The position numbers were made by a program, and so were the translations under genes. This document shows, one piece after another, positions 1-64,000 of a stretch of DNA of 64,000 nucleotides (the first letter of the stretch is position 1; the number at the start of each line of letters is the position of its first letter). The stretch comes from Parcubacteria group bacterium. Its GTDB lineage: Bacteria > Patescibacteriota > Minisyncoccia > 2-02-FULL-40-12. A model generated the notes under the pieces. The model worked only from the letters and a program-made list of their open reading frames with translations. It ran no database searches and was not told where the DNA came from. The stretch spans positions 76,289 through 140,288 of the forward strand of contig JACPLU010000003.1 of NCBI GenBank assembly GCA_016186395.1. Direction: 5' to 3'.

Positions 1-1
1 T

Positions 2-616
2 GCGTGGTGGTTTTATTTTAAGTTAGATCGAGACACAATTAATATTCCATTTTTGGGGGATCTTTATATCGGCTGGTGGTATCTGTTGTATTTTATATTT
101 ATTATGATAGGAACGGCTTTTTCAATGAATGAAACAGATGGTTTAGACGGGTTGTCTGGTGGAGTATTTTTGACTATTTTCGGGGCTTTAGCGGCGATTG
201 CTTTTGACCAAGGAAGAATGGATTTGGTTGTTTTTCTTGTGGCTATAATGGGTGCTTTGACCGGTTTTTTGTGGTTTAATATTTATCCAGCCAAGTTTTT
301 TATGGGAGATACTGGAGTTATGGCGTTAGGTTTTATGGTTGGTGTGGTTGCACTGCTTACTAATACTGCTTTGCTTTTACCAATTATAGCTATTATTCCT
401 CTTATTGAGTCTACTTCCGTTATAATTCAGACTCTTTCAAAGAAAATAAGAAAAAAGAAAATATTTCCCTCAACCCCGATTCACCATACTTTTGAAGCTC
501 TTGGTTGGCCGGAAAGTCAAATCACAATGCGTTTTTGGATGATAAACGCCATTGGTGCTGTTTTGGGTTTAATTATATTTTTAGTAGATTCTAAAATACC
601 GGCGCTTTTCAAGTAA
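2..616 (+). CDS. mraY: Phospho-N-acetylmuramoyl-pentapeptide transferase MraY, C-terminal part; 5' end lies outside the window
   Basis: Frame is open from the window edge. Multi-TM sequence ending GDTGVMALGF...HHTFEALGWPESQITMRFW is a typical MraY C-terminus. ftsW follows 1 nt later. Confidence 0.8.
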   Translation, partial: AWWFYFKLDRDTINIPFLGDLYIGWWYLLYFIFIMIGTAFSMNETDGLDGLSGGVFLTIFGALAAIAFDQGRMDLVVFLVAIMGALTGFLWFNIYPAKFFMGDTGVMALGFMVGVVALLTNTALLLPIIAIIPLIESTSVIIQTLSKKIRKKKIFPSTPIHHTFEALGWPESQITMRFWMINAIGAVLGLIIFLVDSKIPALFK

Positions 617-617
617 G

Positions 618-1712
618 ATGGCGAAACGTATTTCAATTCTTACTTTTATGTTGATTGCTTTTGGGTTGATCATGATTTCATCTGCCGGGATTTTTGAGTC
701 AAAAAAAGATTTTAACTCCGATTATTATTATTTTTACCATCAGCTTTTATATGGTGTTTTGCCGGCAGTCGGAGCTTTCTTAATTTTTAGCCGCGTGCCT
801 TATAGATATTGGAAAAAGTTTTCTCTTCCTCTTTTAATAATTTCTTTGAGTTTTCTCGTTCTCATTTTTGTCCCCAGTCTGGGTATAAGTGCTAAGGGTG
901 CGACGCGTTGGTTGAACCTTCATTATGTTTCCTTTCAGCCGGCTGAAGTTTTTAAATTTACTTTTATTATTTATCTTGCCTCTTGGCTTAGCGTTCGTGC
1001 AAAAGGCATTAACAATTTAACCCTTGAGTCCATAGCACCTTTGTTGATAGTCCTTGGAATGGTTGGTTTTATTTTGGTGGCTCAACCTGACTTAGGTACA
1101 GCAATTGTTATTGGTGGAATAGCAATGTTTATGTTTTTTTTGGCAAACATTCGGTTACGATATATTACAGCTTTAATTCTAGTGGCTACTTTATTGGTAG
1201 GCGGGCTGTCAGTGGTTTCGCCCTACAGACTCCAACGTCTTACTGCGTTTTTAAATCCAAATCTTGATGTTCAAGGTTCAAGTTATCAGTTGAATCAAGG
1301 ATTGATTGCGATTGGGACTGGCGGATTATTTGGAGTTGGTTTTGGCAAGTCTCAACAAAAACTTGGATTATTGCCAGAACCCATAACCGATTCCATATTT
1401 GCTATTATTGGTGAAGAATTAGGTTTAGTTGGAATTGGCTTTTTATTGCTTCTTTTTATTTGGTTAACATTTTTTATGTTCCAGGTTGCAAAAAACACTA
1501 GAGATTCTTTTGCCAGCTTTATAGTTTCTGGAGTTGCATCATGGATTATAATACAGGTTTTTATAAATGTAGGCGCTATTTCCGGACTTTTACCTTTTAC
1601 TGGGATTACCTTGCCATTTATAAGTTATGGCGGAACGTCTTTAGTAATTTTGACTGCCAGTATGGGTATTGTTGTAAATATTGCAAAGAATTACAATTTA
1701 CGCATAAGTTAA
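618..1712 (+). CDS. ftsW: SEDS-family cell-division protein FtsW/RodA
   Basis: Polytopic membrane protein with the PDLGTA and GLLPEP segments typical of FtsW/RodA. It sits directly downstream of mraY. Confidence 0.8.
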   Translation: MAKRISILTFMLIAFGLIMISSAGIFESKKDFNSDYYYFYHQLLYGVLPAVGAFLIFSRVPYRYWKKFSLPLLIISLSFLVLIFVPSLGISAKGATRWLNLHYVSFQPAEVFKFTFIIYLASWLSVRAKGINNLTLESIAPLLIVLGMVGFILVAQPDLGTAIVIGGIAMFMFFLANIRLRYITALILVATLLVGGLSVVSPYRLQRLTAFLNPNLDVQGSSYQLNQGLIAIGTGGLFGVGFGKSQQKLGLLPEPITDSIFAIIGEELGLVGIGFLLLLFIWLTFFMFQVAKNTRDSFASFIVSGVASWIIIQVFINVGAISGLLPFTGITLPFISYGGTSLVILTASMGIVVNIAKNYNLRIS

Positions 1713-1739
1713 CGTTCTTTAATAACGGAGTGGGTTACT

Positions 1740-2021
1740 ATGTTAGAGTCAGAGAAAGTTAAAGAGGAAAAGAAACCCGCTTATATTTTACAACTAAAAT
1801 TGCCGTCGCATAATATTTTCGGCAAATATTCTGAAGGCGAGAGTATGTCAGAAGATCCACCAACGGACGATGGGGATGCAAAAGTAAAAGCTGAAATAAT
1901 GTATAGAAGAATAAAAAGAAGAGATAATTACATTGGTTATAGGGTTTTAAGAATAATTGATAGTTTCACCGAGCCAAGATTAAAAGATCTAAAAAATAAA
2001 GAACCAAAACAATTCCGCTAA
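1740..2021 (+). CDS. hypothetical small acidic/basic protein
   Basis: ORF only; no motif recognised. Confidence 0.35.
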   Translation: MLESEKVKEEKKPAYILQLKLPSHNIFGKYSEGESMSEDPPTDDGDAKVKAEIMYRRIKRRDNYIGYRVLRIIDSFTEPRLKDLKNKEPKQFR

Positions 2022-2048
2022 TAGCGGATTTTTAAATATAGGATTAGC

Positions 2049-2270
2049 CCCCACCTAACTTTTATTTTAATAGATAGAATTACTAAATATTAATTAGGAC
2101 TATTATGTAGTTAAACTAACCAAGTTTCCACAAAAGTTAGATGGGGGTTGACCCCGCCCTTTCATTTGGTAGCTTATCTTAATTTAAGAACCATAACATT
2201 AGTGGCCATTGCATTCTATTCATCATTATCAATCCAAACTTACCGGGAGAAAGGGCGGGGTTGACTCTTA
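2049..2270. other. nested inverted-repeat region between ORF 1740 and groES
   Basis: CCCCCACCTAACTTTT (2049-2064) pairs with AAAAGTTAGATGGGGG (2133-2148). GGGGGTTGACCCCGCCCTTTC (~2145-2165) pairs with GAAAGGGCGGGGTTGAC (~2250-2266). No CIRCE consensus is present. Confidence 0.4.
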
Positions 2271-2380
2271 AATTTGTTTGGATATAATATCTTTGCATCT
2301 TTAGAGGTAAATGACGCTAACAATCAATTCCGATGACCGTGGGGTATTAGGAATTAAAGATAGTTTGCGACTGTTATTCT

Positions 2381-2671
2381 ATGGTTAAGATTAAACCATT
2401 ACGTGATCATGTTCTATTAGAACCAATTAAAAAGGAGTTTAAGAGAGGGAGTATTTTGCTTCCAGAAACTGTTGAAAAGGAACGTCCTGAACAAGGAAAA
2501 GTGGTAGCCGTTGGTCAGGGTCGTATAGATAAGGATGGGAAAAAGGTTCCGATGGAGATAAAGAAAGGGGATGTGGTTTTATTCACTAAATACGGTCCAA
2601 ATGAGATTAAGATAGAAGATAAAGAATATTTAATCGCAAGAGAAGAAGATATACTAGCGATTATTGACTAA
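2381..2671 (+). CDS. groES: co-chaperonin GroES
   Basis: 96 aa, MVKIKPLRDHVLLEP...GDVVLFTKYG...; full-length GroES signature. Confidence 0.95.
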   Translation: MVKIKPLRDHVLLEPIKKEFKRGSILLPETVEKERPEQGKVVAVGQGRIDKDGKKVPMEIKKGDVVLFTKYGPNEIKIEDKEYLIAREEDILAIID

Positions 2672-2714
2672 AGCTTAAGGACTAAAGACTAAAGCATTGA
2701 GCCTTAGACTTTAG

Positions 2715-4352
<1,638 letters not shown>

Positions 4353-4486
4353 GTCTTAAATCTTGAAACATAAACTATAAATCATTTAAGTCCCGACAAA
4401 ATGTCGGGACTTAAATTTTTAATAACCAATTTAATTCAATTTAATTGAAAAAATAGATAAAAAAAGCTAGAATAATAAAGTTTTAA

Positions 4487-4572
4487 GGAAGGGTGCCTGA
4501 GCGGTCTAAAGGAACGGCTTGGAAAGCCGTGCCCCTTTTGGGGGCCCGTGGGTTCGAATCCCACCCCTTCCG
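4487..4572 (+). tRNA. tRNA-Ser (anticodon GGA), type II with long variable arm
   Basis: Acceptor GGAAGGG/CCCTTCC, anticodon stem ACGGC/GCCGT with loop TTGGAAA, variable arm GCCCCTTTTGGGGGC, T arm GTGGG-TTCGAAT-CCCAC, discriminator G. CCA is not encoded. Confidence 0.85.
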
Positions 4573-4576
4573 TATT

Positions 4577-4612
4577 GACAACTTATAACACCAAAAGGTG
4601 TTATAAGTTGTC
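4577..4612. other. perfect 16-bp stem hairpin directly after tRNA-Ser
   Basis: GACAACTTATAACACC-AAAA-GGTGTTATAAGTTGTC with no U tract. It may be a processing or termination structure. Confidence 0.4.
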
Positions 4613-4655
4613 ACTTCGAAGGGAGCGATGAGAACGGAGCAAACGATTTTGCTCC

Positions 4656-4889
4656 ATGGGATTTTCCAGAAGAAAATTGAATCCCACTCTTTACGGCTGG
4701 GTTCAACAAGTTATGAATTTAATATTTATTTTCAGTATTTTAATCAGTATATTTTTTCTAGGTTTAGTATTGATCGGCTTACCTGCGCAGATCGTAAAAA
4801 ACTATAGAGAGAAACGATCTAGTCAGCCTTTACTAACTATTTTAATTGCTTTGGGATTTTATGCGTCTCAAATCATTTTTTCTATATAA
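4656..4889 (+). CDS. hypothetical small membrane protein
   Basis: 77-aa ORF with two hydrophobic helices. Confidence 0.35.
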   Translation: MGFSRRKLNPTLYGWVQQVMNLIFIFSILISIFFLGLVLIGLPAQIVKNYREKRSSQPLLTILIALGFYASQIIFSI

Positions 4890-5017
4890 CACAAACGTAT
4901 TTTCCTCTAATTTCTTTTGTTGTGGGTATTCTGATGTGGGGAACAACTTTAGTACAGTTTTTGCTCTACCGTAATAACTTTTGATTTTAAAACCCATTTA
5001 TATTAAAGTTAAGTTAA

Positions 5018-5272
5018 ATGTTTTCACATTATTATTTTAGTGAGCGCTTTTTTGACCATTGGTGGTTGCCATTTGGAGGGTTGTTTTTGTTTATAGGCGG
5101 TTTGATCTTTGTTGTTTTAGTAGTTTGGTCGCTTATTTGGAAGGGGATGGCTTTATGGAAAGCGGCGCGGGCGGGTCACAAGGGTTGGTTTGTTGCTTTA
5201 TTAGTTATTAATACCCTTGGGATTTTGGATATTCTCTATATCTATATTTTCAGTAAGAGATCCAAGAAATAG
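5018..5272 (+). CDS. hypothetical small membrane protein
   Basis: 84-aa ORF with hydrophobic helices. Confidence 0.4.
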   Translation: MFSHYYFSERFFDHWWLPFGGLFLFIGGLIFVVLVVWSLIWKGMALWKAARAGHKGWFVALLVINTLGILDILYIYIFSKRSKK

Positions 5273-5362
5273 CAAAAGGTTGGGTTTTAATTTTTTTAAT
5301 TTCTTGCAATTTGTATCAGTTTTAGCTAGTGTAAAAATAAGTTTTTTAATAAGAGGAAAATT

Positions 5363-5704
5363 ATGGCAGATAGTTATGAGAGAGAAGTTATCTTCGATGA
5401 TGGAATTTCTGAAATTGTACGTATTAAATGGCCACCTTGTTCTAAGAGTGAACCCCACGATCATGGAGTCTCTGTCGGGTTAATTAAAGTTATTGGGGGT
5501 TTAGTTTTTGAAAGAATCTATGATAGAACTCGGAGAGATTTTACAATACAAAATATTTATGTTGCTGGCGACACATTTAGTGAATGGAAGGATACAATTC
5601 ATATAATGGGTAATTTTTCGAATACAGAATGGGCTGAAACTTATCATATTTATACACCACCGCTTCAAATGAGGAAGTACAAGCTGGAAGAACTTTGCAA
5701 TTAA
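5363..5704 (+). CDS. hypothetical protein, possibly cupin-like
   Basis: 113-aa ORF with His-rich segment PHDHGVSVG; fold assignment is tentative. Confidence 0.45.
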   Translation: MADSYEREVIFDDGISEIVRIKWPPCSKSEPHDHGVSVGLIKVIGGLVFERIYDRTRRDFTIQNIYVAGDTFSEWKDTIHIMGNFSNTEWAETYHIYTPPLQMRKYKLEELCN

Positions 5705-5711
5705 CGACTAT

Positions 5712-5733
5712 CCGCTGAAAAGCGGCTTTTTTT
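5712..5733 (+). terminator. intrinsic terminator
   Basis: CCGCTGAAAAGCGG stem-loop followed by TTTTTTTT. Confidence 0.7.
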
Positions 5734-5781
5734 ATTTCTTCGCCTGTTTAAAAAAGCAAAATACTAAAATTAATTCGAATC

Positions 5782-5810
5782 TTGCCAAAATGGGGAGTTT
5801 TTTCTATACT
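5782..5810 (+). promoter_or_regulatory. sigma70-like promoter of rpsB
   Basis: TTGCCA-N17-TATACT. The -10 box ends 8 nt before the rpsB ATG, which implies a leaderless or near-leaderless transcript. Confidence 0.5.
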
Positions 5811-5818
5811 ATTAGAAC

Positions 5819-6511
5819 ATGTCAGAAATACAGTGGGCTAACATTATGCCCAGTTACGATGATATGCTTGCGGCTGGAATGCACTATGGCCGCAAAAAGA
5901 CTGTATTCCATCCAAAGATGGAGCGTTTTGTGTATGCGTTGCGTGAGTCAATCCATATTATAGATTTATTAAAAACCGAGGAAAGATTAAAAGAAGCATG
6001 CGAAGCTCTTAAATCATTTAAAGATTCCAGCAAATTAATTCTTTGGGTAGCTTCGACAAAGCAATCAGAAGTTAAAATAGAGGAAATAGCAAAAGAATTT
6101 GCTTTGCCTTATGTTTTAAATCGTTGGCTTGGCGGAACTCTTACTAATTTTAAGACAATAAGAAGCAGGGTCAATTACTTTGAACAGATAGAGGAAAAGT
6201 TAAAGAAAGAACAAAGCAGTCCACAAATGATTAAAAAGGAAAGGGTTAAACTGGAGAAACAGTATCAAGATATGAAAGAAAAATTTGATGGTTTGCGAAG
6301 CCTTAATAGAGTTCCTGAAGCAATATTTATAACCTCATTAAAAGAGGGTGTCTCTGCGGCTAAAGAAGCTAAAAGATTAGGCGTTAAGACTTTTGCTATT
6401 GTAAACACCGAAAGTGACCCAACGTCCGTTGATTATCCGATTCCTGCTAACGATAATGCAAAAGGTTCGGTTGAGCTTATTTTAGATACGATTCGAAAAG
6501 CACTCATATAA
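5819..6511 (+). CDS. rpsB: 30S ribosomal protein S2
   Basis: LAAGMHYGRKKTVFHPKMERFVY...; S2 family, followed by tsf. Confidence 0.92.
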   Translation: MSEIQWANIMPSYDDMLAAGMHYGRKKTVFHPKMERFVYALRESIHIIDLLKTEERLKEACEALKSFKDSSKLILWVASTKQSEVKIEEIAKEFALPYVLNRWLGGTLTNFKTIRSRVNYFEQIEEKLKKEQSSPQMIKKERVKLEKQYQDMKEKFDGLRSLNRVPEAIFITSLKEGVSAAKEAKRLGVKTFAIVNTESDPTSVDYPIPANDNAKGSVELILDTIRKALI

Positions 6512-6514
6512 CCA

Positions 6515-6591
6515 ATGCAAATATACGAATTGATACTAATGATACGAATCTTATTAGTATAATTAGTATGCATTAGTATATTGGTATCGCG
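6515..6591. repeat. palindromic ~78-bp intergenic element, family A copy 1
   Basis: AATATACGAATTGATACTAATGATACGAAT...ATTAGTATAATTAGTATGCATTAGTATATTGGTATCGCG. The left half is approximately the reverse complement of the right half. It ends 1 nt before the tsf TTG start. Confidence 0.8.
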
Positions 6592-7170
6592 TTGCTTGAT
6601 TTAATTAAAAAACTAAGAGAAATAACTGGTGTTTCTATTGCTGAAATTAAAAAAGCCTTAGAAGATGCTAATCAAGATGAGCAGAAAGCCAAAGAACTTT
6701 TGCGTGCAAGGGGATCAACAAAAGCTGAAAAAAGATTTACTCGAGAAACAAAAGCAGGTGTGGTTGCTTCTTATGTTCACTCAAACTATAAAGTGGGAGT
6801 ACTTGTAGAACTGTTGTGTGAAACAGATTTTGTTGCAAGGAGTGACAAGTTTAAAGAATTAGCTCACGAAATAGCTTTACAAATTGCTTCAATGAATCCT
6901 GAATTTTTATCTTCAGAAGAAATACCAAAAGAAATAGCGGATCATGAAAAGTCTATTTATCGCGAAGAATTAATTAAAAGTGGGAAGCCTATGCAGATTA
7001 TAGATCAAATAATTGAAGGCCGATTTAAGAAACATTGTGAAGAAATTTGTTTATTAGACCAAAAATACGTTAAAGATCAAGATTTAACCGTCAGAGAATT
7101 AGTTAATCAATTTGTTGGTCAAATTGGAGAAAATATAAAGATAGGCAGGTTTGTCAGATTCGAGATATAA
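6592..7170 (+). CDS. tsf: elongation factor Ts
   Basis: TTG start, LIKKLREITGVSIAEIKKALEDANQDEQKAKELLRARG (UBA-like N-terminus). It forms the classic rpsB-tsf pair. Confidence 0.92.
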   Translation: MLDLIKKLREITGVSIAEIKKALEDANQDEQKAKELLRARGSTKAEKRFTRETKAGVVASYVHSNYKVGVLVELLCETDFVARSDKFKELAHEIALQIASMNPEFLSSEEIPKEIADHEKSIYREELIKSGKPMQIIDQIIEGRFKKHCEEICLLDQKYVKDQDLTVRELVNQFVGQIGENIKIGRFVRFEI

Positions 7171-7762
7171 GAATATGTTTATAATATTTCCACTCATTTT
7201 GATTCTTGGATCAATTGTCGCCATATTTGCGATAGTTTGGAGAAAACGTATCTATTTACGAAAGCTCGATGCTTTAGAATTTGAGAATGGAATAAGTTTT
7301 TGGGTTTCTATGTATCCAGAATTGAATGAGGTTTTTAACAAAGTTCAGCTGTCTAAATATAAGGACCATTTGTTGACCGAGTTAGAAAAGGCTCTTCGCA
7401 GATTAAGAATTGTTTCATTAAAGATTGAAAATAAAGTAAGTCATTGGCTTGAAAGAATGCCGAAGGTTCTAGAATCAACTGCAGTTGAGACAAATACAGG
7501 CAATGGTACCACAAAGGAAACAACTTTGGTTAATCTGGTTGTTAACGGAGATGATTGGAAAAAACAAGAACAAGAATTTGTAATGGAGATTGCTAAGTCT
7601 CCAAAAAATGCTCAGCTTTACAGAAAACTCGGGGCTTTGTATATGAAACAAAAATTATGGGAAGATGCCTTGGAGTCTTTAAAGACTGCAGTCAATCTTG
7701 ACCCAGAGGATCTTGAATCTAAGGCAAGATTAGAAAAAGTTGTCCAAAAAGTTTCTCTATAA
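7151..7762 (+). CDS. membrane-anchored TPR-like protein
   Basis: N-terminal TM followed by C-terminal TPR-like helices (YRKLGALYMKQKLWEDALESLKTAVNLDPED). Confidence 0.45.
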   Translation: MSDSRYKNMFIIFPLILILGSIVAIFAIVWRKRIYLRKLDALEFENGISFWVSMYPELNEVFNKVQLSKYKDHLLTELEKALRRLRIVSLKIENKVSHWLERMPKVLESTAVETNTGNGTTKETTLVNLVVNGDDWKKQEQEFVMEIAKSPKNAQLYRKLGALYMKQKLWEDALESLKTAVNLDPEDLESKARLEKVVQKVSL

Positions 7763-7818
7763 AAAAGAGGTGATATTTGTGGTGGTTGGTAGAGTGGTCA
7801 ATTTATTGATATAATTAT

Positions 7819-8622
7819 GTGATGCCAAAGAAGTGGAGTAAGAGAGAGGAGCAACAACAGCTCAACTTATTAAGGGAATTATATATTGAGAAAAATTTAA
7901 CAATTTTTCAGGTAGCCAAGAAGTTAAATATTGCTTACCAAACTGTTTATGACCGTTTAAAAAGAGTTGGCATCAAAACAATACCTTATTTAAAACCTAA
8001 CTATACGAACAAAAAGATTTTAAAGTGTATACCGTATAGTAAAGAGTTGAGCGAATTTATAGGTATAATGTGTGGTGACGGACACATTAGCGACGAACAA
8101 GTTTTTGTATTTTTAGGAAACAAATCCGATGATTATGGAAGATATATAATTGATTTATTTAGAAAACTTTTTGACAATGACTTAAAAGTTGTTAAAAGAG
8201 ATAAAAAATATTTAATTTTGTATTTAGGTTTTAGAGAATTATCCCGTTTTTTAATGGATATGGGGTTGGTAAAAAATAAAGTAAAAGAACAAGTAAGGGT
8301 TCCAAAATGGATTTTAACAGATAAAGATTTTATGCGAGCATTTATAAGGGGATTCTTTGATACAGACGGCTCGATATATAAATTACGATGGGGTGCACAA
8401 ATATCTTTTTGTAATCGTTCAGTCCAACTGTTAAAAGATGCAAGAAAAATGTTAAGTTTGTTAGGTTTTCATCCCTCAAAAATTAGTGTATGCCATTTAT
8501 ACCTTACTCAGAAGTCAGATTTGAAAAGGTTTTTAGATGAAATTGGGTCAAACAACACAATTAAATTTAATAAGTTAAAAAATTGGGTAGGTACGGAAGT
8601 AGACAAACCGGGTGCGCTGTAG
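7819..8622 (+). CDS. HTH plus double-motif LAGLIDADG homing-endonuclease-like protein
   Basis: N-terminal HTH (IFQVAKKLNIAYQTVYDRLKRVG). Two LAGLIDADG-type motifs, FIGIMCGDGHIS and FIRGFFDTDGSI, lie about 100 aa apart. The reading frame runs into the downstream tRNA, so the true stop is likely earlier. Confidence 0.7.
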   Translation: MMPKKWSKREEQQQLNLLRELYIEKNLTIFQVAKKLNIAYQTVYDRLKRVGIKTIPYLKPNYTNKKILKCIPYSKELSEFIGIMCGDGHISDEQVFVFLGNKSDDYGRYIIDLFRKLFDNDLKVVKRDKKYLILYLGFRELSRFLMDMGLVKNKVKEQVRVPKWILTDKDFMRAFIRGFFDTDGSIYKLRWGAQISFCNRSVQLLKDARKMLSLLGFHPSKISVCHLYLTQKSDLKRFLDEIGSNNTIKFNKLKNWVGTEVDKPGAL

Positions 8623-8672
8623 ACGCACCGACCGTTCGGTCTTCGGGGGTGCAAATCCCTCCCTACCCACCA
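8585..8672 (+). tRNA. tRNA-Tyr (anticodon GTA)-like, type II, CCA encoded, atypical D and T loops
   Basis: Acceptor GGGTAGG/CCTACCC, 3-bp D stem CGG/CCG, anticodon stem GTGCG/CGCAC with loop CTGTAGA, variable arm GACCG-TT-CGGTC, T arm GGGGG-TGCAAAT-CCCTC, then ACCA. The D loop lacks GG and the T loop has G at position 55, so it could be a tRNA-like mimic. Confidence 0.6.
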
Positions 8673-8728
8673 GAATAGAACTTAACGATTTTGAAGAAAA
8701 TGTTGATTCTAGAAAGTGCCGAAAATTA

Positions 8729-8947
8729 ATGATCAAAAAAATCGGATTAAAATATGTTGTTGTAGCTGAAAGCGGAAGAAAGATGGGCTCTTACGCGACT
8801 AAAAAAGAAGCAACTAGACGATTAAAGCAAATTGAGTTTTTCAAGCATTTATCGGAAAATAGAAGCCTGCGTCAAACATTAGGAAAAAAGACATTAATAG
8901 AAGTCCACGGACATAAGCCCGTGGTACTCCAAGGAGTACGGGATTGA
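8729..8947 (+). CDS. hypothetical small basic protein
   Basis: ORF trimmed to the first ATG after the tRNA (MIKKIGLKYVVVAESGRKMGSY...). Confidence 0.3.
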   Translation: MIKKIGLKYVVVAESGRKMGSYATKKEATRRLKQIEFFKHLSENRSLRQTLGKKTLIEVHGHKPVVLQGVRD

Positions 8948-8982
8948 TTTTGAAAAGATATTGGTGCTTTTCAAAATCAATC
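8942..8982. other. perfect 16-bp inverted repeat hairpin
   Basis: GATTGATTTTGAAAAG-N9-CTTTTCAAAATCAATC. Confidence 0.4.
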
Positions 8983-9038
8983 CCGACTTATATAATTTCC
9001 CTTTGCTCGCTTGCGCTCGCTTCGGGGCTGTCATTCAT

Positions 9039-9062
9039 CCCCGAGCTGACGCTCGGGGTTTT
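9039..9062 (+). terminator. intrinsic terminator
   Basis: CCCCGAGC-TGAC-GCTCGGGG followed by TTTT. Confidence 0.6.
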
Positions 9063-9145
9063 CTGACAGGAATTATAAAATAATTAATACTGACTTTCTG
9101 AAGGTGTTGTGTTAAACAACAGGCTTTAGAAAATCGGGAATAACG

Positions 9146-9802
9146 ATGGAACAAGAAAAACCATTGCATCCTTTAACTAAAGATGAGTCAGGAGACGAAT
9201 ATGGTGCAAGACCAGAGACACAAGAGGAATTAGAAGAAGGTAAAGAACTGGCCGGAGTCACTAATGAGCATGAAGCTGCTGTTAGAGGAGTAAGGTATGC
9301 TAGAGAGGTAAATGACAATATTTTAGAACTTAATTTTTTAGCTATTCTGCAGGAAGAAACTTCTCGTTTAGTCAGCTATTTGATCCAAGAAGGAAAAGTT
9401 GACGAAGCCATGCAGAAACTTCGAGAATTACAGGAATTAAAAGGCGCAACTAGCAAAGAAACTTTAAAAACAGAGTCAGTCATTAATAATAGTGTTCAGG
9501 CCATAGACAAAATGAGTCTCTTAAAAGTTTTGGAAGTTGGTTTAGATCTTGACGAAAGACATTTGATTAAGAAATTGGCTATGCGATTAGTTGAACAAAG
9601 TGGTGGCGATATGTCTGCGGAAGACGCAGTAAAAGAAGCATATAAACAAAGACAGGATGCAAAAAATGGTTTGCAACCAGTAATACTTGTAGGAGATAAT
9701 AAAGGAAACATAGTTAGAGCTTCAAATTCTCAAGAAATTCTTGATAAGGTGCGCGATATTAAAGGTTCCAAGTTTAGGGGGATTGAACCATCTTCGAAGT
9801 AA
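9146..9802 (+). CDS. hypothetical acidic coiled-coil protein
   Basis: 218-aa ORF with no recognised domain. Confidence 0.45.
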   Translation: MEQEKPLHPLTKDESGDEYGARPETQEELEEGKELAGVTNEHEAAVRGVRYAREVNDNILELNFLAILQEETSRLVSYLIQEGKVDEAMQKLRELQELKGATSKETLKTESVINNSVQAIDKMSLLKVLEVGLDLDERHLIKKLAMRLVEQSGGDMSAEDAVKEAYKQRQDAKNGLQPVILVGDNKGNIVRASNSQEILDKVRDIKGSKFRGIEPSSK

Positions 9803-9850
9803 GTTTTACATTTTTTGGCGCTACGAAGCTTAAAAAAATACTAGACAATA

Positions 9851-9945
9851 TGCTTGCCGACGTAGCTCAGAGGCTCTGCACAAATCACTTTGTGATTATG
9901 CGGGGTAACCGCCGCAATTCCCATGGTAAGTTTGGGTATTTTATA
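9851..9945 (+). other. tRNA-like remnant or small structured RNA upstream of tRNA-Thr
   Basis: Starts GCCGACGTAGCTCAGAGG (tRNA 5'-like) and contains CCCATGGTAAG, which resembles the tRNA-Thr anticodon arm. No acceptor-stem partner or T arm is present. Three hairpins: CACAAATCAC/GTGATT, GCGGGG-TAA-CCGCCGC and CCCATGG. Confidence 0.25.
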
Positions 9946-9951
9946 AATTTT

Positions 9952-10023
9952 GCCCGAGTAGCTCAGTGGTAGAGCAACTCCATGGTAAGGAGTAGGTCGC
10001 CAGTTCAATCCTGGCCTCGGGCT
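9952..10023 (+). tRNA. tRNA-Thr (anticodon GGT)
   Basis: Acceptor GCCCGAG/CTCGGGC, D arm GCTC-AGTGGTA-GAGC, anticodon arm ACTCC-ATGGTAA-GGAGT, T arm GCCAG-TTCAATC-CTGGC. Confidence 0.9.
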
Positions 10024-10345
10024 TACGGTTTAGGTTGGAGTTGTTATCCGTTCAATTTTTGTATATACTGCGGCTGGTTGGTGAGTTAGCGAATTTTTGT
10101 ATGTCATCCCGCACCAATTTTTTGGTATGCGGGAGTAAGATTAGAAAAATAATATTGAATAGTTAACAAAAGAGCTTAGGAATTAATTCAAAATTGATGC
10201 GGGATAATCAATTTTGCAGCTATTCTCTCTATTCATAGGCAAAATTTAAAGATTGAACAAAAGATTGTTGGTAATGTCATCTGCCTTCGTTAAAACTTCG
10301 GCAAGATGACATATTCACAACTAATCATTTCATTCTTAGGTAAAT

Positions 10346-10525
10346 ATGTCACAAGAAAATTTAATTAGATTACAATGCGGAGTTTGTAAACGCGCCAATT
10401 ATTATGTTAACAAAAGTGTTGGCAAAAAGAGCGGCGAGAAAAAAGAAAAGAAGTTAGCTTTGAATAAGTTTTGTAAATGGTGCCGTAAACACACCATACA
10501 TAAAGAACTAAAAATTACCGGTTAA
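10346..10525 (+). CDS. rpmG: 50S ribosomal protein L33; 59 aa, below the ORF-track length cutoff
   Basis: MSQENLIRLQCGVCKRANYYVNKSVGKKSGEKKEKKLALNKFCKWCRKHTIHKELKITG. CxxC...CxxC zinc ribbon with an L33-like C-terminus. Confidence 0.75.
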   Translation: MSQENLIRLQCGVCKRANYYVNKSVGKKSGEKKEKKLALNKFCKWCRKHTIHKELKITG

Positions 10526-10604
10526 TCTGTCCACAGTTTATATATTTACTTTACAGCATATAGGTTATATAATCTACTCAATGAGTTCAGAGACTCGTTG
10601 ATTT

Positions 10605-11273
10605 ATGTCTAGATTACCTATATTAGTTAAAGAAAGAGCGCAAAAATTAAGAAGAAAAGGATATTCTATTCGGGAGATTACTAAGAAACTCAATATTGGC
10701 CAGGGCACCGCATCGGTATGGTTGCGTAATATTAGATTATCTCCTAGTGCCCAAAAACGACTTTTATCTCGCATTAAAAAAGGTCAATTTGTATCTGCTC
10801 AGAATAAAAAAGCAAGAACCGTGGCCTTGAATGAAAGTTTATTTTTAGACGCATTAAAGGATTTTAGAAATCTGAAATTATCTCGGGACATTAGAAGATT
10901 AATTTGTGCTATGCTTTATTGGTGTGAGGGAGCAAAGGATTATAGCTATATAAGTTTTACAAATTCAGACCCGAAACTAGTTAGGAGATTTATAGATTTA
11001 TTAGTTAATGATTTTGGAGTTACTAGGAGGAAAATATGGGCCCGTTTGCATTTACATAAGTATCATAATTCTAGAAAGCAACTTAAATTTTGGTCGAGGG
11101 CGTTAGATTTAGATCTGGGTCAGTTTAGGCAGCCTTTCATAAAGCCAAATACGGGTAAACGCATCAGAGAGAATTATCCTGGTTGTGTAAATATTTCTTA
11201 CTATGATAGTATCTTAGCAAGGAAAATTTTATATTTAAGTCGTGCATATTTAGGTTATGGGGGTGTAAGCTAA
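10605..11273 (+). CDS. HTH plus single-motif LAGLIDADG-like protein
   Basis: N-terminal HTH (GYSIREITKKLNIGQGTASVWLRNI) and a degenerate LAGLIDADG motif (LICAMLYWCEGAKDYS) with I-CreI-like downstream spacing. The frame overlaps the 5' end of tRNA-Trp. Confidence 0.55.
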   Translation: MSRLPILVKERAQKLRRKGYSIREITKKLNIGQGTASVWLRNIRLSPSAQKRLLSRIKKGQFVSAQNKKARTVALNESLFLDALKDFRNLKLSRDIRRLICAMLYWCEGAKDYSYISFTNSDPKLVRRFIDLLVNDFGVTRRKIWARLHLHKYHNSRKQLKFWSRALDLDLGQFRQPFIKPNTGKRIRENYPGCVNISYYDSILARKILYLSRAYLGYGGVS

Positions 11274-11329
11274 TGGTAAACTGTCCGCCTCCAGAGCGGA
11301 ACTTCCGGGTTCAAGTCCTGGCGCCCCCG
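11259..11329 (+). tRNA. tRNA-Trp (anticodon CCA)
   Basis: Acceptor GGGGGTG/CGCCCCC, anticodon arm TCCGC-CTCCAGA-GCGGA, T arm CCGGG-TTCAAGT-CCTGG, D loop with GG. The D stem has one C-A mismatch. Confidence 0.65.
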
Positions 11330-11369
11330 CCTTCGCTAAAGCTTCGGCGGGCAAGCCCGCACAAATAAA

Positions 11370-11390
11370 AAATTGCCGTAGGGCAATTTT
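11370..11390 (+). terminator. intrinsic terminator after tRNA-Trp
   Basis: ATTGCC-GTAG-GGCAAT followed by TTTTT, preceded by the GCGGGCAAGCCCGC hairpin. Confidence 0.5.
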
Positions 11391-11487
11391 TATCGTGGAA
11401 ACGCAATAGTTTTGATATTTTAGCAATATTCTCTGAAAAACAATTTGTTATCATACTAAAAAGTCCGTTAACAACAGGAGGATTTAT

Positions 11488-12201
11488 ATGGAAAAAGAGG
11501 CTTTGATATTTGATTTTGACGGGGTTATTAACGATTCTGGAAAACCTGGTTGTGAAAGAATCATTGAAATAGTTCGACGTGATTGTCATCGTGTTCCAAA
11601 TAATATTTGGGAAAGGTTTACCGGTATTTGGGATTCTAATGGAGTTCAAGTAAAAGAAGGTGCTTGGGGGCATCCGGGCGTTGAAATGATGACGATGGCT
11701 TTTGATTTGGACCCTGAAACTGCAGGTTTTTTATACAAAGAGTGGGAAAGAATAGATGCAACCAGCTTTTTTCCATTGGTAGATGGCGCAGCAGAGATTT
11801 TAGAAGTTCTTAGATCAAGTGGATTTAATATTTGTATGCTAACAAGTAGGAATAGGGATAATTTATTTAAAGTTTTGGAATATCATGATATTCTTAGATT
11901 TTTTGACCATATTCAAGCTCGTGATGATTGGTCTTTTCGTAAACCGGATCCTCATGCATTTTGTTTATTACTGGACAAACTGAAGAAGAATTCAGACATT
12001 TCAATCGAAGAGTGTATCTATGTGGGCGATACTCCTGAAGATCTTAAGGCGGCTAGAGATAGGGGAATAGAAAATGTTAGTGTTCTTAGTGGTATTTTTA
12101 CTAGAGAGCAATTTATTGCTTTAGGACAAAAACCAGAAAACATACTTCTTTCAATTAAGTATTTACCAGGATGGCTTAATTCTTTTGGGGAGGCAATATG
12201 A
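11488..12201 (+). CDS. HAD-superfamily hydrolase/phosphatase
   Basis: FDFDGVINDS (motif I) and YVGDTPEDLKAARDRG (motif III-IV). Confidence 0.75.
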   Translation: MEKEALIFDFDGVINDSGKPGCERIIEIVRRDCHRVPNNIWERFTGIWDSNGVQVKEGAWGHPGVEMMTMAFDLDPETAGFLYKEWERIDATSFFPLVDGAAEILEVLRSSGFNICMLTSRNRDNLFKVLEYHDILRFFDHIQARDDWSFRKPDPHAFCLLLDKLKKNSDISIEECIYVGDTPEDLKAARDRGIENVSVLSGIFTREQFIALGQKPENILLSIKYLPGWLNSFGEAI

Positions 12202-12569
12202 GTGAATCATGCGTTTTATGTTTTGCAAGAGAATTGGAAAATGAAACCTGGTTTTCTGCATGGGAGCCATTTCCTGTCGGGATAGGACATAGAAAGCTGA
12301 TGCCCAAAAGACATGATGCTGATTTTTTTAATTTGACTGACCAAGAAAAGGTAGATTTTTGGGATTTACTGCAAAAGAATAAAGATTATTTAAATAATTC
12401 TTTGGGTAGTCACAAGCCGGATGGTTATAATATCGGTATAAATTATGGAGAAGCGGCCGGCCAAACAATAGGTCATTTACATGTTCATTTAATCCCAAGG
12501 TATAAGGGTGATGTTGAGAATCCAAGGGGCGGAGTTAGGAATATAAAACCATCGTTAGTAAGCTGGTAA
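12198..12569 (+). CDS. HIT-family (histidine triad) protein
   Basis: GQTIGHLHVHLIPR histidine triad. The start overlaps the HAD gene stop by 4 nt. Confidence 0.8.
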   Translation: MSESCVLCFARELENETWFSAWEPFPVGIGHRKLMPKRHDADFFNLTDQEKVDFWDLLQKNKDYLNNSLGSHKPDGYNIGINYGEAAGQTIGHLHVHLIPRYKGDVENPRGGVRNIKPSLVSW

Positions 12570-12595
12570 CAGTTATAAGACAATATCTTTTTAGT

Positions 12596-12619
12596 CGGCG
12601 CAATGTTTGCGCTTTTTTT
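12596..12619 (+). terminator. intrinsic terminator
   Basis: GCGCA-ATGTT-TGCGC followed by TTTTTTT. Confidence 0.6.
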
Positions 12620-12670
12620 ATTTTAATAGAATTTAATTACAGTTCGTTACAAATTAATGAGGAGATAGCT

Positions 12671-15600
12671 ATGCTAAATAGAAGTTTTTGGTCTAAAAAC
12701 GACATCGAAAAATTAAAAGATATTTGGGAGAAGTCTGGTCAGGACAGAGACAAATTCAAAGTTTTTGTTTTGATGGACACTTCTTTTGAGACCAAGCGTT
12801 CATGGTCCGCCTATTATAATAAGATAAGAGAGCTTGGATTATATCAGGGGTCTAAGCCTTCAAAACGGTATGCTTTTACTCAGCTTGAGCCGGTGCGATT
12901 TGAGCGGCTAAAGGCAGTTCTTCAAGATGATACTGTTAGTTGGGGTGATGTATTCAAAGAATTTCGAGAATTCACTCGAAAACAATTAAGAAATTTTGCT
13001 TTAAATCAGAATATCAAGCTTCACAAATATAAAACGGCACGCCCTCCCAAAAATGCTAATTTTAAAGCCTCGGCGCTACCAAAAGGGTTATTGAAAAAAT
13101 CGTCAAAGTCCGAAATAACAGAAAAAGAAGAGGAAACTGTTAATAATATAGACAAAAATTCTGATAATGAATTAACCTTAACTCAACAAGAAGCAATGCT
13201 TAGAGAAGGTTCTATTGCGGCAAAACGTTTTGAGATGCTTTTTGGTGATCTCAAGAAAATACCGGAAGTAGATATTCCCAGAAGTAATGGTGGATCGCCG
13301 ATTATCATTAAAGTCAAAGACGAGAATAACCCCAAGGTAACTATTATTAATTCACCACTGGTCGGAACCTTGGCGGCCAAAAAAGAGTCGATGGACATTT
13401 TCCGTAATGCACTGCGTTTGGCGCAAGCTGACAACAGTGATGCAGTCATTATTACTGGTAATCTTATTTATTGTTTGGTTGAGAAATACGGGAAACAACG
13501 TCCTTACAGAACACAAGTTATTGGACTTGAGCCAGACCCCGAGTTACTTGAGTCAAGCTATCCAAAAACGGTGCTGGATGAGATCGGGCCGCTCTATAAA
13601 AGAATTAAAGAAGGCAAACTTGTTTTCATGACAATTAAGGTTTATCTAGATCATGTTTTCAAGCTTATCCGCCAGAAGTTTCTAGATTCTAATGGACAGC
13701 CTATATTAAAATGTAATATTTATGTTTCTTTGGGTGAAATCGAAGAGTCGATTGCAATGTTTTATGCGAATGAATCATTGCGGGTTGAGGTTTTTCAAGA
13801 GAAAGCCTTTGCTCACCAAAAGATTCGTGAATTAAGAAGCGGGTTAAGCAAGGATAAGGCCGAGTTAAAGTATATGCGGTTACACACAGAAGATGAAAGC
13901 GGCGAAAACGATGAAGATGTTGAAGTTTTTGAACCCAAGGATATTCAGGAAAAAGAAAAAGAGGTTAATTCTTTAATTGAACAAATCAACGATTGGCAAA
14001 TTTACGATCGTTTATTGGTTTTGATGGGAAATGCGGCAACTAAGCAAGTAGATGCTTTGGGTAAATTGATGATTAACTATTTGGCTTATCGTATTGAATT
14101 AGATATTCCCAACGCAAAAGTTATTGGTGTTGGAGACACTTATTTAAAAATTGGCAAACAACTTGCTGCAATTGTTAGTGATAAAACTATAGATTCGGTT
14201 CGTGGCGGGTTGGCCGGTCGTCTTCGCGAAAAACTTTATAACTTTGTTAAAGCCAATCCTGGTGACAGGGTTCCAGCTGTTATTTTAGGTGCTGGGCTTA
14301 ATCCGTGGGGTACTGGTCTTTATGGAAGTTATAGGATTCGCGAACAGCGCTCTACGCTTGATGATTTGCGTATGACCGAGATTGATCAGCTTTTACCGTG
14401 TATTGATTCTCAATTGTATCGGGAAACGGTTCAAAGAATGCTTAAAGCTAAGGAGCGTTTGGCTAAATTAGCCAGTACACCGAATTTCCAGTCAGGAGTA
14501 ATGCAGCTCTCATTTTTTGAGCCGGCACCGGTTCCAGTTATTGAATGGTATACCAGTGCTTTTCTGACAAACCAGGCAATTTTTGGTTCAGAACAAGGAC
14601 TTACAAACTATGTCTCTGGCACAGAACCAAGATCCAAACGCCTGTATTTATATAAGGAAGGCTGTACTCACTATGGAGCCGCTTTTGTGGCACGTTATGA
14701 ATCGTTGGATGACCCAAATGGCCGATATATAAAACATCATAATCAGGTTTTATTTGAAGCATTTATGAAACACAATGTGCCGATTCACATGTATTTTATT
14801 GATGGCGACATCCAACACTGGTTAAATTATCAGACTTATAAAGAAGTCAATAAACAGTTATTAGATCCCGAAGACATGCTTGTTGAAATGACGCGGATTG
14901 AAAAGAATGCAGACATGACTTCGACAGGAAAAATCAAGGCATTAAAGATTTTAGCAATGACTAATACATTGGTCGCCGGAGTGCTTCAGCCTGAAGAGCA
15001 GATTGAACTTTACGGTAAGGCGATGGCTCCATATGCCGACTTTTTTATAGGAGTAATTGAGCGAGCAAAGAAAGCCGGTATTACAATGACCGGAAAACCA
15101 GGAGATCTTGGGATTATTAATATTGGTCAAGGCAATCATAATGAAAACAGTTGGAAATATAGTGATATCAAGTTTTCTGAAGCCAAAATTACCAGAAAGG
15201 AACTGATTAATATTCTTCTGCGTGCCGGTTATAACCCCCTAGAGCTTGAACGGGACGTCATTGCATGTGAAACCGGTGGTGTTGGTATAGCTGAAGGCAC
15301 ATTTATAGTCGGTACTTTGGGTAAAGATGCATATGAGTACTGCGTTTTTATGAAACATAAGCATGGGAGCAGTAAGACGCAGGATAATATGCGAACGATG
15401 ATTAAGAATTTTTCTACGCGTGGTACAACTGGAAATTACGGTGTTGGCCGATTTACCGTTAATCTTGGCGGAGATGATCATATGGGAGGCCATGCGGTCA
15501 CTAGAAACGCTTTTCATATGAAAACCGGTGGTCAAATGTTTGATGGGCCATTTGGGCACAAGCTTGATTTTCCGAAACAAAATCTTTTTTCAGCGGTAGC

Positions 15601-15727
15601 GAGTATCCCTAGTGGCGGACCTTCCTGGGGTCCATTTACAGTCATTAGGTTTGATTTTCGCATTACAAGAAAACTCGCGGCATATAAAATTATGTTGCCG
15701 GAAAAACTTTTTCCCAATCCAGCATAA
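12671..15727 (+). CDS. large (1018 aa) hypothetical protein
   Basis: Long uninterrupted ORF with a good SD (GAGGAG). No catalytic motif confidently recognised, apart from a possible metallophosphoesterase-like VIITGNLIY segment. Confidence 0.55.
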   Translation: MLNRSFWSKNDIEKLKDIWEKSGQDRDKFKVFVLMDTSFETKRSWSAYYNKIRELGLYQGSKPSKRYAFTQLEPVRFERLKAVLQDDTVSWGDVFKEFREFTRKQLRNFALNQNIKLHKYKTARPPKNANFKASALPKGLLKKSSKSEITEKEEETVNNIDKNSDNELTLTQQEAMLREGSIAAKRFEMLFGDLKKIPEVDIPRSNGGSPIIIKVKDENNPKVTIINSPLVGTLAAKKESMDIFRNALRLAQADNSDAVIITGNLIYCLVEKYGKQRPYRTQVIGLEPDPELLESSYPKTVLDEIGPLYKRIKEGKLVFMTIKVYLDHVFKLIRQKFLDSNGQPILKCNIYVSLGEIEESIAMFYANESLRVEVFQEKAFAHQKIRELRSGLSKDKAELKYMRLHTEDESGENDEDVEVFEPKDIQEKEKEVNSLIEQINDWQIYDRLLVLMGNAATKQVDALGKLMINYLAYRIELDIPNAKVIGVGDTYLKIGKQLAAIVSDKTIDSVRGGLAGRLREKLYNFVKANPGDRVPAVILGAGLNPWGTGLYGSYRIREQRSTLDDLRMTEIDQLLPCIDSQLYRETVQRMLKAKERLAKLASTPNFQSGVMQLSFFEPAPVPVIEWYTSAFLTNQAIFGSEQGLTNYVSGTEPRSKRLYLYKEGCTHYGAAFVARYESLDDPNGRYIKHHNQVLFEAFMKHNVPIHMYFIDGDIQHWLNYQTYKEVNKQLLDPEDMLVEMTRIEKNADMTSTGKIKALKILAMTNTLVAGVLQPEEQIELYGKAMAPYADFFIGVIERAKKAGITMTGKPGDLGIINIGQGNHNENSWKYSDIKFSEAKITRKELINILLRAGYNPLELERDVIACETGGVGIAEGTFIVGTLGKDAYEYCVFMKHKHGSSKTQDNMRTMIKNFSTRGTTGNYGVGRFTVNLGGDDHMGGHAVTRNAFHMKTGGQMFDGPFGHKLDFPKQNLFSAVASIPSGGPSWGPFTVIRFDFRITRKLAAYKIMLPEKLFPNPA

Positions 15728-15781
15728 TAAATATTTTGTTGCTAGTGGAAGAAAAAAATTTGAAAAATTATTTATTTTTTA

Positions 15782-15804
15782 GACCGAGCTGAGCTCGGTT
15801 TTTG
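15782..15804 (+). terminator. intrinsic terminator
   Basis: ACCGAGC-TGA-GCTCGGT followed by TTTTT. Confidence 0.7.
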
Positions 15805-15818
15805 TTTAGTTTAATTCT

Positions 15819-16847
15819 ATGTTACCCTATAAAACAATTATGTTAGCATACTTCGGAACTAAAAATAGTTTGTTTTTTGTAGTATGTGTAATAATATTGG
15901 TTATTTTATTCCAAGGTCTTTTTTCGATCTTTTGGCCTAAAAATATATCTGCGGTATTATTTGAGGTTAAAAAAGGGGAATCGTTTAATCAGATCTCAAA
16001 AGATCTAAAAGTAAATGGAATAATACTTAGTCCTTTCTGGTTTAAATTTTACAGCGCCTTAAGAGGAGATCAGGCTTATATTAAGGCCGGTAGTTATCAA
16101 TTGGAAGGACTTTTAAATGGAAAAGATGTGCTAAACATTTTAATTGAAGGAAAAGCGATTAGTGATGATGTCGAGGTTATAATACAAGAAGGACTAAATG
16201 TTTGGGAAATAGATAAAAAATTAACTGAATCGGGATTAATAAAAAAAGGATTGTTTACCAAATCAGCTACTGACTTAGAAGGTTATTTGTTCCCAGATAC
16301 TTACCGCTTTGAGAAGGATTCCTCGGCGGAAGAAATAATACAAAAAATGAAGGCTAATTTTTCAAAAAAGATTCAAGACGCTCATATAAAATTTACTAAT
16401 GAAGATATTATTCTGGCTTCAATTTTAGAGAAAGAAGTAAAAACCACGGAAGATATGCAAGTCGTAGTTGGTATTTTAAAAAAACGTTTAGTCAGAGAAA
16501 TACCACTAGAAGTTGATGCAACTTTGGCTTATGGAGTGTGTAAGGGTGGAACTTCTTTAGCCAAAACAAAGTTATTATCTACTTTTTTCGATGGTACTTT
16601 GTGTGACGTTTCTCTGGTGCCGATTAAAGATTACCTAAATTTTGAATCATCGTTTAATACTTATAAAAAACTTGGGTTACCACTATCGTCAATTTCAAAT
16701 CCTGGGATTAGGGCAATTCAAGCGGCTTTGAATCCAGTTGATAGTCCTTATTTTTATTATCTTTCTCCTCGCGATGGAGGGCCTACGGTATTCAGTAAAA
16801 CCTACCAAGAGCATTTAGCTGCCAGAAAAAAATATTTAGGTTTGTAA
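15819..16847 (+). CDS. mltG: endolytic murein transglycosylase MltG/YceG family
   Basis: N-terminal TM; YceG-like core (ASILEKEVKTTEDMQVVVGILKKRLVREIPLEVDATLAYG). Confidence 0.75.
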   Translation: MLPYKTIMLAYFGTKNSLFFVVCVIILVILFQGLFSIFWPKNISAVLFEVKKGESFNQISKDLKVNGIILSPFWFKFYSALRGDQAYIKAGSYQLEGLLNGKDVLNILIEGKAISDDVEVIIQEGLNVWEIDKKLTESGLIKKGLFTKSATDLEGYLFPDTYRFEKDSSAEEIIQKMKANFSKKIQDAHIKFTNEDIILASILEKEVKTTEDMQVVVGILKKRLVREIPLEVDATLAYGVCKGGTSLAKTKLLSTFFDGTLCDVSLVPIKDYLNFESSFNTYKKLGLPLSSISNPGIRAIQAALNPVDSPYFYYLSPRDGGPTVFSKTYQEHLAARKKYLGL

Positions 16848-16941
16848 CTTTAAATTGAATCGAGTGGGATCTTGATCAAATTAAATATTTGTCCTATATT
16901 CAACTTGCATTAGGGGTTCTTTTAAAATCTAATCTTTAAGT

Positions 16942-18264
16942 TTGGGAGAGGAGAAAAACATGAGTCAGGTAGATAATGTTTTAGTCAGGATTGAAAATGC
17001 AGCTAAAACTATAAATCTTGATAGTGAAACACTGGATACGCTAAAAAGTTTTAAACTTGTTTGGACCTGCGACTTGGAAGCAAGGATGGATAATGGAATA
17101 TTAAAAAGATTTAAAGCTATTAGGATTTGGCATCGTTCACCTCACGTTGATCAGCCTCACAAAGGTGGCTTGCGTTATCACCAAGATATTAATGAAGATA
17201 TTATGAAGGCGCATGCGGCTGAGATGAGTCTGAAGTCATGGATTATGGGTCTTGGTTGGGGCGGAGCGAAAGGGGGTATAGCAATAGATCCAACGAAGTA
17301 TTCAAGACAGGAGCTCAAGAACATTACAGAAAAACTTGTGGACGAAATGGATGAAAGAACTATTCTAGGGCCTTTTCGAGATGTTCCCGCACCAGACGTT
17401 GGAACCAATCCTGAAGTTATGAATTGGATTCGCCAACGTTATGCCCAGAGGCGTCGTTCTTTTGAGGATGCTCGATTTGCGGCTGTAGTTACGGGTAAGC
17501 CAGTAGGTTACGGTTTTGATGGAATTCCTGGTCGTAACGAGGCTACGGGTTGCGGTTTGGTGGCTGTTTTAGAAAAAATTTTAGAGGACCATAAAGTTCC
17601 AATTAATGGTTTTAATGCTGATAATGTGACCTTAGCTATTATGGGATTTGGTAACGTAGGTTCTCATGTGGCGGAGTTTGTTGGAAAACAATGTCCCAGT
17701 TTGAAAATAGTGGCGGTGAGTGATGTTCGGGGTGGTATCTACAATAAGAATGGTTTGGATGTGCCGCGGTTGATAGAATATGTAAATTCTGAAAAAAGCG
17801 TTGTAGGTCTGCCCGGTTCAACTCCAATTACCAACGATGAATTACTGGAGATTAATTGCGATATATTGGTGCCAGCTGCACTTGAAAATGTAATCAAAGT
17901 TGATAACGCCAGTAGAGTTAAAGCTAAAGTTATTTTAGAAGGAGCAAATGGACCAACTACTCCAGAGGCAGATGAGGTATTAGAATCTAAAAACATTTTG
18001 GTCATTCCAGATATCTTAGCTAATGCTGGTGGAGTAACGGTTTCATTTTTTGAATGGGCCAGAAACGTCAGCATAAAAGATGAGAGAGTGCCTTTGTCAC
18101 GAATAGACAAAGTCTTAAAAGCTCTCCAAAAAATGATTACTCATTCAGTAGATGAAGTTTTTGAAACCGCTAGGGTTTATAGAACCAATTTGAGAAATGC
18201 TGCTTATATTACAGCTATTAAAAGAGCTACACCTTTATTTAAAGCTAAGCATTTAGTTGATTAG
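16942..18264 (+). CDS. gdh: Glu/Leu/Phe/Val dehydrogenase family (glutamate dehydrogenase)
   Basis: GGAKGGI catalytic-lysine region and Rossmann segment MGFGNVGSHVAEF. Confidence 0.85.
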   Translation: MGEEKNMSQVDNVLVRIENAAKTINLDSETLDTLKSFKLVWTCDLEARMDNGILKRFKAIRIWHRSPHVDQPHKGGLRYHQDINEDIMKAHAAEMSLKSWIMGLGWGGAKGGIAIDPTKYSRQELKNITEKLVDEMDERTILGPFRDVPAPDVGTNPEVMNWIRQRYAQRRRSFEDARFAAVVTGKPVGYGFDGIPGRNEATGCGLVAVLEKILEDHKVPINGFNADNVTLAIMGFGNVGSHVAEFVGKQCPSLKIVAVSDVRGGIYNKNGLDVPRLIEYVNSEKSVVGLPGSTPITNDELLEINCDILVPAALENVIKVDNASRVKAKVILEGANGPTTPEADEVLESKNILVIPDILANAGGVTVSFFEWARNVSIKDERVPLSRIDKVLKALQKMITHSVDEVFETARVYRTNLRNAAYITAIKRATPLFKAKHLVD

Positions 18265-18291
18265 CTTTCATTTAATTAATTTGATTATCTT

Positions 18292-18316
18292 CGTCATCTC
18301 ATCAGGTGACGTTTTT
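18292..18316 (+). terminator. intrinsic terminator after gdh
   Basis: CGTCATC-TCATCAG-GTGACG followed by TTTTTG. Further hairpins at 18340-18432 include an 11-bp stem (AATCCCGCATA...TATGCGGGATT) at the 3' end of the convergent gene. Confidence 0.5.
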
Positions 18317-18420
18317 GTTAGTTTTTTTCCAAGAGGGGAGCGACCGCGCCCGACTTCGCTTTGACGAAGTCAAGGCGGGCGGGTTGGCTACAAAAAATAA
18401 TCCCGCATATATTTTACCAT

Positions 18421-19293
18421 TCAATACGTAAAATGTATGCGGGATTGTTTTATGATTTCTATGACTTCTGTAATCTTTCCAGGCGATGTTTTAGTAACGA
18501 GTCCTCTATGAGTAATAGAAGGAAGTTCATCGCGGCCAATAATTTGCTTATTGTTAATCCAAATAAGTTCTAAATCTAAATAAGTATTTTTATTCCAAAA
18601 TGTGGCTTGTTCAGGCGGGTCAAAGTAAAATATCATTCCGTCATATTCTTTAGCTTCTCGTATTTTCGAAAGACCTTGAGCTTTTTCCCATGGAGTTTTT
18701 GCCGTGCGAAGAATATAGATTTTACCGTCTAAATTAAGATTTAAAGTTTCGGGTTTACGTAATGTAAAAAGAGATATCCAAACAACTCCAACTAAAACTG
18801 GAATTATTAAAAATTTCCATGAAACACGCCTATATTTTAAAAGAACAAGAAAGATTATTGAAATCGCTATATAGTTTAAAATCATAAACCAAGTTTGGCC
18901 CCAGCTTATACCATGTATTTTTATATTGCTGATTGGCCACAAAAACGGGGTGGTATAGAAATTGGTATGTGTTGGAATGTCAAAAAGAACATGTAAGGGC
19001 CAAGCCAGGAATTCTAGTTTATATTTTGGTAAGAATCGCCAAACAGTGAAGGAAAGTAGAATTGCCAAGATTAAACTATGAGTTATATTGTAAAGGTTGT
19101 TTACATAGGAAGGAATATTAAATACGGGAACGTTAAAAGAAGAGCCATTAAGAATAAATGAATTTATAAAATGTGGACCAAAGGAGATTACATCCGGTAA
19201 AACACCAAAGAGAACTGCAATCCAAAATGAGGTTTTGGGCTTTATGATTCGACTAAAGGCCCCACCATATAACCCATGTGCAAATACATCCAT
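18421..19293 (-). CDS. membrane metal-dependent-hydrolase-like (DUF457-like) N-terminus fused to a DUF192/COG1430-like C-terminal domain
   Basis: N-terminus MDVFAHGLYGG with 5-6 TM helices. The C-terminus (TAKTPWEKAQGLSKIRE...DGMIFYFDPPEQATFWNKNTYLDLELIW) resembles DUF192. Confidence 0.5.
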   Translation of the reverse strand: MDVFAHGLYGGAFSRIIKPKTSFWIAVLFGVLPDVISFGPHFINSFILNGSSFNVPVFNIPSYVNNLYNITHSLILAILLSFTVWRFLPKYKLEFLAWPLHVLFDIPTHTNFYTTPFLWPISNIKIHGISWGQTWFMILNYIAISIIFLVLLKYRRVSWKFLIIPVLVGVVWISLFTLRKPETLNLNLDGKIYILRTAKTPWEKAQGLSKIREAKEYDGMIFYFDPPEQATFWNKNTYLDLELIWINNKQIIGRDELPSITHRGLVTKTSPGKITEVIEIIKQSRIHFTY

Positions 19294-19384
19294 GTTTTCA
19301 ATATAATGGAAGGAGAATAAGTAGACTGATTGACAATATTAGGTTAGCGTATTACTGTAAAGATGATACAGGTGGAAATAGAAA

Positions 19385-19828
19385 TTGGAGGAAGATATGA
19401 GTCCGAATATTTTAGCTATATTAGTGGCGTTTGGACTTGGATTAGTGTTGATACCTTGGAAGATTGCTTTGCAAAAGATAGGCAATGATAACTTCTTTAT
19501 GGTATTGGGAGCAGTTCTTTTTACCGGAGGATTAATAAATAGTTTATTTAAAAAAATAGAAAAAGATTTTTCTTTTGACTTTAGTGCTGTGGCATGGGCT
19601 ATTATTGCCGGCGTAATTTACTTTGTAACTATGACAATTTTTAACAAAGCATTAAACCATCCTCTGGCTAAGCTGGGTATAATAGCAGCAATAAGCGCAA
19701 CCTATCCAGTTATTGCAGGAATTGCCAGTATGATCATTTTTAAACAAACTCTAAGTCTCAAGGAAATACTTTTTATGTTAGTTTCGATAGCAGGTATAGT
19801 GGGGTTAAGTGTTGTCGGTAAGCGTTAG
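19385..19828 (+). CDS. small 4-TM membrane protein (EamA/DMT-like half)
   Basis: Hydrophobicity pattern only. Confidence 0.4.
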   Translation: MEEDMSPNILAILVAFGLGLVLIPWKIALQKIGNDNFFMVLGAVLFTGGLINSLFKKIEKDFSFDFSAVAWAIIAGVIYFVTMTIFNKALNHPLAKLGIIAAISATYPVIAGIASMIIFKQTLSLKEILFMLVSIAGIVGLSVVGKR

Positions 19829-19904
19829 AATTGGAAATGATGGGTCGTTTAAGCGATCCTTTTTTGATAAAAAATAGGAGCGGGGGCTCCTGTTTATATA
19901 ACTA

Positions 19905-20357
19905 CTAGCTTTTCATTCCAGCTGCTTTTTCTAATTCTCTAACACTGTTTTCAAGATTCCTATGTGCCTGGTCAACGATTGGTTCCAGAATCTCTCTGTT
20001 TATCAGGTTCAGGTGCACGCATTGCCATGGGCAAACTAAAACAGTAGTTGTGTATTCGTTTGGTTTAAGCGAGTATTTTCTTTTGAATTCGTCGTCTGGT
20101 TCTATGAGGTTTTTCCCACATACGGGACATTTTAAAACTTTTTGTTTGGAATCAAAAATGATTTTAGCAAACCCAAGAAGTTTGGGGAAAGAAGTTGCTA
20201 GTACATGATTGACGTTTTCTTCGCTTACCCAAGCATTTCCATCAATGTGAAGTTCAAAACTACCATCGTCGCTTACCATAACCATAAAATCTAGTTTTGA
20301 AAGTAACCTTTGGTATGTGTTTTTCTGTGCTTCACTAGGCACATAAAGTGTTCGCAT
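19905..20357 (-). CDS. hypothetical protein with Cys-rich zinc-ribbon-like motif
   Basis: KCPVCGKN...VCPWQC. Confidence 0.4.
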   Translation of the reverse strand: MRTLYVPSEAQKNTYQRLLSKLDFMVMVSDDGSFELHIDGNAWVSEENVNHVLATSFPKLLGFAKIIFDSKQKVLKCPVCGKNLIEPDDEFKRKYSLKPNEYTTTVLVCPWQCVHLNLINREILEPIVDQAHRNLENSVRELEKAAGMKS

Positions 20358-20399
20358 AAAGGTCTCCTTTTTAAAGAGCGGATTTAAGAATGGTGTTTG

Positions 20400-20613
20400 A
20401 ATACTAGGGTTTTCTTATTGTTGTGTCAATGTTTGACATATTTTAAGCTTTTGATATATTTATGAAATTAGTGCCGAAGACGGCGAGTTGCCCTAAAAGC
20501 ATAAATCTCGTTTAGGTCGAAAATCAATCAAAAGATTGATTTGGGTTTATTATGGTTGACGGCTTATTAGGCCGTCGTTTTATTAGCAAATCTGCAGGTA
20601 TGAGGGTGATCAT
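20400..20613 (+). promoter_or_regulatory. candidate ribosomal L10 leader (autoregulatory 5' UTR)
   Basis: Hairpins GCCG-AAGA-CGGC and AATCAATC-AAAAG-ATTGATTT, then GACGGC-TTATTAG-GCCGTC followed by GTTTT directly before rplJ, which is attenuator-like. Confidence 0.35.
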
Positions 20614-21186
20614 TTGTATCATTCGAATGCATTTGTAGATTGGCATTATATTTTGGCAAAGTCAAAACAAAGGAAACAAGAAGAATTAAGCGTTTTTTCT
20701 AAGAAATTAAAAGACGCAAAAATGGTTTTATTTACATCTTTTGCTGAACAGTCCAAGAAGGGGATTAATGTGGCAAATATGAGAAAGCTAAAAAGGGGAC
20801 TGCGAAACTTAGATTCAGAGTATGTGGTTATTAAAAAAACTCTGGCCAAAAAAGCATTTGATGATGTTACAAAGGATATCCAGATAGATACTAAAAAACT
20901 TTCAGGTTCGGTTGGTTTTATTTTGGGTTTTGGCGATCAAATAGCGCCGACTCAATTTATATATAAATTTTCAAGAGAAAACGAAGCATTGAAAATTTTG
21001 GGTGGTCTTTTAGACACTAAGATACTTTCAGGCAAAGAGGTTATTGAACTTGCTAAATTACCGGGTAGAGAAGTTATTTTAGCTCAACTAGCCTGTACAA
21101 TTAAAGCACCGTTACAGGGTTTGCATAATGTATTACAAGCCAATCTAAAGAATCTTGTTGTGGTTTTGGGTCAAATTAGAAAATAA
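20614..21186 (+). CDS. rplJ: 50S ribosomal protein L10; true start probably downstream of the annotated ATG
   Basis: L10 family similarity from ~residue 15. Followed by rplL. Confidence 0.8.
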   Translation: MYHSNAFVDWHYILAKSKQRKQEELSVFSKKLKDAKMVLFTSFAEQSKKGINVANMRKLKRGLRNLDSEYVVIKKTLAKKAFDDVTKDIQIDTKKLSGSVGFILGFGDQIAPTQFIYKFSRENEALKILGGLLDTKILSGKEVIELAKLPGREVILAQLACTIKAPLQGLHNVLQANLKNLVVVLGQIRK

Positions 21187-21194
21187 TCCGATTC

Positions 21195-21267
21195 TAATAT
21201 ACGAATTAATGCGAATGATACGAATAATATTTGTATAATTAGTATGTATTAGTATATTGGTATCGCG
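21195..21267. repeat. palindromic intergenic element, family A copy 2
   Basis: CTAATATACGAATTAATGCGAATGATACGAAT...ATAATTAGTATGTATTAGTATATTGGTATCGCG. It ends 5 nt before the rplL ATG. Confidence 0.8.
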
Positions 21268-21272
21268 AATAA

Positions 21273-21653
21273 ATGGATGAAAAATTTAATGATCTTTTAT
21301 CAAAGATTGAATCAATGACAGTATTAGAGCTTTCACAGTTTGTTAAAGCTCTTGAAGAAAAGTTCGGCGTATCTGCCGCGGCATTTACTATGCCAATGGC
21401 TGGTGGCGGAGGCGCATCAGAAGATGTTAAGGCAGAAGAAAAATCTACTTTCAATGTAGTCTTAAATTCTACAGGTGATAATAAAATTCAGGTCATTAAG
21501 ACAGTTAAAGAAGTTACTGGTCTTGGTCTGAAGGAAGCTAAGGATTTAGTTGACGGAGCACCTAAGGCCGTAAGGGAGAACGTTTCAAAGACCGAGGCAG
21601 ATGAGGTAAAATCAAAATTGGAAGCCGCTGGAGCGAGTGTGGAACTTAAATAG
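21273..21653 (+). CDS. rplL: 50S ribosomal protein L7/L12
   Basis: Ala/Gly hinge [14 protein letters not shown] plus C-terminal [18 protein letters not shown]. Confidence 0.93.
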
Positions 21654-21740
21654 AATATTTAAGCGAGACCCTGAGGTACTCGAAGAGTTAAACTCAAGTA
21701 GTTACGACATAATCTAAAAAAGAATCCTTTGGGGTCTTTT

Positions 21741-23654
21741 TTAGATTTCTATAGTCAGTTTCCAAAGTTTTTCTTTAGAGAGAATATAAATATTTTTTGT
21801 TAGTGGATCAAAGTATGTGTTGAGAATTTCGCCTGTGTCAGATAAATCCCAGGTTCTTTGTAGTATACCAGTTGAATTCATTAGTCTCGCCTTTTTTTGT
21901 TCTCTGTCAACTAAAATGAAGTCTGCGCCGATTGGATAGAGGACGCTGTTGTTTGAATAACTGAAATCTACTGGTCTGTCATCTATTTTGTCTCCTTTAA
22001 AGTAGCGGAGTAAACGACCGTCTTTTGTTAGAACAAATATATTTTGATCAACAGTGAAAGATACTGCGTCGAATTCACCTTCGTTCTTAAGCCATTTTTG
22101 TTGTTGAGTCTGCCCTTTGGTGACATCAGATACTTTGGAAATAGTGGAAGTTAAGATATAAACATTTTCTTGATAAAAGCGCATGTCTCTGGGAATCTCG
22201 TTGCTTGTTATAGTTAAAGAAGAGATGGTTTTTTGGGCAGGACTTACTTTCCAGAAAAGTTTTTGCCCATCATAAAAGTATAACAATTTATCATAAATAG
22301 CTGATATTTTTATAGGGTTTTCAAGGTTAATTTTCAAAAGATCATTAAATTTTTGTGACGTTGAATCAAGTTTTTTTATCAACCCGTCTAATCCTAACAT
22401 GAAGGTTCCGTCTTCATTGGATAGAGTGAGACCTTCACTGATTGGTTCGGGAAGTTCTGCGATGAGCTCCGGCTTTTTAGAGTCAAAGAATTCTGTAGCC
22501 ACAACTTTTTCTTGTACGGAATTAATTAAATTGATTTTTTCTTCGCCGTCATTAATTCCGAAAGCGGCTGTGAGTGCTTGACCTAAATACTCCCGTGCTT
22601 TTTTGTTATTACCCAAAGCTATTTCTGACTCGGAAAGTTTTACGATTTCTTCTATCTTGGCTGTGGCTTTTTTTAGATCTGCTTTTTTTTGTTGGCTTGA
22701 GATTAGCCCTCTAACGCTGAAGAATACTATTATTACTATAAGTATTCCTAAGCCCATTAATGTCCTTTTTCCAGGAATACGTAGTTTTTTTGTTGAAAAG
22801 GGCATTGTTCTTGCTAGTGAGGCGCCTAATTTTTTAAAAAGGTCTTTTTTAGGAATTCTTGATATTTCTGCAGGATTTGGAGTTGCCAGGTCCATAATAG
22901 TTGGGGGTTCCTTTTTTTCTTCTTTGGTCAAAAGTACCTGTGGTTGATCCGGTGCTGGTATTATTTCTTTTTCTTCTTTTGATAGATTGATATGTATTGC
23001 ACAACAGGTGAGAGGACTTTTGGTAGCATCTTCTTCCGGCTGGTTTAGATTTTTAATATATTCAAAAAATTCTTCCTGGCCCATTTTTACAAGTGAAGCC
23101 TTAAGAGAGTTTTCGCGGGCGCTTAGGCGGCGGTTGGGTATAAAGAATAAAAGTTTATCGCTTTCTTGTATTTTCCCGGAAATGATATTTGAAAACTCTC
23201 TTTCACCGGTTGTAGTTTTTCCGAATAGATCAACGTTTGAAAATACATCGGTTGTATTTCCTTCTCTTGCGAGAAGAAGTTTGGCCCGTCCGACGCGCGA
23301 AGTCATTAGTTTATCGCCTGCTAAAACTGTAATGGCCATATTGAGTTTAACATTATTATTTTCTGCAAGGTCGAAGGTTAGTTCATTGGCCTTTTTTAGC
23401 GCTCTTTCAAATTGGGTTTGAGGGTCTGGGTCGTCTCCGGCGGTTTCAAAATATTCTCTTTTAAGAAAAGAAGCCAGAAGGTTTGGGACATAAGAAAGAG
23501 CTTCGTCATCGGTCAGCACTTGAGCTACAACAAATAGGTGGCCCAATTCAGGGTTTTTGTCAAAAGGATAGTGAAAGACCTCAAAAAAGGTGGTGTCTGA
23601 TTTTGGGCCAATAAGGATTTCTCGAGCTATTGGAGAAAGAAAGTTTTTAGTCAT
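21741..23654 (-). CDS. hypothetical 637-aa membrane-anchored protein with a C-terminal beta-repeat region
   Basis: One central TM (GLGILIVIIVFF). The C-terminal half has repeated beta-strand-like motifs. The N-terminal half is possibly PP2C/SpoIIE-like, which is weak. Confidence 0.5.
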   Translation of the reverse strand: MTKNFLSPIAREILIGPKSDTTFFEVFHYPFDKNPELGHLFVVAQVLTDDEALSYVPNLLASFLKREYFETAGDDPDPQTQFERALKKANELTFDLAENNNVKLNMAITVLAGDKLMTSRVGRAKLLLAREGNTTDVFSNVDLFGKTTTGEREFSNIISGKIQESDKLLFFIPNRRLSARENSLKASLVKMGQEEFFEYIKNLNQPEEDATKSPLTCCAIHINLSKEEKEIIPAPDQPQVLLTKEEKKEPPTIMDLATPNPAEISRIPKKDLFKKLGASLARTMPFSTKKLRIPGKRTLMGLGILIVIIVFFSVRGLISSQQKKADLKKATAKIEEIVKLSESEIALGNNKKAREYLGQALTAAFGINDGEEKINLINSVQEKVVATEFFDSKKPELIAELPEPISEGLTLSNEDGTFMLGLDGLIKKLDSTSQKFNDLLKINLENPIKISAIYDKLLYFYDGQKLFWKVSPAQKTISSLTITSNEIPRDMRFYQENVYILTSTISKVSDVTKGQTQQQKWLKNEGEFDAVSFTVDQNIFVLTKDGRLLRYFKGDKIDDRPVDFSYSNNSVLYPIGADFILVDREQKKARLMNSTGILQRTWDLSDTGEILNTYFDPLTKNIYILSKEKLWKLTIEI

Positions 23655-23702
23655 GCGAAATTAGTTGCAATTTCTGCCTCTTTTATTATATAGTAGGCTC
23701 AA

Positions 23703-23915
23703 ATGGCTAAGCAAGTTCTCGAAGGTTTATTTGATTCTAAGGTTCGGGTTAGGGTTTTGCGTTTCTTATTCCGTAATTTCCCGGGTTTTTTTACCGTTAT
23801 AGCTATTGCTAGGCACTCACAATCTAGTACAAGAGAGGTAAAACGAGAATTGGCAAGATTGGGAGAAATTGGTCTTGTAAAGATTAAGACCCTAAAAGTT
23901 AGAAGCTCAAGATAA
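23703..23915 (+). CDS. small winged-helix-like protein
   Basis: 70-aa ORF with a basic, helix-rich sequence. Confidence 0.35.
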   Translation: MAKQVLEGLFDSKVRVRVLRFLFRNFPGFFTVIAIARHSQSSTREVKRELARLGEIGLVKIKTLKVRSSR

Positions 23916-23935
23916 CTAAGCTTCTGAATTCAACT

Positions 23936-24565
23936 ATGATAAAAATTAAATCAAAACGCAAGAGGAAAACTCGAATCAACAAATTATCTTCTAAAAGAAG
24001 GAAGTTCAGAAAGTTAAGAAAAAACAAAATGCATTCAAGAAAAGTCAGAAAAGGAAAAGTAAAAAACAAAAAGAAACAGTTGAAAATACAGAGATTGTTG
24101 AAAAAAGAAAGTTTCAAAAGAGTTAAACCAAAGAAATCTAAAAAAAGACGTATCAAATTTAAAAAGAAAATAAGTTTTAAATCTATTTCTCGTTATGGGC
24201 TAAATTCAAATTTTATATTTTTCGATGAATTAAGAAATTTAGTTCTCAAATCATCGCCTTCTTCAAGAAGCAAAATGATTAAAAGAATTACAAGTTTAGG
24301 CAGAGTAAAGCTTGCAGTTGTGTCTGGGATATTTTTAAATCTTGAAACTCCTGCAGCCGCTGATCTTTTAGTCGTTGGGGAGGATATAGATAGAAGGAGA
24401 CTAAGAACCTTTCTTAGAGATTTAGAGTCTGAAGTTGGTACAGAAGTTGCTTTCTCTTTAATGGATGGAGAAGAATTTGAATATCGTCGTCGGATGTTTG
24501 ATCGATTTTTACGTGTACTATTAGAGGGTCCACATGAAGTGTTAATAGATAAGATTGGTCTTTAA
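23936..24565 (+). CDS. protein with ~100-aa poly-Lys/Arg N-terminus and a conserved-looking C-terminal domain
   Basis: KRKRKTRINKLSSKRRKFRKLRKNK...; C-terminus AVVSGIFLNLETPAAADLLVVGEDID.... Confidence 0.45.
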   Translation: MIKIKSKRKRKTRINKLSSKRRKFRKLRKNKMHSRKVRKGKVKNKKKQLKIQRLLKKESFKRVKPKKSKKRRIKFKKKISFKSISRYGLNSNFIFFDELRNLVLKSSPSSRSKMIKRITSLGRVKLAVVSGIFLNLETPAAADLLVVGEDIDRRRLRTFLRDLESEVGTEVAFSLMDGEEFEYRRRMFDRFLRVLLEGPHEVLIDKIGL

Positions 24566-24573
24566 TATTATTT

Positions 24574-24645
24574 GCACCCTTAGCTCAGTGGTAGAGCGTT
24601 CGATTCACATTCGAAAGGCCGTAGGTCCAATCCCTACAGGGTGCA
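24574..24645 (+). tRNA. tRNA-Val (anticodon CAC)
   Basis: Acceptor GCACCCT/AGGGTGC, D arm GCTC-AGTGGTA-GAGC, anticodon arm TTCGA-TTCACAT-TCGAA, T arm GTAGG-TCCAATC-CCTAC. Confidence 0.92.
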
Positions 24646-24865
24646 TCACGTAGTTTTTTGTAACGTGGTACAGATTGTATGTAGTCCGCCAAGATACCGG
24701 CGGACATGTCCTACCTGATTTTTTAACAGCAGGCCGTGCTTACGCACAGGGCCAGTCTAAAATCAGGGATCAAAACAAAGCAGTTTGTTTTGATCGCTTA
24801 GTGCGCCCACTAAAAAGGAATTTTGTTAGTTTTTATCTGGACAATGTTAGAGTTATAATTTAGCT

Positions 24866-25564
24866 ATGGCTAGAAGAGATAAATTTAAAGAGACTCTAGA
24901 ATTTAATGCTTCTGAAACTAGAAGGTTTCAAATACAAGAGTCGGAAGATAGTTTTAGAGAATTGTTAGCTGAACATCTTAGAGTGCCATCTGATCGGCAA
25001 GATTTGATTAATTTGTCACATGGATTATTGGAACTTGCGAAAAGTATAGACCGGATAATAGATTATTTACAAAGAAAATTTACACTTATTTTAAAACACA
25101 ATGGTTTAGCTTTTTGGATTTATAAGAATACGCTTAGAGAAAATGAAATTATTATGCCGGATGGTCTGCGTCTTTTTGAGAGCCTTCAGTCCGATCTTAA
25201 AGACGGCGTTTTAGATGACCTTTTTGATGGTTGGCCAAGAGGAGGAGAGGCTAAAATATTAGGGTGGATTAAACATGCTTATATTGAAGAAAATTTAAAG
25301 CATTTATTTAGATATTTGTTACAGTCAGGAGTCAAATTTAGAGAATTACAAATTGTTAAAGACAGTTTGGAAAGAGAATTTGCTATATATATTGAATTCC
25401 AGCCTGATAAAAAAACAGTAGATACAACGCTTAAATTTGTTGAGAAAGAAACTAAGGAAAGTCAGGATGGAATTGAATCCCGACCTCGACCCAATAAACG
25501 AGAGGTAGACAAAATCCTAAAACTTGTTGAAAAAGAAACTAAAAATAGTGAAGATGCAAGCTGA
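24866..25564 (+). CDS. hypothetical protein
   Basis: 232-aa ORF. TATAAT lies 6 nt upstream of the ATG, which suggests a leaderless transcript. Confidence 0.45.
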   Translation: MARRDKFKETLEFNASETRRFQIQESEDSFRELLAEHLRVPSDRQDLINLSHGLLELAKSIDRIIDYLQRKFTLILKHNGLAFWIYKNTLRENEIIMPDGLRLFESLQSDLKDGVLDDLFDGWPRGGEAKILGWIKHAYIEENLKHLFRYLLQSGVKFRELQIVKDSLEREFAIYIEFQPDKKTVDTTLKFVEKETKESQDGIESRPRPNKREVDKILKLVEKETKNSEDAS

Positions 25565-25605
25565 ACTGATTTGAAAAATATATTTAAATGTGAGAAGATG
25601 ACGCC

Positions 25606-26766
25606 ATGAAAAGTCTTATTATTGTAGTTTTAGTTCTCTTGGGCTTAGGTACTGGTGTTTATTTACTCTCAACTTCTAAAACCAGTACTACTGTTACACC
25701 GGAAGCCACAATCTCTAATAATGACGGGTCAGGTTTATCTGATCTTATTGTTTTAGCATCAGAAGTTTTTATTAAGAACCCGGGAGATGCAGATTTTGTA
25801 AGGATTGAAAAGCAGGCCAAAATTAAAGAGGGTAGCGAGATTAAAACTTCTTCAACTGGCCGTGCTACTGTTCGTTTCCCAAATGGAACAATTTCTAATC
25901 TTACAAGGGATACCAGTATAATTTTAAAAGAACTTTCTACTGATGGTAATAAATCAAGAATTCAGATTTTAGCCGGTGGCATATGGTCAAAGATAGAAAA
26001 TATTTTAGGAAAAGGTGACGTGTATGAAATTGAGACAGAAAATATGGTGGCTTCGGTTAGGGGGACAATTTTTGCTTCTAAACTTATTGATCACATTTCC
26101 TCTATTTACGTGCTTGAGAATAAAGTTGGAGTAAAAGTTAAAAATCCAAAAACGAATGAAATACTTGAAGACGTTTTTAATTTTATTCAAGTTGAAGAAG
26201 GCGAAAAAACTTCAGTTAATACAAATAAACTTCCCACTAAAGCCAATCCCCTTAAAAAATCTTTAATTACAAAAGATGATCTTGATCAGGAATTGATTAA
26301 AGAAAATTTGGGAGGAGAATATCTTGAACGCGAGTCAATTCAAAAACTTTTTTTGAAATTAATTCAGGCCATAAGTCCAAATCCAACATCATCAAATAAC
26401 ACACTTAAGCCTTTAACCAGTTCCAGTGTTACCAGTTCACCATCTTCGGTCTTAATTCAGCCAGTTTCTACTCCAACCCCCACCCCCACCCCTGTTCCTA
26501 AGCCAGAGTCAACCATAGAGTCGGTTACCCCTGACATGATTGAGGCGTCAAGCGCTAGTGGGGCGGAGCTTGCCGTAAACGGCAGTAATCTTTTTGGGAC
26601 AAAAAAAGTTTTGTTAAATCAAATCAGTCTTGATTTTTTTGTTGTTGATACTTCTACAATTTTTGCTTCTCTGCCGGAAAATGTTGAGCCTGGCGTTTAT
26701 GATGTTTCAATTGTAACTTCTTCCAATAAAACATTAACTCTAAATCAAGCCCTCCAGGTTAGATGA
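25606..26766 (+). CDS. secreted/membrane-anchored FecR-like domain protein with Pro/Thr linker
   Basis: Signal/TM at the N-terminus. FecR-like beta region (ATVRFPNGTISNLTRDTSIILKEL). PTPTPTPVP linker. Confidence 0.5.
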   Translation: MKSLIIVVLVLLGLGTGVYLLSTSKTSTTVTPEATISNNDGSGLSDLIVLASEVFIKNPGDADFVRIEKQAKIKEGSEIKTSSTGRATVRFPNGTISNLTRDTSIILKELSTDGNKSRIQILAGGIWSKIENILGKGDVYEIETENMVASVRGTIFASKLIDHISSIYVLENKVGVKVKNPKTNEILEDVFNFIQVEEGEKTSVNTNKLPTKANPLKKSLITKDDLDQELIKENLGGEYLERESIQKLFLKLIQAISPNPTSSNNTLKPLTSSSVTSSPSSVLIQPVSTPTPTPTPVPKPESTIESVTPDMIEASSASGAELAVNGSNLFGTKKVLLNQISLDFFVVDTSTIFASLPENVEPGVYDVSIVTSSNKTLTLNQALQVR

Positions 26767-28709
26767 AATTAAAAAACAAAAAGCCAGCTTTTTTGATTGG
26801 ACTTTTTGTTGCGATATTGCTTAGCGCCATGTTTTTGGCAGGATTTTTGATGCCTTGGAGGGAAAAGTTGATTGATCTTTTATTTTCTAAACAAATGCCG
26901 CCGGATAACATTGTTCTTTTGGCGATAGACGATGAAAGTATCAGTAAAATTGGTCAATGGCCGTGGCCTCGTAAAGTTTTCGGAGAAATAATTCAAAAGC
27001 TGGGTTCAGCAGCGGTTATAGGTATAGATGTAAATTTTAAAGAACCGTCTTCTTTGGGCATTGAAGATGATTTAATTTTTTCTGAATCTTTAAAAAAGGC
27101 TTCAAAGTCTGTGGTTTTGTCTGCTCCTATAAATCAGGAAGGTGATATTGGTTATCCTATTAAGTTGCTAGCGGACGTTACCAGACAAGGATTTACAAAT
27201 ATTGATACTAGTTACGATGGCATAGCCAGAAGATTCAGGTTGAATATAAATAATTTAGACAGTTTTGCGTTTCAAGTTCATAAGTTATACGAAGAAAAGA
27301 TAAATAATACAGTACCAAGATTTTCTCAAGAAATGATACGCATTAAATATTATGGTTCTTCTGGTACATTTCAATCATTTTCTTTTTACGATATTTATAA
27401 AGATAAATTACCTGTTGAACTTTCAGAAGACATTTTTAAAGATAGAATCGTTTTAATTGGTGCAACAGCTCCGGATTTACACGATTATCATCAAACTCCG
27501 ATTGGAACTTTAAGCGGGGTTGAATTGCAGGCAAATGCAATTTCTACTCTAATTGAAGGAGCTATTTTTAGAACCAACAAACCGTTAGATTTATTTTTAA
27601 TAATATTTCTAGCTTTTCTTACTGTAACTTTAAGTTTTTATATTAAAAAGTTTTTTTCTTTAATTTTAAGTATTTTGGTTCTTCTAATAATCTTTAACTC
27701 GGCTATATTCCTATTGTTTGACGCATTTTTAATTGTTGATCTTCTTTATCCAAACGTTGCAATTATTTTGACTTTAGCGATTAGCGTGGTTTATCAGTAC
27801 TTTTCGACCAGAAAAGAAAAAAAACTTATTCAAGACTCTTTTTCTCGCTATCTTTCGCCGGTAGTTATAGACCAGATTCTTGAAGATCCGAGTAAATTAC
27901 GTTTAGGGGGTGAAAAAAGAGAATTAACTATTTTATTTTCGGATATCAGGAATTTTACAACTATTTCGGAATCTATGGATCCGGAGAGATTAACTCATTT
28001 TTTGAATCGTTATTTAACCGCAATGACGGAAATAGTTTTAGAAAATAACGGCTTGATAGATAAATATATTGGAGATGCAATCATGGCTTTTTGGGGCGCG
28101 CCTCTTTCAGACAAAGATCATATTTTAAATGCTCTTTTAACAGCAAAGAGAATGATTGATAAGCTGGAAGAGTTTAATCGTCAGAGTAAAGAAAAAAATG
28201 AACCAGAGATTCAAATAGGAATAGGAATTAATTCTGGACTTGCGACGGTCGGTAACTTGGGATCGGAAAACCGTTTTGACTATACGGCTATAGGGGATAG
28301 TGTAAATCTGGCTTCCCGATTGGAGGGATTAAATAAATTTTATGGAACTTCAATTATTGTAAGCGGAGCAACTTTTCAAGTTATTAGTCAGGTTCAAAAA
28401 ACAAATCACCGTTTACTATTTAGAGAAATTGATACCGTAAAAGTGAAAGGGAAAAAAGAAGCGATTAAAATTTTTGAGTTGATACCGGAAGCTAAACAAG
28501 AAAAAACGATTTCCATTATTAGTATTTTTGAAGCTGGTCTGAACTTTTATTATGAAGGTAGATGGCAGGAAGCAGTAGAAAACTTTAATCGTGTTTTAAA
28601 TAATCTTTCCGATGATGAACCGTCAATATTGCTTAAACAAAGATGTGAAGAATTTAGCAATAACCAACCTCAAAATTGGCAAGGGGTATTTGAACTGACA
28701 AATAAATAG
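26763..28709 (+). CDS. CHASE2-sensor class III adenylate/guanylate cyclase
   Basis: CHASE2 N-terminal domain (IVLLAIDDESISKIGQWPWPR). TM block. Cyclase core LTILFSDIRNFTTISE...IGDAIMAFWGAP...AIGDSVNLASRLE. Confidence 0.8.
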   Translation: MKLKNKKPAFLIGLFVAILLSAMFLAGFLMPWREKLIDLLFSKQMPPDNIVLLAIDDESISKIGQWPWPRKVFGEIIQKLGSAAVIGIDVNFKEPSSLGIEDDLIFSESLKKASKSVVLSAPINQEGDIGYPIKLLADVTRQGFTNIDTSYDGIARRFRLNINNLDSFAFQVHKLYEEKINNTVPRFSQEMIRIKYYGSSGTFQSFSFYDIYKDKLPVELSEDIFKDRIVLIGATAPDLHDYHQTPIGTLSGVELQANAISTLIEGAIFRTNKPLDLFLIIFLAFLTVTLSFYIKKFFSLILSILVLLIIFNSAIFLLFDAFLIVDLLYPNVAIILTLAISVVYQYFSTRKEKKLIQDSFSRYLSPVVIDQILEDPSKLRLGGEKRELTILFSDIRNFTTISESMDPERLTHFLNRYLTAMTEIVLENNGLIDKYIGDAIMAFWGAPLSDKDHILNALLTAKRMIDKLEEFNRQSKEKNEPEIQIGIGINSGLATVGNLGSENRFDYTAIGDSVNLASRLEGLNKFYGTSIIVSGATFQVISQVQKTNHRLLFREIDTVKVKGKKEAIKIFELIPEAKQEKTISIISIFEAGLNFYYEGRWQEAVENFNRVLNNLSDDEPSILLKQRCEEFSNNQPQNWQGVFELTNK

Positions 28710-28766
28710 CTTAGCTTAAGATATGGGTGGTCTTTTTAGTATCTCAAGTCGGAGTTATTTGATTGT

Positions 28767-28899
28767 GCTTGGCTTCTATGCATATTCGGCACGCAATTTT
28801 TCTCCAGCGTGAAAAATTGTTAAGTGAGAGTTTACTTTTCGCCTTTGGCGAACCATGCAAAGTAAACTCTCAATTACCTTATATGCATAGTAGCCAAGC
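28767..28899. repeat. structured repeat family C copy 1 (nested hairpins)
   Basis: Outer stem GCTTGGCTTCTATGCATAT/ATATGCATAGTAGCCAAGC. Inner stem GTGAGAGTTTACTTT/AAAGTAAACTCTCAA. Conserved core TTCGCCTTTGGCGAACCATGCA. Confidence 0.7.
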
Positions 28900-28984
28900 G
28901 CAGTTACTATTTGCGTTGACAGAATACCTCTAATCTGTTAATCTTTTATCGTTCCTTACAAATAGATTCTAATAGGAGGCCCGC

Positions 28985-29554
28985 GTGCGATCAGATGACG
29001 ATAAACTCGGGGTTTTGGTTTGCGGTTATGGGACGGATCTAACAGCTAATGGGTATTATTTATACTTTATCTTGTTTGAACTGATAAAGTTATCCAAACA
29101 ACACAAAGAAATAGTGGTTATTGCGAGTGGCGGGGAAACAAATAAAAAGTCTAGACCCGGTAAAACCGAAGCCGACATGATAGCAGATTATCTGGATAAA
29201 AATTTAGTATATCATGGGATAAATAATGTAAAGATTCTTAGAGAAAGAATTGCTTATACAATAAGGCAGAATCTGGAAGAATCTTCTCATGGTTTTAAAT
29301 TTGAATTTAGAATGCGGCATTTGCCAAGAAATATCGTTGTAATTTGTAAACAGAGTCATGTTCTGAAGGTGAAATTATTATCAAGTGCACTGTGGGGATT
29401 TATACCTAGGATAATTCATTTTGAGGAAAGGCTTAACTTTAAGGAGACTATAAAACAAAAGATTGCCGCATTTTTATCTTTAGCCGGAGTTTGGATACCC
29501 CCGATAGCCAATATGGAATTGGAACGAAAAGAAAGAATTATTAACGAATCATAA
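28985..29554 (+). CDS. DUF218 (YdcF/ElyC-like) domain protein
   Basis: GTG start; IVVIASGGETN core. Confidence 0.5.
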   Translation: MRSDDDKLGVLVCGYGTDLTANGYYLYFILFELIKLSKQHKEIVVIASGGETNKKSRPGKTEADMIADYLDKNLVYHGINNVKILRERIAYTIRQNLEESSHGFKFEFRMRHLPRNIVVICKQSHVLKVKLLSSALWGFIPRIIHFEERLNFKETIKQKIAAFLSLAGVWIPPIANMELERKERIINES

Positions 29555-29567
29555 AAAGGAGGAATTT

Positions 29568-30650
29568 ATGCAAGAACAAGTTTTAAGAGAAGGACTAGAA
29601 ATACTACAAAAAGATTCTGGATTTAGAACTAATAATCAGCCAGCTTATTTGGTTAAATCCGGTCCTGACAACTATAGAGCTTTGATACAAGATGGTTTTT
29701 GCAATGGACCCGAAGGCACGGAATTGTGTATAAAGTTATATTTAAGTTGCAATGAGTTAGAGGGAATAAATTTTACTGAAGTAGCTAAACAACATAGATT
29801 TTATAACCAATCTATTAGTCCCGTTAGTTACAAAGATTTAGTGGTCAGGTATCCGATTGTGTATAACGACGGTATTATGGTTAGACGTGATGTAATGTTT
29901 ACCTGGATGATAGAGCAAAGAATACCAGAAGGTTTAAGGCTGTTGCTTAATTATCCGGATTCCACTTTGGAAGAAAAAGTTCGGGTTGCAAAAGTTTATT
30001 GGCACACGGCGGTAAACTTTCCTCAAGTTTTTGAAACAGACCCTAGCGAGGCAACTACTGCCCAGGGTTATTTTATGGGGAAACTTAGAGAGTGGACTAA
30101 AATTGGAGAATATATAGCGCCCGAAGTTACAAAAAGAAGAGGTATGGTTCAAAAAGGAATTTTAAATAATATTGAAAGCCTGCCAATGTTTTGGTTCTTT
30201 AGATTGTTTCAAAATACCGACATAATTTTAGCTGACAACCGTGGTTATATGCTTGATTTTTACCCAGCACTTAAGCCAAAATACTTTGGAATTGCATGTT
30301 GGCTATGGGGCTGGTCGCTTTTTTGGTCAGTCAATAACAAGCTTAATCAACTCGGTATTTTGAACGAATGGGAATTGGAATTTGATAGTTGGATAAATAT
30401 CTTTTTTGGAGTTCAATTAGAGATAGCTAGAATAAGTACTGGGAATTTGCCGGTTTTTGAGGAAAATTATTTTAGATTCAGAAGGTTAATTTGGGCTAAT
30501 TTTTTGGAAAGAGTCTATGCTACCTTATGTGTTGATTTGCCGCTTAGGCGTTCACCATTTAATGATATAAATGATGATCAGGTTCGGAGTGTTCAAGAGT
30601 TTTGGCTTTCTATATTAAATAATGTTCTATTCAAATTGGGAGTTTCATAA
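29568..30650 (+). CDS. hypothetical protein
   Basis: 360-aa ORF with SD AGGAGG; no domain recognised. Confidence 0.45.
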   Translation: MQEQVLREGLEILQKDSGFRTNNQPAYLVKSGPDNYRALIQDGFCNGPEGTELCIKLYLSCNELEGINFTEVAKQHRFYNQSISPVSYKDLVVRYPIVYNDGIMVRRDVMFTWMIEQRIPEGLRLLLNYPDSTLEEKVRVAKVYWHTAVNFPQVFETDPSEATTAQGYFMGKLREWTKIGEYIAPEVTKRRGMVQKGILNNIESLPMFWFFRLFQNTDIILADNRGYMLDFYPALKPKYFGIACWLWGWSLFWSVNNKLNQLGILNEWELEFDSWINIFFGVQLEIARISTGNLPVFEENYFRFRRLIWANFLERVYATLCVDLPLRRSPFNDINDDQVRSVQEFWLSILNNVLFKLGVS

Positions 30651-30723
30651 TTAAGATTGTAGAATAAAGTCAGAATAGTAATTGTGCATAAACTGTTTAT
30701 CACTTGTTGGTTTCAAATAGTCT

Positions 30724-30747
30724 ATCGGCTTAAATGGCCGATTTTTT
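30724..30747 (+). terminator. intrinsic terminator upstream of the mraZ operon
   Basis: ATCGGC-TTAAATG-GCCGAT followed by TTTTTT. Confidence 0.65.
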
Positions 30748-30875
30748 GTTTATCTAAAAAAAGTGTTGCGTAGAGTACGCTAAGTGGTATAGAATAACAC
30801 TGTGGTGGTAAGAAGTGGATGTATTTGTGGATAACTAAGTAAAAAAGTTGATAAATCCCAAATAGAAAATGACAA

Positions 30876-31310
30876 ATGTTAATAGGAGAATTTATTCATT
30901 CTATAGATGTAAAGAAAAGGTTGGCCATACCTGCTCGTTTGAGAAAAGAAATAGGAGAGCGGTCTTTTTTAACAAAAGGATTAGACAAATGTTTGTTTTT
31001 GCATCCAGCTAAAGAATGGGAAGGGTTTACGGATAAACTTACTTCTTTATCTGTTGGTCAATCCGATACCAGGAGTTTGGTGAGACAATTTTTAGCGGGA
31101 GCAGTAGAAGTAGAATTTGATGGCTTGGGAAGAATTTTGATTCCTGACTATTTAAAAGAATTTGCCGAGTTGAAAAAGAATATAGCGATAGTCGGCGTGC
31201 TGAACAGATTAGAGATTTGGGATTTAGATAATTGGAATAAATACAAAATTAATGCTGACAAAAATGCAGAAATGATCGCAGAAAAATTAGGAGAATTAGG
31301 ACTCATATAA
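30876..31310 (+). CDS. mraZ: transcriptional regulator MraZ
   Basis: Duplicated SpoVT/AbrB-like halves (FIHSIDVKKRLAIPARLR; GRILIPDYL). First gene of the dcw cluster. Confidence 0.85.
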   Translation: MLIGEFIHSIDVKKRLAIPARLRKEIGERSFLTKGLDKCLFLHPAKEWEGFTDKLTSLSVGQSDTRSLVRQFLAGAVEVEFDGLGRILIPDYLKEFAELKKNIAIVGVLNRLEIWDLDNWNKYKINADKNAEMIAEKLGELGLI

Positions 31311-31394
31311 ATCAAAAGTAAAAACACAAAATGCAAAATTACAAATTAAAATTTAAAATTTTGGATTTTGAACTGAAATTTTGATTTTTGATTT

Positions 31395-32306
31395 TTGAAT
31401 TCTGAATTTATTCATAGGCCGGTTCTTTTGGAAGAAGTAATAAAATTTTTAGATTTAAGAGAGGGCGATAAAGTAATTGATGCAACTGTTAATGGTGGCG
31501 GTCACGCAAAAAAGATTTTGGAGATAGTCGGAGATTCGGGAAGCTTACTTGGAATTGAATTAGATTCGGAACTTTATAATTTAGCCAAAATGTCATTTCC
31601 GCAAAGTCATAATTCACGAATTAAACTTGTAAATGATAATTTTGCAGAAATTGATCGGATAGCTGAAGAAAATGGTTTTAATGAAGTAAATGGAATATTG
31701 TTTGACTTTGGAGTTTCGAGTTTTCATTTTGATCAATCAGGCAGGGGATTTACTTTTCAGAAGGACGAGCCTCTGGATATGAGAATTACAAGTAATGGAT
31801 TTTTGTCGGCCAAAGAGATAGTTAATACTTATAGCGAGGAGGAGTTATATAAAATTTTAAAGGATTACGGAGAAGAAAGATTTGCTAAAAGTATATCTGG
31901 AAATATTGTTCAACAAAGGAAAAATAAGTTAATAGAGTCAACCAAAGAATTATCGGCGCTTATTGAAAAATCAGTACCAGATTGGTATAGGCATCAAAAA
32001 ATTAATCCGGCAACTAAAACCTTTCAAGCATTAAGAATTGCGGTAAATCAAGAATTAAAGAATATAGAACAAGGGCTTAAGGGTGCAATAAGGATTTTGG
32101 TTCGAGGAGGAAGGATTATAGCGATTTCTTTTCATGGCCTTGAAGATAAGATTGTAAAAAAAAAATTTAAGGAATGGGAGAAAGAAGGTTTAGGAAAAGT
32201 TTTAACAAAAAAACCAATAGTGCCTTCATCAGATGAGATTTTGATAAATGTGCGTTCCCGAAGCGCAAAAATGAGGGTTTTTCAGAAGATTTCTATACTT
32301 GCATAG
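31395..32306 (+). CDS. rsmH: 16S rRNA m4C1402 methyltransferase RsmH
   Basis: TTG start; HRPVLLEEV; SAM-binding GGGHA; FDFGVSSFHFD. Confidence 0.9.
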   Translation: MNSEFIHRPVLLEEVIKFLDLREGDKVIDATVNGGGHAKKILEIVGDSGSLLGIELDSELYNLAKMSFPQSHNSRIKLVNDNFAEIDRIAEENGFNEVNGILFDFGVSSFHFDQSGRGFTFQKDEPLDMRITSNGFLSAKEIVNTYSEEELYKILKDYGEERFAKSISGNIVQQRKNKLIESTKELSALIEKSVPDWYRHQKINPATKTFQALRIAVNQELKNIEQGLKGAIRILVRGGRIIAISFHGLEDKIVKKKFKEWEKEGLGKVLTKKPIVPSSDEILINVRSRSAKMRVFQKISILA

Positions 32307-32311
32307 TATTC

Positions 32312-32713
32312 GTGGCAAGAATGCGGCTGCGATACTCTTTGTCGGTTAAATTTATTCTACTAGCTCGGTCACCAAAATATCAACCAAAGTTAATCTCAAA
32401 AGAGAGGAGTTTTGTTTTAGAAAGTCAATCTCTCGGACTTTTTAACCTTTTGCTTCTGGGAGTTTTAATAGTTAGTGTTTTATATTTTGTTGTTCAATCG
32501 AATTTAGTTGCATCTAAAAAACTTTTATTACAAAATTTAAATCAATCTATGGAGGGAATCTATGTGGATAATATTTTTAAGCACCCTTTGATAAGCGGAA
32601 ATATTCAAGAGTTAAAATCTGCTTTAAATATGATAGATGTGGATATTTTACACTCTATAACTTTAGATCCAAACGCTTTTGCTTTGGGATCTACTGAAAA
32701 TCTAACCAGGTAG
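32312..32713 (+). CDS. FtsL-like small bitopic division protein
   Basis: Single TM, located between rsmH and ftsI. Confidence 0.4.
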   Translation: MARMRLRYSLSVKFILLARSPKYQPKLISKERSFVLESQSLGLFNLLLLGVLIVSVLYFVVQSNLVASKKLLLQNLNQSMEGIYVDNIFKHPLISGNIQELKSALNMIDVDILHSITLDPNAFALGSTENLTR

Positions 32714-32794
32714 ATTCTGGTATAAATTAAATTCATATATGCTATATTCTTTTTATACCGCTTTATAGCGGGGTTTAGTTTGTAATATAACGGG

Positions 32795-34453
32795 ATGGGT
32801 AACGCAAAAAGGTTTTTTTCTTTGGGTTTTATAATTCTTGTTGCTTTTGTCTTGATAGGCTGGCGGCTTTTTCATGTTGGTTATCTTAGGCACACCTACT
32901 ATCAGGCGCTTAAAGAACAACAAATTGTTTTTCAAAATGATGCTTCTTCAAGGGGGAGTATATTGATTAAGGACTTGCCGAGCAATAATCTTATTTTATC
33001 TGCAGTTTCGGAAAAAGAATATAAAATTGAGCTTAGTAAGAAAAAACCTGTTCAGATTGATCGGGTTTTAAATTTGCTTTCTGGGATTGTAAGTTTTGAT
33101 GTAGACAGGGTTTTGAACGATTTTTTGGATTCATCGAAGAGTAAAGTTGTAATTATTGGAGGATTAAATCAAGATCAAATTTCAAAAATTCGCAGTCTTG
33201 GGTTAGATAGTTTAAATATCATTGCTTCTCCAAAACGCATATATCCGTTGGGTTCATTAGCTGCCCATGTTTTTGGTTTTTTAGGTTTTCAGGGTCAAGA
33301 TAGGGTGGGTCAATACGGGATAGAAGCTCAATATGAGGATTTACTTTCTGGTAAGAACTCGTCAAAAAATTCATCAGACCCCAGTGATAAAATTCAAAAT
33401 GCCAATTTAATTTTAACCATTGATAAAAATATACAAAGTTATGTTGAGGAGGTTATGAATGAGATCTATAAAAAATGGGAAGCATCTGGAGCAAGTGTAA
33501 TAGTTCAAGATCCAGGAAGCGGTGCCATATTAGCTATGGCTGCTACGCCGAGTTTTGATCCCAACAATTATTCAACATCACCAACCTCAAGATTTATTAA
33601 TCCGACTGTGCAGGAAGTTTTTGAACCCGGGTCATCTTTTAAACCTATTACTATGGCGGCAGGACTGGACTTGGGGGAGATAACTCCTAAGACTACATAT
33701 GTGGATCCTGGTATGGTAAGAATAGGCAGTTATACCATTACCAACTTTAACGGTAAGAACTTTGGTGTTCAAACCATGACTCAAGTTTTGGAAAAATCTT
33801 TAAATACTGGAGCGATATTTGTGGAACGTAAAATAGGTGATGAAAATTTTCTCAGTTACGTTGAACGTTTTGGTTTTGGTCGAAAAACTGGAATTGACCT
33901 TTTTGGAGAAACCTCCGGAGACATACAAAATTTATACTCAAAACGACCGGTCAACTTTGCCACTGCTGCTTTTGGTCAGGGAGTTGCTGTAACTCCGATT
34001 CAGTTAATTACCGCTTATTCAGCCATTGCTAATGGTGGTAAATTAATGAAACCCTATTTAGTTGATAAGATAATTTTTTCTGATGGGAAGGAAGAAATAG
34101 CAAAGTCATCAATAGTTGGAAGGCCCATTTCTGAAACAACTGCATTGACCCTTCAACAAATGTTAGTTTCGGCCGTAGATAATGGTTTTGATAAGGCGCG
34201 AGTTAAGGGTTATGATGTTGCAGGTAAGACTGGCACGGCCCAGATACCAGATGGTAAGGGTGGTTATTCTGATGAATTTATTCACAACTTTTTGGGGTTT
34301 GCCCCAGCGTATAATGCAAAATTTACGGTTTTGTTAAAGTTAGACCGTCCAAAGGGGATTAAATTTTCATCAGATAGCCTTTCACCGCCGTTTGCTAAGA
34401 TTTCAAGGTTTTTAGTAAATTATTTTAGCGTATCGCCGACAAGACCGAATTAA
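32795..34453 (+). CDS. ftsI: penicillin-binding protein (FtsI-type transpeptidase)
   Basis: N-terminal TM; SxxK (GSSFKP), SxN (SLN) and KTGT motifs. Confidence 0.85.
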   Translation: MGNAKRFFSLGFIILVAFVLIGWRLFHVGYLRHTYYQALKEQQIVFQNDASSRGSILIKDLPSNNLILSAVSEKEYKIELSKKKPVQIDRVLNLLSGIVSFDVDRVLNDFLDSSKSKVVIIGGLNQDQISKIRSLGLDSLNIIASPKRIYPLGSLAAHVFGFLGFQGQDRVGQYGIEAQYEDLLSGKNSSKNSSDPSDKIQNANLILTIDKNIQSYVEEVMNEIYKKWEASGASVIVQDPGSGAILAMAATPSFDPNNYSTSPTSRFINPTVQEVFEPGSSFKPITMAAGLDLGEITPKTTYVDPGMVRIGSYTITNFNGKNFGVQTMTQVLEKSLNTGAIFVERKIGDENFLSYVERFGFGRKTGIDLFGETSGDIQNLYSKRPVNFATAAFGQGVAVTPIQLITAYSAIANGGKLMKPYLVDKIIFSDGKEEIAKSSIVGRPISETTALTLQQMLVSAVDNGFDKARVKGYDVAGKTGTAQIPDGKGGYSDEFIHNFLGFAPAYNAKFTVLLKLDRPKGIKFSSDSLSPPFAKISRFLVNYFSVSPTRPN

Positions 34454-34560
34454 ATTTAAAAGTCCCACCAGAGGCGAAGACCGCCAAAGGCGGCAAAAAG
34501 TGAAATGCAAAAATTAAAGCCAAAATTTAAAATTTTTTGATTTTTGAATTCTAAATTATA

Positions 34561-34650
34561 ATTACTTGCAGAACACCGCGGCCGTAAGGCCGCGGATGAA
34601 TGCAAGCCCTGAAGTGAGTCGAGTTTGACTCGACGAACGAAAGGTAAATA
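34561..34650. repeat. hairpin repeat family B copy 1
   Basis: CCGCGGCC-GTAA-GGCCGCGG, GATGAATGCAAGCCC and GAGTCGAG...CTCGAC. It is followed (34650-34735) by three further perfect palindromes before murF. Confidence 0.6.
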
Positions 34651-34743
34651 TATAAATCAAATTTCAGCAAAAATCATTAATGTATTTTTGCTGAAATTGT
34701 ACTCGCCCGAGTACCACGGGCGTACGCCCGTGGATATCTATTT

Positions 34744-36051
34744 ATGAAGTCTATTCTAGAGTTTATACTCAAAATATTGGCTAAAGCTGTTTTAAGAAAA
34801 TATAAACCCCAAGTAGTTGGGATTACTGGTTCGGTTGGAAAAACTTCGGCTAAAGAAGCGATTTATGCAGTGTTAAAAACCAAATATAAGGTAAGACGTG
34901 GGATGGGAAACTTAAATAATTCTCTCGGTGTTCCTTTAACTATTTTAAGCGGTTACTACGAAGATTATAAAGAAGTAAGTCCATGGTTTTTTTGGCCGAA
35001 AGTTGTTTTAGGGTCTTTAAGTTTATTATTTACTAAAGCTGACTATCCAGAGATTTTGATTCTTGAGTTAGGCGCAGATCACCCTGGCGATATTGGTTAT
35101 TTAGTTAAAATGGTAAAGCCATTTATCGGAGTGGTTACGGAAATAGGAGATATTCCTGTTCATGTAGAGTTTTATTCAGGACCCAAACATTTAGCCGAAG
35201 AAAAATCAAGGTTAATTTCTAGTTTGCCGTCAAACGGTTTTGCAATATTAAATACTGATGACGATTTAGTTTTAGATATGAAGAATCAATCTAGGGCCAA
35301 GGTGATGACTTACGGATTTGGCCGATCAGCCGATATGATTATTTCGGATTTAAATTATAATCAAACCGCGAACTTAGTGGATACAGAAATGACGTTTAAA
35401 ATTTCTTATGCCGGGAGTTTTGTACCCTTTAGACTTCATGCGTTTGGTAAATCCCAGGCTTATGCCACTGTCGCCGCGGCATCTGTTGGCGTTTCTTTAG
35501 GAATGAATCTGGTTGAAGTTGCTCAAGCAATGAAAGAATTTAAACCACCCATTGGTAGATTGAACTTAATAAGGGGTATTAAAAACACAGTAATTTTAGA
35601 TGATACGTACAATGCATCACCATCGTCTATGCATTTGGCCTTAGATATTCTTGGTCAGTTGCAAGCCAAAAGAAAGGTGGCAATTTTAGCTGATATGTTG
35701 GAATTAGGTGAATATACAGAAGAGGCTCATAGAAGTACGGGAAATTTAGCAGCTGAGTCTGCTGATGTCTTAATTTGTGTTGGAAGCCGAGCAATGTTTA
35801 TTGCAGATTCCGCCGGAAATCAACTTGCCCCGAGCGTAGTTGAGGGGATGTCTAAAGAAAATATTCTTAGATTTTCGAATGTTGGTGAAGCCTTAAAGCA
35901 AATAGACGGGTTAATAAAAGAAGGGGACTTAGTTTTAGTTAAAGGTTCGCAAAGCATGAGAATGGAGAAGCTAGTAGAATCAATAATGGCTGAACCGGAA
36001 AAAGCAGGTGAATTGTTAGTAAGGCAAGGAAAGAATTGGAAAAAGCAATGA
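34744..36051 (+). CDS. murF: UDP-N-acetylmuramoyl-tripeptide--D-alanyl-D-alanine ligase MurF
   Basis: GITGSVGKTS P-loop and Mur ligase C-terminal domain. Confidence 0.85.
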   Translation: MKSILEFILKILAKAVLRKYKPQVVGITGSVGKTSAKEAIYAVLKTKYKVRRGMGNLNNSLGVPLTILSGYYEDYKEVSPWFFWPKVVLGSLSLLFTKADYPEILILELGADHPGDIGYLVKMVKPFIGVVTEIGDIPVHVEFYSGPKHLAEEKSRLISSLPSNGFAILNTDDDLVLDMKNQSRAKVMTYGFGRSADMIISDLNYNQTANLVDTEMTFKISYAGSFVPFRLHAFGKSQAYATVAAASVGVSLGMNLVEVAQAMKEFKPPIGRLNLIRGIKNTVILDDTYNASPSSMHLALDILGQLQAKRKVAILADMLELGEYTEEAHRSTGNLAAESADVLICVGSRAMFIADSAGNQLAPSVVEGMSKENILRFSNVGEALKQIDGLIKEGDLVLVKGSQSMRMEKLVESIMAEPEKAGELLVRQGKNWKKQ

Positions 36052-36057
36052 ACGGTT

Positions 36058-36184
36058 GAGTCAATGTACTTTTTAGGCACGTAATTTTTATCCAGCGATA
36101 AAAATTACTAAGTGGCATTGTAAAATTCGCCTGAGGCGAACCGTGCATTTTCCAATGCCAATTACCTAAAAAATACATTGACTC
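36058..36184. repeat. structured repeat family C copy 2
   Basis: Outer stem GAGTCAATGTACTTTTTAGG/CCTAAAAAATACATTGACTC. Inner stem GGCATTGTAAAAT/ATTTTCCAATGCC. Conserved core TTCGCCTGAGGCGAACCGTGCA. The stems differ from copy 1 but stay complementary. Confidence 0.7.
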
Positions 36185-36344
36185 AATCCTGCAAAGACAG
36201 TATGAATAGAAAATAATGCCCCTGTTGTCTCCTCCTTCGCTCAAATGATATTTGAGCTTCGGACGGACAAAGAAGTTTGGTCTAATTCCGATTTCTTTAA
36301 ATCTCTGTTGGCGCATTCGTTTCCGATTTATATAAAAATTTGTT

Positions 36345-36422
36345 GGCCTTATCGTCTAGCTTGGTCCAGGACACTTGGTTCTCATCCAAGAAACTCGGGT
36401 TCAAATCCCGATGAGGCCGCCA
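36345..36422 (+). tRNA. tRNA-Glu (anticodon CTC), CCA encoded
   Basis: Acceptor GGCCTTA/TGAGGCC, D region GTCTAGCTTGGTCCAGGAC (Glu-type), anticodon arm CTTGG-TTCTCAT-CCAAG, T arm TCGGG-TTCAAAT-CCCGA. Confidence 0.88.
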
Positions 36423-36443
36423 AATTTTTATTAATAAATCGAG
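36403..36443 (+). repeat. 41-bp direct repeat, copy 1 (tRNA-Glu 3' end plus 22 nt downstream)
   Basis: AAATCCCGATGAGGCCGCCAAATTTTTATTAATAAATCGAG, identical to 37443-37483. Confidence 0.9.
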
Positions 36444-36488
36444 AATCCACGATTGTTAGTTGCGCTTAGCACAAAACAATCGGGACTA

Positions 36489-36541
36489 GTCTGGTCTAGG
36501 ACACGACGTTCTCAACGCTGGAACACGGGTTCGATTCCCGT
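36489..36541 (+). pseudogene. tRNA-Glu-like fragment with D arm and T arm but no acceptor stem
   Basis: GTCTGGTCTAGGACAC...TTCTCAA...ACGGGTTCGATTCCCGT parallels tRNA-Glu. The anticodon stem and acceptor stem do not pair. Confidence 0.4.
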
Positions 36542-36763
36542 ATGCGTTGCGAGCGAACGAAGGTGAGTGAATACTGAGATCAGCAGATCGAAGTGCGCTC
36601 TATATTTTACTAACTAACTTTATGCAGGGCCAGGAGATATGTGAATAAAATGGTGCCTGACACCTTTTTCCAACACCTTTTTCCAACGGTGCTCTTGACT
36701 TAAAAAACCGGTTATGCTACATTAGTCAACGTAATCAGGCTTAATGCTTGATACCTATACGGC

Positions 36764-37177
36764 ATGGTGTCGTATAGAACTTGTAGATTGAAAATTAAAA
36801 AAGGAGAAACGGATATGAAAAAGACTTTCGCAGTTTTCGCTTCGACCGTCGTGCTCAGTTTCCTCGTCCCGATTATTGGTTGTTCTACACCCGTGGATTC
36901 TCAGCACCCATCCCAAAAGTGTGTAGAGGGAATAGTAGAGAGAGTAGAATATACACAGACGGAAAATGGTTTTATGAACCCAGGACATCAGAATAACCAT
37001 ATATATTTTTCTGATGGAAGATCTATTTCTCTGCCAGGGACATTGCGAGCACCAAAGGCAATAGTTGTAGGAAAATTCAATAGGATTTGGTTTGATGACA
37101 CCAGTAGCTACCGTAACCACACCCCTTGGATAAGAGATGTCGAAATACTTCAACAGCCTGAGACAAATTCGAAGTAG
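36764..37177 (+). CDS. predicted lipoprotein
   Basis: Signal peptide with lipobox PIIGC; SD AAGGAG. Confidence 0.5.
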   Translation: MVSYRTCRLKIKKGETDMKKTFAVFASTVVLSFLVPIIGCSTPVDSQHPSQKCVEGIVERVEYTQTENGFMNPGHQNNHIYFSDGRSISLPGTLRAPKAIVVGKFNRIWFDDTSSYRNHTPWIRDVEILQQPETNSK

Positions 37178-37442
37178 CGCGAGCCATAGCTTGCTCATCA
37201 GCGCCTTGCGGAATTCGTGAACAACGAATCAATCCGCAAGGCGCTTTCTTTTTCTCAAATCTCAAAGAACAAACTTTGCGAAAACAAATGCTTTCAGCTG
37301 TTCTTTATTTGTATTTGTTTTCGCAACAACGGCGAAATGCGCTCGAACTATTTTAAGTATTCTGCGCAAAATATGTATAAATTATTGTGCTGGGTCATCC
37401 AAGATTGAGTTCTCCGCCAAAGGCGGATCATCCTCAGGCTGA

Positions 37443-37483
37443 AAATCCCGATGAGGCCGCCAAATTTTTATTAATAAATCGAG
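37443..37483 (+). repeat. 41-bp direct repeat, copy 2 (att-like)
   Basis: Identical to 36403-36443, about 1 kb downstream. Confidence 0.9.
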
Positions 37484-37507
37484 GGTTCTAAGTATCAGTC
37501 GTCTTTG

Positions 37508-37942
37508 CTACTTTTTTTGATTTAAATTTTTGACATTAGCTTTTAGGAACGCCTGGATATGATTTAAAATTGGTTCTTTTTTATGCGGTCTGCTTCCAGC
37601 GATATGCTTGGCGAATCTATAAAGTCTATCATTGCTAATATAAATCCATGACCCGTTCTTATACAGAAAGTATAGTAAACACATGATAGCAATTCTTTTA
37701 TTTCCATTTTGAAATGGGTGGTTTTTTATTAAAAGATAAAATAAAACACTCCCTTTGCCAATAAGACCTCTATAGAAATCTGTTTTATCAAAACTTGCAA
37801 AAGGGACGGCAAGACAACTTTCAAGTATATTAGGGAATCTTGAACCAAAATTGGGAATAGGTTCATTCCATGTCATTAACTTTTCTGCTAAACGGAAGGC
37901 TGTGTATTCTACCTCGGCAATTGTTAGTTGTTTTGGTCTCAT
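37508..37942 (-). CDS. Doc/Fic-family toxin
   Basis: HPFQNGNKR matches the Doc-type Fic motif HxFx(D/N)GNKR. Confidence 0.75.
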   Translation of the reverse strand: MRPKQLTIAEVEYTAFRLAEKLMTWNEPIPNFGSRFPNILESCLAVPFASFDKTDFYRGLIGKGSVLFYLLIKNHPFQNGNKRIAIMCLLYFLYKNGSWIYISNDRLYRFAKHIAGSRPHKKEPILNHIQAFLKANVKNLNQKK

Positions 37943-38193
37943 TCCTTTCCAAGTAATTTAAAAACTTCACCATAGTCTGCAATGGCTTTATTGAGGGCTT
38001 TTTCAATATTATCTTTTTTTTCTTGACCAATTGATTTTCCCAAAGCTTCTAATAGATTTTCGTGGCTGACTATATAGTTTCTTCCAACCTTCTCGGCTTT
38101 TAGTTTCCCTTTTTTGATACGGTTGAATACCCCCACTCTGCTTATATGTAATATATGTGCTACTTCAGTTGTAGAATAGTATTTTTTTGTCAT
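37939..38193 (-). CDS. HTH (excisionase/MerR-like) DNA-binding protein, putative antitoxin/regulator of the Doc gene
   Basis: TTEVAHILHISRVGVFNRIKKGKL helix-turn-helix. Its stop overlaps the Doc start by 4 nt. Confidence 0.6.
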   Translation of the reverse strand: MTKKYYSTTEVAHILHISRVGVFNRIKKGKLKAEKVGRNYIVSHENLLEALGKSIGQEKKDNIEKALNKAIADYGEVFKLLGKE

Positions 38194-38225
38194 ATTCGTA
38201 TGTTAACATATGTTAACATACGAAT
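38194..38225. promoter_or_regulatory. 32-bp perfect palindrome (putative operator) abutting the HTH gene start
   Basis: ATTCGTATGTTAACATATGTTAACATACGAAT is its own reverse complement. It lies immediately 5' of the ATG at 38193. Confidence 0.6.
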
Positions 38226-38264
38226 AAAGTCCATTTTCTATAGTGACACAGGGCTTTCTGTTTT

Positions 38265-38526
38265 TATTATTTCTTGTAGAATACCCCGCGGTTTGCCCCG
38301 TCACCAGACCCAGCACAGCAATGCCAGAATGTTTTGGGTTTAAGTGCACTTCAGTCCGTAGAGTACACTTACTTTAGTAAGAACCGTTCTAATAAAGCAT
38401 TGGTACAGAAAACCAGTGCTGGGCTCGGTGCGGGGCTTGCCACGGAGATGAATGTAAGCCCGAAGCGAAGCCAAGTCAGACTTGGCGAAGCGGAGGAAAT
38501 AACATAAATCCAGCAATTTTTGAAAT
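38265..38526. repeat. hairpin repeat family B copy 2, with a long internal stem insertion
   Basis: Shares the 5' end TATTATTTCTTGTAGAATACCCCGCGG and the 3' end GATGAATGTAAGCCCGAAGCGAAG...GCGGAGGAAATAACATAAATCCAGCAATTTTTGAAA with copy 3. Confidence 0.65.
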
Positions 38527-38683
38527 ATTTAAAAAATACTAATTCTTTTCAAAAATTGCGTAGGGTACTCTTTTTAAGAGTACCTCACAGCTTGCTGTGA
38601 GGATTTCTATTAATTTGTTTTGATATGCTGATTTTCTTCTCTTTCAAACATGCAGGGTGGAGTAAATAAAAAGCCCTTGTGGG

Positions 38684-38890
38684 CTAAAAAAATCTTATTT
38701 TAGAACGAAGAGTATCCCAAGCTTTACTTTTAGACATTCTAAGACGTTTCCTTTCTTTTTCTAACTCATCGCGGTTTTCTGCCAAAAGCACTAGAAGATT
38801 CCAGGCTCTCCACTTAGGCATATTGTGGGTTTTTCTAATTTTTTCTAAGCTGGGATATCCAGTTTTTATTAAAACCTTTTTCCTGGGCAT
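38684..38890 (-). CDS. hypothetical small basic protein
   Basis: ORF only. Confidence 0.3.
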   Translation of the reverse strand: MPRKKVLIKTGYPSLEKIRKTHNMPKWRAWNLLVLLAENRDELEKERKRLRMSKSKAWDTLRSKIRFF

Positions 38891-39106
38891 TTTATTCTCC
38901 TAGTAAGTTTATGATGTGCTGTTAATAAAATTATTCCTATGGCAAATTAATGTCAAACCCTGCCGTTGATCCCGCTCTTAAGTTTAAGGGCTGGGTTGAG
39001 CTCAAGGGTGGAGGCAAACAATATAAAATATGATTGACAGTTGGAGTACTCTATGCTAAGTTGTTTTTACTTAGGTTTTGTCATTTAACAAAAAGGGGGA
39101 ATAAAA

Positions 39107-39232
39107 ATGTGGATTAAGATTAATTGGAGTACTGTATTCTTGGATTTTTTTGGAGTACTCGCCTGTATTTTTATTCTATTATCATCTGTTTTTTCCCACA
39201 GAATATGCAGTCGAACTGGGAAGAGTAAATAA
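39107..39232 (+). CDS. candidate 41-aa hydrophobic peptide; not in the ORF track
   Basis: SD AAGGGGG 8 nt upstream. MWIKINWSTVFLDFFGVLACIFILLSSVFSHRICSRTGKSK. The stop lies 3 nt before the next start. Confidence 0.3.
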   Translation: MWIKINWSTVFLDFFGVLACIFILLSSVFSHRICSRTGKSK

Positions 39233-39235
39233 AAT

Positions 39236-39652
39236 ATGCGAGTTTTTCTAGTTCGACATGGAGATGCTAGGGGCAGTTTAACAGAAAATGGAAGAATGCA
39301 AATTTCAGCAACAGCTAACTTTTTGGAGTCATTAAAACTAGATCCTTTGAAAACTGTATTACTTACATCTGAACGTCAAATGGCAGTTGAGACCGCGGAA
39401 ATCATTCGAGAAAGGTTTGGGTTTAATAATTGTTTACAAAAATCTTGGTTAACGTGTGGAACAGATGAACATACTAAATTTTGTTTGGAAAATTTCATCA
39501 GAGATAATCCTCAATTTGAGACGGTTATCTGTGTGAGTCATGAACCAGAACTTGAAGAAGTTCTTCGAGCGCTTGGATTTTATAAGACTGTTCCCAAGGG
39601 TTCTGTACATGAGATTCAGCTTAGTACCGGAACCGCATCGCGTCTCTATTAA
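39236..39652 (+). CDS. sixA: histidine phosphatase superfamily (SixA-like phosphohistidine phosphatase)
   Basis: MRVFLVRHGDA (RHG motif) and a downstream SHEPE segment. Confidence 0.65.
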   Translation: MRVFLVRHGDARGSLTENGRMQISATANFLESLKLDPLKTVLLTSERQMAVETAEIIRERFGFNNCLQKSWLTCGTDEHTKFCLENFIRDNPQFETVICVSHEPELEEVLRALGFYKTVPKGSVHEIQLSTGTASRLY

Positions 39653-39778
39653 TCACGCTGGTCATTTCGGCCAGTTTTTTTGTTTACCAAAAGTTTTTGT
39701 ATCTTTACAAATTGTTTGATATCTATTACATTTTTTTCACTATTTTTACTATTGGCAAAGAGTACAAAGTGATGTATT

Positions 39779-40093
39779 TTGCCAATAAAGATCTTTTCCA
39801 ATACGGAGCTAAAGATGGAAAAAATAGTTTGTAATCGAGCCAAACATCCGGGTCATCCGCTAGAAAATATCGAGGCTAGATACAGAACTGTAACAAGATA
39901 TGGTAAAGAGCAACTTTGCGAAAAATGCGCTACTCCGATGTTGATAGCAAGGCAGATGCTCATAAACGATTTTAACGACGGGGCATTGTTGTCGATCGTA
40001 GATTTGAGTAATAATCTGGATATTTTAAAAGAGCTGGTTAAAAATAATGCTAAAAATGGCCTATTACACCAGAGCACTGATGAAGATATTTGA
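39779..40093 (+). CDS. hypothetical protein
   Basis: ORF only. Confidence 0.35.
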   Translation: MPIKIFSNTELKMEKIVCNRAKHPGHPLENIEARYRTVTRYGKEQLCEKCATPMLIARQMLINDFNDGALLSIVDLSNNLDILKELVKNNAKNGLLHQSTDEDI

Positions 40094-40158
40094 TGCTGTT
40101 TTAATTGAAAGTACGCGCCTATTGCGCGTTTTTTAAATTTTAGGTAGTATTTCCAGTA

Positions 40159-40476
40159 ATGCATTTTGCTATAATTCTAACTGGTGGCAAACAATATTTA
40201 GTAAAAGAAGGGGATTTACTTAAAGTTGAGAAATTAAACCCAAAAGAGGGTGAGGATTTAGTATTTGATAAAGTTCTTCTTTTTTCAGATGGTGAAGCCG
40301 TTAAATTAGGCAAACCATATTTGGAAGGGGCATCTGTTAGGGCCAGTATTTTAGAGCAGGGAAAGGATAAAAAGAAGATTGTTTTTAGGTTTAAGTCAAA
40401 GACTCGTTATAAAAAGAAAAAAGGCCATAGACAGCCTTTCACAAAAGTTAAGATTGAGAAAATAATCTTTGGCTAA
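40159..40476 (+). CDS. rplU: 50S ribosomal protein L21
   Basis: [23 protein letters not shown]...; L21 family. Confidence 0.9.
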
Positions 40477-40480
40477 TTTT

Positions 40481-40616
40481 TATTATTTCTTGCAGAATAC
40501 CCCGCGGCCTGTCTGCCGATAGGCAGGCTTGCCGTGGGGATGAATGCAAGCCCGAAGCAAAGTCGAGCTTAGCTCGACGAAGCGGAGGAAATAACATAAA
40601 TCCAGCAATTTTTGAA
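40481..40616. repeat. hairpin repeat family B copy 3
   Basis: TATTATTTCTTGCAGAATACCCCGCGGCC..., GATGAATGCAAGCCCGAAGC, AGTCGAGCTTAGCTCGAC, GCGGAGGAAATAACATAAATCCAGCAATTTTTGAAA. Confidence 0.65.
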
Positions 40617-40647
40617 AGGTTTTAACTCGGATATATCAACCCGTTGA

Positions 40648-40806
40648 GCTTGCTGAATAATACTCTTTCTCTTTCTTCGCAAACCCCAGCGTGGTTTGCT
40701 CAGGGGTTGAGTCTTTCGCTCTTACCCGGCTCTTTCAAAAGAAAGAGCCGGGTAAACCATGCCCGCTACAGGCTCAAAACCCGTTCAAGAGTATTATTTC
40801 AGCAAG
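40648..40806. repeat. MITE-like element family E copy 1 with ~19-bp terminal inverted repeats
   Basis: Begins CTTGCTGAATAATACTCTT and ends AAGAGTATTATTTCAGCAAG. Internal hairpins CGCAAACCCC/GGTTTGC and ACCCGGCTCTTTC-AAAA-GAAAGAGCCGGGT. Confidence 0.7.
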
Positions 40807-40817
40807 AGTTTATTATT

Positions 40818-41429
40818 TTAGTTTCTTCTTTCCAACGCATCTTTCAACGTTATTTCGTCAACATATTCCAAAGATGTACCAAAGGATATGCCTCTACCTA
40901 AACGAGTAATTTGAATTTGATCTTGAAGTTTTTTTAATTTGTCCTCGATGTATATGGCAGTGGTGTTGCCAAAAGGCGTGGGGCTTAGTGCCAGAATGAT
41001 TTCCGGTTTTTTATTCTTTTGACTTAGAATATTTTTAATTCTTTGGTTAAGTTGACTGATTGTTAATCTCTCGGCATTTATACCGTCTATAGGATTTATT
41101 GCTCCTCCCAATACGTGATAGTGGCCCTGGTAATGTCCGGTTCTCTCAACTGATTCCAGGTCGCTAATCTTTTCTACAACCATAATTTTAGAAGCGTCTC
41201 TTTTGGGATTTAAGCATATATAACAGCGGTCAGTTTCCCCAACATAAAAACATTGGGTGCAAAGTTTAATTTCTTGTTTCAGGTTGGCAATTAATCTTGC
41301 AAATTCAACAAGTTCCGTTTCGTCGCGGTTTAAAAGCGATAAAACAAAACGGGTCGCTTGACGTGGCCCCACCCCGGGTAAAATCGTAAAAAGTTTTTTT
41401 AGCTTTGTGAAAGATTTCATACGATGCAA
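40818..41429 (-). CDS. recR: recombination protein RecR
   Basis: HhH N-terminus, C4 zinc finger (CTQCFYVGETDRCYIC) and Toprim domain. Confidence 0.9.
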   Translation of the reverse strand: MHRMKSFTKLKKLFTILPGVGPRQATRFVLSLLNRDETELVEFARLIANLKQEIKLCTQCFYVGETDRCYICLNPKRDASKIMVVEKISDLESVERTGHYQGHYHVLGGAINPIDGINAERLTISQLNQRIKNILSQKNKKPEIILALSPTPFGNTTAIYIEDKLKKLQDQIQITRLGRGISFGTSLEYVDEITLKDALERRN

Positions 41430-41872
41430 ATATACGAATTGATACTAATTATACGAATTTAGTTTTTACATCAGTATCAATTTTTACTATTCTTAGCGGT
41501 TTGAGATAGCGACTTCTAAAGTTTATTAATAACCCTAACTTTTTACCCAATGTTTGAAGATATCGCTGAGTTTGGTAGTAGTCTTCCTTTAGTATATATG
41601 TTTTAGCTTTTACTTCTAAAATTATTTTGTTATCTATTAAGAAATCTAATTTATTTCCTGTGTTTTGAATTGTGAACTCTCTCTTATAAGTTATAGACTG
41701 TTCTTTTAGTTCTTTTTCTATTTGATCGCAATATTGTTTTTCCCTATTAAATCTTCCTAATTTATTATGGATGTCAAAGCATATTCCTGTGATGACATAA
41801 GATAATTCTGGATAAATTATCTTATGTTTTTTATTTGTATGATTAGTATGCATTAGTATATTAGTATCGCCT
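41423..41872. mobile_element. family A element copy 3, split by a ~375-bp insert carrying a GxxExxY gene
   Basis: Left half GATGCAAATATACGAATTGATACTAATTATACGAATTT (41423-41460). Right half TGTATGATTAGTATGCATTAGTATATTAGTATCGCC (41836-41872). Both are in the same orientation as copies 1 and 2, and the ORF lies between them. Confidence 0.6.
41449..41853 (-). CDS. GxxExxY-family (PD-(D/E)XK-like) small protein
   Basis: YPELSYVITGICFDIHNKLGRFNREKQY...IILEVKAK...LGLLINFR matches the GxxExxY family layout. The annotated N-terminus MHTNHTN is encoded by the repeat, so the real start is probably downstream. Confidence 0.65.
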   Translation of the reverse strand: MHTNHTNKKHKIIYPELSYVITGICFDIHNKLGRFNREKQYCDQIEKELKEQSITYKREFTIQNTGNKLDFLIDNKIILEVKAKTYILKEDYYQTQRYLQTLGKKLGLLINFRSRYLKPLRIVKIDTDVKTKFV

Positions 41873-43215
41873 TAAACATTTTTTGCTAAGTTTTTAAAAC
41901 TGGCTTGTTCTTCGTCAAAATATAGTTCTAGAAATCCAGTTGGTCCGTTTCTGTGTTTAGCGATTATTATTTCAGCAATATTTTGTTTGTCGGTATCCCG
42001 GCGGACTTTGTCTTCGCGGTAAATAAATATTACCAAATCAGCGTCCTGTTCAATAGAACCGGAAGATCGTAGGTCAGATAATTTCGGTCTTTGATCTGGT
42101 CTGGCTTCTGTAGCACGGGATAACTGGGATATGGCAAGGACTGGGATATTTAATTCTCTTGCCAAGGCTTTTAAGTTTCTTGAAATTTCGGTAATCTGTT
42201 GAACTTCGCTATCATAGTTTCTTTGTGATCTAATTAGTTGAAGATAATCAACAATAATCATTCCAAGGCCATGTTCGGCTTGTAAACGTCTGGCCATTGC
42301 CCGCATTTGTAAAACCGTAGGGGACGGGGAATCGTCAATAAAGATTGGAGTCTGTGCCAAGCTACCTAATGCGACACTGATTCTACTGAAGTCACTTGTT
42401 TCACCGTCCATTGAAAGTTTTCCGGTTCTTAATTTCCAAAGGCTTATTCCTGCTTCTGAAGAAATAAGTCTGTCGATAACCTGTTCTTTAGACATTTCTA
42501 GACTAAATATTCCAACTGGTACGTTTTCTTTTTTCGAGGCATTGCGGGCGATGTCCATAGCCATAGAAGTTTTACCTAATGACGGTCTGGCTGCTAGGAC
42601 GACTAAATCAGATTTTTGAAAACCAGCAGTTAATGAGTCAAGGTCATAAAATCCAGTTGAAATACCTCTAAGAGCGCCGTCTCCTTTGTGCAGTCGATCT
42701 AGTCTTTCAAAGGCGTCATCCAGTGTGTGTTTTATGTGCACAAATTCCTGGGAAAGAGATTTTTGAGAAACAGAAAAAAGTTTTTGTTCGGCAAGGTCTA
42801 AAATATTTTCTATTTCTTCCTCCTCTTGAAATCCAAGCTCTATTATTTGATGGGAGACATTTATTAGCTCTCTAAGAATTCTTTTACGCTGAACTATTTT
42901 TGAGTACTGAACTATGTGAGCAGATGTGGGAACCAAAGACAGAAGATTGGTGACATAGGTTACACCCCCCGCATCTTTCAGAAAACTAAGCTCCTCCAGT
43001 TTATTGGTTAGGGTTACAACATCAATTGGTTCTCTTTTTTGGTAAAGTTGAACTATTGCTTCAAAGATCAGCTGGTGTGAACGGTTATAGAAGTCGTCAG
43101 GAGTAAGGGTATCTATAACTCGGTGAATTGAGTCCGGATCAATTAAAATAGAACCAAGAAGAGATTTCTCGGCATCAATGTTTTGTGGAGGAAGTTTGTC
43201 TAGAGGATTGGTCAC
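41872..43215 (-). CDS. dnaB: replicative DNA helicase DnaB
   Basis: GTG start; Walker A GARPSLGKTS; DnaB N- and C-terminal domains. Confidence 0.92.
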   Translation of the reverse strand: MTNPLDKLPPQNIDAEKSLLGSILIDPDSIHRVIDTLTPDDFYNRSHQLIFEAIVQLYQKREPIDVVTLTNKLEELSFLKDAGGVTYVTNLLSLVPTSAHIVQYSKIVQRKRILRELINVSHQIIELGFQEEEEIENILDLAEQKLFSVSQKSLSQEFVHIKHTLDDAFERLDRLHKGDGALRGISTGFYDLDSLTAGFQKSDLVVLAARPSLGKTSMAMDIARNASKKENVPVGIFSLEMSKEQVIDRLISSEAGISLWKLRTGKLSMDGETSDFSRISVALGSLAQTPIFIDDSPSPTVLQMRAMARRLQAEHGLGMIIVDYLQLIRSQRNYDSEVQQITEISRNLKALARELNIPVLAISQLSRATEARPDQRPKLSDLRSSGSIEQDADLVIFIYREDKVRRDTDKQNIAEIIIAKHRNGPTGFLELYFDEEQASFKNLAKNV

Positions 43216-43387
43216 GAATAATTCAAAAGTTAAAAGTCAAAAATCAAAATTACAAGTTAAAACTTAAAATTACTTAAAATTAATTTAACTTTCATTATTA
43301 ACTATAATTTTTAAAATTTCGATTGCCAAGCAGGTAAATTGCTGGTAAGGTGTTGATAAATTAGTACTTTTAAGGAGGGGAGAAGAA

Positions 43388-43693
43388 ATGGAACATATAA
43401 GGGGACATAGTTCTCGCGATATAAGGGACGAAATGAATGATGAGGTCGATAGTTTAAGAGCAAAAATTCAAAGCCTAGAGGCAGAAAATGCAGAATTGAA
43501 AAAAGATAAAGAAAGATTGGATTTTATTGATAAATATAAGCTTCCAATAGAAAGAATATCTTTGGGGGTAAGAAGCTCATTTTGGAGAATATATTTTATC
43601 GATAGTTTTATTTACGAGTTTAATTTAAGAGAATGTATTGATTCGCAAATAAGAAAAGAGGTTAGTATTATTAAACCAGTTGAGGGTAAGTAG
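43388..43693 (+). CDS. hypothetical coiled-coil protein
   Basis: ORF with SD AAGGAGGGG. Confidence 0.4.
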   Translation: MEHIRGHSSRDIRDEMNDEVDSLRAKIQSLEAENAELKKDKERLDFIDKYKLPIERISLGVRSSFWRIYFIDSFIYEFNLRECIDSQIRKEVSIIKPVEGK

Positions 43694-43694
43694 T

Positions 43695-45143
43695 TTATTT
43701 TCTCACTAATGGTCCATAAGGAGTGTCGTCAATTTTGTAACCCTTTGTGAGTATTTGTTTTCGTAATTCGTCGGCTTCGGCGAATTTTTTTTCGTTTCTG
43801 GCGGTCTCGCGTAAATCAACTAAGTTTTGAATTTCATCTGGTAGGGGTATAGATTTTTCGGGGATAAAGCCAAAAATTCCATTTATTTCCTTAAGTAAAT
43901 CAAGCACTTGATTTGCGACTGTTTTACTTATTAACCCCGAATGAAGGGGAGCATTAAACTCTCTAATCAGATTGAATAATTCTGCAATTGCTATCGGGGC
44001 GTTAAAATCATCATCTAGAGCTTCAAAAATAGATTTTCTGTGTGTCTCAAAAAAATTGGTATAATCTGATTTTTTTTCTTCGTCTGCCTGACTGGTAGGC
44101 AGGTCTGCTTTGCCGTCGGCTTTTTCAAGATTTAAGACAAACTCTCTAAGGCGCATAACAGCGGCTTCGGCTTGATTCATTAAGTTGTCGTTGAAATCAA
44201 TCGGGGATCTATAATGGGTGCTTAAAACCATAAAACGTACTGCTTCTGGGCTTTGGTCTTTAAGCAAGTCCCTTATGGTTATGAAGTTACCTAGAGATTT
44301 AGACATTTTTTGTCCATTTAGTGTTAAAAAACCGGTATGCATCCAAAGTTTAACAAAAGGTTTTTTGCCTGATAAAGATTCCATTTGAGCAATCTCGGCC
44401 TCATGATGGGGAAAGATTAAATCACGTGATCCGCCGTGGATTTCGTATTGGGGTGAGTCAAACTCCTTTTCAGTAATAGCCGTATCTTCTATGTGCCAGC
44501 CAGGACGTCCTGCACCAAGTTCGCTTTGCCAAGACGGTTCGCTTGGTTTTGCCGTTCCTTCGGAGCGAGCCTCGTCCTCTGGGCGGGAAAACTTCCATAA
44601 AGCAAAATCACCTTTGTTTCTTTTAAGCGTGCTTTCGTCTATTCGGCTTACCGCATCCTCGGCATCTTCTACTGTTCTACCGGAAAGCTTTCCATAATCT
44701 GGAAATCTTTTAAGATCAAAATAGTAACCCTCATCCGGTATTAAATAGGCAATATTTTTTTCTTTTAGTCTTTTGACCTGATCTACAATTTGTTTAATAT
44801 ATTCTGTTGCCGGAGCATATTTAGTAACACTGGTTATGCCAAGATTTTCCATATCCTCCATATATTTTTCTTGAAATTCTTTGGCTAAACCAAGCGGGTC
44901 TTTGTTTTCTGATTTTGCCCGATCAATGATTTTGTCATCAATATCGGTGATATTTTGAAGATAAAAAACTTCATAGCCTAGGTAACGTAAATATTTGGCA
45001 ATCATATCAAAGGCAATATAAGTTCTGGCATGGCCGATATGGGAATAATCATAAACAGTTGGTCCGCAGACAAACATCCGAATTTTTTTATCGAGAAAGT
45101 TTAATTCTTCTTTTTGTTTTGTAAGAGTATTAAATATTTTCAA
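43695..45143 (-). CDS. cysS: cysteinyl-tRNA synthetase; start trimmed to TTG giving (M)KIFNTLTKQKEE
   Basis: HIGH (HIGHARTY) and KMSKS motifs. The N-terminus aligns with canonical MLKIFNTLTRQKEE. The ORF-track extension to 45302 is probably not translated. Confidence 0.9.
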   Translation of the reverse strand: MKIFNTLTKQKEELNFLDKKIRMFVCGPTVYDYSHIGHARTYIAFDMIAKYLRYLGYEVFYLQNITDIDDKIIDRAKSENKDPLGLAKEFQEKYMEDMENLGITSVTKYAPATEYIKQIVDQVKRLKEKNIAYLIPDEGYYFDLKRFPDYGKLSGRTVEDAEDAVSRIDESTLKRNKGDFALWKFSRPEDEARSEGTAKPSEPSWQSELGAGRPGWHIEDTAITEKEFDSPQYEIHGGSRDLIFPHHEAEIAQMESLSGKKPFVKLWMHTGFLTLNGQKMSKSLGNFITIRDLLKDQSPEAVRFMVLSTHYRSPIDFNDNLMNQAEAAVMRLREFVLNLEKADGKADLPTSQADEEKKSDYTNFFETHRKSIFEALDDDFNAPIAIAELFNLIREFNAPLHSGLISKTVANQVLDLLKEINGIFGFIPEKSIPLPDEIQNLVDLRETARNEKKFAEADELRKQILTKGYKIDDTPYGPLVRK

Positions 45144-45185
45144 CCTAAAAGAATTGTAGCAAATACGGGGTTTATTTGGAAATTT
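45099..45185. repeat. 87-bp direct repeat copy 1 (functional cysS promoter plus first 13 codons)
   Basis: Identical to 46329-46415. On the minus strand it contains TTCCAA-N17-TACAAT followed by the TTG start of cysS. Confidence 0.9.
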
Positions 45186-45195
45186 CTGTAGATAG

Positions 45196-45223
45196 TTGAC
45201 AGAATCTATCCATCTGTTATAAT
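45196..45223 (+). promoter_or_regulatory. near-consensus sigma70 promoter
   Basis: TTGACA-N16-TATAAT. Confidence 0.6.
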
Positions 45224-45229
45224 ATAAGA

Positions 45230-45366
45230 GTACTCGGAATTCAGAGTGCAAGGGGGTGGAGCTCACGGGCTCCACCAAACCCGCATTGTGGCGGAAAGCC
45301 ACAGTGTGATTCCAGCCCGGCGTAGACCGGTGACTGGGGGGTGGTGCTCCGGCGCCACCCTTTTTC
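45230..45366 (+). ncRNA. candidate ~135-nt small RNA (promoter-to-terminator unit U1)
   Basis: Starts about 7 nt after the -10 box. Hairpins GGTGGAGC-TCACG-GGCTCCACC and GTGGC-GGAAA-GCCAC. 3' module CCAGCCCGGCGTAGACCGGTGACTGGGGGG. Terminator GGTGGTGC-TCC-GGCGCCACC followed by CTTTTTCC. Confidence 0.45.
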
Positions 45367-45444
45367 CTTTATATATTGACATAAGTTGAGGAGTAGTTTA
45401 TATTAATTAACATTGGGGTACCTTAAATTAAAAGGAGGGAATAA

Positions 45445-45816
45445 ATGAGCCAATGTTCTGGTACAGTTAAACTTGCTAAATTGGTCAATAGACGAATGAG
45501 GGGTAAGACGCTAAAAGAAGTGGCTAATGCTGCTGGAATATCGCCAACATCATTATGTCTTATTAGGTCTGGTTGTCGTGGAATTTCTATCAAGATGGCA
45601 AAAAAACTGGCGAAAGGTCTAAACGAGGATCCAGCCAATTTAAGTCGAGAGATTGAGGAATTAGTTCTGGCTGGGAAAGGTGAACGTAACAAGTTAAAAT
45701 TTTGTTACGTTAGGCAATCACAGGTGGAATTTACAATTCGGGTTCCTCTGAACCTCGCAAAAAGAGTTACAGATTTTGTTATGGAAATTGAGAAAGAAGT
45801 CAACAAGGAGGTGTAG
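45445..45816 (+). CDS. HTH_XRE-family transcriptional regulator
   Basis: LKEVANAAGISPTSLCLIRSGCRGISIKMAKKLAKGL; SD AGGAGG. Local GC is clearly higher than the surroundings. Confidence 0.6.
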   Translation: MSQCSGTVKLAKLVNRRMRGKTLKEVANAAGISPTSLCLIRSGCRGISIKMAKKLAKGLNEDPANLSREIEELVLAGKGERNKLKFCYVRQSQVEFTIRVPLNLAKRVTDFVMEIEKEVNKEV

Positions 45817-45819
45817 ACA

Positions 45820-46263
45820 ATGCAAGTAGAACGAATTACGTTTCGACGAGATCATCCACGCCCGGCGTTCCAATCGGAACATGAGTATCCTCATAACGAG
45901 GAGGAAACCCAGATGCTAACGGAATGGAGCATTGGGTGGATAGATGATCTCATCGATGAATCAGTACGATTCATCGATAGTGAACTTAATCTTCTTAACT
46001 TAAATCCCCAGCAGAGGGAAAATGTGAGGGAGAAGATTAAGATCGGGGTAATTTCTGTGTGGGCAGAGTGGCACCTTGATATGGAAGATGAGGTGCCGAT
46101 CGACCAAGAGGTGATTGCCCAGTATCTTAAGCACAAGTTTAATATCGATGTGCCGGTTTGTAACGAGTGTAACTTCAACTTGTTAACTGAGGTTGAAGCA
46201 ACCGCACTCGGTTTGGAAGAAGTTGTCTTAGAGCCACTAGAATCGGACTTGTCTGGTTCTTAG
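45820..46263 (+). CDS. hypothetical acidic protein encoded by the cassette
   Basis: SD GGAGG. Followed by a strong terminator (GCGGGCGGGGGG...CCCCGCCCG followed by TTTTT) at 46264-46318. Confidence 0.5.
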   Translation: MQVERITFRRDHPRPAFQSEHEYPHNEEETQMLTEWSIGWIDDLIDESVRFIDSELNLLNLNPQQRENVREKIKIGVISVWAEWHLDMEDEVPIDQEVIAQYLKHKFNIDVPVCNECNFNLLTEVEATALGLEEVVLEPLESDLSGS

Positions 46264-46328
46264 GTACTTTCTTCAGCGGGCGGGGGGAATGTCATAATTT
46301 GTCCCCGCCCGTTTTTCTTATTCGGAAT

Positions 46329-46415
46329 GTTTAATTCTTCTTTTTGTTTTGTAAGAGTATTAAATATTTTCAACCTAAAAGAATTGTAGCAAATACGGGG
46401 TTTATTTGGAAATTT
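46329..46415. repeat. 87-bp direct repeat copy 2 (orphan cysS 5' stub)
   Basis: Identical to 45099-45185, with no downstream cysS body. Confidence 0.9.
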
Positions 46416-46425
46416 AGCAAGGCTA

Positions 46426-46453
46426 TTGACAAAGTATGTCAGTTTGTTATACT
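46426..46453 (+). promoter_or_regulatory. sigma70-like promoter, homologous to the one at 45196
   Basis: TTGACA-N16-TATACT. Confidence 0.55.
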
Positions 46454-46459
46454 TATAAA

Positions 46460-46595
46460 TAGTCTCGGGTCAGGTCAAAAACCGAGTTTTAAAAAGGGAC
46501 GAAGCTTAAGCTTGACCAAGCAATAGTCCCAACCATCATCCAGCCCGGCGTAGACCGGTGTCTGGGGGCCAGTGCTCTTGCGCTGGCCTTTTTCG
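46460..46595 (+). ncRNA. candidate ~135-nt small RNA (unit U3, paralog of U1)
   Basis: CTCGGGTCAGGTCAAAAACCGAG hairpin and AAGCTTAAGCTT palindrome. Same 3' module CCAGCCCGGCGTAGACCGGTGTCTGGGGG. Terminator GCCAGTGC-TCTT-GCGCTGGC followed by CTTTTTCG. Confidence 0.45.
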
Positions 46596-46669
46596 TTTAA
46601 ATAGCTTTTACTGTTGATGATTGGATATTTATATTTATGCTATACTCTAAATTATTGAAACTTCGTATT

Positions 46670-46805
46670 TTATTAATGCTTTTGAGACAATAGGAGGCAC
46701 GGTTTGCTTGGATCTCGATCCGTCCTGGGCGGAGAGGGAAAATCGTGCCGACTCTTAATAAGTGTGCCGCAGGAGCACACGAATGTGTCTAAAAAGCATT
46801 AATAA
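46670..46805 (+). repeat. structured element family F copy 1 (5' of a membrane-protein gene)
   Basis: Outer stem TTATTAATGCTTTTGAGACA/TGTCTAAAAAGCATTAATAA. Inner stems GGCACGGTTT/AAATCGTGCC and GTGTGC-CGCAGGA-GCACAC. Confidence 0.65.
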
Positions 46806-46828
46806 AATATTTAATCCAGAGCCTACTT

Positions 46829-47647
46829 ATGAATAAAAGAGTTATTTTGCCGATAATAGTTTTGGTAACGAGTTTAATTTTTTGGGGCGTGGTTCAAAGA
46901 AGTATTCAAAGCCCCAATTTAAAAGAAGTGATCTTTTGGGTTAAGGTCGCTTTATCGTTCGGACTTTTTAGCGGAAGTTTGGCCTTTGGATTACTTTTAT
47001 CCAATTCTAAATATTGGGCGGCATTGAACATCTTTATTCCAATTCTAGTTTTTTGGTTTTTAACTAATTTAGGTCTGATTACTTTAGTTCTTGGCTTGCT
47101 CGTATTTTTAATACAGTTTTCCTACTACACAACTATTAAGAGTGAACAAGAGCAAAGGCTTAAAGTTTCAATCAAGAAATTTTTAGAAAAAGGCATTTAT
47201 GGTTTTATTGCCGGGATAATAATTCTCGTAACTTTATTTTATTATTTCACTCCCTCTGTCCAGGAAAAAAGTCGTCAAATAACCATACCAAAAAGTCTAG
47301 AGACTTTTGTTCAGGAATTTACTACTCAAACCTTACTTCGCAACGCATCTCCCGAAGTTAGGGCTCAAATTCAAACTCCCGAATTTCAAACTCAACTGGG
47401 ACAAGAAGTGCAAAGAACTACAAAAGAACTTTTACGTCAGCTTGATTCATGGGCCGGCCCTTATAAAAAGTTTTTCCCCTTGGTTTTAAGTATTGGTTTT
47501 TATTTAACTTTGACTGCATTTACGTTTTTGTGGAATTGGCTTACGTTGCTTTTTGCATCGCTTTTTCTGTTTATATTCAAGCAGTTAGGATTAGTTAAAA
47601 TTAATTCAGTCCAAAAAGAAGCAGAAGAATTAGAATTAGTTAATTAG
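46829..47647 (+). CDS. hypothetical polytopic membrane protein
   Basis: Several TM helices; no family assigned. Confidence 0.45.
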   Translation: MNKRVILPIIVLVTSLIFWGVVQRSIQSPNLKEVIFWVKVALSFGLFSGSLAFGLLLSNSKYWAALNIFIPILVFWFLTNLGLITLVLGLLVFLIQFSYYTTIKSEQEQRLKVSIKKFLEKGIYGFIAGIIILVTLFYYFTPSVQEKSRQITIPKSLETFVQEFTTQTLLRNASPEVRAQIQTPEFQTQLGQEVQRTTKELLRQLDSWAGPYKKFFPLVLSIGFYLTLTAFTFLWNWLTLLFASLFLFIFKQLGLVKINSVQKEAEELELVN

Positions 47648-47658
47648 TCTTTAGAAAG

Positions 47659-47784
47659 TTATTAATGCTTTTGAGACAATAGGAGGCACGATTTGCTTGG
47701 TCCCGAGTTTATCGAGGGAAATCGTGCCGACTCTTAATGAGTGTGCCGCAGGAGCACACGAATGTGTCTCAAAAGCATTAATAA
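47659..47784 (+). repeat. structured element family F copy 2
   Basis: Same outer and inner stems as copy 1 with a variable central segment. It directly precedes the next membrane-protein gene. Confidence 0.65.
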
Positions 47785-47791
47785 CTAGATT

Positions 47792-48385
47792 TTGGTGAAT
47801 AAGATATCAGAGATTTTATCAAATTTAATACTTAAATTAGCTGACTTCTCACAAAATTTTGGCAACCTTAATTCTGGTGCCAAACTAAATTGGGATATTT
47901 TTGTGGTTTTATTTATATTTTTGGCCTTTTTTCTTTATGGTATAACTGCCGGTAGAAATAAATTAACCCTTTTTTTCTTTAGTATTTATGTAAGCTTTCT
48001 TTTGGTGGAAATTTTTCCATACTGGTCGTTAGTTGAGAAACAGGCGGCAATTAACAAGTCATATATTTCTTATTCAATAGGATTTGTTATTTTAACTATT
48101 TTAATATTTTTGTTATTTTCTCATTCTGGAATTAAAACATTTTTTGCTTTGTCTTCAATTGAAAAAGGATCATGGTTTCAGATTTTTATATTTAGTATTA
48201 TCGGAGTCGGTTTGTTGACTAGTTTTTTGTTGTCGTTTTTTTCTCAATCCGAGCTTGAGATTTTGTCTCCGCGGATTATTAGATTTTTTGGTGTAGATAC
48301 GCGCTTTGGTTGGCTGGCAGCTTCTTTAATTGTTATGTCATTTGTACATAGACACCATCGACACAGAAGAGAAGGTAGTATATAA
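47792..48385 (+). CDS. hypothetical membrane protein (CvpA-like?) with His/Arg-rich tail
   Basis: Four TM helices; HRHHRHRR tail. Confidence 0.4.
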   Translation: MVNKISEILSNLILKLADFSQNFGNLNSGAKLNWDIFVVLFIFLAFFLYGITAGRNKLTLFFFSIYVSFLLVEIFPYWSLVEKQAAINKSYISYSIGFVILTILIFLLFSHSGIKTFFALSSIEKGSWFQIFIFSIIGVGLLTSFLLSFFSQSELEILSPRIIRFFGVDTRFGWLAASLIVMSFVHRHHRHRREGSI

Positions 48386-48434
48386 AGAAGATATAATATC
48401 CTAGTTCTTTAAAATTAAGGTAGAGGGGGAACTA

Positions 48435-49367
48435 ATGTACTGGAAAGCGTTTTTTATTTTTTTGATCCTCATTTTTAATACAAACTTTTCATATCAATGG
48501 TGGCCTAAGCAACCCAATTCAAATTCGGGAGATCAAAAAATTCAGGTTGGTGAGTCAGCTTCTTTATTACCACAGTTTCTAATTTTATATTTTCCCAGCA
48601 CAATTAGGGATGACCAAATTAAATTAGTTCTTTTGAGTATTGATAAGAGTCTTAAACAAATTAGAAAATCCAGAAAAGATGATTTTTTCGGCTTTATTTC
48701 AAAGGTTAGTAGGAATATTATTCATAAATATCCGGATAAACCAGAGGTTCCTGGTTATATAGCAGTTGAAGTTGTTTTAGTGGTCCCAATCACTAAAGAT
48801 CAGAAAAAATTTGATTTAAGCTCTTTCCTAGCTGGTTTCAGTTCGCTGGCCAAAGAAGGTAAAAGTCTAAATTTAATTCCTTTTGCCGGGCAATTTCATT
48901 TTAACTCTTTCATAGAAGAAAGATTTGATAACGTTACTCAAAGTAAATATTTTTGGCTCAAGCCTTTGTGTTTTTATGCAGAATTCAAGGTTGTTACCAA
49001 CGAATTTTTACATTCAAGGTTAAGCAGTTTAAGTGAGTATACTGATAAAAAAGATTGGAATACAGAAGATACAACTTCAGATGAAAAAAACGAGGCCGAA
49101 ACGCTATCAAGAGAAACTCTTTATGTGGATTGCTATTTTAGAATTTCGGACCAGGATCTGATTGTAATGGATAAAACAAGAAATTTTCAAGCAGAAGTAA
49201 ATATTCTAAGTGATATAGAAGTTAAAAAGGTTTTTACTGTGGTTATTAAGGCCAAAACTCAAAAACAAGAAGAATCTTCGCAGACAGACCCACTATTAAA
49301 TCCCGCCACGGCGGGATTTATCTGCTTTTTTCTACTCTCTCGGTATATTGGCCTGTTTGGGTATTAA
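48435..49367 (+). CDS. hypothetical secreted protein
   Basis: N-terminal hydrophobic segment; no domain recognised. Confidence 0.45.
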   Translation: MYWKAFFIFLILIFNTNFSYQWWPKQPNSNSGDQKIQVGESASLLPQFLILYFPSTIRDDQIKLVLLSIDKSLKQIRKSRKDDFFGFISKVSRNIIHKYPDKPEVPGYIAVEVVLVVPITKDQKKFDLSSFLAGFSSLAKEGKSLNLIPFAGQFHFNSFIEERFDNVTQSKYFWLKPLCFYAEFKVVTNEFLHSRLSSLSEYTDKKDWNTEDTTSDEKNEAETLSRETLYVDCYFRISDQDLIVMDKTRNFQAEVNILSDIEVKKVFTVVIKAKTQKQEESSQTDPLLNPATAGFICFFLLSRYIGLFGY

Positions 49368-49890
49368 TTCTTATTGTGTCGCCCTCATTTATAAAGAGTG
49401 GAACGTTAATGGTTGCACCACTTTCTATTTTGACTTGTTTGGTGCCTCCTTGGGCGGTATCGCCTTTAATTCCCGGAGGAGATTCGGTAACTAGAAAATC
49501 CATTTTGACTGGAAGTTCTACGTTAATTATGTCACCGTTAAATTTTAATGCTTCTAAAACAGTATTGGCTTTGAGGAAGTTTTTAATGTGTTCTACGGTA
49601 GATTCTTCGAGTCTGAATCTTTTTGATGGGTCGTTTTGATCAGAAAACCAAAATTCAACTCGATGATTGTAAAGATATTTCACTTTTGTCTTTTCAATAT
49701 CAGCTTCTTCAAACGTGTCAGATTGTTGAAAGTTTTGTTCTAGTATCTTTCCATTTAGAAGGTTTCTAAATCTGGTTTGTAAAACTGGTCTTCGTTGTTG
49801 CATCTTAAGATGGTGCGTTTCAAGCACTTCATGGGGTTGACCATTTAAAATAAAATAAACTCCCGATTTTAGATCAGAAATGGAAAGCAT
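49318..49890 (-). CDS. efp: elongation factor P
   Basis: MLSISDLKSGVYFILNGQPHEVLE... with KOW and OB domains and a GDTAQGGTK region. Confidence 0.9.
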   Translation of the reverse strand: MLSISDLKSGVYFILNGQPHEVLETHHLKMQQRRPVLQTRFRNLLNGKILEQNFQQSDTFEEADIEKTKVKYLYNHRVEFWFSDQNDPSKRFRLEESTVEHIKNFLKANTVLEALKFNGDIINVELPVKMDFLVTESPPGIKGDTAQGGTKQVKIESGATINVPLFINEGDTIRINTQTGQYTERVEKSR

Positions 49891-49914
49891 AACTATAGAA
49901 ATTTAGCATAAATC

Positions 49915-51075
49915 ATGGGCCTTTCAGTATTGACACAAATCCGACTAAGTAGTATAATAGAGGATATGGAAAATAATATAGAAAAACAAATTAATTTGGC
50001 TGGAAACGTTGATACTCAAGGAGTTAGTACAAAAGTTGATATCAAACCGGTAATTGATCCGGAAACTAAGAAAAAACTTGAAGAATTGGAGGAAAAAAGA
50101 CAGAAAAGAATAAAAACCCTAAGAAACACTGTTTGGGGTGTTGCTGCTATTCTCGGAATAATCATTTTGGCTGTCATCATTTTTTCTTCAGGTAATGACA
50201 AAATAGAAACAACTAACAAAGTCCAGACCGATAAAGAAGGAGCTTTTGCTTTTGAGTCAATCAAGGGATTTTTTATTAGTAATCCAAGTTCTACTACTTC
50301 TAATTCAAATATTGTTAGTCAGCAAAGCAATACCGTCTCTAACCAAAGTCAGACACAAAGTAATCAGTCTACAACTCAAACAACAAGAACATATAGTAGA
50401 GAGGAAATACTGGTAGCTAAGGTTTTGGATAGTCTTTACGGATTTGGTCCATCTACTGGAACTACTACAAGTGTAAATAGTTCAACTTCAACTGTCAGCA
50501 ATTCCGGCCAGGTAGCTGGCGCACAAATTATCCAGAACGGTTTTGGTTTTGTGCAGGGAGCAAGTGGAAACGGGTTAAGAAATTCGTTTTTGGTAAAAGT
50601 GAAGGGAGATGCGCGAGTTTATGAAATTATTCAGGGTCAAAAACACTTAATTCCAAATAATGTTATTTTTGAGGATTATGGTTTTGATTCAAGGACTATT
50701 CGTTTAGTTACTCAAAGAGAGTTGAATCTTTGGCCGAGAGCAAAGATTTTACATCAAATAGGAGATACAAAAATTTGGTATTTGACTGAAGTCGGTTACG
50801 TGAGACTGGTTCCAAATAGAGAGGTATTTATATCTTATGGAGATAGAATTGAGGATGTTATTCAGGTTAGTCCTTTGGAATTAGCTTTTTACCCAAGGGT
50901 TAAATATATTCATTTGGAAGATGGGGAGGACAATAGAATTTGGCTGATTGAGGGCGCAACAAAATATCCTATTAACCCATTAGCCTTTTTACGATTAAGA
51001 ATTAAATTTATTGAGATTGCTCCAGTTAATCAAAAGGAATTCGACTTTTATAAAGTTGGCCCGGAGATAAATTAG
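49915..51075 (+). CDS. hypothetical membrane-anchored protein with Ser/Thr-rich linker
   Basis: One TM; low-complexity STQ-rich region. Confidence 0.45.
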   Translation: MGLSVLTQIRLSSIIEDMENNIEKQINLAGNVDTQGVSTKVDIKPVIDPETKKKLEELEEKRQKRIKTLRNTVWGVAAILGIIILAVIIFSSGNDKIETTNKVQTDKEGAFAFESIKGFFISNPSSTTSNSNIVSQQSNTVSNQSQTQSNQSTTQTTRTYSREEILVAKVLDSLYGFGPSTGTTTSVNSSTSTVSNSGQVAGAQIIQNGFGFVQGASGNGLRNSFLVKVKGDARVYEIIQGQKHLIPNNVIFEDYGFDSRTIRLVTQRELNLWPRAKILHQIGDTKIWYLTEVGYVRLVPNREVFISYGDRIEDVIQVSPLELAFYPRVKYIHLEDGEDNRIWLIEGATKYPINPLAFLRLRIKFIEIAPVNQKEFDFYKVGPEIN

Positions 51076-51168
51076 GAAATATTAAAGGTTAGAAGCCAAA
51101 AGCGCCATTTAAATGGCGCTTTTAGTTTGACTCAATTAAAAAGCACCAAGTTGAACTTGGTGCCAATA

Positions 51169-51834
51169 TTAATAAATAGGTCTAAGCATTATTTTGCAGT
51201 AAGTATAAACCCGGACAGAAATTTGTTTAATTTTCTGATAAATCAAGAATCCAAAATAGGAAGTGTAAAAAAATAGTGAAATTAAAGTTATGTAAGTGTC
51301 AATCGATAGAAACTTTTTATTGCCGTGGGATATAAAGCCTGATATTGATTCGTTGTATATTGGCCAAAGATAAACGTGGCTTGAAACTTCATGAGTGAAA
51401 ATATCCGGTAAAATTCCAAATACTGCCCAAGCAGTACAAAAGTGTATTGGATATCTTAGCCAATCTAGTTTAAGGGTTTTTTTAAGAACAATCAGAACTA
51501 TTAAGACTAAGATTACTGGCGGCAAGCGGTTAAGATATTCTGTTTGTTCGCGCAATATCTGAACAGGTATGGATTGATAATTATGGGCAAAGTGTTCATT
51601 TATGGTCCAGGGGTTTAAATCCCACAGATCCCAACTGAAGAATTTGCTACTTGCATACTGAAATAGTTCTTTGGGGTAAAGTCGGGCTACTTTTGAAAGT
51701 CGGAATGCCCCATCAATTAAAAGCGGAATATCAGGCAGGATTGAACCGCTAAAATATACCCAAAAATATCTCTTTCTCCATTTTTGTTTTAATAAGAAAA
51801 AAAGAGCCGGTACTGCGTGGGTCGGTGTTAACAT
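51169..51834 (-). CDS. hypothetical polytopic membrane protein
   Basis: Hydrophobicity only. Confidence 0.4.
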   Translation of the reverse strand: MLTPTHAVPALFFLLKQKWRKRYFWVYFSGSILPDIPLLIDGAFRLSKVARLYPKELFQYASSKFFSWDLWDLNPWTINEHFAHNYQSIPVQILREQTEYLNRLPPVILVLIVLIVLKKTLKLDWLRYPIHFCTAWAVFGILPDIFTHEVSSHVYLWPIYNESISGFISHGNKKFLSIDTYITLISLFFYTSYFGFLIYQKIKQISVRVYTYCKIMLRPIY

Positions 51835-51882
51835 GTATCACCTTCCTTTATTAAGGATCAGATTTTGTTTTATGATAGCAAA

Positions 51883-52875
51883 TTAAGTAGTGTTTAGTCG
51901 AGAACCGATGAAATATTTGTGGCCGTTTACGAATTCTTGAATAGATGATATTTTCCCACCCCCTTTTTGTAAGGAAAGAAGTACGAGTGAGCCTATTTTA
52001 CATTGTACCGCAATTTGGCCTTTTGAATTTTTGAACACTGTACCAACAAGTAAACCACTTTCTTCGTTATCTGATTCTGCTTGTATAATTTTAATAATAA
52101 TTTCTTTTTTGTCACTATCTTTTGCCTTTTGATTTTTAACTTTTGATTTTGTCGTTATCCATGTGCCGGGTTCCGGGTTTAATGCTCTAATTTGTCTATC
52201 TAAATACTCGGCCGGTTTTAAGAAATCTAAATGTCCGTCTTCTCTGGAGAATTTTTTTGTGAATGTTGCTTGAGTGTGATCTTGTTCAACTGGTTTAATC
52301 TCATTTTTAACCCATTTGGGTATTGTTTTGATCAATAATTCAGCTCCTATTTTTGCCAATTTATCATGTAGCAATTCGTAAGTATCATGTTCCATGATCC
52401 ATGTTTTATGTTTCACGATTGTTGGTCCATGGTCCATTAGTTCATCCACTAACATAATCGTTACGCCAGTTTGGGTTTCGCCATTTAAAATTGATGTTTG
52501 AATTGGAGTTGGACCGCGGTATTTTGGGAGTAGTGATGGGTGAACATTTATAAAACCAAATTTTGGGATTTCTAAAATCTCTTTAGGAATAATTTTTCCG
52601 TAAGAAGCGACGATACAAAGGTCAGGTCGTAAATCTTGAAACTTGAAACGTAAATCATTAGTCAACTTTTCTGGCTGTAATATTTCTATGTCCCATGATT
52701 CATGTTTTATGATCCATGATTTAAGTAATGGTGGAGTGAATGTTTGTTTCCTTCCTGTTGGTTTATCTGGTGTCGTAATAATAGCCAAGATTTGATAGCC
52801 ACTTTTAATAAGTGAATCTAAAATGGGAATACTGAAATTGTCTGTTCCCCAGAATATAATTTTTGAATTTTGCAT
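51883..52875 (-). CDS. fmt: methionyl-tRNA formyltransferase
   Basis: N-terminal formyltransferase domain (HPSLLPKYRGPTPIQ). Downstream of def. Confidence 0.85.
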   Translation of the reverse strand: MQNSKIIFWGTDNFSIPILDSLIKSGYQILAIITTPDKPTGRKQTFTPPLLKSWIIKHESWDIEILQPEKLTNDLRFKFQDLRPDLCIVASYGKIIPKEILEIPKFGFINVHPSLLPKYRGPTPIQTSILNGETQTGVTIMLVDELMDHGPTIVKHKTWIMEHDTYELLHDKLAKIGAELLIKTIPKWVKNEIKPVEQDHTQATFTKKFSREDGHLDFLKPAEYLDRQIRALNPEPGTWITTKSKVKNQKAKDSDKKEIIIKIIQAESDNEESGLLVGTVFKNSKGQIAVQCKIGSLVLLSLQKGGGKISSIQEFVNGHKYFIGSRLNTT

Positions 52876-52887
52876 AGTGCGATAAGT

Positions 52888-53337
52888 TTAACTCTGTTTT
52901 TGTTTTTCTATAATAAGAGTTCCTTGGAGATGATCAAATTCATGTTGCAAAACTCTGGCAAGCATGCCCTTGGCGATAAATTTAATTTTATCGCCTTTTT
53001 CATTAAGGGCTTTTACTTTTACTTTTTTGGTCCTTTTTATTTTGAGCCAGGTTCCAGGAATGCTCAAACAACCTTCTTCCATAATATCTTCCTGTTTTGA
53101 GTAGGGTTCAATTTCTGGATTTAAGTAAACATCGGGGGCGTTATTTTCTTTTGCAAGAGACTCGTCTATAACAAAAAGAGCCAAATCTTTGTTTACTTGA
53201 TTGGCTGCTAGTCCTACACCCCGAAACTCTATCATGGTTTTTTTCATGTCTTTAATAAGTTGGTCAATTTGGTCTTCGGGTCTAACATTTTCTAGCTTTT
53301 TATGCAGTATTGGGTTTGGGTTTTTTATTATTTCCAT
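52888..53337 (-). CDS. def: peptide deformylase
   Basis: GVGLAANQV, EGCLSIPG and HEFDHLQG motifs. Confidence 0.9.
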   Translation of the reverse strand: MEIIKNPNPILHKKLENVRPEDQIDQLIKDMKKTMIEFRGVGLAANQVNKDLALFVIDESLAKENNAPDVYLNPEIEPYSKQEDIMEEGCLSIPGTWLKIKRTKKVKVKALNEKGDKIKFIAKGMLARVLQHEFDHLQGTLIIEKQKQS

Positions 53338-53397
53338 CTTTACTAACTTATCATGATAATTTGATTTTTTGAAGTCAGTAAGTCACAGGAATTGTAT

Positions 53398-53526
53398 GGT
53401 ATCGCCCCTTACTGGTAATAGGAAACGAAGTTTGATAGGTCCTGAGACTTGAGTCGAAGGAAACTTCGTTTCCTCTTAGCGAGGCATCCGCTGGAGATGC
53501 TGAGCGTGCCAGTAAGGGGCGATACC
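53398..53526. other. single-copy 129-nt structured element with an 18-bp closing helix and a three-way junction
   Basis: GGTATCGCCCCTTACTGG...CCAGTAAGGGGCGATACC encloses hairpins AGGAAACGAAGTTT/AAACTTCGTTTCCT and GCATC-CGCTGGA-GATGC. It lies between the divergent def and 53577 genes. Confidence 0.5.
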
Positions 53527-53576
53527 ACGAGCTGTGTTGATAAAGTTAATTTTTCCGCAGTGTATAATTTTATTAA

Positions 53577-56273
53577 GTGTCCAAACAGAAAATCTATTCT
53601 GTTCTTTTTGATGTCCTACCAGTTAATCGAAAAACTGGAGATATTGAAATTCAAAAAATAGAGTCGGTTCAGCAAAATCTTGATTTGGCTCAATTCAGGG
53701 ATCCTATTTATTGTGACGTTGTTGACTTAGCTTTTGCAGACCATATTGTGCCGATTGAAACAACTCCTCCCGCGGTAAGCGAAGTAAAATGGAATGCTCA
53801 TCAACAATTAGAAGAAGCTTTGAAAAAAACAACCACTCCATTAAATTTAAATTTTTCTAGTAGTCAAAAGCCGAGGGGAACAATACCCATCCGACAAAGT
53901 CACAAAAACAAAGAGGTTATTAAATCAAAGACGGATTTACCAAATGGAATTTGGGAGATTGGTAGGATTGAAACGCATGCGTCAACCCATTCTTTTTTTC
54001 CAGAACCGATATTGGCAAACGACAGAAACACAAAAAGTTATTTAACGGGGTCAATCCCGTTAGAGGCCCAATTCACGGACTTGAATTGGCAGAAATCGAC
54101 AGATTTCTTGCCTTTAACGGGATCAACAATTTCCAATGAACTAGAAAAGAAACTAAAAGAGCTTAGAGAAGTTAAAATTGAGCCGATTAAGAAGGAAGGG
54201 GTTATTATAAATCTTGGTCCAGCCACAGAAGCAATTCCAGTATCCCCACCAATTGTAGAGAAAGTGACAGTTACAAAAGCAAATTTATCTGAACAAGATC
54301 TTCTGGTGTGTCCGCCTCAAGTAACCAAATTTCAGTGGGGTAAGCTATTAACCGTTGGAATTATTGCAAATATTCTTTTCATAGGAGGACTTAACTTTTT
54401 TCAAAAGGGTATTCAAATCAAGAATGAAGTTACAAAGAAAGGAAACAATGCTTTAGCTAGTTTAGAAAGAGCAAAAGATGCTTTTTTAGGTTTTCGTTTT
54501 GATGACGCTAATCACGAATTTATATTTGCCGAAAAGAATTTTCAATCAGCACAACAGGAATTAAACAATTTTAGTTCTTCATTTCTGGGGTTGATAACTG
54601 CTTTGCCCGGTTTAAATAAAACTAAAGATGCGGAACAACTTAGCGAAGCGGGAAAGCTAATATCGGAATCCGGAGCTGATATAGCTTCAGCTTTTGACGG
54701 GTTAAAGAATGCGAACATTTTATCTTCAATTATACCCGGTGGTTCCAAGAAGCAATCTACCATAGATATGTTTTCTTTATTAAGGACTTTTCGGGTCGCG
54801 CTCATAGGGGCTGATCGAAATGTAGTAAGGGCGGGCAGGCTTTTAGCTGATGTTGATTCATCTTTGATACCTGAAGAAAAAAGAGAAACTTTTATAGATT
54901 TTCAAAATAAAATTCCGGAGTTTTCAAAATTTTTAAATGCGGCAATTGACTATTCGGGGGTTTTAATGGAAGCAATGGGTCAGAATGGTCCTATGCGTTA
55001 TCTTGTTTTGTTGCAAAATACGAGCGAACTTAGGCCGACTGGAGGATTCCCTGGAACTTATGCAGTTGTGGAATTTGATCAGGGAGTAATGAAAAGCTTT
55101 TTTGTGGATGACATATATAATCCTGATGGGCAGTTAAAAGAATTAATTATTCCGCCCAAACCTCTTCAAAAGATTACTCCTACGTGGGGCATGAGAGACT
55201 CGGCTTGGTGGGCGGATTTTCCGACCTCCGCGTATAAGGTTTACGAATTTTATAAGAAAGAACGAAAAGAAGAAATTGACGGTGTTATTGCTTTGAATGT
55301 AGATATGATTCTAAAACTTCTTAAATTCGTTGAGCCAATAAAATTATCTAAATACGGCACTGTTATAAATCCGGAAAATTTTCTGGAAGAGATACAGTCG
55401 GAGGTTGAGTATGGGTCTAACAGAATTCAACCCAAAACAGTCTTAAAAGATTTTGCGCCGTTATTTTTAGATTCAATTACACACATCAGCGAAGATAAGT
55501 GGGCCGATGTATTTTTGTCGATTGTTGAATCCATTCAGCAAAAAGATTTAATGGTTTATTTTTTGGAACCGTCTTTGGAAAAATTTGTTAAGGAAAGCGG
55601 TTTAGCTGGAGAAATCCGTGATTTTGATGGGGACTTTTTAATGATTAATCACACAAACGTGATGGGTTCTAAAACAGACGCTGTTATAGATAATAAAGTA
55701 ACTTTGAAGTTAAACATTAGTCAGGATGTAGTGGAACACGAGTTAACTGTTCAGCGTATCCATAATGGGGGAGACAGTAAATATGGTTTTTTCAATAAGA
55801 AAAATAACGACTACATGAGAGTTTTTGTTCCGAAAGACGCAGAACTTATATCTATTGATGGGAACTCGGACTTTTCTTTTAATCCATTGATTGATTATTC
55901 GGACGGCGAATTTAAAGAAGACCCGGATTTAGAAGACTTGGAATCAGCTCAAAAGGATACTAACGGGATTAAAGAATGGGAAGAAAACGGGAAAAAAGTA
56001 TTTGGTTTTTGGTTAGTACTTGAGCCAAAAACCACAAAGGCGGTTACCATAAGATATAAAACAAATACAATTAAAAATGGTAATTTAATAGATTATTCAC
56101 TTTTAGTTCAAAAACAGCCCGGAGTTAAGAGTAATATAAATATTTCAATAGATTCAGATCGTGACTTAAGTTTGACAGGAAGATTTCCAGAAAGCCTGAA
56201 TGCAATAGGTGATACTCTGGTAATGGATCAGGTTTTTGAAAAAGATATTTTGGTGGGAGCTTCTTTCAAATAG
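53577..56273 (+). CDS. large (898 aa) hypothetical protein with an internal TM segment
   Basis: Long ORF with no family recognised. The true start may be internal. Confidence 0.5.
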   Translation: MSKQKIYSVLFDVLPVNRKTGDIEIQKIESVQQNLDLAQFRDPIYCDVVDLAFADHIVPIETTPPAVSEVKWNAHQQLEEALKKTTTPLNLNFSSSQKPRGTIPIRQSHKNKEVIKSKTDLPNGIWEIGRIETHASTHSFFPEPILANDRNTKSYLTGSIPLEAQFTDLNWQKSTDFLPLTGSTISNELEKKLKELREVKIEPIKKEGVIINLGPATEAIPVSPPIVEKVTVTKANLSEQDLLVCPPQVTKFQWGKLLTVGIIANILFIGGLNFFQKGIQIKNEVTKKGNNALASLERAKDAFLGFRFDDANHEFIFAEKNFQSAQQELNNFSSSFLGLITALPGLNKTKDAEQLSEAGKLISESGADIASAFDGLKNANILSSIIPGGSKKQSTIDMFSLLRTFRVALIGADRNVVRAGRLLADVDSSLIPEEKRETFIDFQNKIPEFSKFLNAAIDYSGVLMEAMGQNGPMRYLVLLQNTSELRPTGGFPGTYAVVEFDQGVMKSFFVDDIYNPDGQLKELIIPPKPLQKITPTWGMRDSAWWADFPTSAYKVYEFYKKERKEEIDGVIALNVDMILKLLKFVEPIKLSKYGTVINPENFLEEIQSEVEYGSNRIQPKTVLKDFAPLFLDSITHISEDKWADVFLSIVESIQQKDLMVYFLEPSLEKFVKESGLAGEIRDFDGDFLMINHTNVMGSKTDAVIDNKVTLKLNISQDVVEHELTVQRIHNGGDSKYGFFNKKNNDYMRVFVPKDAELISIDGNSDFSFNPLIDYSDGEFKEDPDLEDLESAQKDTNGIKEWEENGKKVFGFWLVLEPKTTKAVTIRYKTNTIKNGNLIDYSLLVQKQPGVKSNINISIDSDRDLSLTGRFPESLNAIGDTLVMDQVFEKDILVGASFK

Positions 56274-56284
56274 ATAAGCTTACT

Positions 56285-56467
56285 AAACAATACTCTTTCT
56301 CTTTCTTCGCAAACCCCGGCGTGGTTTGCTTAGGGGTTGAGCCCTTGCGCCACCGCTAAAGCTAAGGCGGCACGCGGTCGCTCTTACCCAGCTCTTTCAA
56401 AAGAAAGAGCTGGGTAAACCGTGCCCGCTACGGACTCAAAAACCGTTCAAGAGTATTATTTAGCAAG
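56285..56467. repeat. MITE-like element family E copy 2, with a 36-bp internal insertion
   Basis: AAACAATACTCTTTCTCTTTCTTCGCAAACCCCGGCGTGGTTTGC...ACCCAGCTCTTTCAAAAGAAAGAGCTGGGT...AAGAGTATTATTTAGCAAG. Confidence 0.7.
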
Positions 56468-56476
56468 CCTTTAGTC

Positions 56477-58435
56477 TTAAAGTGGATTTTTTGGGTCAAC
56501 TAATATTTCAAAATTTGATCCGATCATGTTGAGAATTTGATTTCTGGTTATTATTTCATTCTCAAACTGTTCTTCGGATTCTTTAAATGGGATTCTAATC
56601 AGAACATTGAAAATATATTTATCTTTTTCTTTACTAATTAAGGCTGGTACAGGACCGAGTATTTGACCATTATTGATCAAATCTGGTTTTAATTTTTTCA
56701 GTGCGTAAGTTAGATTTCGGGCTTGATGAAGCGCTTGTCCTTCGTTTATATTTTTAGATTCTATTTTAATAATTTGTCCAAAAGGAGGGTAGTTCATTAT
56801 TTGTCTGTTTTCCAAATCTTTTTTTAAAAATTCATTATAAGTTTGAGTATCCAGAGCATTTATTATTTCAGTTTTACTGTCAATTGTTTGTAAAATGGTT
56901 TGGTCGCTTAGTTTCCTTATTGAATATACCTCTTTTAAGATTTTATTGTTCATTCTAAAATCGGGAAATTGCATTAACTGGTCAAGGCCTATAATTCCTG
57001 AAACAATTTTTAATTTTTTTCTTTCCTCGCGGATAAAATCTTTAAAAGAAAAAAGCATTGAAGTGGCAATTAATATAGAAGGAGTTTCTAACCACTTTTT
57101 AATAACGGAAAGCCCGTTTTCTTCTTTAACGTTGTCTTGATCCAGTAAAAATATTTTTGATTCGGGTAATAGCTTTTGAATTTCTTTTGCAATTCTTTCG
57201 GAGCCAAAGCCGTAAGGTTTTAAAGCGTAATTTTCGCATGAGGGACAAAATTGAGGAACAGGTTTTTGAGCTTGGCATCGATGACATAGAAGATATGTTT
57301 TAGCGTCTCCGTGGTGAATTGTCATTGCAACTGAACAGTTATCGCAACTAACGGTTTTACCGCAGGCTCTGCAAATGTATAGTGAGTAACCTCGTCTATG
57401 AGAAAAAAGAATTACCCGATCATTATTAATTATGTAATCTTTTATCTTTTCTGTAAGTGTTTGGCTTAAAAACGAAAAATTTCCATGTTGGATTTCTTTA
57501 ACCATGTCAACCACTTCTAAATTTGAAGCCAATTTTTTTATTTGTGGAATTTTTTTACTTATAGCTTTCGGTAGAAGATCAGGAAAGGGAAAACCGGCAA
57601 GGACAATGTTGGCATTGTTTAGTTGAGCGAGTTTTTTAACAATTTTAGGTGCAAAGTATTTTGGCGTCATATCTGAATAGTAATTTTCGCTACCGGCGTC
57701 ATGAACGATAATAGATTTCAGATTTGGGTAATTGTAAAATAATGCTGTGCGTGTGCCTATTATTAACGATATGCCATTTTGTATTTCTTGATGTGTTTTA
57801 AATTGCTCTTTTATTGTTAAATTTCCGTGAATACCAACGCTTTTATATTCTGAAAGCACTTTTTGAATTATCGGAATTGAAATTTTCTGCGGGACTAAAA
57901 TGAGTGTTTGACCGTTTGGGTCAATATAGTTGAAATACTTTTTGATATCACCATCAATAAAAAAATCTTCTTTGATATTTTCCTTTTTGGGTTTATTTTG
58001 GTTTGCGCTATAACCCTCATCTTTCTTTGGGGATAGCCCTTCCGAAGCTCCATAGGAGCGAAGGAGGGTATTTTTCCAGAATTTGGGAAGTACTAATTTC
58101 ATACAAAGTCCTAGCGGTGCAAAATAGTAATTTGAAAGCCAAATTGCAAACTCAATTTGTTTTTTAGTTATAACATCCGCTTTTTTTAAACCAAGCAGTT
58201 TTTTTAAGGCAAAGCCGGCCATCTTTTTGAGCATAATTTTTTGTTTAGCTAGGGGAGTAGAACGCAGGACTACAGCTAAGGTTTTTTTATTTCTAACTGG
58301 AGCAAAAACCAAATCGCCGGCATTTAAAGATTCCGGCCAAAAATAGCTGAAAGTCTGGTTTTGAGATTTTGGAATAGAGACTAAAGGCGTGACTTCAATA
58401 ACATGCATTAATTGCAGTTTAGCACGGTATAACAA
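56477..58435 (-). CDS. priA: PriA-like primosomal protein with degenerate helicase motifs
   Basis: N-terminal 3'-DNA-binding-like domain. LILVPQ and LIIGTRTALF align to PriA. Walker A is absent and DEEH is replaced by VHDAG. The C-terminal Cys-rich zinc region is CRACGKTVSCDNCSVAMTIHH...CHRCQ...CPSC. Confidence 0.75.
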   Translation of the reverse strand: MLYRAKLQLMHVIEVTPLVSIPKSQNQTFSYFWPESLNAGDLVFAPVRNKKTLAVVLRSTPLAKQKIMLKKMAGFALKKLLGLKKADVITKKQIEFAIWLSNYYFAPLGLCMKLVLPKFWKNTLLRSYGASEGLSPKKDEGYSANQNKPKKENIKEDFFIDGDIKKYFNYIDPNGQTLILVPQKISIPIIQKVLSEYKSVGIHGNLTIKEQFKTHQEIQNGISLIIGTRTALFYNYPNLKSIIVHDAGSENYYSDMTPKYFAPKIVKKLAQLNNANIVLAGFPFPDLLPKAISKKIPQIKKLASNLEVVDMVKEIQHGNFSFLSQTLTEKIKDYIINNDRVILFSHRRGYSLYICRACGKTVSCDNCSVAMTIHHGDAKTYLLCHRCQAQKPVPQFCPSCENYALKPYGFGSERIAKEIQKLLPESKIFLLDQDNVKEENGLSVIKKWLETPSILIATSMLFSFKDFIREERKKLKIVSGIIGLDQLMQFPDFRMNNKILKEVYSIRKLSDQTILQTIDSKTEIINALDTQTYNEFLKKDLENRQIMNYPPFGQIIKIESKNINEGQALHQARNLTYALKKLKPDLINNGQILGPVPALISKEKDKYIFNVLIRIPFKESEEQFENEIITRNQILNMIGSNFEILVDPKNPL

Positions 58436-58462
58436 ATAGTTTCTAGCATTTAGTGTCTAGAA

Positions 58463-59938
58463 ATGTATAATTTAATTATGGTTAAAGACGTAAGGGTGCG
58501 AATTGCTCCGTCGCCAACCGGGTTTTTGCATATTGGTACAGCTCGGACTGCACTTTTTAATTTTTTATTTGCCCAGCATTACAAGGGCGGTTTTGTGTTG
58601 AGAATTGAAGATACGGATCTTGAACGGTCAGAAAAAAAATATGAAGAAGATATTATTGAAGGATTACAGTGGCTTGGTATTGAGTGGGACGAGTTTTATA
58701 GGCAAAGCGAGCGTTTGGATATTTATAAAAAATATATTCAAAAACTTTTAGATGAAGGCAAGGCATTTTGGTGTTATCACAGTATTGAGGAGCTAGAGGC
58801 AGAAAAACAAGAACAAATGAAGCGAAAAGAGGCACCAAGACATATTTGTGAATATAAAGTCAAAAGTCAAAAGTCAAAAGTCAAAAGTAAGGAAGGCATT
58901 ATCCGTTTGGCGGTGGATGAGAACTCGACAAGAATAATTAGTTTTGAAGATTTGATTCGAGGAACGGTTGAGTGGGAACAAAAACTAGTAGGAGATTTAA
59001 GTATTGCAAAAGATGAAAATACGCCTTTGTATAATTTGGCAGTTGTAGTGGATGATTATGAGATGAAGATTAGCCATGTGATTCGTGGGGAAGACCATAT
59101 TTCCAATACTCCCAAACAAATTTTAATCCAGGAGGCGTTGGGTTTTAATGCTTTAGAATATGCTCACATGCCTCTAATTTTGGGGATAGATCGTTCTAAA
59201 CTTTCAAAAAGACACGGAGCAACTTCTTTAATAGAATTTCGAGAGCAAGGTTATTTACCAGAAGCAATGATAAATTTTATGGCGTTGCTTGGATGGAAGC
59301 CAAAACATGAAACATGGAACATAGAACATGAAGCACAAAAAGGAAGACAAGAAGATGTATTTAACTTGGATGAGTTAGTTCATCACTTTGATATCCATCG
59401 GGTACATAAATCCGGAGCAGTATTTGATATTAAAAAATTGAACTGGATGAATAATCAATATATTCGTGGATTGCCGTCGGAGCAATTTGAGAGTGCTGTA
59501 GTACCTTTTGTATTGAGGGAAATACAGCCAGAAAAAGTTGAAGACGACTTTGTGGAAAAAATAAAACCGATTTTAATCGAGCGTCTTGAAAAATTATCTG
59601 ACGTAAAAGAGTTTGAGTATTTATTTAAAGCCCCAGAGTATGATAAAAGTTTATTAGTTTGGAGAAAATCTGACTTAAATGGTGCTAAAAAAGCGCTTGA
59701 GTTAATAAATGGAAAGTTATCTTTAGAAGATTTAGAAAACAAAGATACTGTAAAAAATAAACTTGATGAAATTGCCAATCAAGAATTTGGCGGAGATAGG
59801 GGAGCAGTGTATTGGCCATTGCGTGTTGCTTTAACCGGTAAAGAAAAATCCCCGGATCCAGTTGTTATTACGTCGGTATTGACAAAAGAACAGACCCTTA
59901 TTAGGATAAACCATGCTCTTAAAAAATTAAACTCTTAA
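58463..59938 (+). CDS. gltX: glutamyl-tRNA synthetase
   Basis: HIGH motif (PSPTGFLHIGTARTALFN), KMSKS (KLSKRHG) and an anticodon-binding C-terminus. Confidence 0.9.
   Translation: MYNLIMVKDVRVRIAPSPTGFLHIGTARTALFNFLFAQHYKGGFVLRIEDTDLERSEKKYEEDIIEGLQWLGIEWDEFYRQSERLDIYKKYIQKLLDEGKAFWCYHSIEELEAEKQEQMKRKEAPRHICEYKVKSQKSKVKSKEGIIRLAVDENSTRIISFEDLIRGTVEWEQKLVGDLSIAKDENTPLYNLAVVVDDYEMKISHVIRGEDHISNTPKQILIQEALGFNALEYAHMPLILGIDRSKLSKRHGATSLIEFREQGYLPEAMINFMALLGWKPKHETWNIEHEAQKGRQEDVFNLDELVHHFDIHRVHKSGAVFDIKKLNWMNNQYIRGLPSEQFESAVVPFVLREIQPEKVEDDFVEKIKPILIERLEKLSDVKEFEYLFKAPEYDKSLLVWRKSDLNGAKKALELINGKLSLEDLENKDTVKNKLDEIANQEFGGDRGAVYWPLRVALTGKEKSPDPVVITSVLTKEQTLIRINHALKKLNS
58859..58890 (+). repeat. 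heptanucleotide tandem repeat (GTCAAAA x4.5) inside gltX coding sequence
   Basis: Encodes the KVKSQKSKVKSK insertion. Confidence 0.85.
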
Positions 59939-59958
59939 ACATAAGGAGGGAGAAAACA

Positions 59959-60309
59959 ATGGCACTAGGACCAAAAGACATTTTAAAGAACAGAAGTCAA
60001 GAATTTGCTGATTTACTTGAAGGGGAAATAGACAATGAACTAGAAAGACTTGCACTTCAAGAAATAACAGATTTAAGAAGACTTGGGAGAATAGAATTAA
60101 GCATAAATCCATCACTGGGTAATATTTTTGAAGAATTCGGTGATGAAGCGGAGGGCTTTTTTCTAGATAAGAAAACCCAAAAACTAATCCGTTCAAAGTA
60201 TGTTAGGGTTGTAGTTGGTTGGAGTTCAGTCTCTTTTAAAATTGATTATGGGCTATTTATAGTTATTTTAAAAAGTACAGTTCAAAAGAAAAATAAAAAA
60301 CGGAGTTAG
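59959..60309 (+). CDS. hypothetical protein
   Basis: ORF with SD AAGGAGGGAG. Confidence 0.4.
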   Translation: MALGPKDILKNRSQEFADLLEGEIDNELERLALQEITDLRRLGRIELSINPSLGNIFEEFGDEAEGFFLDKKTQKLIRSKYVRVVVGWSSVSFKIDYGLFIVILKSTVQKKNKKRS

Positions 60310-60392
60310 TTAAATAATTCACGTGGCGTCTGTAGAGGACGCTTTTTGATTTCCGAGGGTCTTTTTTATAGAATACGTACGATCTTTAAAAA

Positions 60393-60848
60393 ATGAAAGA
60401 GGTCTGTATGATTGATTTTTGGTTCGTCTTAATTTTATTAAGCTTGATTTTTACGCGTTTTTTCAGCCACAGAATTTTAAAAAGTAAAGCCGGCACAAAT
60501 TTAGAAATTTACGCAACTTTTATTGGAAGCATTCTTTTACTATTTTATGGGGCGCAATTAATTTCCGAAAATAAAGTGGTTATTCTAATTTTGATAGGCG
60601 TTAGTCTAAATTTGATAGTTTGTGTTATAAACAAGTTTAGAATGCCGGTGAGGCGACCCGAAGAACAGGGGAGGCTTATCGGCGTTATTCATAAATTTGT
60701 TGAACCTGAAACAAGGTTATTAAAATTAGCTGATATTATTTCTATCCCTTTTGAGTTCAAAGCAGTTAATAAGATATTAATAGTAAATTTAAGCATTGGT
60801 GACATATTTATGATTGTGGGGTGGGTTGTCTTTATTCTAGTAACCTAA
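60393..60848 (+). CDS. hypothetical membrane protein
   Basis: Four hydrophobic helices. Confidence 0.4.
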   Translation: MKEVCMIDFWFVLILLSLIFTRFFSHRILKSKAGTNLEIYATFIGSILLLFYGAQLISENKVVILILIGVSLNLIVCVINKFRMPVRRPEEQGRLIGVIHKFVEPETRLLKLADIISIPFEFKAVNKILIVNLSIGDIFMIVGWVVFILVT

Positions 60849-60876
60849 AAACTAAATGCCCTTATGGGCGCTTTCC

Positions 60877-60953
60877 CCGTAGTGAAAATTTGGAAAGCTA
60901 CGCCAGATGATGCTTTCAGCATCATATTCCAAATTTCTACTACGGGGTTTTTT
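60877..60953 (+). terminator. long-stem terminator hairpin, family D copy 1
   Basis: CCCCGTAGTGAAAATTTGGAA...TTCCAAATTTCTACTACGGGG followed by TTTTTTG, with inner hairpin GATGATGC-TTTC-AGCATCAT. Confidence 0.7.
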
Positions 60954-60973
60954 GTTATCTAATTTAGAGTTAA

Positions 60974-61053
60974 CCCCGTAGTAGAAATTTAACTTTTTGA
61001 GGGTGAAAATTGCTTTGTTTACAAAGCAATGGTCAAAGTTTCACTACGGGGTT
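60974..61053 (+). repeat. family D copy 2 (variant hairpin, no clear U tract)
   Basis: AACCCCGTAGTAGAAATTT...AAAGTTTCACTACGGGGTT with inner TTGCTTTG-TTTA-CAAAGCAA. Confidence 0.6.
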
Positions 61054-61064
61054 AAAATAAGAAT

Positions 61065-62306
61065 ATGCTTAGGAAAGTTTCCTTTTTCCTTATTTTTTGT
61101 TTTCTTGTTTATATTTTATTTTTTAGTTTGGTTTCAGCTGATCAAGTTCAGGATCGAATTGACCAGTTAAGGCAACAAATTCAGGCTCTAGAGGAGCAGT
61201 CTCAAAAATATAGGCAAGATATAAATCGGACTCGCCAGGAAGGAGAAAGTTTAAAGCAGGAAATAGCGAGTTTAAACAGTCAGCTTAATCAGCTTTTGGT
61301 TCAGATCAGGATTACTTCAAATAAAATAACAACCAAGGAATTGGAGATTCAACAACTTCAGTCGCAGATGGGCGATCTTTTATTAAAGATAGACGAATCA
61401 AAATTAACCATTAGTCAGTTGATTAGAGAAATTAATGAACTTGATAATGTTTCTTTGTTAGCAATGCTTTTTAAATATGCCCAATTGTCAGAAATTTTTA
61501 ATCAATATGAACAAACATCGAATATTCAACAAGAACTTTTAACTAAGATTGAAGAGTTAAAAGATTTCCGTGACGAATTAAATGTTAAAAAGGGAGACGC
61601 AGAAGTGAAACAACAAGATCTTGAAAATCTTAAATCCCAACAGCAAGCGGAAAGATCAACGGTTAACGGTGCAAAGTCCCAAAAAGATAATTTGCTTAAG
61701 ATAACTAAAGGTCAAGAAGTCCAGTATCAAAAACTTTTGGTTGACATAGAAAAAAAGAAAACCGAGTTCTTTAAAGAATTACAACAATTAGAGTTGCAAG
61801 CTCGGGGTAAGGGAGAGTTTATAGTTCATGTAACCGCAAAATCAATACCACCTAGGGGAACAAAAATCTTTCAGTGGCCGGAAGCTGTCAAGCGCTTGAC
61901 TCAAGGTTATGGAATGACGGCTTTTGCCCGTCGCGGAGCATATGGTGGCGCCCCGCATAATGGGATTGATATGGCTATTGGTTTTGGTTCAGAACTTAAA
62001 GCAATTGGGTCTGGTGTAATCTTAGCAAGCGGTAACAATAATGGATGGGGAAATTGGGTGGCAGTAAGGCATGATAATGATTTAGTGAGTTTGTATGGCC
62101 ACATGAGTACTCCAACCTTTTTGAAAGTCGGACAGCGTGTATCTCCTGGGACAGTCATTGGATATGAGGGAGCAACAGGAAATGTGACTGGCTCGCATCT
62201 TCATCTTAGTTTATATAGAGATTTTTTCACCTATATAAGTGAGAAAACCGGACAGCTTTATTTTAACTATTTTGAAGGGACGCTTAACCCCCTTGACTAC
62301 TTATAG
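61065..62306 (+). CDS. M23-family peptidase with N-terminal coiled coil (EnvC/LytM-like)
   Basis: Signal/TM, a long coiled coil, then the M23 core GAPHNGIDMAIGFGSEL...GNWVAVRHDNDLVSLYGHMS...TGSHLHLSLY. Confidence 0.8.
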   Translation: MLRKVSFFLIFCFLVYILFFSLVSADQVQDRIDQLRQQIQALEEQSQKYRQDINRTRQEGESLKQEIASLNSQLNQLLVQIRITSNKITTKELEIQQLQSQMGDLLLKIDESKLTISQLIREINELDNVSLLAMLFKYAQLSEIFNQYEQTSNIQQELLTKIEELKDFRDELNVKKGDAEVKQQDLENLKSQQQAERSTVNGAKSQKDNLLKITKGQEVQYQKLLVDIEKKKTEFFKELQQLELQARGKGEFIVHVTAKSIPPRGTKIFQWPEAVKRLTQGYGMTAFARRGAYGGAPHNGIDMAIGFGSELKAIGSGVILASGNNNGWGNWVAVRHDNDLVSLYGHMSTPTFLKVGQRVSPGTVIGYEGATGNVTGSHLHLSLYRDFFTYISEKTGQLYFNYFEGTLNPLDYL

Positions 62307-62361
62307 AATAAATGATAGTTTAGCCAATAGATTTTAGTAGATTAACAAAAGAATAGGGAGG

Positions 62362-62736
62362 ATGGTTATGCTAAGAAGGGCTATAATTTTGGTGTCTATG
62401 TTTTTATGTTTATGTTTCTTTTCTGCTCACTCTAGACTAGTCTTTGATTCAGGGCTGATATTTAATATGGTTATTCAGCTTAGCCAAGGTAGGGAACCGG
62501 GAGCAAGGTTGTTTGTTGAACAAAATCTTGTTGATATAATGAGGCTTCAAGAAAAAGAATTTAAGATTAAATATTCTGGTGTACCAAATGTGGAATATAG
62601 ATTATCCGAAGATTCATCTAGCTCTATTCTCAGTAGTTATAAACCTGGTACCAAAACAATATATTTAAATATCCCGTTTTTCGCTGAAGTTTCTCTATTT
62701 TCAGATTTGTCCTTAAAATGGAATACGGTAAACTGA
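62362..62736 (+). CDS. hypothetical secreted protein
   Basis: Signal-like N-terminus; SD GGGAGG. Confidence 0.4.
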   Translation: MVMLRRAIILVSMFLCLCFFSAHSRLVFDSGLIFNMVIQLSQGREPGARLFVEQNLVDIMRLQEKEFKIKYSGVPNVEYRLSEDSSSSILSSYKPGTKTIYLNIPFFAEVSLFSDLSLKWNTVN

Positions 62737-63275
62737 TTTTACCCAACGAATCAGATTTTTTAGTAGATAATGATTTAATGAGGGTAATTAAGTTTGTGTA
62801 TCTCTTTGAGCCATTAACCAGTGATTATTTTACTAAATTTTCTTTAAGACGATCTGAATATTTAAAACGATTACTAGAACATGAAATGGGACATTTTTAT
62901 CAAGATCAAATCTCATCATATAAAATATATAATGGGAGTGAATTTTTACAACCAGTTGGTACCTTTGATACCTGGGTAAATAAGATAATAAGAGAGGGTA
63001 TAGCCGAATATTTTGATTGGCATTTGAATGGCCCCCACAATATACAATCGAAATTAGATCGAAATACGATGAATCCAGAGAATTTAGCTACATATATTTT
63101 CTATCGCGATGATATCGATGTGTATGACGAAGGCTATATTTTTGTCAGGCCAATATTGGAAGATTCAGTAGAATATGGGGTTATATATTTAACCCGATAC
63201 CCTCCAAAAGCCCATGATTTATTTTATCCAGATAAGTACTATGAGCGTTTCAGATCTTTTTTAAATAAGAAATGA
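62718..63275 (+). CDS. hypothetical protein with HExxH zinc-metallopeptidase-like motif
   Basis: LLEHEMGHFYQD. Confidence 0.45.
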   Translation: MEYGKLILPNESDFLVDNDLMRVIKFVYLFEPLTSDYFTKFSLRRSEYLKRLLEHEMGHFYQDQISSYKIYNGSEFLQPVGTFDTWVNKIIREGIAEYFDWHLNGPHNIQSKLDRNTMNPENLATYIFYRDDIDVYDEGYIFVRPILEDSVEYGVIYLTRYPPKAHDLFYPDKYYERFRSFLNKK

Positions 63276-63308
63276 TTTTGTAGACTCTTTAGCGGTTACA
63301 GCCGTTTT

Positions 63309-63387
63309 CCCCATAGTGAAAATTTGGAAAGCTTCGCTAGATGATGCTTTTAGCATCATATTCCAAATTTCTACTACGGGGTTTTTT
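63309..63387 (+). terminator. long-stem terminator hairpin, family D copy 3
   Basis: CCCCATAGTGAAAATTTGGAAAGCTTCGCTAGATGATGCTTTTAGCATCATATTCCAAATTTCTACTACGGGG followed by TTTTTTG. Confidence 0.7.
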
Positions 63388-63419
63388 GTTTTTAGAAAAT
63401 ATATTAAAGTAAGGATACC

Positions 63420-64000
63420 ATGCAAAATATATTAGTTTTAGGCGGTGGATTTGGAGGTATAAGAGTTGCTTTGGACTTAGAAAGAAAATTACGTCACGTG
63501 ATAAACCACGAAAAAAATTGGCGTGTCGTTTTAATTGATAGAAATGCAAACCATACCTTCACGCCAAATCTTTATGAGGTGGCATCGGCTTATGGGGTTA
63601 AAAAAGAGCCATATCAAATTAAATTGCGCGGCTCGATTTGTATTCCTTACGGGATAATTTTTGCCAATCATAAAATAGATTTTATTCAGGCGGAGATCTC
63701 AAAAATTGATATTGAAAACAGAAAAATTATAACTGGCGGGGGAGAAGAAATTGATTTTGATTACTTAGTTTTAGGACTTGGCGCCGAGGTAAATGACTAT
63801 GGAATCCCCGGAGTTAGTGAATATGCTTATCAGATGAAAACCATTGACGATGGAATTGCAATAAATGAAAAGTTGAACCAGATATTTAAAGAGGGGAAAG
63901 AAGGAGTAAAAGAATTACCGGTTCGTATTATTATTGGCGGCGGTGGATTTACTGGGGTTGAAACAGCCGCCGAAATCGCTTGCTGTGTGGAAAATTTAAG
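63420..64000 (+). CDS. FAD/NAD(P)-binding oxidoreductase (type II NADH dehydrogenase-like); 3' end lies outside the window
   Basis: ILVLGGGFGGIRVAL dinucleotide-binding motif and a second GGGGFTGVETAAEIA motif. Confidence 0.7.
   Translation, partial: MQNILVLGGGFGGIRVALDLERKLRHVINHEKNWRVVLIDRNANHTFTPNLYEVASAYGVKKEPYQIKLRGSICIPYGIIFANHKIDFIQAEISKIDIENRKIITGGGEEIDFDYLVLGLGAEVNDYGIPGVSEYAYQMKTIDDGIAINEKLNQIFKEGKEGVKELPVRIIIGGGGFTGVETAAEIACCVENL

Follow-up and report, generated by a model that had tools for sequence, protein, structure and literature searches.

The 64-kb stretch of a Parcubacteria group genome analysed here (the window) carries at least seven copies, about 1.0 kb in all, of an intergenic, non-coding element ~105–190 nt long; about a tenth of the intergenic spacers contain one (Table 1). 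The two starting copies (1 and 2) lie on the + strand where the original prediction had placed them, and their full outer stems extend them to the limits listed. The gene context given for them also holds: copy 1 follows the stop codon of a CHASE2/cyclase ORF (26763–28709) by 55 nt, and copy 2 that of a Mur-ligase ORF (34744–36051) by 4 nt. The sequence blocks said to be conserved between them occur exactly twice in the window (0.00–0.01 occurrences expected from shuffles), and the nested hairpins into which the two sequences fold (−61.1 and −51.1 kcal/mol) are much more stable than those of shuffled sequence (z = −9.6 and −10.8). The outer stem (P1) and the long inner stem (P3) are indeed almost wholly different in sequence between the two copies and pair within each, but the pairing is near-perfect, not perfect as had been claimed: P1 of copy 1 contains one T·T mismatch and one 2×2 internal loop, and copy 2 has a C·A mismatch in P1 and a U·C mismatch in P3.

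The family had been described as these two copies only. Covariance models match six copies in the window, and a seventh was recognised by eye from a shared stem arm. Copies 3 and 5 are sisters (84% identical overall, differing mainly at the tip of the inner hairpin P3a), as are copies 6 and 7 (76% identical). Four copies lie on the + strand and three on the − strand, and the GC skew of the window is uniformly positive.

Table 1. The seven copies of the element in the 64-kb window, in order of position.
Copy	Position	Strand	Detection	Structural parts	Context
1	28764–28902	+	R1 106.7 bits, E 2.8e-28	P1 arms 28764–28785 / 28881–28902; P2 loop CCAGCG 28804–28809; P3a hairpin and 3′ bulge CCATGCA within 28838–28859	see text
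2	36056–36186	+	R1 107.2 bits, E 2e-28	P1 36056–36077 / 36165–36186; J1/2 CAC 36078–36080; P2 36081–36108, loop CCAGCG 36092–36097; P3 36109–36164, inner hairpin TTCGCC-TGA-GGCGAA, bulge CCGTGCA 36141–36147	see text; counterpart at same position in L163
6	40649–40806	+	R2 30.4 bits, E 1.4e-6; divergent subfamily	P2 GCAAACC / GGTTTGC, loop CCAGCG; bulge ACCATGC; J1/2 long, pyrimidine-rich	abuts 3′ end of ORF 40818–41429 (−)
5	46666–46809	−	covariance-model match	P1 24 nt, 96% complementary; P2 GTGTGC / GCACAC, loop TCCTGCG; bulge CCAAGCA	antisense to flanking + strand ORFs; between a terminator-like/promoter-like pair and ORF 46829–47647
3	47657–47786	−	covariance-model match	P1 22 bp, perfectly paired	antisense, between ORFs 46829–47647 and 47792–48385
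4	53397–53527	−	covariance-model match	P1 19 bp, perfectly paired; P2 GCATC / GATGC with 3×3 internal loop; loop TCCAGCG; bulge CCTATCA	divergent spacer between def (52888–53337, −) and a DUF4012 gene (53577–56273, +)
7	56278–56468	+	shared P1 arm; missed by both covariance models	31-nt hairpin insertion; loop CCGGCG	begins 4 nt past stop of ORF 53577–56273

The outer inverted repeat P1, usually 15–30 bp long and variable in sequence, closes a three-way junction, which consists of a short J1/2 segment (usually (C)AC), a hairpin P2 with the loop (U)CCAGCG, and the long hairpin P3. The latter carries P3a, a small hairpin within it, and the fold is completed by a 7-nt bulge on the 3′ side (CCAWGCA) and a bulged A that is conserved. 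Across the family, the unpaired nucleotides show strand-specific conservation. The structure was derived from a hand-annotated seed of six sequences realigned with Infernal; a plain MAFFT alignment of 36 members analysed with RNAalifold did not recover it. The two starting copies hinted at a GCACG/CGTGC pseudoknot that would join J1/2 to the bulge; it was rejected, as its partner is absent in L041/L042 and in other subfamilies, and mutual information yields no convincing extra pairs. The C·A mismatches in two stems raised the minus strand as the functional one, and this too was discarded: the reverse-strand model scores ~80 bits lower (17 vs 94 bits), and neither A·C nor G·U is frequent. A role of the stems as guides to other sites in the window was rejected as well, since their arms match only their own partner or the sister copy.

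The fold is conserved through compensatory change. Across 73 distinct members, 89.6% of the modelled cells are paired, compared to 63.5% after shuffling and about 55% (42–58%) in slid controls, and double changes are found at 43 of 44 modelled pairs, figures that are somewhat inflated by an alignment that had been fitted to the model. The claim that pairing is kept between copies beyond chance or recent copying is thereby upheld. In members outside the search pattern, the P2 stems are entirely different and the CCAGCG loop is kept. L163, from a relative, carries a counterpart of copy 2 at the murF/tRNA-Glu position (murF protein 85% identical) with every unpaired block kept and with P1, P2 and P3 all rewritten. 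Between highly diverged members, stem sequence is replaced at roughly the neutral rate and the unpaired core does not change; close orthologues display a mirrored indel and mirrored substitutions, and at low divergence there are five compensated and 19 single changes. Covariation of this kind shows selection for intrastrand pairing; on its own, it does not tell an RNA from a folded DNA strand.

The covariance-model search for homologues proposed with the original prediction returned, besides the six window matches, 94–106 matches per search in metagenome loci, and covariation is supported among them. The relatives (more than 100, from groundwater and sediment metagenomes) are all traceable to CPR bacteria (Parcubacteria and Magasanikbacteria-like). 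A metagenome-assembled genome labelled "Gammaproteobacteria" does not extend this range, since its purA is closest to that of Magasanikbacteria/Patescibacteria, and L040, one of three genome-scan matches, is a chance match. An association with phages was rejected, there being no matches in viral contigs, and a CRISPR-like or tandem array beside L043-type copies was ruled out. A known RNA family was likewise ruled out: at gathering thresholds, Rfam 15 (riboswitches, sRNAs and HEARO/IS605 RNAs included) reports only tRNAs in the whole window, and permissive scans of copy 1, of the 40–57 kb region and of one metagenomic member return only weak generic-hairpin miRNA models (16–27 bits against cut-offs of 52–195). 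None of the Rfam ribozyme classes (hammerhead, twister, twister-sister, pistol, hatchet, HDV-like) matches the element. The family is a large, previously uncatalogued, CPR-wide set of dispersed intergenic elements that vary in copy number.

One explanation is a genuine structured RNA, either a cis-acting 3′-UTR or intercistronic module or a small RNA freed from P1 by a double-strand-specific RNase, whose junction would bind a protein or ligand and which would have been duplicated like tRNA-like or riboswitch paralogues. The strong covariation in all helices argues for it, as do the superior score of the forward model and the invariance of the unpaired nucleotides between relatives whose neutral DNA can no longer be aligned. 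The GC content of five window copies (0.43–0.51) exceeds that of the 36% GC genome. The 83 non-redundant loci that were classed show a bias in the same direction: where a gene lies on both sides, the element is sense to co-directional genes in 22 cases and antisense in seven (7/29), with nine convergent (+−) and eight divergent (−+) contexts, and at many loci it starts 0–25 nt past a stop codon.

Several observations sit poorly with an RNA. Copies 5 and 3 are antisense to both neighbours, with only 15–31 nt of spacer in which they could have their own promoter, and the classed loci include the seven antisense and eight divergent contexts. Seven copies in 64 kb beside unrelated housekeeping genes are unlike the distribution of known regulatory RNAs, and close relatives differ in the presence or absence of the element. 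Furthermore, P1, P2 and P3a contain 23 G·U (1.2%) and 42 A·C (2.2%) in 1935 cells, so that G·U does not exceed A·C, unlike in tRNA stems of the same DNA, where 31 of 534 pairs (5.8%) are G·U (tRNA pairs were taken from ARAGORN with mismatches not marked as pairs, and the comparison covers G·U alone). The sole strand-specific wobble case, which favours an RNA, is a junction-proximal pair (alignment columns 121–227) that alternates between U-A and U·G. By the G·U and A·C counts, the mirrored changes in close orthologues and the tally of compensated and single changes at low divergence, the pairing of the element looks DNA-like or strand-symmetric. A structured RNA is a possible explanation, which in our estimate falls well short of an even chance.

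Duplication, gain and loss affect the hairpin as a whole, P1 included. The sister pairs flank unrelated genes, and a tandem duplication of gene plus element as the origin of copies 3 and 5 was rejected, the flanked and neighbouring ORFs being unrelated. Three pairs of filled and empty sites were found (L072 vs L118/L129, L096 vs L126, and L062 vs L148); in the first, the flanks are 91–92% identical and the whole hairpin is absent from L118/L129. There is no target-site duplication at the L072/L118 pair or at the flanks of copies 3, 5, 6 and 7, the bases flanking the copies tend to extend the palindrome, and neither an insertion target nor a terminal cleavage motif emerged as conserved. Genes for a transposase, recombinase or reverse transcriptase were not found next to any copy or among the annotated ORFs of the window, and in the 64 kb covered of a 239-kb contig no Y1/HUH transposase, RAYT included, was detected among 20 window ORFs scanned or the neighbours of the copies. 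The neighbours are housekeeping genes (e.g. murF, def-fmt, rplI, purA/purM), with no recurrent protein family beyond orthologous loci.

Near-identical copies and insertion polymorphism would also be expected of a MITE of the classical cut-and-paste type, derived by deletion from a DDE transposon and recognised by its terminal inverted repeats, in which the internal structure would be incidental. The P1 termini are in fact conserved in both sister pairs and within subfamilies, one of which, from metagenomes, carries conserved inverted termini (TCTGNCAGAATTATTTTT...) at many unrelated loci. Across the family, however, variability is highest at the termini and conservation lies in the interior, the reverse of what a MITE shows. 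The lack of target-site duplication at a clean filled/empty pair and at four sister copies, and of any related full-length transposon in ~0.7 Mb of loci, makes this origin improbable.

The original statement that the element is a functional RNA and not a MITE is only partly supported. Compensatory pairing and the preservation of the unpaired blocks stand; the recently copied pairs, the filled and empty sites, the mixed orientation and the lack of a G·U excess do not fit it. The RNA inference itself is not secured, because the helices have no tRNA-like G·U excess and some copies are antisense to the genes beside them or lie between divergent promoters. The argument that such a pattern is not what a MITE produces fails as well, given the recently copied pairs at unrelated loci in the window and the subfamily with conserved termini.

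A generic hairpin role alone (a transcription terminator or an mRNA 3′-end stabiliser, with conserved loops as a by-product of common descent) would account for the many positions directly past stop codons and for the very stable stems (−47 to −80 kcal/mol), but is very unlikely, since no U-tract follows P1, copies also occur between genes of an operon, within a 5′ leader and in the spacer of divergent promoters, and an unpaired core identical after saturating divergence cannot be ascribed to common descent alone. Canonical terminators with a GC stem and a T-run occur elsewhere in the window (e.g. 45336–45363 and 46564–46591) and differ from the elements; terminator scans flagged no whole element, their sole call inside one being a 5-bp hairpin at the P3a tip of copy 4 (53455–53468), not P1.

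In its behaviour the family resembles a mobile repeat more than a fixed RNA gene. The preferred reading, to which we give about an even chance, is that the element is a non-autonomous structured repeat with a dynamic copy number, whose single-stranded fold (RNA or DNA) is recognised via the conserved unpaired bases. Such a selfish or semi-domesticated repeat would propagate as a folded single strand; the unpaired bases would be recognition contacts for a putative protein encoded elsewhere in the genome, and pairing would be the sole requirement on the variable stems. By analogy with REP/REPIN and IS200/IS605 ends, the balance leans slightly towards a single-stranded DNA substrate of an HUH/Y1-type enzyme, because the pairing is Watson–Crick only and symmetric on both strands and there is no target duplication. 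When co-transcribed, in the commoner orientation, the same sequence would fold, where genes end, into an RNA stem-loop of high stability, which may explain why it is tolerated, or is mildly useful, between tightly packed genes.

Other features of the family run counter to a mobile structured repeat. The mobilising partner is hypothetical, with no candidate enzyme beside the copies. The sense bias would suit a role at the RNA level, or propagation that depends on transcription; RNA tertiary motifs typically include features such as the conserved bulges, the G/A mismatch and the 3×3 internal loop; and a functional RNA, too, classically shows neutral-rate stem turnover around an invariant unpaired core. 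In the window there is no bias towards either replication strand, in contrast to IS608-type elements. The strand-specific U-A/U·G pair and the want of a definable insertion target or cleavage motif belong here as well.

Among known systems, REP/REPIN sequences (mobilised by RAYT, a Y1 HUH enzyme) and enterobacterial BIMEs are similar in being short, non-coding, extragenic, high-copy palindromes that fold as a single strand, lie in both orientations between genes, cause no target duplication and keep their stems by compensatory change. In REP/REPIN the mobilising enzyme acts in trans, as is proposed here. REPs, however, are simple 20–40 bp hairpins with a GTAG or CGTC tag; the CPR element, at 105–190 nt, forms a three-way junction in which loop, bulge and junction nucleotides are conserved and the termini vary, and such a terminal tag is absent from its consensus. 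REP/REPIN families are known mainly from Proteobacteria, the present family from CPR bacteria. ERIC/IRU, Correia (CREE), RUP and BOX elements are likewise imperfect palindromes of 100–200 bp that are co-transcribed with their neighbours as long stem-loops, carry internal insertions and vary in presence between strains. Their sequence is conserved over its full length, inverted termini included, whereas in the CPR element stems and termini vary and the unpaired positions alone are fixed; moreover, Correia elements duplicate TA.

Integron attC sites and IS200/IS605 ends also place structure over stem sequence, with Watson–Crick-only pairing, variable hairpin length and tip, and unpaired or extrahelical bases as specific contacts, a role proposed here too. 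attC sites differ in having the R″/R′ core (RYYYAAC/GTTRRRY), the integrase gene intI and a cassette array, none of which was found for the CPR element; IS200/IS605 ends differ in their conserved tetranucleotide target, absent here, and the two ends of the CPR element form a common stem, which the left and right ends of IS608-type elements do not. Multi-copy structured RNAs (tRNAs, riboswitch paralogues, repeat-linked self-cleaving ribozymes) share a junction architecture, invariant unpaired nucleotides, freely covarying helices and a GC content above that of the AT-rich host genome. The CPR element departs from them in its mixed orientation, its insertion polymorphism and the absence of an Rfam 15 match or G·U enrichment.

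CPR (Patescibacteria) genomes are about 1 Mb in size, with tightly packed genes, and are regarded as containing few repeats and regulators. Since the unpaired nucleotides are invariant across distant CPR lineages, recurrence of the element implies that a partner protein is conserved as well, or that the fold is catalytic; neither has been described so far. It is conceivable, though doubtful, that these elements are a novel kind of mobile structured nucleic acid of CPR bacteria: either an RNA with an invariant CCAGCG loop and CCAWGCA bulge in its three-way junction, catalytic or able to recruit a protein, that would steer its own processing or spread, or the substrate of an undescribed single-stranded DNA transposition system in which the branched fold, and not the terminal sequence, is recognised. 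With a defined consensus, many natural variants and both filled and empty sites, the family offers a clean test system for the spread of structured repeats in reduced genomes.

Copies 1 and 2 occupy the places originally described for them, 3' of the CHASE2/cyclase and Mur-ligase genes at distances of 55 nt and 4 nt, respectively, from the stop codons, with tRNA-Glu downstream of copy 2. The conserved blocks quoted for them occur exactly twice in the window (0.00–0.01 expected from shuffles), and both copies fold into the predicted nested hairpins (−61.1 and −51.1 kcal/mol; z = −9.6 and −10.8 relative to dinucleotide-shuffled sequence). In both, a long outer stem (P1) closes a three-way junction with two hairpins, P2 and P3. 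The P1–P2 joining segment (J1/2) is CAC, the P2 loop is CCAGCG, and P3 is a long hairpin that starts with UAA-G, ends with A-UUA and encloses an inner hairpin, P3a (TTCGCC/GGCGAA), with a bulge of 7 nt, CCRTGCA, on its 3' side. P1 and P3 are indeed almost wholly different between the copies and paired within each, but the complementarity is near-perfect rather than perfect: copy 1 carries one T·T and one 2×2 loop, and copy 2 one C·A and one U·C. The unpaired positions of the family consensus are the AC of J1/2, CCAGCG, CCAWGCA and one bulged A.

Homologue collection with covariance models recovered relatives in the window and in metagenomes, so the family is larger than two copies. The first model was built from six hand-annotated sequences and the second from the 94 hits of the first among the matches listed; both find six window copies. 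Orientations are reliable because reverse-strand scores of the window copies are ~80 bits lower. None of the copies matches an Rfam 15 family, and no description of the element family was found in the literature searched.

Copies of the element in the window
Copy	Extent	Covariance-model hit	Strand	Remark
1	28764-28902	28780-28886	+	full outer stem included
2	36056-36186	36068-36174	+	full outer stem included
6	40649-40806	40662-40792	+	sister of copy 7
5	46666-46809	46678-46797	-	sister of copy 3
3	47657-47786	47667-47776	-	sister of copy 5
4		53406-53518	-	
7	56278-56468		+	found through its P1 arm, which matches that of copy 6

A metagenome scan with a P2-hairpin pattern matched at least 120 loci from groundwater and sediment, and the pattern was absent from 2.9 million viral contigs. 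Of the 125 matches listed, 96 form the same junction. Scanning a genome collection for the three unpaired blocks yielded two further members, both in one MAG, whose P3a and closing pairs of P1 covary. This MAG (GTDB CAYZYP01, loci L041 and L042) is labelled 'uncultured Gammaproteobacteria', probably wrongly, since its purA is closest to Magasanikbacteria/Patescibacteria proteins (68% identical) and has no named gammaproteobacterium among its matches. The window host is a Parcubacteria-group MAG, and every traceable member therefore belongs to bacteria of the candidate phyla radiation (CPR). The L041/L042 contig also encodes purA-purM-purC/E-purB, a set unusual for CPR bacteria.

In a model-based alignment of 73 distinct sequences, standard pairs fill 89.6% of cells, compared to 63.5% with shuffled columns and 42–58% with partners slid, and both partners change in 43 of 44 pairs; an alignment fitted to a model is biased towards that model's structure, and the metagenomic hits include many close relatives. 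P2 conservation among the pattern-selected hits is an ascertainment artefact because the search pattern fixed the P2 sequence. In 15 hits outside the pattern, the P2 stems are completely different (e.g. GTGTGC/GCACAC, GCATC/GATGC, GCAAACC/GGTTTGC and TTCTGT/ACAGAA) with the CCAGCG loop kept, and a GC-rich subfamily keeps a 3×3 internal loop. Between murF and tRNA-Glu, the site of copy 2, an element is also present in a relative with 85% identity in the murF protein. Its unpaired blocks and P3a are all identical to those of copy 2; P1, P2 and P3 are all rewritten yet paired, and the flanking spacer is unalignable except for a stretch directly 5' of the tRNA gene, presumably the tRNA promoter. 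Together with the alignment, this relative bears out the central claim of the original prediction, that pairing is kept by selection or an equivalent process. Beyond copy 2, the ORFs of the region 36200–40600 (~4.4 kb) do not exceed 147 aa, and the tRNA-Glu (36345–36422) is its sole Rfam hit; so few genes are unusual in such a compact genome. ARAGORN also places a tRNA-Tyr at 8585–8672 that the Rfam gathering-threshold scan does not list.

The further step of the original prediction, that the element is a functional RNA and not a MITE, does not follow, given the wobble counts, mixed orientation, mobility and unrelated neighbours. Of 1935 cells in P1, P2 and P3a, 23 are G·U and 42 are A·C, whereas tRNA stems from the same DNA contain 31 G·U in 534 pairs (5.8%; the comparison covers G·U only, as ARAGORN leaves mismatches unmarked as pairs). 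The pairing is thus Watson–Crick only and strand-symmetric, as folded DNA, or a palindrome subject to arm-to-arm templated correction, would be expected to show. Close orthologues contain substitutions and a 1-bp indel that are mirrored, and at low divergence there are 5 compensated and 19 single changes. The sole strand-specific signal is a U-A/U·G alternation at one junction-proximal pair.

Gene contexts were classified at 83 non-redundant loci among the matches listed, using simple ORF calls; where a gene was called on both sides, the element lies sense between co-directional genes 22 times, antisense 7, between convergent genes 9 and between divergent genes 8. Copies 5 and 3 are antisense to both neighbours, with 15–31 nt of spare spacer, and copy 4 lies in the spacer separating the def-fmt operon from a divergent DUF4012 gene. 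GC skew is positive across the window while the copies split 4:3 between the plus and minus strands, so replication does not determine orientation either. A promoter-like TTACCA-16-TACAAT lies upstream of def (53391–53418, minus strand), with the −35 hexamer inside copy 4, at the boundary of J3/1 and the P1 3' arm, and the −10 just outside; copy 4 might supply part of a promoter.

Copies 3 and 5, 84% identical with 19 bp of P1 included, flank an unrelated membrane-protein ORF. Copies 6 and 7 are 76% identical, and their differences include a compensated G-C to A-T change; copy 7 also has a 31-nt insertion (56340–56375), which, judged by eye, could fold into a small hairpin and looks like a nested insertion or hairpin-tip expansion. 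At locus L072, an element separates the start codon of rplI from the stop codon of the gene next to it, while loci L118 and L129, with flanks 91–92% identical, have a 10-nt spacer instead and no trace of either arm. Two more filled/empty pairs were found at greater divergence. No target-site duplication is visible at the sister-copy or filled/empty junctions examined. In a metagenomic subfamily, the termini TCTGNCAGAATTATTTTTAAAAAG... and complement are conserved at many unrelated loci. Just 3' of the element in the subfamily of L043 (8462–8526; equivalents in L048 and L056), the P1 3' foot AAAGCATATCAGCTCGC is directly repeated ~48 nt downstream as AAAGCATATTGGCTCGC, and several members have a CTCGC motif on both sides. 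The genes beside the elements are unrelated housekeeping genes, with no protein family recurring there across the loci compared.

Other palindromes occur in the window. Two similar hairpins like canonical intrinsic terminators (45336–45363 and 46564–46591; GGGGG..GCTC..GC..CCTTT, then a T run) represent ordinary terminators of the organism that are unlike the element, and no element as a whole resembles them. A different repeat family, CCCCGTAGTGAAAATTTGGAA / TTCCAAATTTCTACTACGGGG (60875–61055 and 63309–63381; arms of 19–24 nt, 83–100% complementary), has several nested copies at ~61 kb and another at ~63.3 kb. The mraZ-mraW spacer holds a 54-nt AT-rich imperfect palindrome (31309–31408, 74% complementary).

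In its workings the element most resembles REP/REPIN and other intergenic palindromic repeats, but it lacks the GTAG/CGTC tag of the former and the conserved family-wide termini or target duplication of the latter. It shares recognition of "structure, not sequence" with integron attC sites but not the attC core, and, unlike intrinsic terminators, has no U-tract; nor does it match Rfam families. As it fits none of these systems by their defining features, we file it as a distinct structured intergenic repeat, a known kind of element; its conserved three-way-junction core and its occurrence in CPR bacteria set it apart.

The branched fold with its invariant unpaired nucleotides is conserved, copy number is high (the 64-kb window being the coverage of the host genome), and the whole hairpin is duplicated, gained and lost as a unit. 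The element may be a non-autonomous repeat that, folded as a single strand, serves as substrate for a protein encoded elsewhere, with the unpaired bases as specific contacts of this candidate protein. Watson–Crick-only stems, lack of target duplication and mixed orientation make a mechanism acting on single-stranded DNA, like that of REP/RAYT or IS200/IS605 systems, slightly the more likely. A genuine RNA function is a strong rival, a minority possibility of real weight: the sense bias (22:7 among the matches listed), the RNA-like internal motifs and the turnover of stems at a neutral rate around an invariant core speak for it. Mobility as single-stranded DNA and function as RNA would not be exclusive: mobile DNA elements such as REP, ERIC and Correia also act as RNA hairpins.

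What the first reader, a model, noticed from the sequence alone, without database searches (positions are those of the whole stretch)
36345..38225. A 41-bp direct repeat of the tRNA-Glu 3' end brackets about 1 kb (tRNA fragment plus lipoprotein gene) next to a Doc-toxin/HTH module with a 32-bp perfect palindromic operator
What the sequence shows directly:
- The last 17 nt of tRNA-Glu(CTC) plus CCA and 22 downstream nt (AAATCCCGATGAGGCCGCCAAATTTTTATTAATAAATCGAG) recur exactly at 37443-37483.
- The bracketed DNA holds a degenerate tRNA-Glu-like fragment (36489-36541), a promoter-like TTGACT-N17-TACATT and a lipoprotein gene.
- Immediately outside the second repeat are a Doc-type Fic toxin (HPFQNGNKR) and an upstream overlapping HTH protein. 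The HTH protein's start abuts a 32-bp perfect palindrome (ATTCGTATGTTAACATATGTTAACATACGAAT).

Established knowledge: integrative elements inserting into tRNA genes duplicate the tRNA 3' end as attL/attR. Doc normally pairs with Phd.

Inference: this is a decayed, integrase-less tRNA-Glu island or satellite carrying a toxin-antitoxin addiction module with an unusual HTH (non-Phd) partner and a very long operator.
Basis: partly seen in the sequence, partly recalled or inferred. Interest (0 to 1): 0.65.

Follow-up and report, generated by a model that had tools for sequence, protein, structure and literature searches.

The report
tRNA-Glu insertion scar beside Doc toxin-antitoxin
In a small uncultured groundwater-type bacterium (Parcubacteria), the variable stretch after a tRNA-Glu gene holds two separate pieces of mobile DNA: a 1-kb integrase-less insertion remnant carrying a lipoprotein gene, and a self-regulated Doc toxin-antitoxin pair whose antitoxin has an excisionase-type DNA-binding domain. 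Both are variations on well-known themes.

Summary
An exact 41-nt repeat (36403-36443 and 37443-37483) runs from the T-loop of tRNA-Glu(CTC) to 21 nt past CCA. It brackets a decayed tRNA-Glu copy and a lipoprotein gene. Next to it lie a Doc toxin (HPFQNGNKR), an overlapping 84-aa HTH_17 protein and a perfect 34-bp palindrome.

The murF–tRNA-Glu…rplU interval is hypervariable. In two Yanofskybacteria relatives, serine-recombinase genes end inside this tRNA. So an att-flanked, integrase-less remnant is the best reading of the repeat. No empty site could be found to prove it.

The toxin-antitoxin pair lies outside the repeat and is an independent cassette. The same 83-84-aa HTH_17 + Doc pair, with 4- or 8-bp overlap, occurs in 7 unrelated chromosomal contexts in these bacteria, none next to a tRNA gene. 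All keep the palindrome core (TATGTTAACATATGTTAAYATA), and its two half-sites change symmetrically. In most loci the core carries an extended −10 box 6 nt before the ATG. That implies a leaderless, auto-repressed operon.

HTH_17 is therefore the usual partner of this Doc clade, not an oddity of this locus. The source record already annotates the toxin. This is a new variant of a known kind, of modest interest.

The parts
36345..36422 (+). tRNA-Glu(CTC), intact; follows murF. The murF–tRNA-Glu order is conserved in Yanofskybacteria relatives.
36403..36443 (+). Direct-repeat copy 1 (attL-like): T-loop to CCA, plus 21 nt of trailer.
36486..36541 (+). Decayed tRNA-Glu(CTC)-like fragment, D-arm to T-arm, with no acceptor stem. 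It sits 154 nt upstream of the lipoprotein promoter, about the same distance as the real tRNAs in L029 and L035.
36652..36664 (+). GC hairpin GGTGCCTGACACC followed by a T-run (terminator-like), upstream of the lipoprotein promoter.
36695..36723 (+). Lipoprotein promoter TTGACT-N17-TACATT with an upstream TG. Conserved as TTGACT-N17-TATATT in homologous cassettes.
36724..36814 (+). Conserved ~90-nt 5' leader (80-83% identity to L029/L035). It has a hairpin with compensatory changes: CTATACG/CGTATAG against CTCTGCG/CGCAGAG.
36815..37177 (+). Lipoprotein gene, 120 aa, lipobox IIGC. No Pfam, NCBIfam, PHROG or PADLOC family. Only 62-65% homologues were found, in other Patescibacteria.
37201..37254 (+). 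Intrinsic terminator of the lipoprotein gene (GCGCCTTGCGGA…TCCGCAAGGCGC plus T-run), conserved in L029 and L035.
37276..37326 (+). Conserved inverted repeat TTGCGAAAACAAAT…ATTTGTTTTCGCAA. In L029 the left arm forms the ftsW promoter (TTGCGA-N17-TATAAT); here the −10 is lost.
37382..37442 (+). Degenerate tRNA-Glu-like arm directly upstream of repeat copy 2. 37382-37421 aligns to tRNA positions 5-45 (p≈0.008 against shuffles).
37443..37483 (+). Direct-repeat copy 2 (attR-like), 100% identical to copy 1.
37508..37942 (-). Doc-family toxin, 144 aa. The motif KNHPFQNGNKRIA is invariant in the clade.
37939..38193 (-). 84-aa HTH_17 (excisionase/MerR-type winged helix) antitoxin with a C-terminal helix. 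Its stop codon overlaps the Doc start (ATGA).
38193..38226 (.). Perfect 34-bp palindrome, read as operator plus promoter. The conserved core is TATGTTAACATATGTTAACATA. On the minus strand, TGTTAACAT (extended −10) ends 6 nt before the ATG.

Best explanation
Two unrelated relics of mobile DNA lie side by side in the hypervariable interval between tRNA-Glu(CTC) and rplU of a Parcubacteria (Yanofskybacteria-related) genome.

(A) The insertion remnant. The 1,040-bp unit (36403-37442 plus the second 41-mer) is what is left of DNA that recombined into the 3' part of tRNA-Glu.
- The crossover lay within the 41-nt identity, from the T-loop onward.
- Copy 1 completes the working tRNA.
- Copy 2, preceded by a degenerate tRNA-like arm, is the displaced end.
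- The recombinase and most of the element are gone. What remains is an att-flanked, non-autonomous segment, similar to a cis-mobilizable element (CIME).
- Its content is a decayed tRNA-Glu copy and a self-contained lipoprotein cassette: promoter, structured leader, coding sequence and terminator.
- Recombination between the two 41-mers would delete it and leave the tRNA intact.

(B) The toxin-antitoxin cassette. Region 37508-38226 is a complete type II cassette of a family widespread in these bacteria.
- Doc carries the kinase-type Fic motif HxFxNGNKR. By homology with P1 Doc it is expected to phosphorylate EF-Tu and stop translation.
- An 84-aa antitoxin neutralises it. The antitoxin's N-terminal excisionase/MerR-type winged helix (HTH_17) takes the place of Phd. 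Its C-terminal amphipathic helix is inferred to bind Doc.
- A dimer of the antitoxin, alone or with Doc, binds the palindrome.
- The palindrome contains the operon's extended −10 box. The transcript starts at the A of the ATG, so it is leaderless. Binding therefore shuts off the cassette's own transcription.

Shown: the anatomy, the family assignments, conservation of the pair, conservation and symmetric co-variation of the operator, the fixed 6-nt spacing between −10 and ATG, and the hotspot context.
Inferred: the integration mechanism, DNA binding, toxin neutralisation, the EF-Tu target, and leaderless initiation.
For: (A) Insertion remnant.
- The 41-nt repeat is exact and unique; 0 copies are expected by chance. 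Independent read sets show it is real.
- It starts in the T-loop, one of the two tRNA sublocations used by integrases.
- DNA upstream of copy 2 keeps weak tRNA-like similarity, as an attP arm would (p≈0.008).
- The gene order murF–tRNA-Glu–[3.7-4.2 kb unrelated DNA]–rplU–recR–dnaB is shared with L003, while the content of the interval is unrelated.
- In L002 a bona fide large serine recombinase (Resolvase + Recombinase + Zn ribbon) ends inside tRNA-Glu. In L003 a recombinase-domain ORF does the same.
- The lipoprotein cassette is conserved at the DNA level (69-83%, including non-coding parts). In other genomes it sits directly after tRNA-Ala(TGC) (L029) and tRNA-Gly(TCC) (L035).
- No recombinase was found among ORFs from 28.9 to 47.6 kb.

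(B) Toxin-antitoxin cassette.
- Doc: TIGR01550 47.9 bits (cut-off 38.65), Pfam Fic 34.8 bits, and PDB 9vzc aligned over the motif. H75, F77, N79, G80, N81, K82 and R83 are invariant in 12 clade members.
- Antitoxin: HTH_17 at 31.8 bits. The AlphaFold model gives a winged helix over residues 1-55 (pLDDT 80-91) and a helix over 57-82 (pLDDT 53-69). The best folds are BldC, Pukovnik Xis (1.5 Å over 50 residues) and RdfS.
- An 83-84-aa HTH_17 followed by a 138-148-aa Doc, with 4-bp overlap (8 bp in L048), occurs in 7 further independent contexts: L012, L016, L040, L042, L044, L047 and L048.
- In L022 the HTH_17 gene and operator are intact but Doc is cut to about 20 codons. An antitoxin can survive alone; a toxin cannot.
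- The palindrome core is conserved while the flanking DNA is unrelated. Its half-sites co-vary symmetrically: GTTAAC/GTTAAC, GTTATC/GATAAC, GGTAAC/GTTACC.
- TGnTAAYAT ends exactly 6 nt before the ATG in 6 of 7 close loci, with no Shine-Dalgarno sequence. The lipoprotein gene, by contrast, has AAAGGAG.
Against: (A)
- No empty site, no circular junction and no intact parent element were found.
- No recombinase remnant is detectable. The antisense peptide match to the L002 recombinase C-terminus has E=6.9 and is largely explained by tRNA similarity.
- L002, L003 and L029 show no tRNA-end repeat around their insertions. The recombinases seen in relatives may therefore not be the agents here.
- The repeat includes 21 nt of trailer. 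The first 10 nt of that trailer are complementary to the tRNA's own 5' leader (I3), which suggests a locus-specific origin rather than a foreign attP.
- Base composition is only slightly raised: GC 0.42-0.44 against 0.35-0.40.

(B)
- Nothing has been tested biochemically.
- The C-terminal helix is modelled with low confidence.
- Leaderless initiation is inferred from spacing alone. In the distant member L048 the palindrome follows a canonical promoter and there is a ~40-nt leader.
Confidence: 0.62

Rival explanations
1. The 41-nt repeat was not made by a site-specific recombinase. One possibility is that the locus once held tandem tRNA-Glu copies. In that case the intact tRNA, the 36486-36541 fragment and the 37382-37462 remnant are three copies at different stages of decay, and gene conversion keeps the last 41 nt identical. 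The other possibility is that the lipoprotein cassette was inserted by RecA-type recombination across a short identity. On this reading the lipoprotein gene is an ordinary resident next to a tRNA, as it is in L029 and L035.
For: - Three tRNA-Glu-derived pieces lie within 1.1 kb.
- The fragment sits at the same distance from the lipoprotein promoter (154 nt) as real tRNAs in L029 (147 nt) and L035 (144 nt).
- The repeat includes locus-specific trailer that pairs with the 5' leader (I3).
- L029 has the cassette without any flanking repeat, embedded in the ddl–ftsW cell-wall cluster.
- No recombinase is present.
Against: - The boundary is sharp: 100% identity over 41 nt against an indel-rich alignment (about two-thirds identical aligned bases) immediately upstream. 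That fits a crossover boundary better than uniform decay or conversion.
- The start in the T-loop matches known integrase target positions.
- The interval is a demonstrated recombinase hotspot in relatives.
- The cassette follows three different tRNA species in three genomes. That is hard to explain by vertical descent.
Confidence: 0.25
2. One reading: a single decayed tRNA-Glu island or satellite extending over the Doc/HTH genes, with the toxin-antitoxin pair acting as the island's addiction module.
For: - The pair lies 24 nt beyond repeat copy 2, inside the variable tRNA-Glu–rplU interval.
- Toxin-antitoxin pairs are common on islands (general knowledge).
Against: - The pair is outside the repeat.
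- No third att-like copy exists downstream. Smith-Waterman scores are at shuffle level.
- The identical cassette, with its operator, recurs between unrelated core genes in 7 other contexts with no adjacent tRNA. An integrase gene is nearby in only one of them (L047).
- Flanking DNA loses all similarity within about 5 nt of the palindrome.
Confidence: 0.1
3. The HTH_17 protein is the island's excisionase (recombination directionality factor) rather than an antitoxin, and the palindrome is a recombination-related site.
For: - The fold and families are excisionase-type: TIGR01764 26.6 bits (below its 28.8-bit cut-off), PHROG excisionase families, and structural matches to Pukovnik Xis and RdfS.
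- It lies near an att-like repeat.
Against: - It is always translationally coupled to Doc and never seen beside a tRNA or att-like repeat; an integrase gene lies nearby in only one of 8 loci (L047).
- The palindrome sits on the protein's own promoter at a fixed distance from its ATG.
- An extra conserved C-terminal helix is present that excisionases do not need.
- Truncated MerR-type HTH antitoxins are already known with PIN toxins (PMC2701414).
Confidence: 0.03

Closest known systems
Phd/Doc type II toxin-antitoxin system of phage P1 and its chromosomal relatives
   Same: - The toxin is of the Doc subfamily of Fic proteins, with the kinase-type motif HxFx(D/N)(A/G)NKR.
- A small antitoxin gene lies upstream and overlaps the toxin gene.
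- A palindromic operator sits at the cassette's own promoter.
- The antitoxin is modular: an N-terminal DNA-binding part plus a C-terminal toxin-binding helix (the latter inferred here).
   Different: - The antitoxin's DNA-binding domain is an excisionase/MerR-type winged helix (HTH_17), not the Phd/YefM fold.
- There is a single dyad of two 11-17-nt half-sites overlapping an extended −10 box.
- The mRNA is probably leaderless.
- The nearest Docs on plasmids of cultivated bacteria are only about 30% identical and pair with AbrB.
Truncated-MerR antitoxin / PIN toxin pairs (Makarova, Wolf and Koonin 2009, PMC2701414)
   Same: The antitoxin is built on a truncated MerR-like (excisionase-like) helix-turn-helix. 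It is a two-gene mobile cassette.
   Different: The toxin is Doc, not PIN. That paper lists PHD, AbrB and YhfG as the Fic/Doc partners, not MerR. In the PIN pairs the extra toxin-binding segment is N-terminal; here it is C-terminal.
Cis-mobilizable elements (CIMEs) and other att-flanked, integrase-less remnants of tRNA-integrated islands (from memory: Pavlovic et al. 2004, Streptococcus thermophilus)
   Same: Short DNA flanked by direct repeats of the integration site, with no recombination genes. Recombination between the repeats would restore the target.
   Different: - Only 1 kb with a single cargo gene.
- No cognate integrase or parent element has been identified.
- Mobility is untested.
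- The repeat extends 21 nt beyond the tRNA.
Large serine recombinase elements at the same tRNA-Glu in Yanofskybacteria (L002, L003)
   Same: The same target gene and the same chromosomal position (murF–tRNA-Glu…rplU).
   Different: The window has no recombinase. Those loci show no long tRNA-end repeat. Their recombinase ORFs overlap the tRNA, which is not the case here.

Membership tests
Doc (death-on-curing) subfamily of Fic proteins | Score above the curated cut-off of the family models | tested here: met
   TIGR01550 47.9 bits against 38.65; Pfam PF02661 34.8 bits against 24
Doc (death-on-curing) subfamily of Fic proteins | Kinase-type motif HxFx(D/N)(A/G)NKR, with K in place of the G of AMPylating Fic proteins | tested here: met
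   HPFQNGNKR at residues 75-83. It is invariant in 12 clade members and aligns with HCFYNANKR of PDB 9vzc.
Doc (death-on-curing) subfamily of Fic proteins | Phosphorylates EF-Tu and arrests translation | not testable with these tools
   Inferred from homology only
Phd/Doc type II toxin-antitoxin module | Small antitoxin gene immediately upstream, co-transcribed and overlapping the toxin gene | tested here: met
   ATGA overlap at 37939-37942. The same 4-bp overlap is seen in 6 other contexts and an 8-bp overlap in L048.
Phd/Doc type II toxin-antitoxin module | Antitoxin of the Phd/YefM fold (PF02604) | tested here: not met
   The only Pfam hit is HTH_17. The model is a winged helix resembling Xis/BldC/MerR N-domains.
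Phd/Doc type II toxin-antitoxin module | Palindromic operator at its own promoter (autoregulation) | tested here: inconclusive
   In silico support is strong. The core is conserved in 8 loci, its half-sites co-vary symmetrically, and it overlaps the −10 box. Binding has not been tested.
HTH_17 / excisionase-family DNA-binding domain | Score above the Pfam cut-off and an excisionase-type fold | tested here: met
   PF12728 31.8 bits against 27. TIGR01764 at 26.6 bits is just below its 28.8 cut-off. Foldseek matches Pukovnik Xis at 1.5 Å rmsd and RdfS at 1.7 Å.
Excisionase (recombination directionality factor) as a function | Encoded with a cognate integrase next to att sites | tested here: not met
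   No integrase from 28.9 to 47.6 kb. Homologues sit between core genes.
tRNA-integrated genomic island or integrative element | Direct repeat of the tRNA 3' part flanking the inserted DNA | tested here: met
   41-nt exact repeat starting in the T-loop
tRNA-integrated genomic island or integrative element | Integrase or recombinase gene within the element | tested here: not met
   No Pfam or tblastn evidence of one
tRNA-integrated genomic island or integrative element | Empty site in related genomes or strains | tested here: inconclusive
   The nearest genomes have MurF only 48-54% identical. They share the flanks but hold different insertions. The metagenome scan for the tRNA 3' end returned only chance hits.
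tRNA-integrated genomic island or integrative element | Composition different from the surrounding genome | tested here: inconclusive
   GC 0.42-0.44 inside against 0.35-0.40 outside, partly due to the tRNA-like sequences
Cis-mobilizable element (CIME) | att-flanked, lacks recombination genes, and can be excised in trans by a related integrase | not testable with these tools
   The structure fits. Mobilisation cannot be assessed.

The most novel reading that the evidence does not exclude
The lipoprotein cassette (promoter, structured leader, gene and terminator, about 650 bp) is a miniature cargo module that travels between the 3' flanks of different tRNA genes in Patescibacteria. It is seen after tRNA-Glu here, tRNA-Ala in L029 and tRNA-Gly in L035. 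On this reading it is mobilised in trans by the recombinases whose genes overlap tRNA genes in relatives, and the exact 41-nt repeat is a still-active att pair rather than a dead scar.
Probability: 0.1. Interest if true: 0.55.

Novelty: new variant of a known kind. Interest (0 to 1): 0.3.

Why it matters
The value is modest and mostly for annotation and for the biology of these reduced genomes.

1. It defines a Doc toxin clade, abundant in Patescibacteria (>5,000 Doc homologues in the search), whose sampled members (8 loci) pair with an excisionase-type HTH_17 protein. Such small genes risk being annotated as excisionases or generic HTH proteins. The work gives a testable operator (half-site ATTYGTATGKTAWCAT) and a probable leaderless promoter design.

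2. It shows that the tRNA-Glu(CTC) gene after murF is a recombination hotspot in Yanofskybacteria-like genomes. This is useful for finding mobile elements in organisms where few are known.

3. It warns against reading every toxin-antitoxin pair next to an att-like repeat as part of the same island.

Tried and rejected
- **Empty-site search.** The genome-contig scan with MurF found only distant relatives, 54% identity at best. The metagenome scan for the tRNA 3' 20-mer gave 5 hits, all chance matches inside coding sequences.
- **Exact-protein look-ups.** Doc is not on record. MurF and the lipoprotein are found only on Logan unitigs under 2 kb, which end at the repeat.
- **Third att copy.** None exists between 30 and 41 kb; Smith-Waterman scores equal those of shuffles.
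- **Recombinase remnant in the window.** tblastn with the L002 and L003 recombinases gave nothing significant. The match over the tRNA-like fragment (11/23 residues, same stop position, E=6.9) is mostly explained by tRNA similarity.
- **tRNA-end repeats around other insertions.** None in L002, L003, L029 or L035. Rfam finds no tRNA remnants after the cassette in L029 or L035.
- **Viral origin.** Scans of viral contigs for the operator core, Doc, the lipoprotein, the L002 recombinase and the att 20-mer were all negative.
- **Rfam on 34-42 kb at E≤1.** Only the tRNA, and a T-arm hit in the fragment.
- **The 267-aa gene after the HTH_17 gene in L022 as a new toxin.** Rejected. It has a signal peptide, and a 20-codon Doc stub lies between it and the HTH gene.
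- **Literature.** No description of an HTH_17/MerR-type antitoxin paired with Doc was found in the searchable library.
Full report
**What is in the sequence**

- ARAGORN and Rfam place an intact tRNA-Glu(CTC) at 36345-36422, directly after murF.
- The 41-mer AAATCCCGATGAGGCCGCCAAATTTTTATTAATAAATCGAG occurs at 36403-36443 and again, without a mismatch, at 37443-37483. There is no other copy in the 64-kb window even with three mismatches allowed, and none is expected by chance.
- The 41-mer starts in the T-loop, runs through CCA and continues 21 nt into the trailer.
- Logan unitigs from four independent runs stop at 36432 and 37472. These are the positions where a k=31 graph must branch at a 41-nt repeat, so the repeat exists in the reads and is not a product of MAG assembly.
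- Between the copies lie:
  - a tRNA-Glu-like fragment (36486-36541, D-arm to T-arm, anticodon loop TTCTCAA). It is 75% identical to the neighbouring tRNA and 80-82% identical to the tRNA-Glu of two relatives, with no acceptor stem;
  - a promoter TTGACT-N17-TACATT with an upstream TG;
  - a lipoprotein gene (36815-37177, lipobox IIGC);
  - a strong terminator.
- The 60 nt before copy 2 keep a weak, indel-rich resemblance to positions 5-45 of the tRNA (local score 23 against 13.2 ± 2.5 for shuffles, p≈0.008).

**Genomic context**

- The closest genomes in the species-representative collection are Candidatus Yanofskybacteria MAGs, with MurF 54% and 48% identical.
- The source record is an NCBI MAG labelled 'Parcubacteria group bacterium'. 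It already annotates the toxin as a death-on-curing family toxin and its partner as a helix-turn-helix protein.
- The order mraZ–rsmH–PBP2–murF–tRNA-Glu … rplU–recR–dnaB is shared with L003. The 3.7-4.2 kb between tRNA-Glu and rplU have nothing in common.
- In L002 a genuine large serine recombinase (Resolvase, Recombinase and Zn-ribbon domains) ends inside tRNA-Glu. In L003 a recombinase-domain ORF does the same. This tRNA is therefore an integration hotspot in the clade.
- In the window no recombinase is present among ORFs of at least 130 aa from 28.9 to 47.6 kb. tblastn with the two recombinases finds nothing significant.
- There is no third, decayed copy of the att-like sequence.

**The lipoprotein cassette**

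- The protein has no family assignment. It has 62-65% homologues in other Patescibacteria.
- The whole cassette is conserved at 69-83% DNA identity: promoter, a ~90-nt leader with a hairpin showing compensatory changes, coding sequence, terminator and a following inverted repeat.
- In L029 it lies directly after tRNA-Ala(TGC), between ddl and ftsW. In L035 it lies directly after tRNA-Gly(TCC).
- The real tRNAs there end 147 and 144 nt before the −35 box. In the window, the decayed tRNA-Glu fragment ends 154 nt before it.
- Neither L029 nor the available part of L035 shows a tRNA-end repeat or a tRNA remnant after the cassette.
- The recurring position after three different tRNA species suggests that the cassette moves with, or as part of, tRNA-targeting DNA. 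Three cases are too few to settle this.

**Reading of the repeat**

- The sharp change from 100% identity over 41 nt to an indel-rich, roughly two-thirds-identical alignment upstream fits a site-specific insertion. So do the start in the T-loop and the hotspot context. The recombinase would since have been lost, leaving an att-flanked, non-autonomous 1-kb remnant.
- I could not obtain the decisive evidence. No close relative or strain with an empty site was found, and no parent element.
- The main rival is decay of tandem tRNA-Glu copies, or a recombination-mediated insertion. Two facts keep it alive:
  - three tRNA-Glu-derived pieces lie within 1.1 kb;
  - the repeat includes trailer sequence complementary to the tRNA's own 5' leader (pair I3).
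- I give the att-remnant reading roughly 0.55-0.6 and this rival 0.25.

**The toxin-antitoxin pair**

- The 144-aa ORF is a Doc protein: TIGR01550 47.9 bits against a cut-off of 38.65, and Pfam Fic 34.8 bits.
- The kinase-type motif HPFQNGNKR is invariant in twelve members of its clade. It aligns to the motif of a solved Doc-family protein, 9vzc.
- The upstream 84-aa protein overlaps it by ATGA and is HTH_17.
- Its AlphaFold model has a confident winged helix over residues 1-55, which matches BldC, mycobacteriophage Pukovnik Xis and RdfS. It also has a less confident helix over residues 57-82, whose sequence is conserved across 26 homologues.
- The same pair occurs in seven further independent chromosomal contexts. 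In six of them an 84-aa HTH_17 protein overlaps a 141-148-aa Doc by 4 bp:
  - a Yanofskybacteria MAG, between an S1-domain gene and a fatty-acid hydroxylase gene;
  - between purM-like and ribosomal-protein genes;
  - an Azambacteria MAG;
  - an 805-kb contig;
  - Parcubacteria GW2011_GWC1_38_6 (L044-L046);
  - L047, which carries the same Doc protein as L044-L046 (P0063) but in a different upstream context, with a tyrosine-integrase gene before the pair.

  The seventh is a member with only 48% HTH identity, lying beside a restriction-modification gene; there an 83-aa HTH_17 overlaps a 138-aa Doc by 8 bp (L048).
- No tRNA was found in the three of these loci that were scanned (L012, L016 and L022).
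- In L022 the HTH_17 gene and its operator are intact but Doc is reduced to about 20 N-terminal codons. This is the expected way for such a pair to decay if the HTH protein is the antitoxin.
- The nearest Docs on plasmids of cultivated bacteria are about 30% identical and pair with AbrB.

**The palindrome**

- The perfect palindrome is 34 bp (38193-38226). Its last base is the A of the HTH start codon.
- Upstream regions of the homologous pairs share nothing except this site. The core TATGTTAACATATGTTAAYATA is kept in the same place.
- Where the core differs, it changes symmetrically in both halves: GTTATC…GATAAC in L040 and GGTAAC…GTTACC in L044. This is what a dimeric DNA-binding protein imposes.
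- The flanks are also partly symmetric in other loci (13-14 of 16 positions per half-site). The long operator is therefore a family trait that happens to be perfect here.
- On the coding strand the right half reads TGTTAACAT (TGTTAATAT elsewhere), an extended −10 box. It ends exactly 6 nt before the ATG in six of seven close loci, and there is no Shine-Dalgarno sequence. The lipoprotein gene, by contrast, has AAAGGAG.
- I infer a leaderless transcript that starts at the ATG, with an operator that covers the promoter.
- In the distant L048 the 14-bp core TTAACATATGTTAA follows a canonical TTGACT-N17-TAATAT promoter, and a ~40-nt leader is present.

**Comparison with what is known**

- The module works like Phd/Doc. 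It fails one defining feature of that family: the antitoxin fold is not Phd/YefM.
- Truncated MerR-type (excisionase-like) antitoxins are described with PIN toxins. The recorded Fic/Doc partners are PHD, AbrB and YhfG (Makarova et al. 2009, PMC2701414).
- I found no description of an HTH_17–Doc family in the searchable literature.
- Exchange of DNA-binding domains between antitoxin families is a well-known pattern, so this is a new variant and not a new kind.
- The idea that the HTH_17 protein is the island's excisionase is rejected. It is constantly coupled to Doc, it carries its own operator, and it is only once found near an integrase gene.

**Verdict**

An integrase-less att-flanked remnant at a tRNA hotspot is plausible but unproven.
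- The toxin-antitoxin pair is a separate, widely distributed cassette and not cargo of that remnant.
- Interest is modest (0.3).

Noticed in passing
window 38261-38533 (+), 40477-40626 (+), 34549-34680 (+), 8969-9080 (−); weak hit at L003 5164-5225: A dispersed intergenic element of about 130-150 nt with at least four copies in 64 kb. Its layout is: a conserved 5' part TTATTATTTCTTG(T/C)AGAAYACC; CCCCGCGG; a variable hairpin (21 nt in one copy, about 160 nt in another); CTTGCCGTGGGGATGAATGCAAGCCCGAAGC; a second hairpin whose stem is fully compensated between copies (GTCGAGC/GCTCGAC against GCCAAGT/ACTTGGC); then GAAGCGGAGGAAATAACATAAATCCAGCAATTTTTGAAA. A pseudoknot is possible. There is no Rfam match. 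It could be a small RNA family or a miniature mobile element.
   Followed up: partly
window 36691-37345; L029 1601-2400; L035 2835-3619: The lipoprotein cassette, including its non-coding parts, is conserved at 69-83% DNA identity. It lies directly after three different tRNA species: a Glu-like fragment here, tRNA-Ala(TGC) in L029 and tRNA-Gly(TCC) in L035. The distance from tRNA to promoter is nearly the same in all three (154, 147 and 144 nt).
   Followed up: partly
window 36724-36814: The ~90-nt leader of the lipoprotein mRNA is more conserved (80-83%) than the coding region. It contains a hairpin with compensatory changes (CTATACG-GCATGGTGT-CGTATAG against CTCTGCG…CGCAGAG). It may be a cis-regulatory RNA; there is no Rfam match.
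   Followed up: no
L002 11301-12845; L003 12810-14445: In two Yanofskybacteria MAGs a large serine recombinase gene on the opposite strand ends inside tRNA-Glu(CTC). The last 13-19 codons are antisense to the tRNA. No long tRNA-end repeat was found in the DNA available.
   Followed up: partly
L022 8001-8335 (also L023): An orphan HTH_17 antitoxin with an intact operator. Doc is reduced to a ~20-codon stub (…HLTIAEVIDAAVVLSVHEV*). The next gene encodes a secreted 267-aa protein.
   Followed up: yes
window 36049-36193 and 28785-28879: A palindromic element of about 145 nt immediately after murF. Its terminal inverted repeats are GGTTGAGTCAATGTACTTTTTAGG / CCTAAAAAATACATTGACTCAATCC. A 74% similar copy lies at 28785-28879. 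It looks like a miniature inverted-repeat element.
   Followed up: no
window 36332-36354 and 36409-36431: The 5' leader (ATAAAAATTT) and the 3' trailer (AAATTTTTAT) of tRNA-Glu are perfectly complementary. This extends the acceptor stem by about 10 bp in the precursor. The trailer half is part of the 41-nt repeat (pair I3).
   Followed up: no
L030, L032, L033 (insertion at the position of L029 1736): In some strains an insertion sequence encoding an HTH_38 protein of ≥283 aa (cut by the contig end; probably an IS30-type transposase) interrupts the lipoprotein leader just after the −10 box.
   Followed up: partly
window 37508-37942: The Doc protein matches the C-terminal third of the PADLOC candidate single-gene defence system PDC-S23 (E=1.5e-17). 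In L048 the pair lies next to a restriction-modification gene. This hints that the clade may act in phage defence.
   Followed up: no

Follow-up and report, generated by a model that had tools for sequence, protein, structure and literature searches.

Why does one short palindrome fill several spacers between housekeeping genes, and why is one of its copies split by a gene for a putative nuclease? This question was raised by a 64-kb stretch of DNA (hereafter the window, i.e. the whole stretch that was analysed), which carried two gene-less copies of a palindromic element and one copy split around a gene of the GxxExxY family. A sequence-only reading had offered two answers: either the gene-less copies are non-autonomous derivatives of a GxxExxY-carrying unit, or the gene homes into the palindrome. 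Our results supported this inference overall, the choice between its two variants remaining unproven. The best reading is a pair made of a parent element and its MITEs, mobilised by a PD-(D/E)XK nuclease. We favour it by a modest margin only; its chemistry is inferred, and there are no binding, cleavage or movement data.

The repeat search returned a single family of four pieces, namely 6512-6591 (the reference), 21188-21267, 41421-41460 and approximately 41833-41871. The second piece was 88% identical to the reference over 80 nt and, when the split copy was compared with copy 1 (Table 1), identical positions amounted to 35/38 in the left halves and 35/39 in the right halves. Arms common to the three copies were about 90% identical and, as inverted repeats, displayed 84% complementarity over 37 nt. 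With up to three mismatches, the terminal 16-mer TAGTATATTRGTATCG occurred five times in the window, always at element arms; 0.88 occurrences are expected by chance, and five were reached in none of 100 shuffles. The earlier claim of three copies, the third one split by the GxxExxY gene, held. So did the claim that the split element fills the recR-dnaB spacer: its CGAT terminus (41422) lies 1 nt from the recR start codon ATG (41418-41420) and its ATCG terminus (41869) 2 nt from the dnaB stop codon (41872-41874). Two other claims had to be refined. Gene-less copies, said to end 1-5 nt before start codons, end 2 nt upstream of the tsf TTG (copy 1) and 7 nt upstream of the rplL ATG (copy 2). The arms, said merely to flank the gene, contain the start and stop codons of the ORF, with the ATG (41851-41853) inside the right arm and the TAA (41449-41451) inside the left one. 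In the 5' arm, three ATACKAAT units follow one another at a spacing of about 10 bp and the start codon is located within ACTAATGCAT.

The degenerate lone arm of Table 1 is possibly the relic of an older copy, a weak assignment. The same octamer recurs in a further palindrome (38194-38225), with which an HTH/Doc toxin-antitoxin pair begins; most simply, this palindrome is likely to be the operator of the pair.

Table 1. Elements and element parts located in the 64-kb window.
Feature	Positions	Strand	Remarks
Gene-less copy 1	6513-6589	-	MITE-like palindrome; fills the rpsB-tsf spacer; polarity antisense to the operon
Degenerate lone arm	20609-20646	+	Just upstream of rplJ; ~27/35 identical to the right-arm type
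Gene-less copy 2	21189-21265	-	Palindrome; fills the rplJ-rplL spacer; polarity antisense to the operon
Gene-bearing, putatively autonomous element	41422-41869	-	Fills the dnaB-recR spacer; co-directional with both host genes
3' arm in gene orientation (left half of the split copy)	41422-41459	-	ATTCGTATAATTAGTATCAATTCGTATATTTGCATCG
GxxExxY / PDDEXK_3 nuclease gene, 134 aa	41449-41853	-	Profile matches
5' arm in gene orientation (right half of the split copy)	41833-41869	-	GCGATACTAATATACTAATGCATACTAATCATACAAAT

The window protein matched PF13366 (PDDEXK_3) with 72.3 bits (cut-off 22) and TIGR04256 (GxxExxY) with 68.2 bits (cut-off 35); its sole other Pfam match, HSDR_N_2, remained below its cut-off. 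Its AlphaFold model displayed a PD-(D/E)XK, restriction-endonuclease-like fold with residues 1-8 disordered, and the best fold matches of the model were DNA nucleases (Cas4, Dna2 and restriction enzymes). The fold claimed earlier for this protein was thus upheld by profiles, structure model and fold matches. The catalytic residues D70, E80 and K82 were invariant among homologues, which satisfies the D...(D/E)xK signature. Competence as a nuclease is inferred from these residues and the predicted fold, in the absence of cleavage data. The literal G-x-x-E-x-x-Y motif is missing from the window subfamily, which displays G33-R-(F/Y)-x-R-E38-K-Q-Y41: E38 and Y41 are invariant and the motif G is replaced by F or Y (FxxExxY in the window protein), so that membership of GxxExxY rests on the profile score. 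The canonical motif, GLLESTY, is found in the Bacteroides finegoldii member. The N-terminus MHTNHTN of the window protein is encoded by the 5' arm, and MHTNDTN, i.e. the translated arm, was nearly invariant in 32 homologues. The C-terminal IDTD codons were considered as a fourth arm unit and rejected, since they vary synonymously and the constraint is therefore on the protein.

Profile searches detected no DDE, HUH, serine or tyrosine recombinase domain in the window protein, no solved structure matching it by sequence was found, and its PHROG match is of unknown function. Membership of a defence system was rejected: as a component of such systems, PADLOC reported only weak Cas4b similarity (E 1e-4), and the neighbours are dnaB and recR. 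The exact protein is known only from the dnaB-recR locus itself. The family as a whole is large and widespread (about 3,200 PF13366 clusters at 50% identity in public data). Its function (PF13366/TIGR04256) is listed as unknown (PMC3424549), a full-text search of the literature found no paper on it, and no prior description of the element family was found in the literature searched.

A search of Patescibacteria MAGs with the 21-nt arm core recovered 113 stretches from many lineages, of which about 75 were palindromes without a gene and about 13 carried the gene (a ratio of about 6:1). Gene-less copies occurred in MAGs labelled as more than 12 candidate phyla; some hosts have a G+C content of 54-55%, and flanks there contrast sharply with the AT-rich element. 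Their length ranged over 69-125 nt, each arm contributing about 37 nt and the loop 2-40 nt. Wherever a gene was present in window-type copies, it was located between two arms, and the same two arms were found in every gene-bearing relative examined (L005, L008, L036, L037, L048, L062, L077, L088, L101, L108 and L112). The expectation that GxxExxY genes elsewhere would be flanked by the palindrome was met in all of these; the alternative of a gene lying next to a full palindrome was not seen, and the constant location between the arms therefore indicates insertion rather than adjacency.

The gene-bearing window-type subfamily was about 70% identical and was found at many unrelated sites. Counted by exact 21-mers only, gene-less copies numbered at least five in MEYT01, at least seven in CAZTRS01 and five in CAYQNN01. 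Near-identical pairs with private loops and unrelated flanks were encountered within one genome (L060/L112, 100%; L040/L057, 97%; L076/L089, 95%), and the nearest neighbour came from the same genome for 26 of 53 copies. Gene-bearing and gene-less copies were present together in the window, MEYT01, CAZPYD01 and JAQTPW01. A decaying intermediate, L074, displayed a truncated gene between two arms. It is the only truncated gene: elements of intermediate size (134-248 nt) were rejected as decayed genes when tblastn detected no trace of GxxExxY there. Other disrupted or atypical copies (L028, L109, L111 and L151) carried nested GC-rich hairpin insertions. The arm core had no match in viral contigs, and a phage vector was rejected on this basis. 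On comparative evidence alone, we lean towards considering these palindromes as one widespread, apparently undescribed family of selfish cassettes of Patescibacteria.

Gene-bearing copies occupied about 13 independent loci with unrelated neighbours, among which dnaB-recR, pilT-pilC, nrdA-nrdB, secE-nusG, a site between two transketolase halves and one upstream of dnaX. Gene-less copies were located between groES-groEL, grpE-dnaK, atpG-atpD, atpD-atpC, secY-adk, rpsD-rpoA, nusB-rnc and tig-clpP, and neighbours of copies amounted to dozens of unrelated pairs of co-directional housekeeping genes. Window-type elements were almost always intergenic, a single dubious case being found in frame inside a gene. 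Measured from the palindrome base, the commonest distances were 2 nt for the stop codon and 5-7 nt for the start codon. Orientation of gene-less copies relative to the host operon was approximately random (23 sense, 27 antisense). Some spacers were occupied repeatedly across lineages (rplJ-rplL, nusB-rnc, pilT-pilC, rpsD-rpoA, downstream of dnaB and one RecG site). The rplJ-rplL spacer was also occupied in L096, L128 and L151, in opposite orientation in the first two. Among 80 rplL relatives, only one carried the element there, the other 79 displaying empty, ordinary Shine-Dalgarno spacers; these relatives are only 51-63% identical. A conserved leader of tsf or rplL, which would have spoken against a mobile element, was rejected because of this absence, and elsewhere the palindrome accompanies the unrelated gene pairs just mentioned. 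No close strain variant with an empty site was found for window-type elements via the exact RplL or GxxExxY proteins, the RplL look-up returning nothing but a contig broken off at the element. Nor was any target-site duplication detected: direct repeats of 2-4 nt were not above expectation at any offset, barring element-internal matches, and orientation-resolved flank analysis revealed a symmetric C-N-T-T extension only.

Each arm is an array of three to four ATACKAAT 8-mers with a spacing of about 10 bp (about one helical turn) and ends in ...TATATTRGYATCG. Identity of the arms was still about 89% where copies with saturated synonymous sites (pS 0.56-0.8) were compared, and the arms evolve far slower than the synonymous sites of the gene; dN/dS of the protein core was 0.05-0.10. 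No pairing covariation was observed at variable arm positions and several mismatches were conserved. At position 6, the pairs were A:C (32), G:C (25), A:T (18) and G:T (15); the commonest pair at position 8 was C:A (36), and position 16 displayed T.C in 75 of the 94 elements. Since variable positions do not covary, arms appear to be selected as sequence, not for pairing, and to be under strong purifying selection. A hairpin selected as structure was rejected because of the missing covariation and the conserved mismatches. Fold energies are no more than an arbitrary imperfect palindrome would yield: sense-strand RNA of both gene-less window copies reached -23 and -25 kcal/mol (z about -3.1), and the antisense-oriented copy 2 folded no better than shuffled sequence (z -0.9). 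A known RNA family was likewise rejected, as Rfam at gathering threshold returned five tRNAs only over the whole window and left the element unmatched.

Inverted repeats built from repeat units of their own are also found in other GxxExxY subfamilies, among them some from Bacteroides and Gemmatirosa. Their units are AACGAATAAT for L008-1, GTACRAGAT for L104, CCCGAATTT for the RecG insert, CAGAGGAC for B. finegoldii and CGCGGAT for Gemmatirosa; the B. finegoldii contig also carries a gene-less copy. An in-frame GxxExxY cassette was found in RecG P0166 and is missing from the 87-88%-identical relatives P0271 and P0272, such a clean occupied/empty pair being available for this sister subfamily in RecG only. 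Two different subfamilies occupy one RecG site, each in other lineages, and the closest relatives have no cassette there. Sister subfamilies also occur in frame inside GT4 glycosyltransferases, and in the in-frame copies of both proteins the reading frame stays open through both arms and the gene.

In the MITE/parent reading, the full form would consist of the 5' arm, the gene for the 134-aa GxxExxY PD-(D/E)XK nuclease and the 3' arm, and the short form of two arms joined by a 2-40-nt loop, as a non-autonomous MITE-like derivative. The nuclease, probably as a symmetric oligomer, would bind the octamer arrays of both arms in double-stranded DNA and cut at or near the element termini, whereupon host recombination or repair would copy or re-insert the element. 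Mobilisation in trans would extend to gene-less copies with intact binding arrays, a cognate gene not being established for every genome with such copies. The full form, normally co-directional with the host operon, would need neither a promoter nor a ribosome-binding site of its own; its ATG is found about 20 nt past the upstream stop codon, within the arm. Copies would persist where they are least harmful, i.e. in few-nucleotide spacers between co-transcribed housekeeping genes; most genes of this genome lack a Shine-Dalgarno sequence anyway. Sister subfamilies would survive in frame inside proteins too. Against this reading, no target-site duplication or defined target was found. Furthermore, a lone PD-(D/E)XK nuclease is not known to possess strand-transfer activity, and the model therefore lacks an integration step. 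Repeated occupancy of some spacers may also reflect site-specific homing or old vertical inheritance instead of transposition.

Among the criteria for a MITE/parent pair, two were fulfilled, namely short, non-coding, multicopy elements with terminal inverted repeats and a longer gene-bearing element with the same termini. Target-site duplications were missing, closely related occupied and empty sites were limited to the sister subfamily in RecG, and for the enzyme the evidence is confined to a nuclease fold. Like bacterial MITEs and their parent ISs (Correia/CREE of Neisseria, IS630- and IS5-derived MITEs), gene-less copies are shorter than 150 bp, intergenic, co-transcribed and amplified within genomes. 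Yet, genes for DDE, serine or tyrosine enzymes are absent from the parent, and the nuclease is all that the whole autonomous unit of about 450 bp encodes. The REP/RAYT system ('REPtron'; REP-associated tyrosine transposase, IS200/IS605-like HUH-Y1) also combines many short extragenic palindromes per genome with a rare small gene flanked by inverted repeat copies, places repeats between co-transcribed genes and presumably mobilises them in trans. RAYTs are, however, HUH single-strand transposases recognising a folded hairpin, whereas here a PD-(D/E)XK nuclease is associated with iterated-octamer arms that contain the start and stop codons of its gene; neither an HUH-Y1 match nor maintained stem pairing was found.

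Rickettsia palindromic elements (RPE; 'selfish DNA in protein-coding genes') likewise occur between genes and in frame within conserved proteins without destroying them, as do the sister subfamilies in RecG and GT4 glycosyltransferases. To our knowledge, no enzyme gene is associated with RPEs, in contrast to the cognate nuclease gene between the arms here, and the window-type subfamily is nearly confined to intergenic sites. Free-standing homing endonuclease genes and inteins (T4 seg/mob; the PD-(D/E)XK enzyme I-Ssp6803I) share a small nuclease gene between or inside conserved essential genes, sporadic distribution, repeated occupancy and no target-site duplication; empty sites in close relatives are shared as far as the RecG site of the sister subfamilies is concerned. 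Homing endonuclease genes nevertheless lack long inverted repeats and gene-less palindromic derivatives amplifying at unrelated loci, and one GxxExxY subfamily occupies many different sites. Finally, ORF-containing 23S rRNA intervening sequences (S23p) also present a small ORF of unknown function within an inverted repeat, in a highly expressed housekeeping unit. They are excised from RNA by RNase III and encode a four-helix-bundle protein rather than a nuclease, whereas helix covariation is missing here and in-frame copies are kept translatable.

Homing is the rival that survives best, although we consider it unlikely. The palindrome would be an independent repeat, spread otherwise or ancient, and the GxxExxY gene a free-standing homing endonuclease gene whose product, as a dimer, would cut the centre of an intact palindrome; repair from a gene-bearing copy would then use the arms as homology. 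Cleavage of palindromic sites by a dimer is typical of PD-(D/E)XK enzymes. Homing would account for the gene lying exactly between two arms in all window-type copies, for the lack of target-site duplication, expected for repair-mediated copying, and for the repeated occupancy of several spacers. The RecG site with its two subfamilies, empty in the closest relatives, is a classic homing endonuclease/intein pattern, and gene-less loops of 2-40 nt could be cleavage-resistant alleles. Yet, homing explains neither the arrival of gene-less palindromes at new unrelated loci nor the within-genome amplification of near-identical ones. A start codon in one arm and a stop codon in or next to the other better fit arms that are integral to the unit. 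A single subfamily of about 70% identity at many unrelated sites is unlike single-target homing enzymes, and an efficient homing drive would tend to fill the gene-less copies, which outnumber gene-bearing ones about sixfold.

A host-beneficial regulatory module is very unlikely. The palindrome would be an operon-internal expression element, the GxxExxY gene being accessory or a passenger, and could act as an outward-facing -10 box for short-leader or leaderless transcripts, as a processing site, or as an mRNA hairpin that joins stop and start codons or keeps the start hidden pending translation of the upstream gene. In its favour, TATATT is found at both ends of the element, 7 nt from the terminus; a -10-like hexamer lies 6-9 nt upstream of the start codon in many window genes, and only 17 of 61 display a Shine-Dalgarno-like motif. 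Further points for it are the spacing of stop and start codons from the palindrome base, the z of about -3.1 for sense RNA of the gene-less window copies and the apparent strong purifying selection on arms. Yet, a sigma-70 consensus scan of 41300-42000 did not call the arms as promoter and found no terminator, and the distance from TATATT to start is compatible with a leaderless layout for tsf and recR in the window but not in most relatives, where it is 10-22 nt. The earlier suggestion that arms supply promoters therefore remains unproven: the scan does not flag them and the spacing fits few genes. Moreover, the same spacer is empty in 79/80 relatives, orientation is random relative to the operon, covariation is missing with mismatches conserved, and no Rfam family matches. 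A promoter role would be senseless for sister elements in frame inside proteins, and the enclosed nuclease gene is left unexplained.

An RNA-level intervening sequence, the arms pairing in the transcript and GxxExxY or RNase III excising the insert as in ORF-containing 23S rRNA intervening sequences or archaeal bulge-helix-bulge splicing, is supported by the known resemblance of an ORF within an inverted-repeat stem to rRNA intervening sequences but is all but excluded, as no covariation maintains a helix, the antisense-oriented copy 2 folds like shuffled sequence, the best fold matches are DNA nucleases, and RecG and glycosyltransferase copies stay open through arms and gene, which would be unneeded were the insert removed from RNA.

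Beyond the MITE/parent reading, a bolder one may be proposed, which we judge, as a whole, slightly more apt to fail than to hold. GxxExxY (PF13366) would be the sole dedicated enzyme of an unrecognised class of mobile elements across several phyla, a hybrid of homing endonuclease gene and transposon without DDE, HUH, serine or tyrosine chemistry. Its nuclease-only cassettes of about 450 bp, with cognate octamer arrays as their boundaries, would spawn MITEs, colonise essential operons at their spacers and enter proteins such as RecG in frame.

From the MITE/parent reading, the uncharacterised PF13366/TIGR04256 family gains a concrete, testable role: its members would serve palindrome-bounded selfish cassettes as nucleases and, binding data being absent so far, would probably act on the repeat arrays at either side of the gene. 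B. finegoldii, which displays the same architecture and encodes the GxxExxY protein WP_032839887.1, offers a cultivable and genetically tractable host. Arm-encoded N-terminal extensions and read-through 'fusions' (GxxExxY-archease, GxxExxY-pilin and GxxExxY in RecG) are to be seen as consequences of the element, not as domain architectures. Should spread depend on the nuclease alone, the element would represent a possible new type of mobile DNA that does without conventional transposase or recombinase. If true, the reading would also explain conserved AT-rich palindromes in streamlined Patescibacteria (e.g. between the genes of groES/groEL, atpD/atpC and rplJ/rplL), odd low-complexity insertions inside their proteins and assembly breaks at element sites.

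The element was represented in the window by two gene-less palindromes and one composite enclosing a GxxExxY nuclease gene (see table). This repeat family, two whole copies and one copy split around the gene, had been proposed in a sequence-only reading and was recovered by a repeat finder. The proposed layout, with the gene between the halves, could be refined: the ORF starts inside one arm, its ATG lying within ACTAATGCAT, and its TAA falls inside the opposite arm. By direct reading, the split halves matched the halves of copy 1 at 35/38 and 35/39 positions. The terminal 16-mer of the arms occurred five times in the window, exclusively in arms (0.88 expected; none of 100 shuffles reached five). 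The composite is co-oriented with both dnaB and recR; it begins 1 nt past the start codon of recR and ends 2 nt short of the dnaB stop codon.

Coordinates of element copies, associated ORFs and other repeats in the window
Feature	Positions	Strand	Remarks
Element copy 1, gene-less	6512-6591		rpsB-tsf spacer; reference copy of the repeat family (repeat finder)
Element copy 2, gene-less	21188-21267		rplJ-rplL spacer; 88% identity to copy 1 over 80 nt (repeat finder)
Split-copy halves	41421-41460 and ~41833-41871		dnaB-recR spacer; same repeat family (repeat finder)
GxxExxY ORF, 134 aa	41449-41853	minus	between the two halves of the split copy
Degenerate lone arm	20609-20646		directly upstream of rplJ
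Octamer-based palindrome	38194-38225		perfect, 32 nt; abuts the start of the HTH ORF
HTH protein ORF, 84 aa	37939-38193	minus	
Fic/Doc-like protein ORF, 144 aa	37508-37942	minus	downstream of the HTH ORF; contains HPFQNGNKR
Further repeat family	34594-34658, 38434-38533, 40526-40625		
Further repeat family	60862-60956 / 63296-63390		
Further repeat family	40636-40799 / 56266-56461		
Further repeat family	46737-46805 / 47716-47784		
Further repeat family	45311-45375 / 46539-46603		

In gene orientation, the consensus reads GCGATRCYAATATACTAATGCATACTAATnATACGAAT, followed by the gene or a 2-40-nt loop, then ATTAGTATcATTAGTATnAATTCGTATATTrGCATCG. Each arm displayed three, sometimes four, ATACKAAT octamers at a spacing of 9-10 nt, roughly one turn of the helix. 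The two arms differ in their outer unit, ACTAAT at one side and ACGAAT at the other, and this polarity was identical in gene-less copies and most gene-bearing ones. Arms of gene-bearing copies were ~89% identical while synonymous sites of the same copies were near saturation; the arms are thus functional DNA under purifying selection. Pairing as a conserved feature was ruled out by prevailing mismatches: they were the commonest state at the two variable stem positions (A:C 32, C:A 36), 75 of 94 elements had T.C at position 16, and mismatches also predominated at positions 20, 21 and 35. RNA and DNA fold energies (z ~-3) did not go beyond what an imperfect palindrome must give, and one antisense gene-less copy folded no better than shuffles. 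Since pairing is not kept and fold energies are unremarkable, we read the arms as putative protein-binding sites arrayed symmetrically along double-stranded DNA rather than as a hairpin, an inference made without binding data.

Variations on this anatomy were also encountered. In L062 (3823-4327, minus strand; L-numbers designate DNA stretches from other genomes or contigs, P-numbers homologous proteins), the 5' arm is tandemly duplicated ahead of the gene, the two copies lying 45 nt apart, an arrangement mirrored by the over-long gene call P0008, which reads DTNILMHTNDTNRDTNIRMHTNNTNK. The window further holds a perfect palindrome, ATTCGTATGTTAACATATGTTAACATACGAAT, whose building block is the octamer of the arm unit; it is likely the operator of a toxin-antitoxin pair (HTH and Fic/Doc-like proteins), and its sharing of the octamer with the arms may be coincidental.

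The GxxExxY protein scored 72.3 bits against PF13366 (PDDEXK_3) and 68.2 bits against TIGR04256 (GxxExxY), both far over cut-offs. Hundreds of homologues, ~70% identical, were found in Patescibacteria metagenomes. D70, E80 and K82 are invariant. The gene core is under purifying selection (dN/dS 0.05-0.10, with pS of 0.56-0.8 near saturation). The N-terminus MHTNDTNK was nearly invariant among homologues (N4, T6 and N7 strictly so), and over-long homologue gene calls read DTNILMHTNDTN, which is translated arm. Because the arm-encoded residues 1-8 and 129-134 are disordered in the AlphaFold model (pLDDT 83.9), the conservation of the N-terminus acts at the DNA level. BpuSI and SwaI were named in connection with the protein; sequence search found no solved structure of a relative, PADLOC returned weak Cas4b similarity only, and the PHROG match is of unknown function. 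Likewise, PDDEXK_3 was entered as function unknown in a 2012 superfamily survey (PMC3424549), apart from which the full-text literature searched yielded no work on the GxxExxY family or such elements in CPR bacteria.

At two homologue loci with unrelated neighbours (pilB/T|pilC and DUF2229|BcrAD), the gene was again enclosed by these two arms. A single scan of species-representative genomes with the 21-nt arm core gave 113 stretches, all from Patescibacteria MAGs except about three chance matches, with host labels including Azam-, Sungii-, Jorgensen-, Lipton-, Harrison-, Wolfe-, Yanofsky-, Nealson-, Doudna-, Falkow-, Komeili-, Gottesman- and Levyibacteria. They comprised ~75 gene-less palindromes (69-125 nt), ~13 gene-bearing copies (414-504 nt), ~7 intermediates and several lone arms. 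Palindromes break assemblies, and copies will be under-counted in MAGs; a short-read Logan contig carrying rplL (SRR12113430_51763, L131) stops 35 nt upstream of that gene, inside the palindrome.

Nearly all copies were wedged between two co-directional genes, most frequently with 2 nt from the upstream stop codon to the terminal CGAT and 5-7 nt from ATCG to the downstream start codon. The occupied sites were conserved operon junctions, including groES|groEL, grpE|dnaK, atpG|atpD, atpD|atpC, secE|nusG, secY|adk, rpmI|rplT, tig|clpP, nrdA|nrdB and ssb|rpsR, while rplJ|rplL, nusB|rnc, pilT|pilC, rpsD|rpoA and the spacer downstream of dnaB were occupied in more than one lineage, sometimes in opposite orientations. 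Gene-less copies were randomly oriented relative to the operon (23 sense, 27 antisense); gene-bearing ones were mainly sense (~10-11 against 2-3), which fits a gene dependent on host transcription. In several higher-G+C hosts, the motif (A)AGCGAAGCG separated the end of the element from the start codon downstream, irrespective of element orientation (L060, L112, L085, L128, L069, L093); it may be a lineage-specific translation signal or a piece of another small repeat.

That the palindrome is a conserved leader was part of the refuting condition set in the sequence-only reading, and the mobile reading passed this check: among 80 metagenomic rplL loci (RplL 51-63% identical), only one carried the element in the rplJ-rplL spacer, which rules out a conserved rplL leader, and in most loci the spacer was plain and contained a Shine-Dalgarno sequence. 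Other, unrelated palindromic repeats occupied some of the CPR spacers (L145, CTAATTTCTAATTACTAAT...ATTAGAAATTAGTAATTAG; also L152, L155 and L199), and small repeats seem commonly to land or be retained here.

The suggestion that the arms supply promoters was neither established nor excluded. In its favour, both termini display an outward-facing TATATT, only ~17 of 61 long ORFs showed a Shine-Dalgarno-like motif, and in many window genes a TATAAT-like hexamer precedes the start codon by 6-9 nt (e.g. ORFs 5819, 18421(-), 24866 and 53577). The position of this hexamer suggests that leaderless or very short-leader mRNAs are frequent in the source organism. Against it, a consensus scan did not call the arms as promoter, and the TATATT-to-start spacing in most relatives exceeds that for leaderless starts.

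Signs of movement were clearest within genomes, where copies were 94-100% identical, private loops included, within unrelated flanks (L060/L112 100%, L040/L057 97%, L076/L089 95%). Mean copy identity was 0.82 within genomes versus 0.74 between them, and 26 of 53 copies had their nearest neighbour in the same genome. The AT-rich element stands out sharply from its surroundings in hosts with 54-55% G+C, and L074 consists of two arms around a truncated gene. No target-site duplication was found at window-type elements. The element is a discrete unit, sporadically distributed over many sites and amplified within genomes.

Other GxxExxY subfamilies shared this architecture but had repeat units of their own, and gene and repeat form cognate pairs: AACGAATAAT in the inverted repeats of the second L008 gene, GTACRAGAT for the L104 gene, and a CGCGGAT-built palindrome adjoining the gene in Gemmatirosa. 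In Bacteroides finegoldii, the gene lies between radA and the next gene, inside 30-nt inverted repeats (90% complementary, unit CAGAGGAC); the 25-kb contig also holds one gene-less copy and a half copy, and 16 Bacteroides records contain the arm. A profile search placed the family at ~3,200 clusters at 50% identity, many matches being long proteins in which the domain is embedded in a host sequence (in RecG, between helicase motifs II and III; GT4 glycosyltransferases) or read-through fusions to archease and pilins. The low-complexity peptides flanking embedded domains are translated arms, and gene-less versions occurred in frame elsewhere within the same host proteins. Insertion polymorphism was shown for a sister subfamily only: the cassette is present in RecG P0166 (899 aa) and absent from the proteins most closely related to it, P0271 and P0272 (725 aa, 87-88% identical). 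PF13366 occupied the same site in ~35 of the best 120 RecG homologues, with two subfamilies represented.

Gene-less palindromes of other subfamilies were translated in frame in P0133, P0153, P0156, P0273, P0275, P0287, P0346 and P0381, appearing in RecG and GT4 glycosyltransferases as low-complexity peptide pairs (e.g. QTQTNTD...SASSQRLSAL, or NRPQQPEHTRMTRTGEQM...GSNSDSSGR three times). In this they resemble Rickettsia palindromic elements, and CPR proteins may commonly contain them.

Other repeats and insertions were met alongside. The alignment of P0166 (L217) with P0272 (L218) revealed, at columns ~370-412, a separate 105-nt in-frame insertion, INPPTFWRDNDSRQKNYILPSTTPLLATGHSKGRR, whose termini are inverted repeats (CCTCCGACCTTTTG...CAAAAGGTAGGAGG) and which shows a direct duplication of 6 bp, ATAAAT. 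The 87%-identical relative does not have it; the insertion is a different, classical MITE with target-site duplication. In L008-L017 (798-2993, 3449-5680), an intein (Intein_splicing, faint LAGLIDADG) also lies in each of the DUF2229 and BcrAD/BadFG genes that flank the two GxxExxY cassettes, so that this operon packs three kinds of selfish insertion. The window itself holds at least five further intergenic repeat families, several being GC-rich hairpins such as GCCCGAAGC...GACTCGAC...GGAGGAAATAACATAAATC; related hairpins were nested in AT-rich element copies of other genomes (L109, L111, L028, L151).

The copies seen in the sequence-only reading were confirmed and the pairing of a MITE with its parent element proposed there was supported; the best-supported reading, held with moderate confidence, is an autonomous form (arms and nuclease gene) with non-autonomous palindromic derivatives. 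Whether spread is transposon-like or homing-like is not settled. The nuclease would bind the octamer arrays and start mobility by cleavage, which host repair or recombination would complete; a lone PD-(D/E)XK enzyme is not known to have a joining activity. REP/RAYT and MITE/IS pairs are the nearest known counterparts, and features are shared with Rickettsia palindromic elements and free-standing homing endonuclease genes. Yet, the present system lacks the HUH enzyme and stem covariation of REP/RAYT, a detected target-site duplication as in MITE/IS pairs, and the single target site of free-standing homing endonuclease genes. There is a real possibility that it represents a new class of mobile element.
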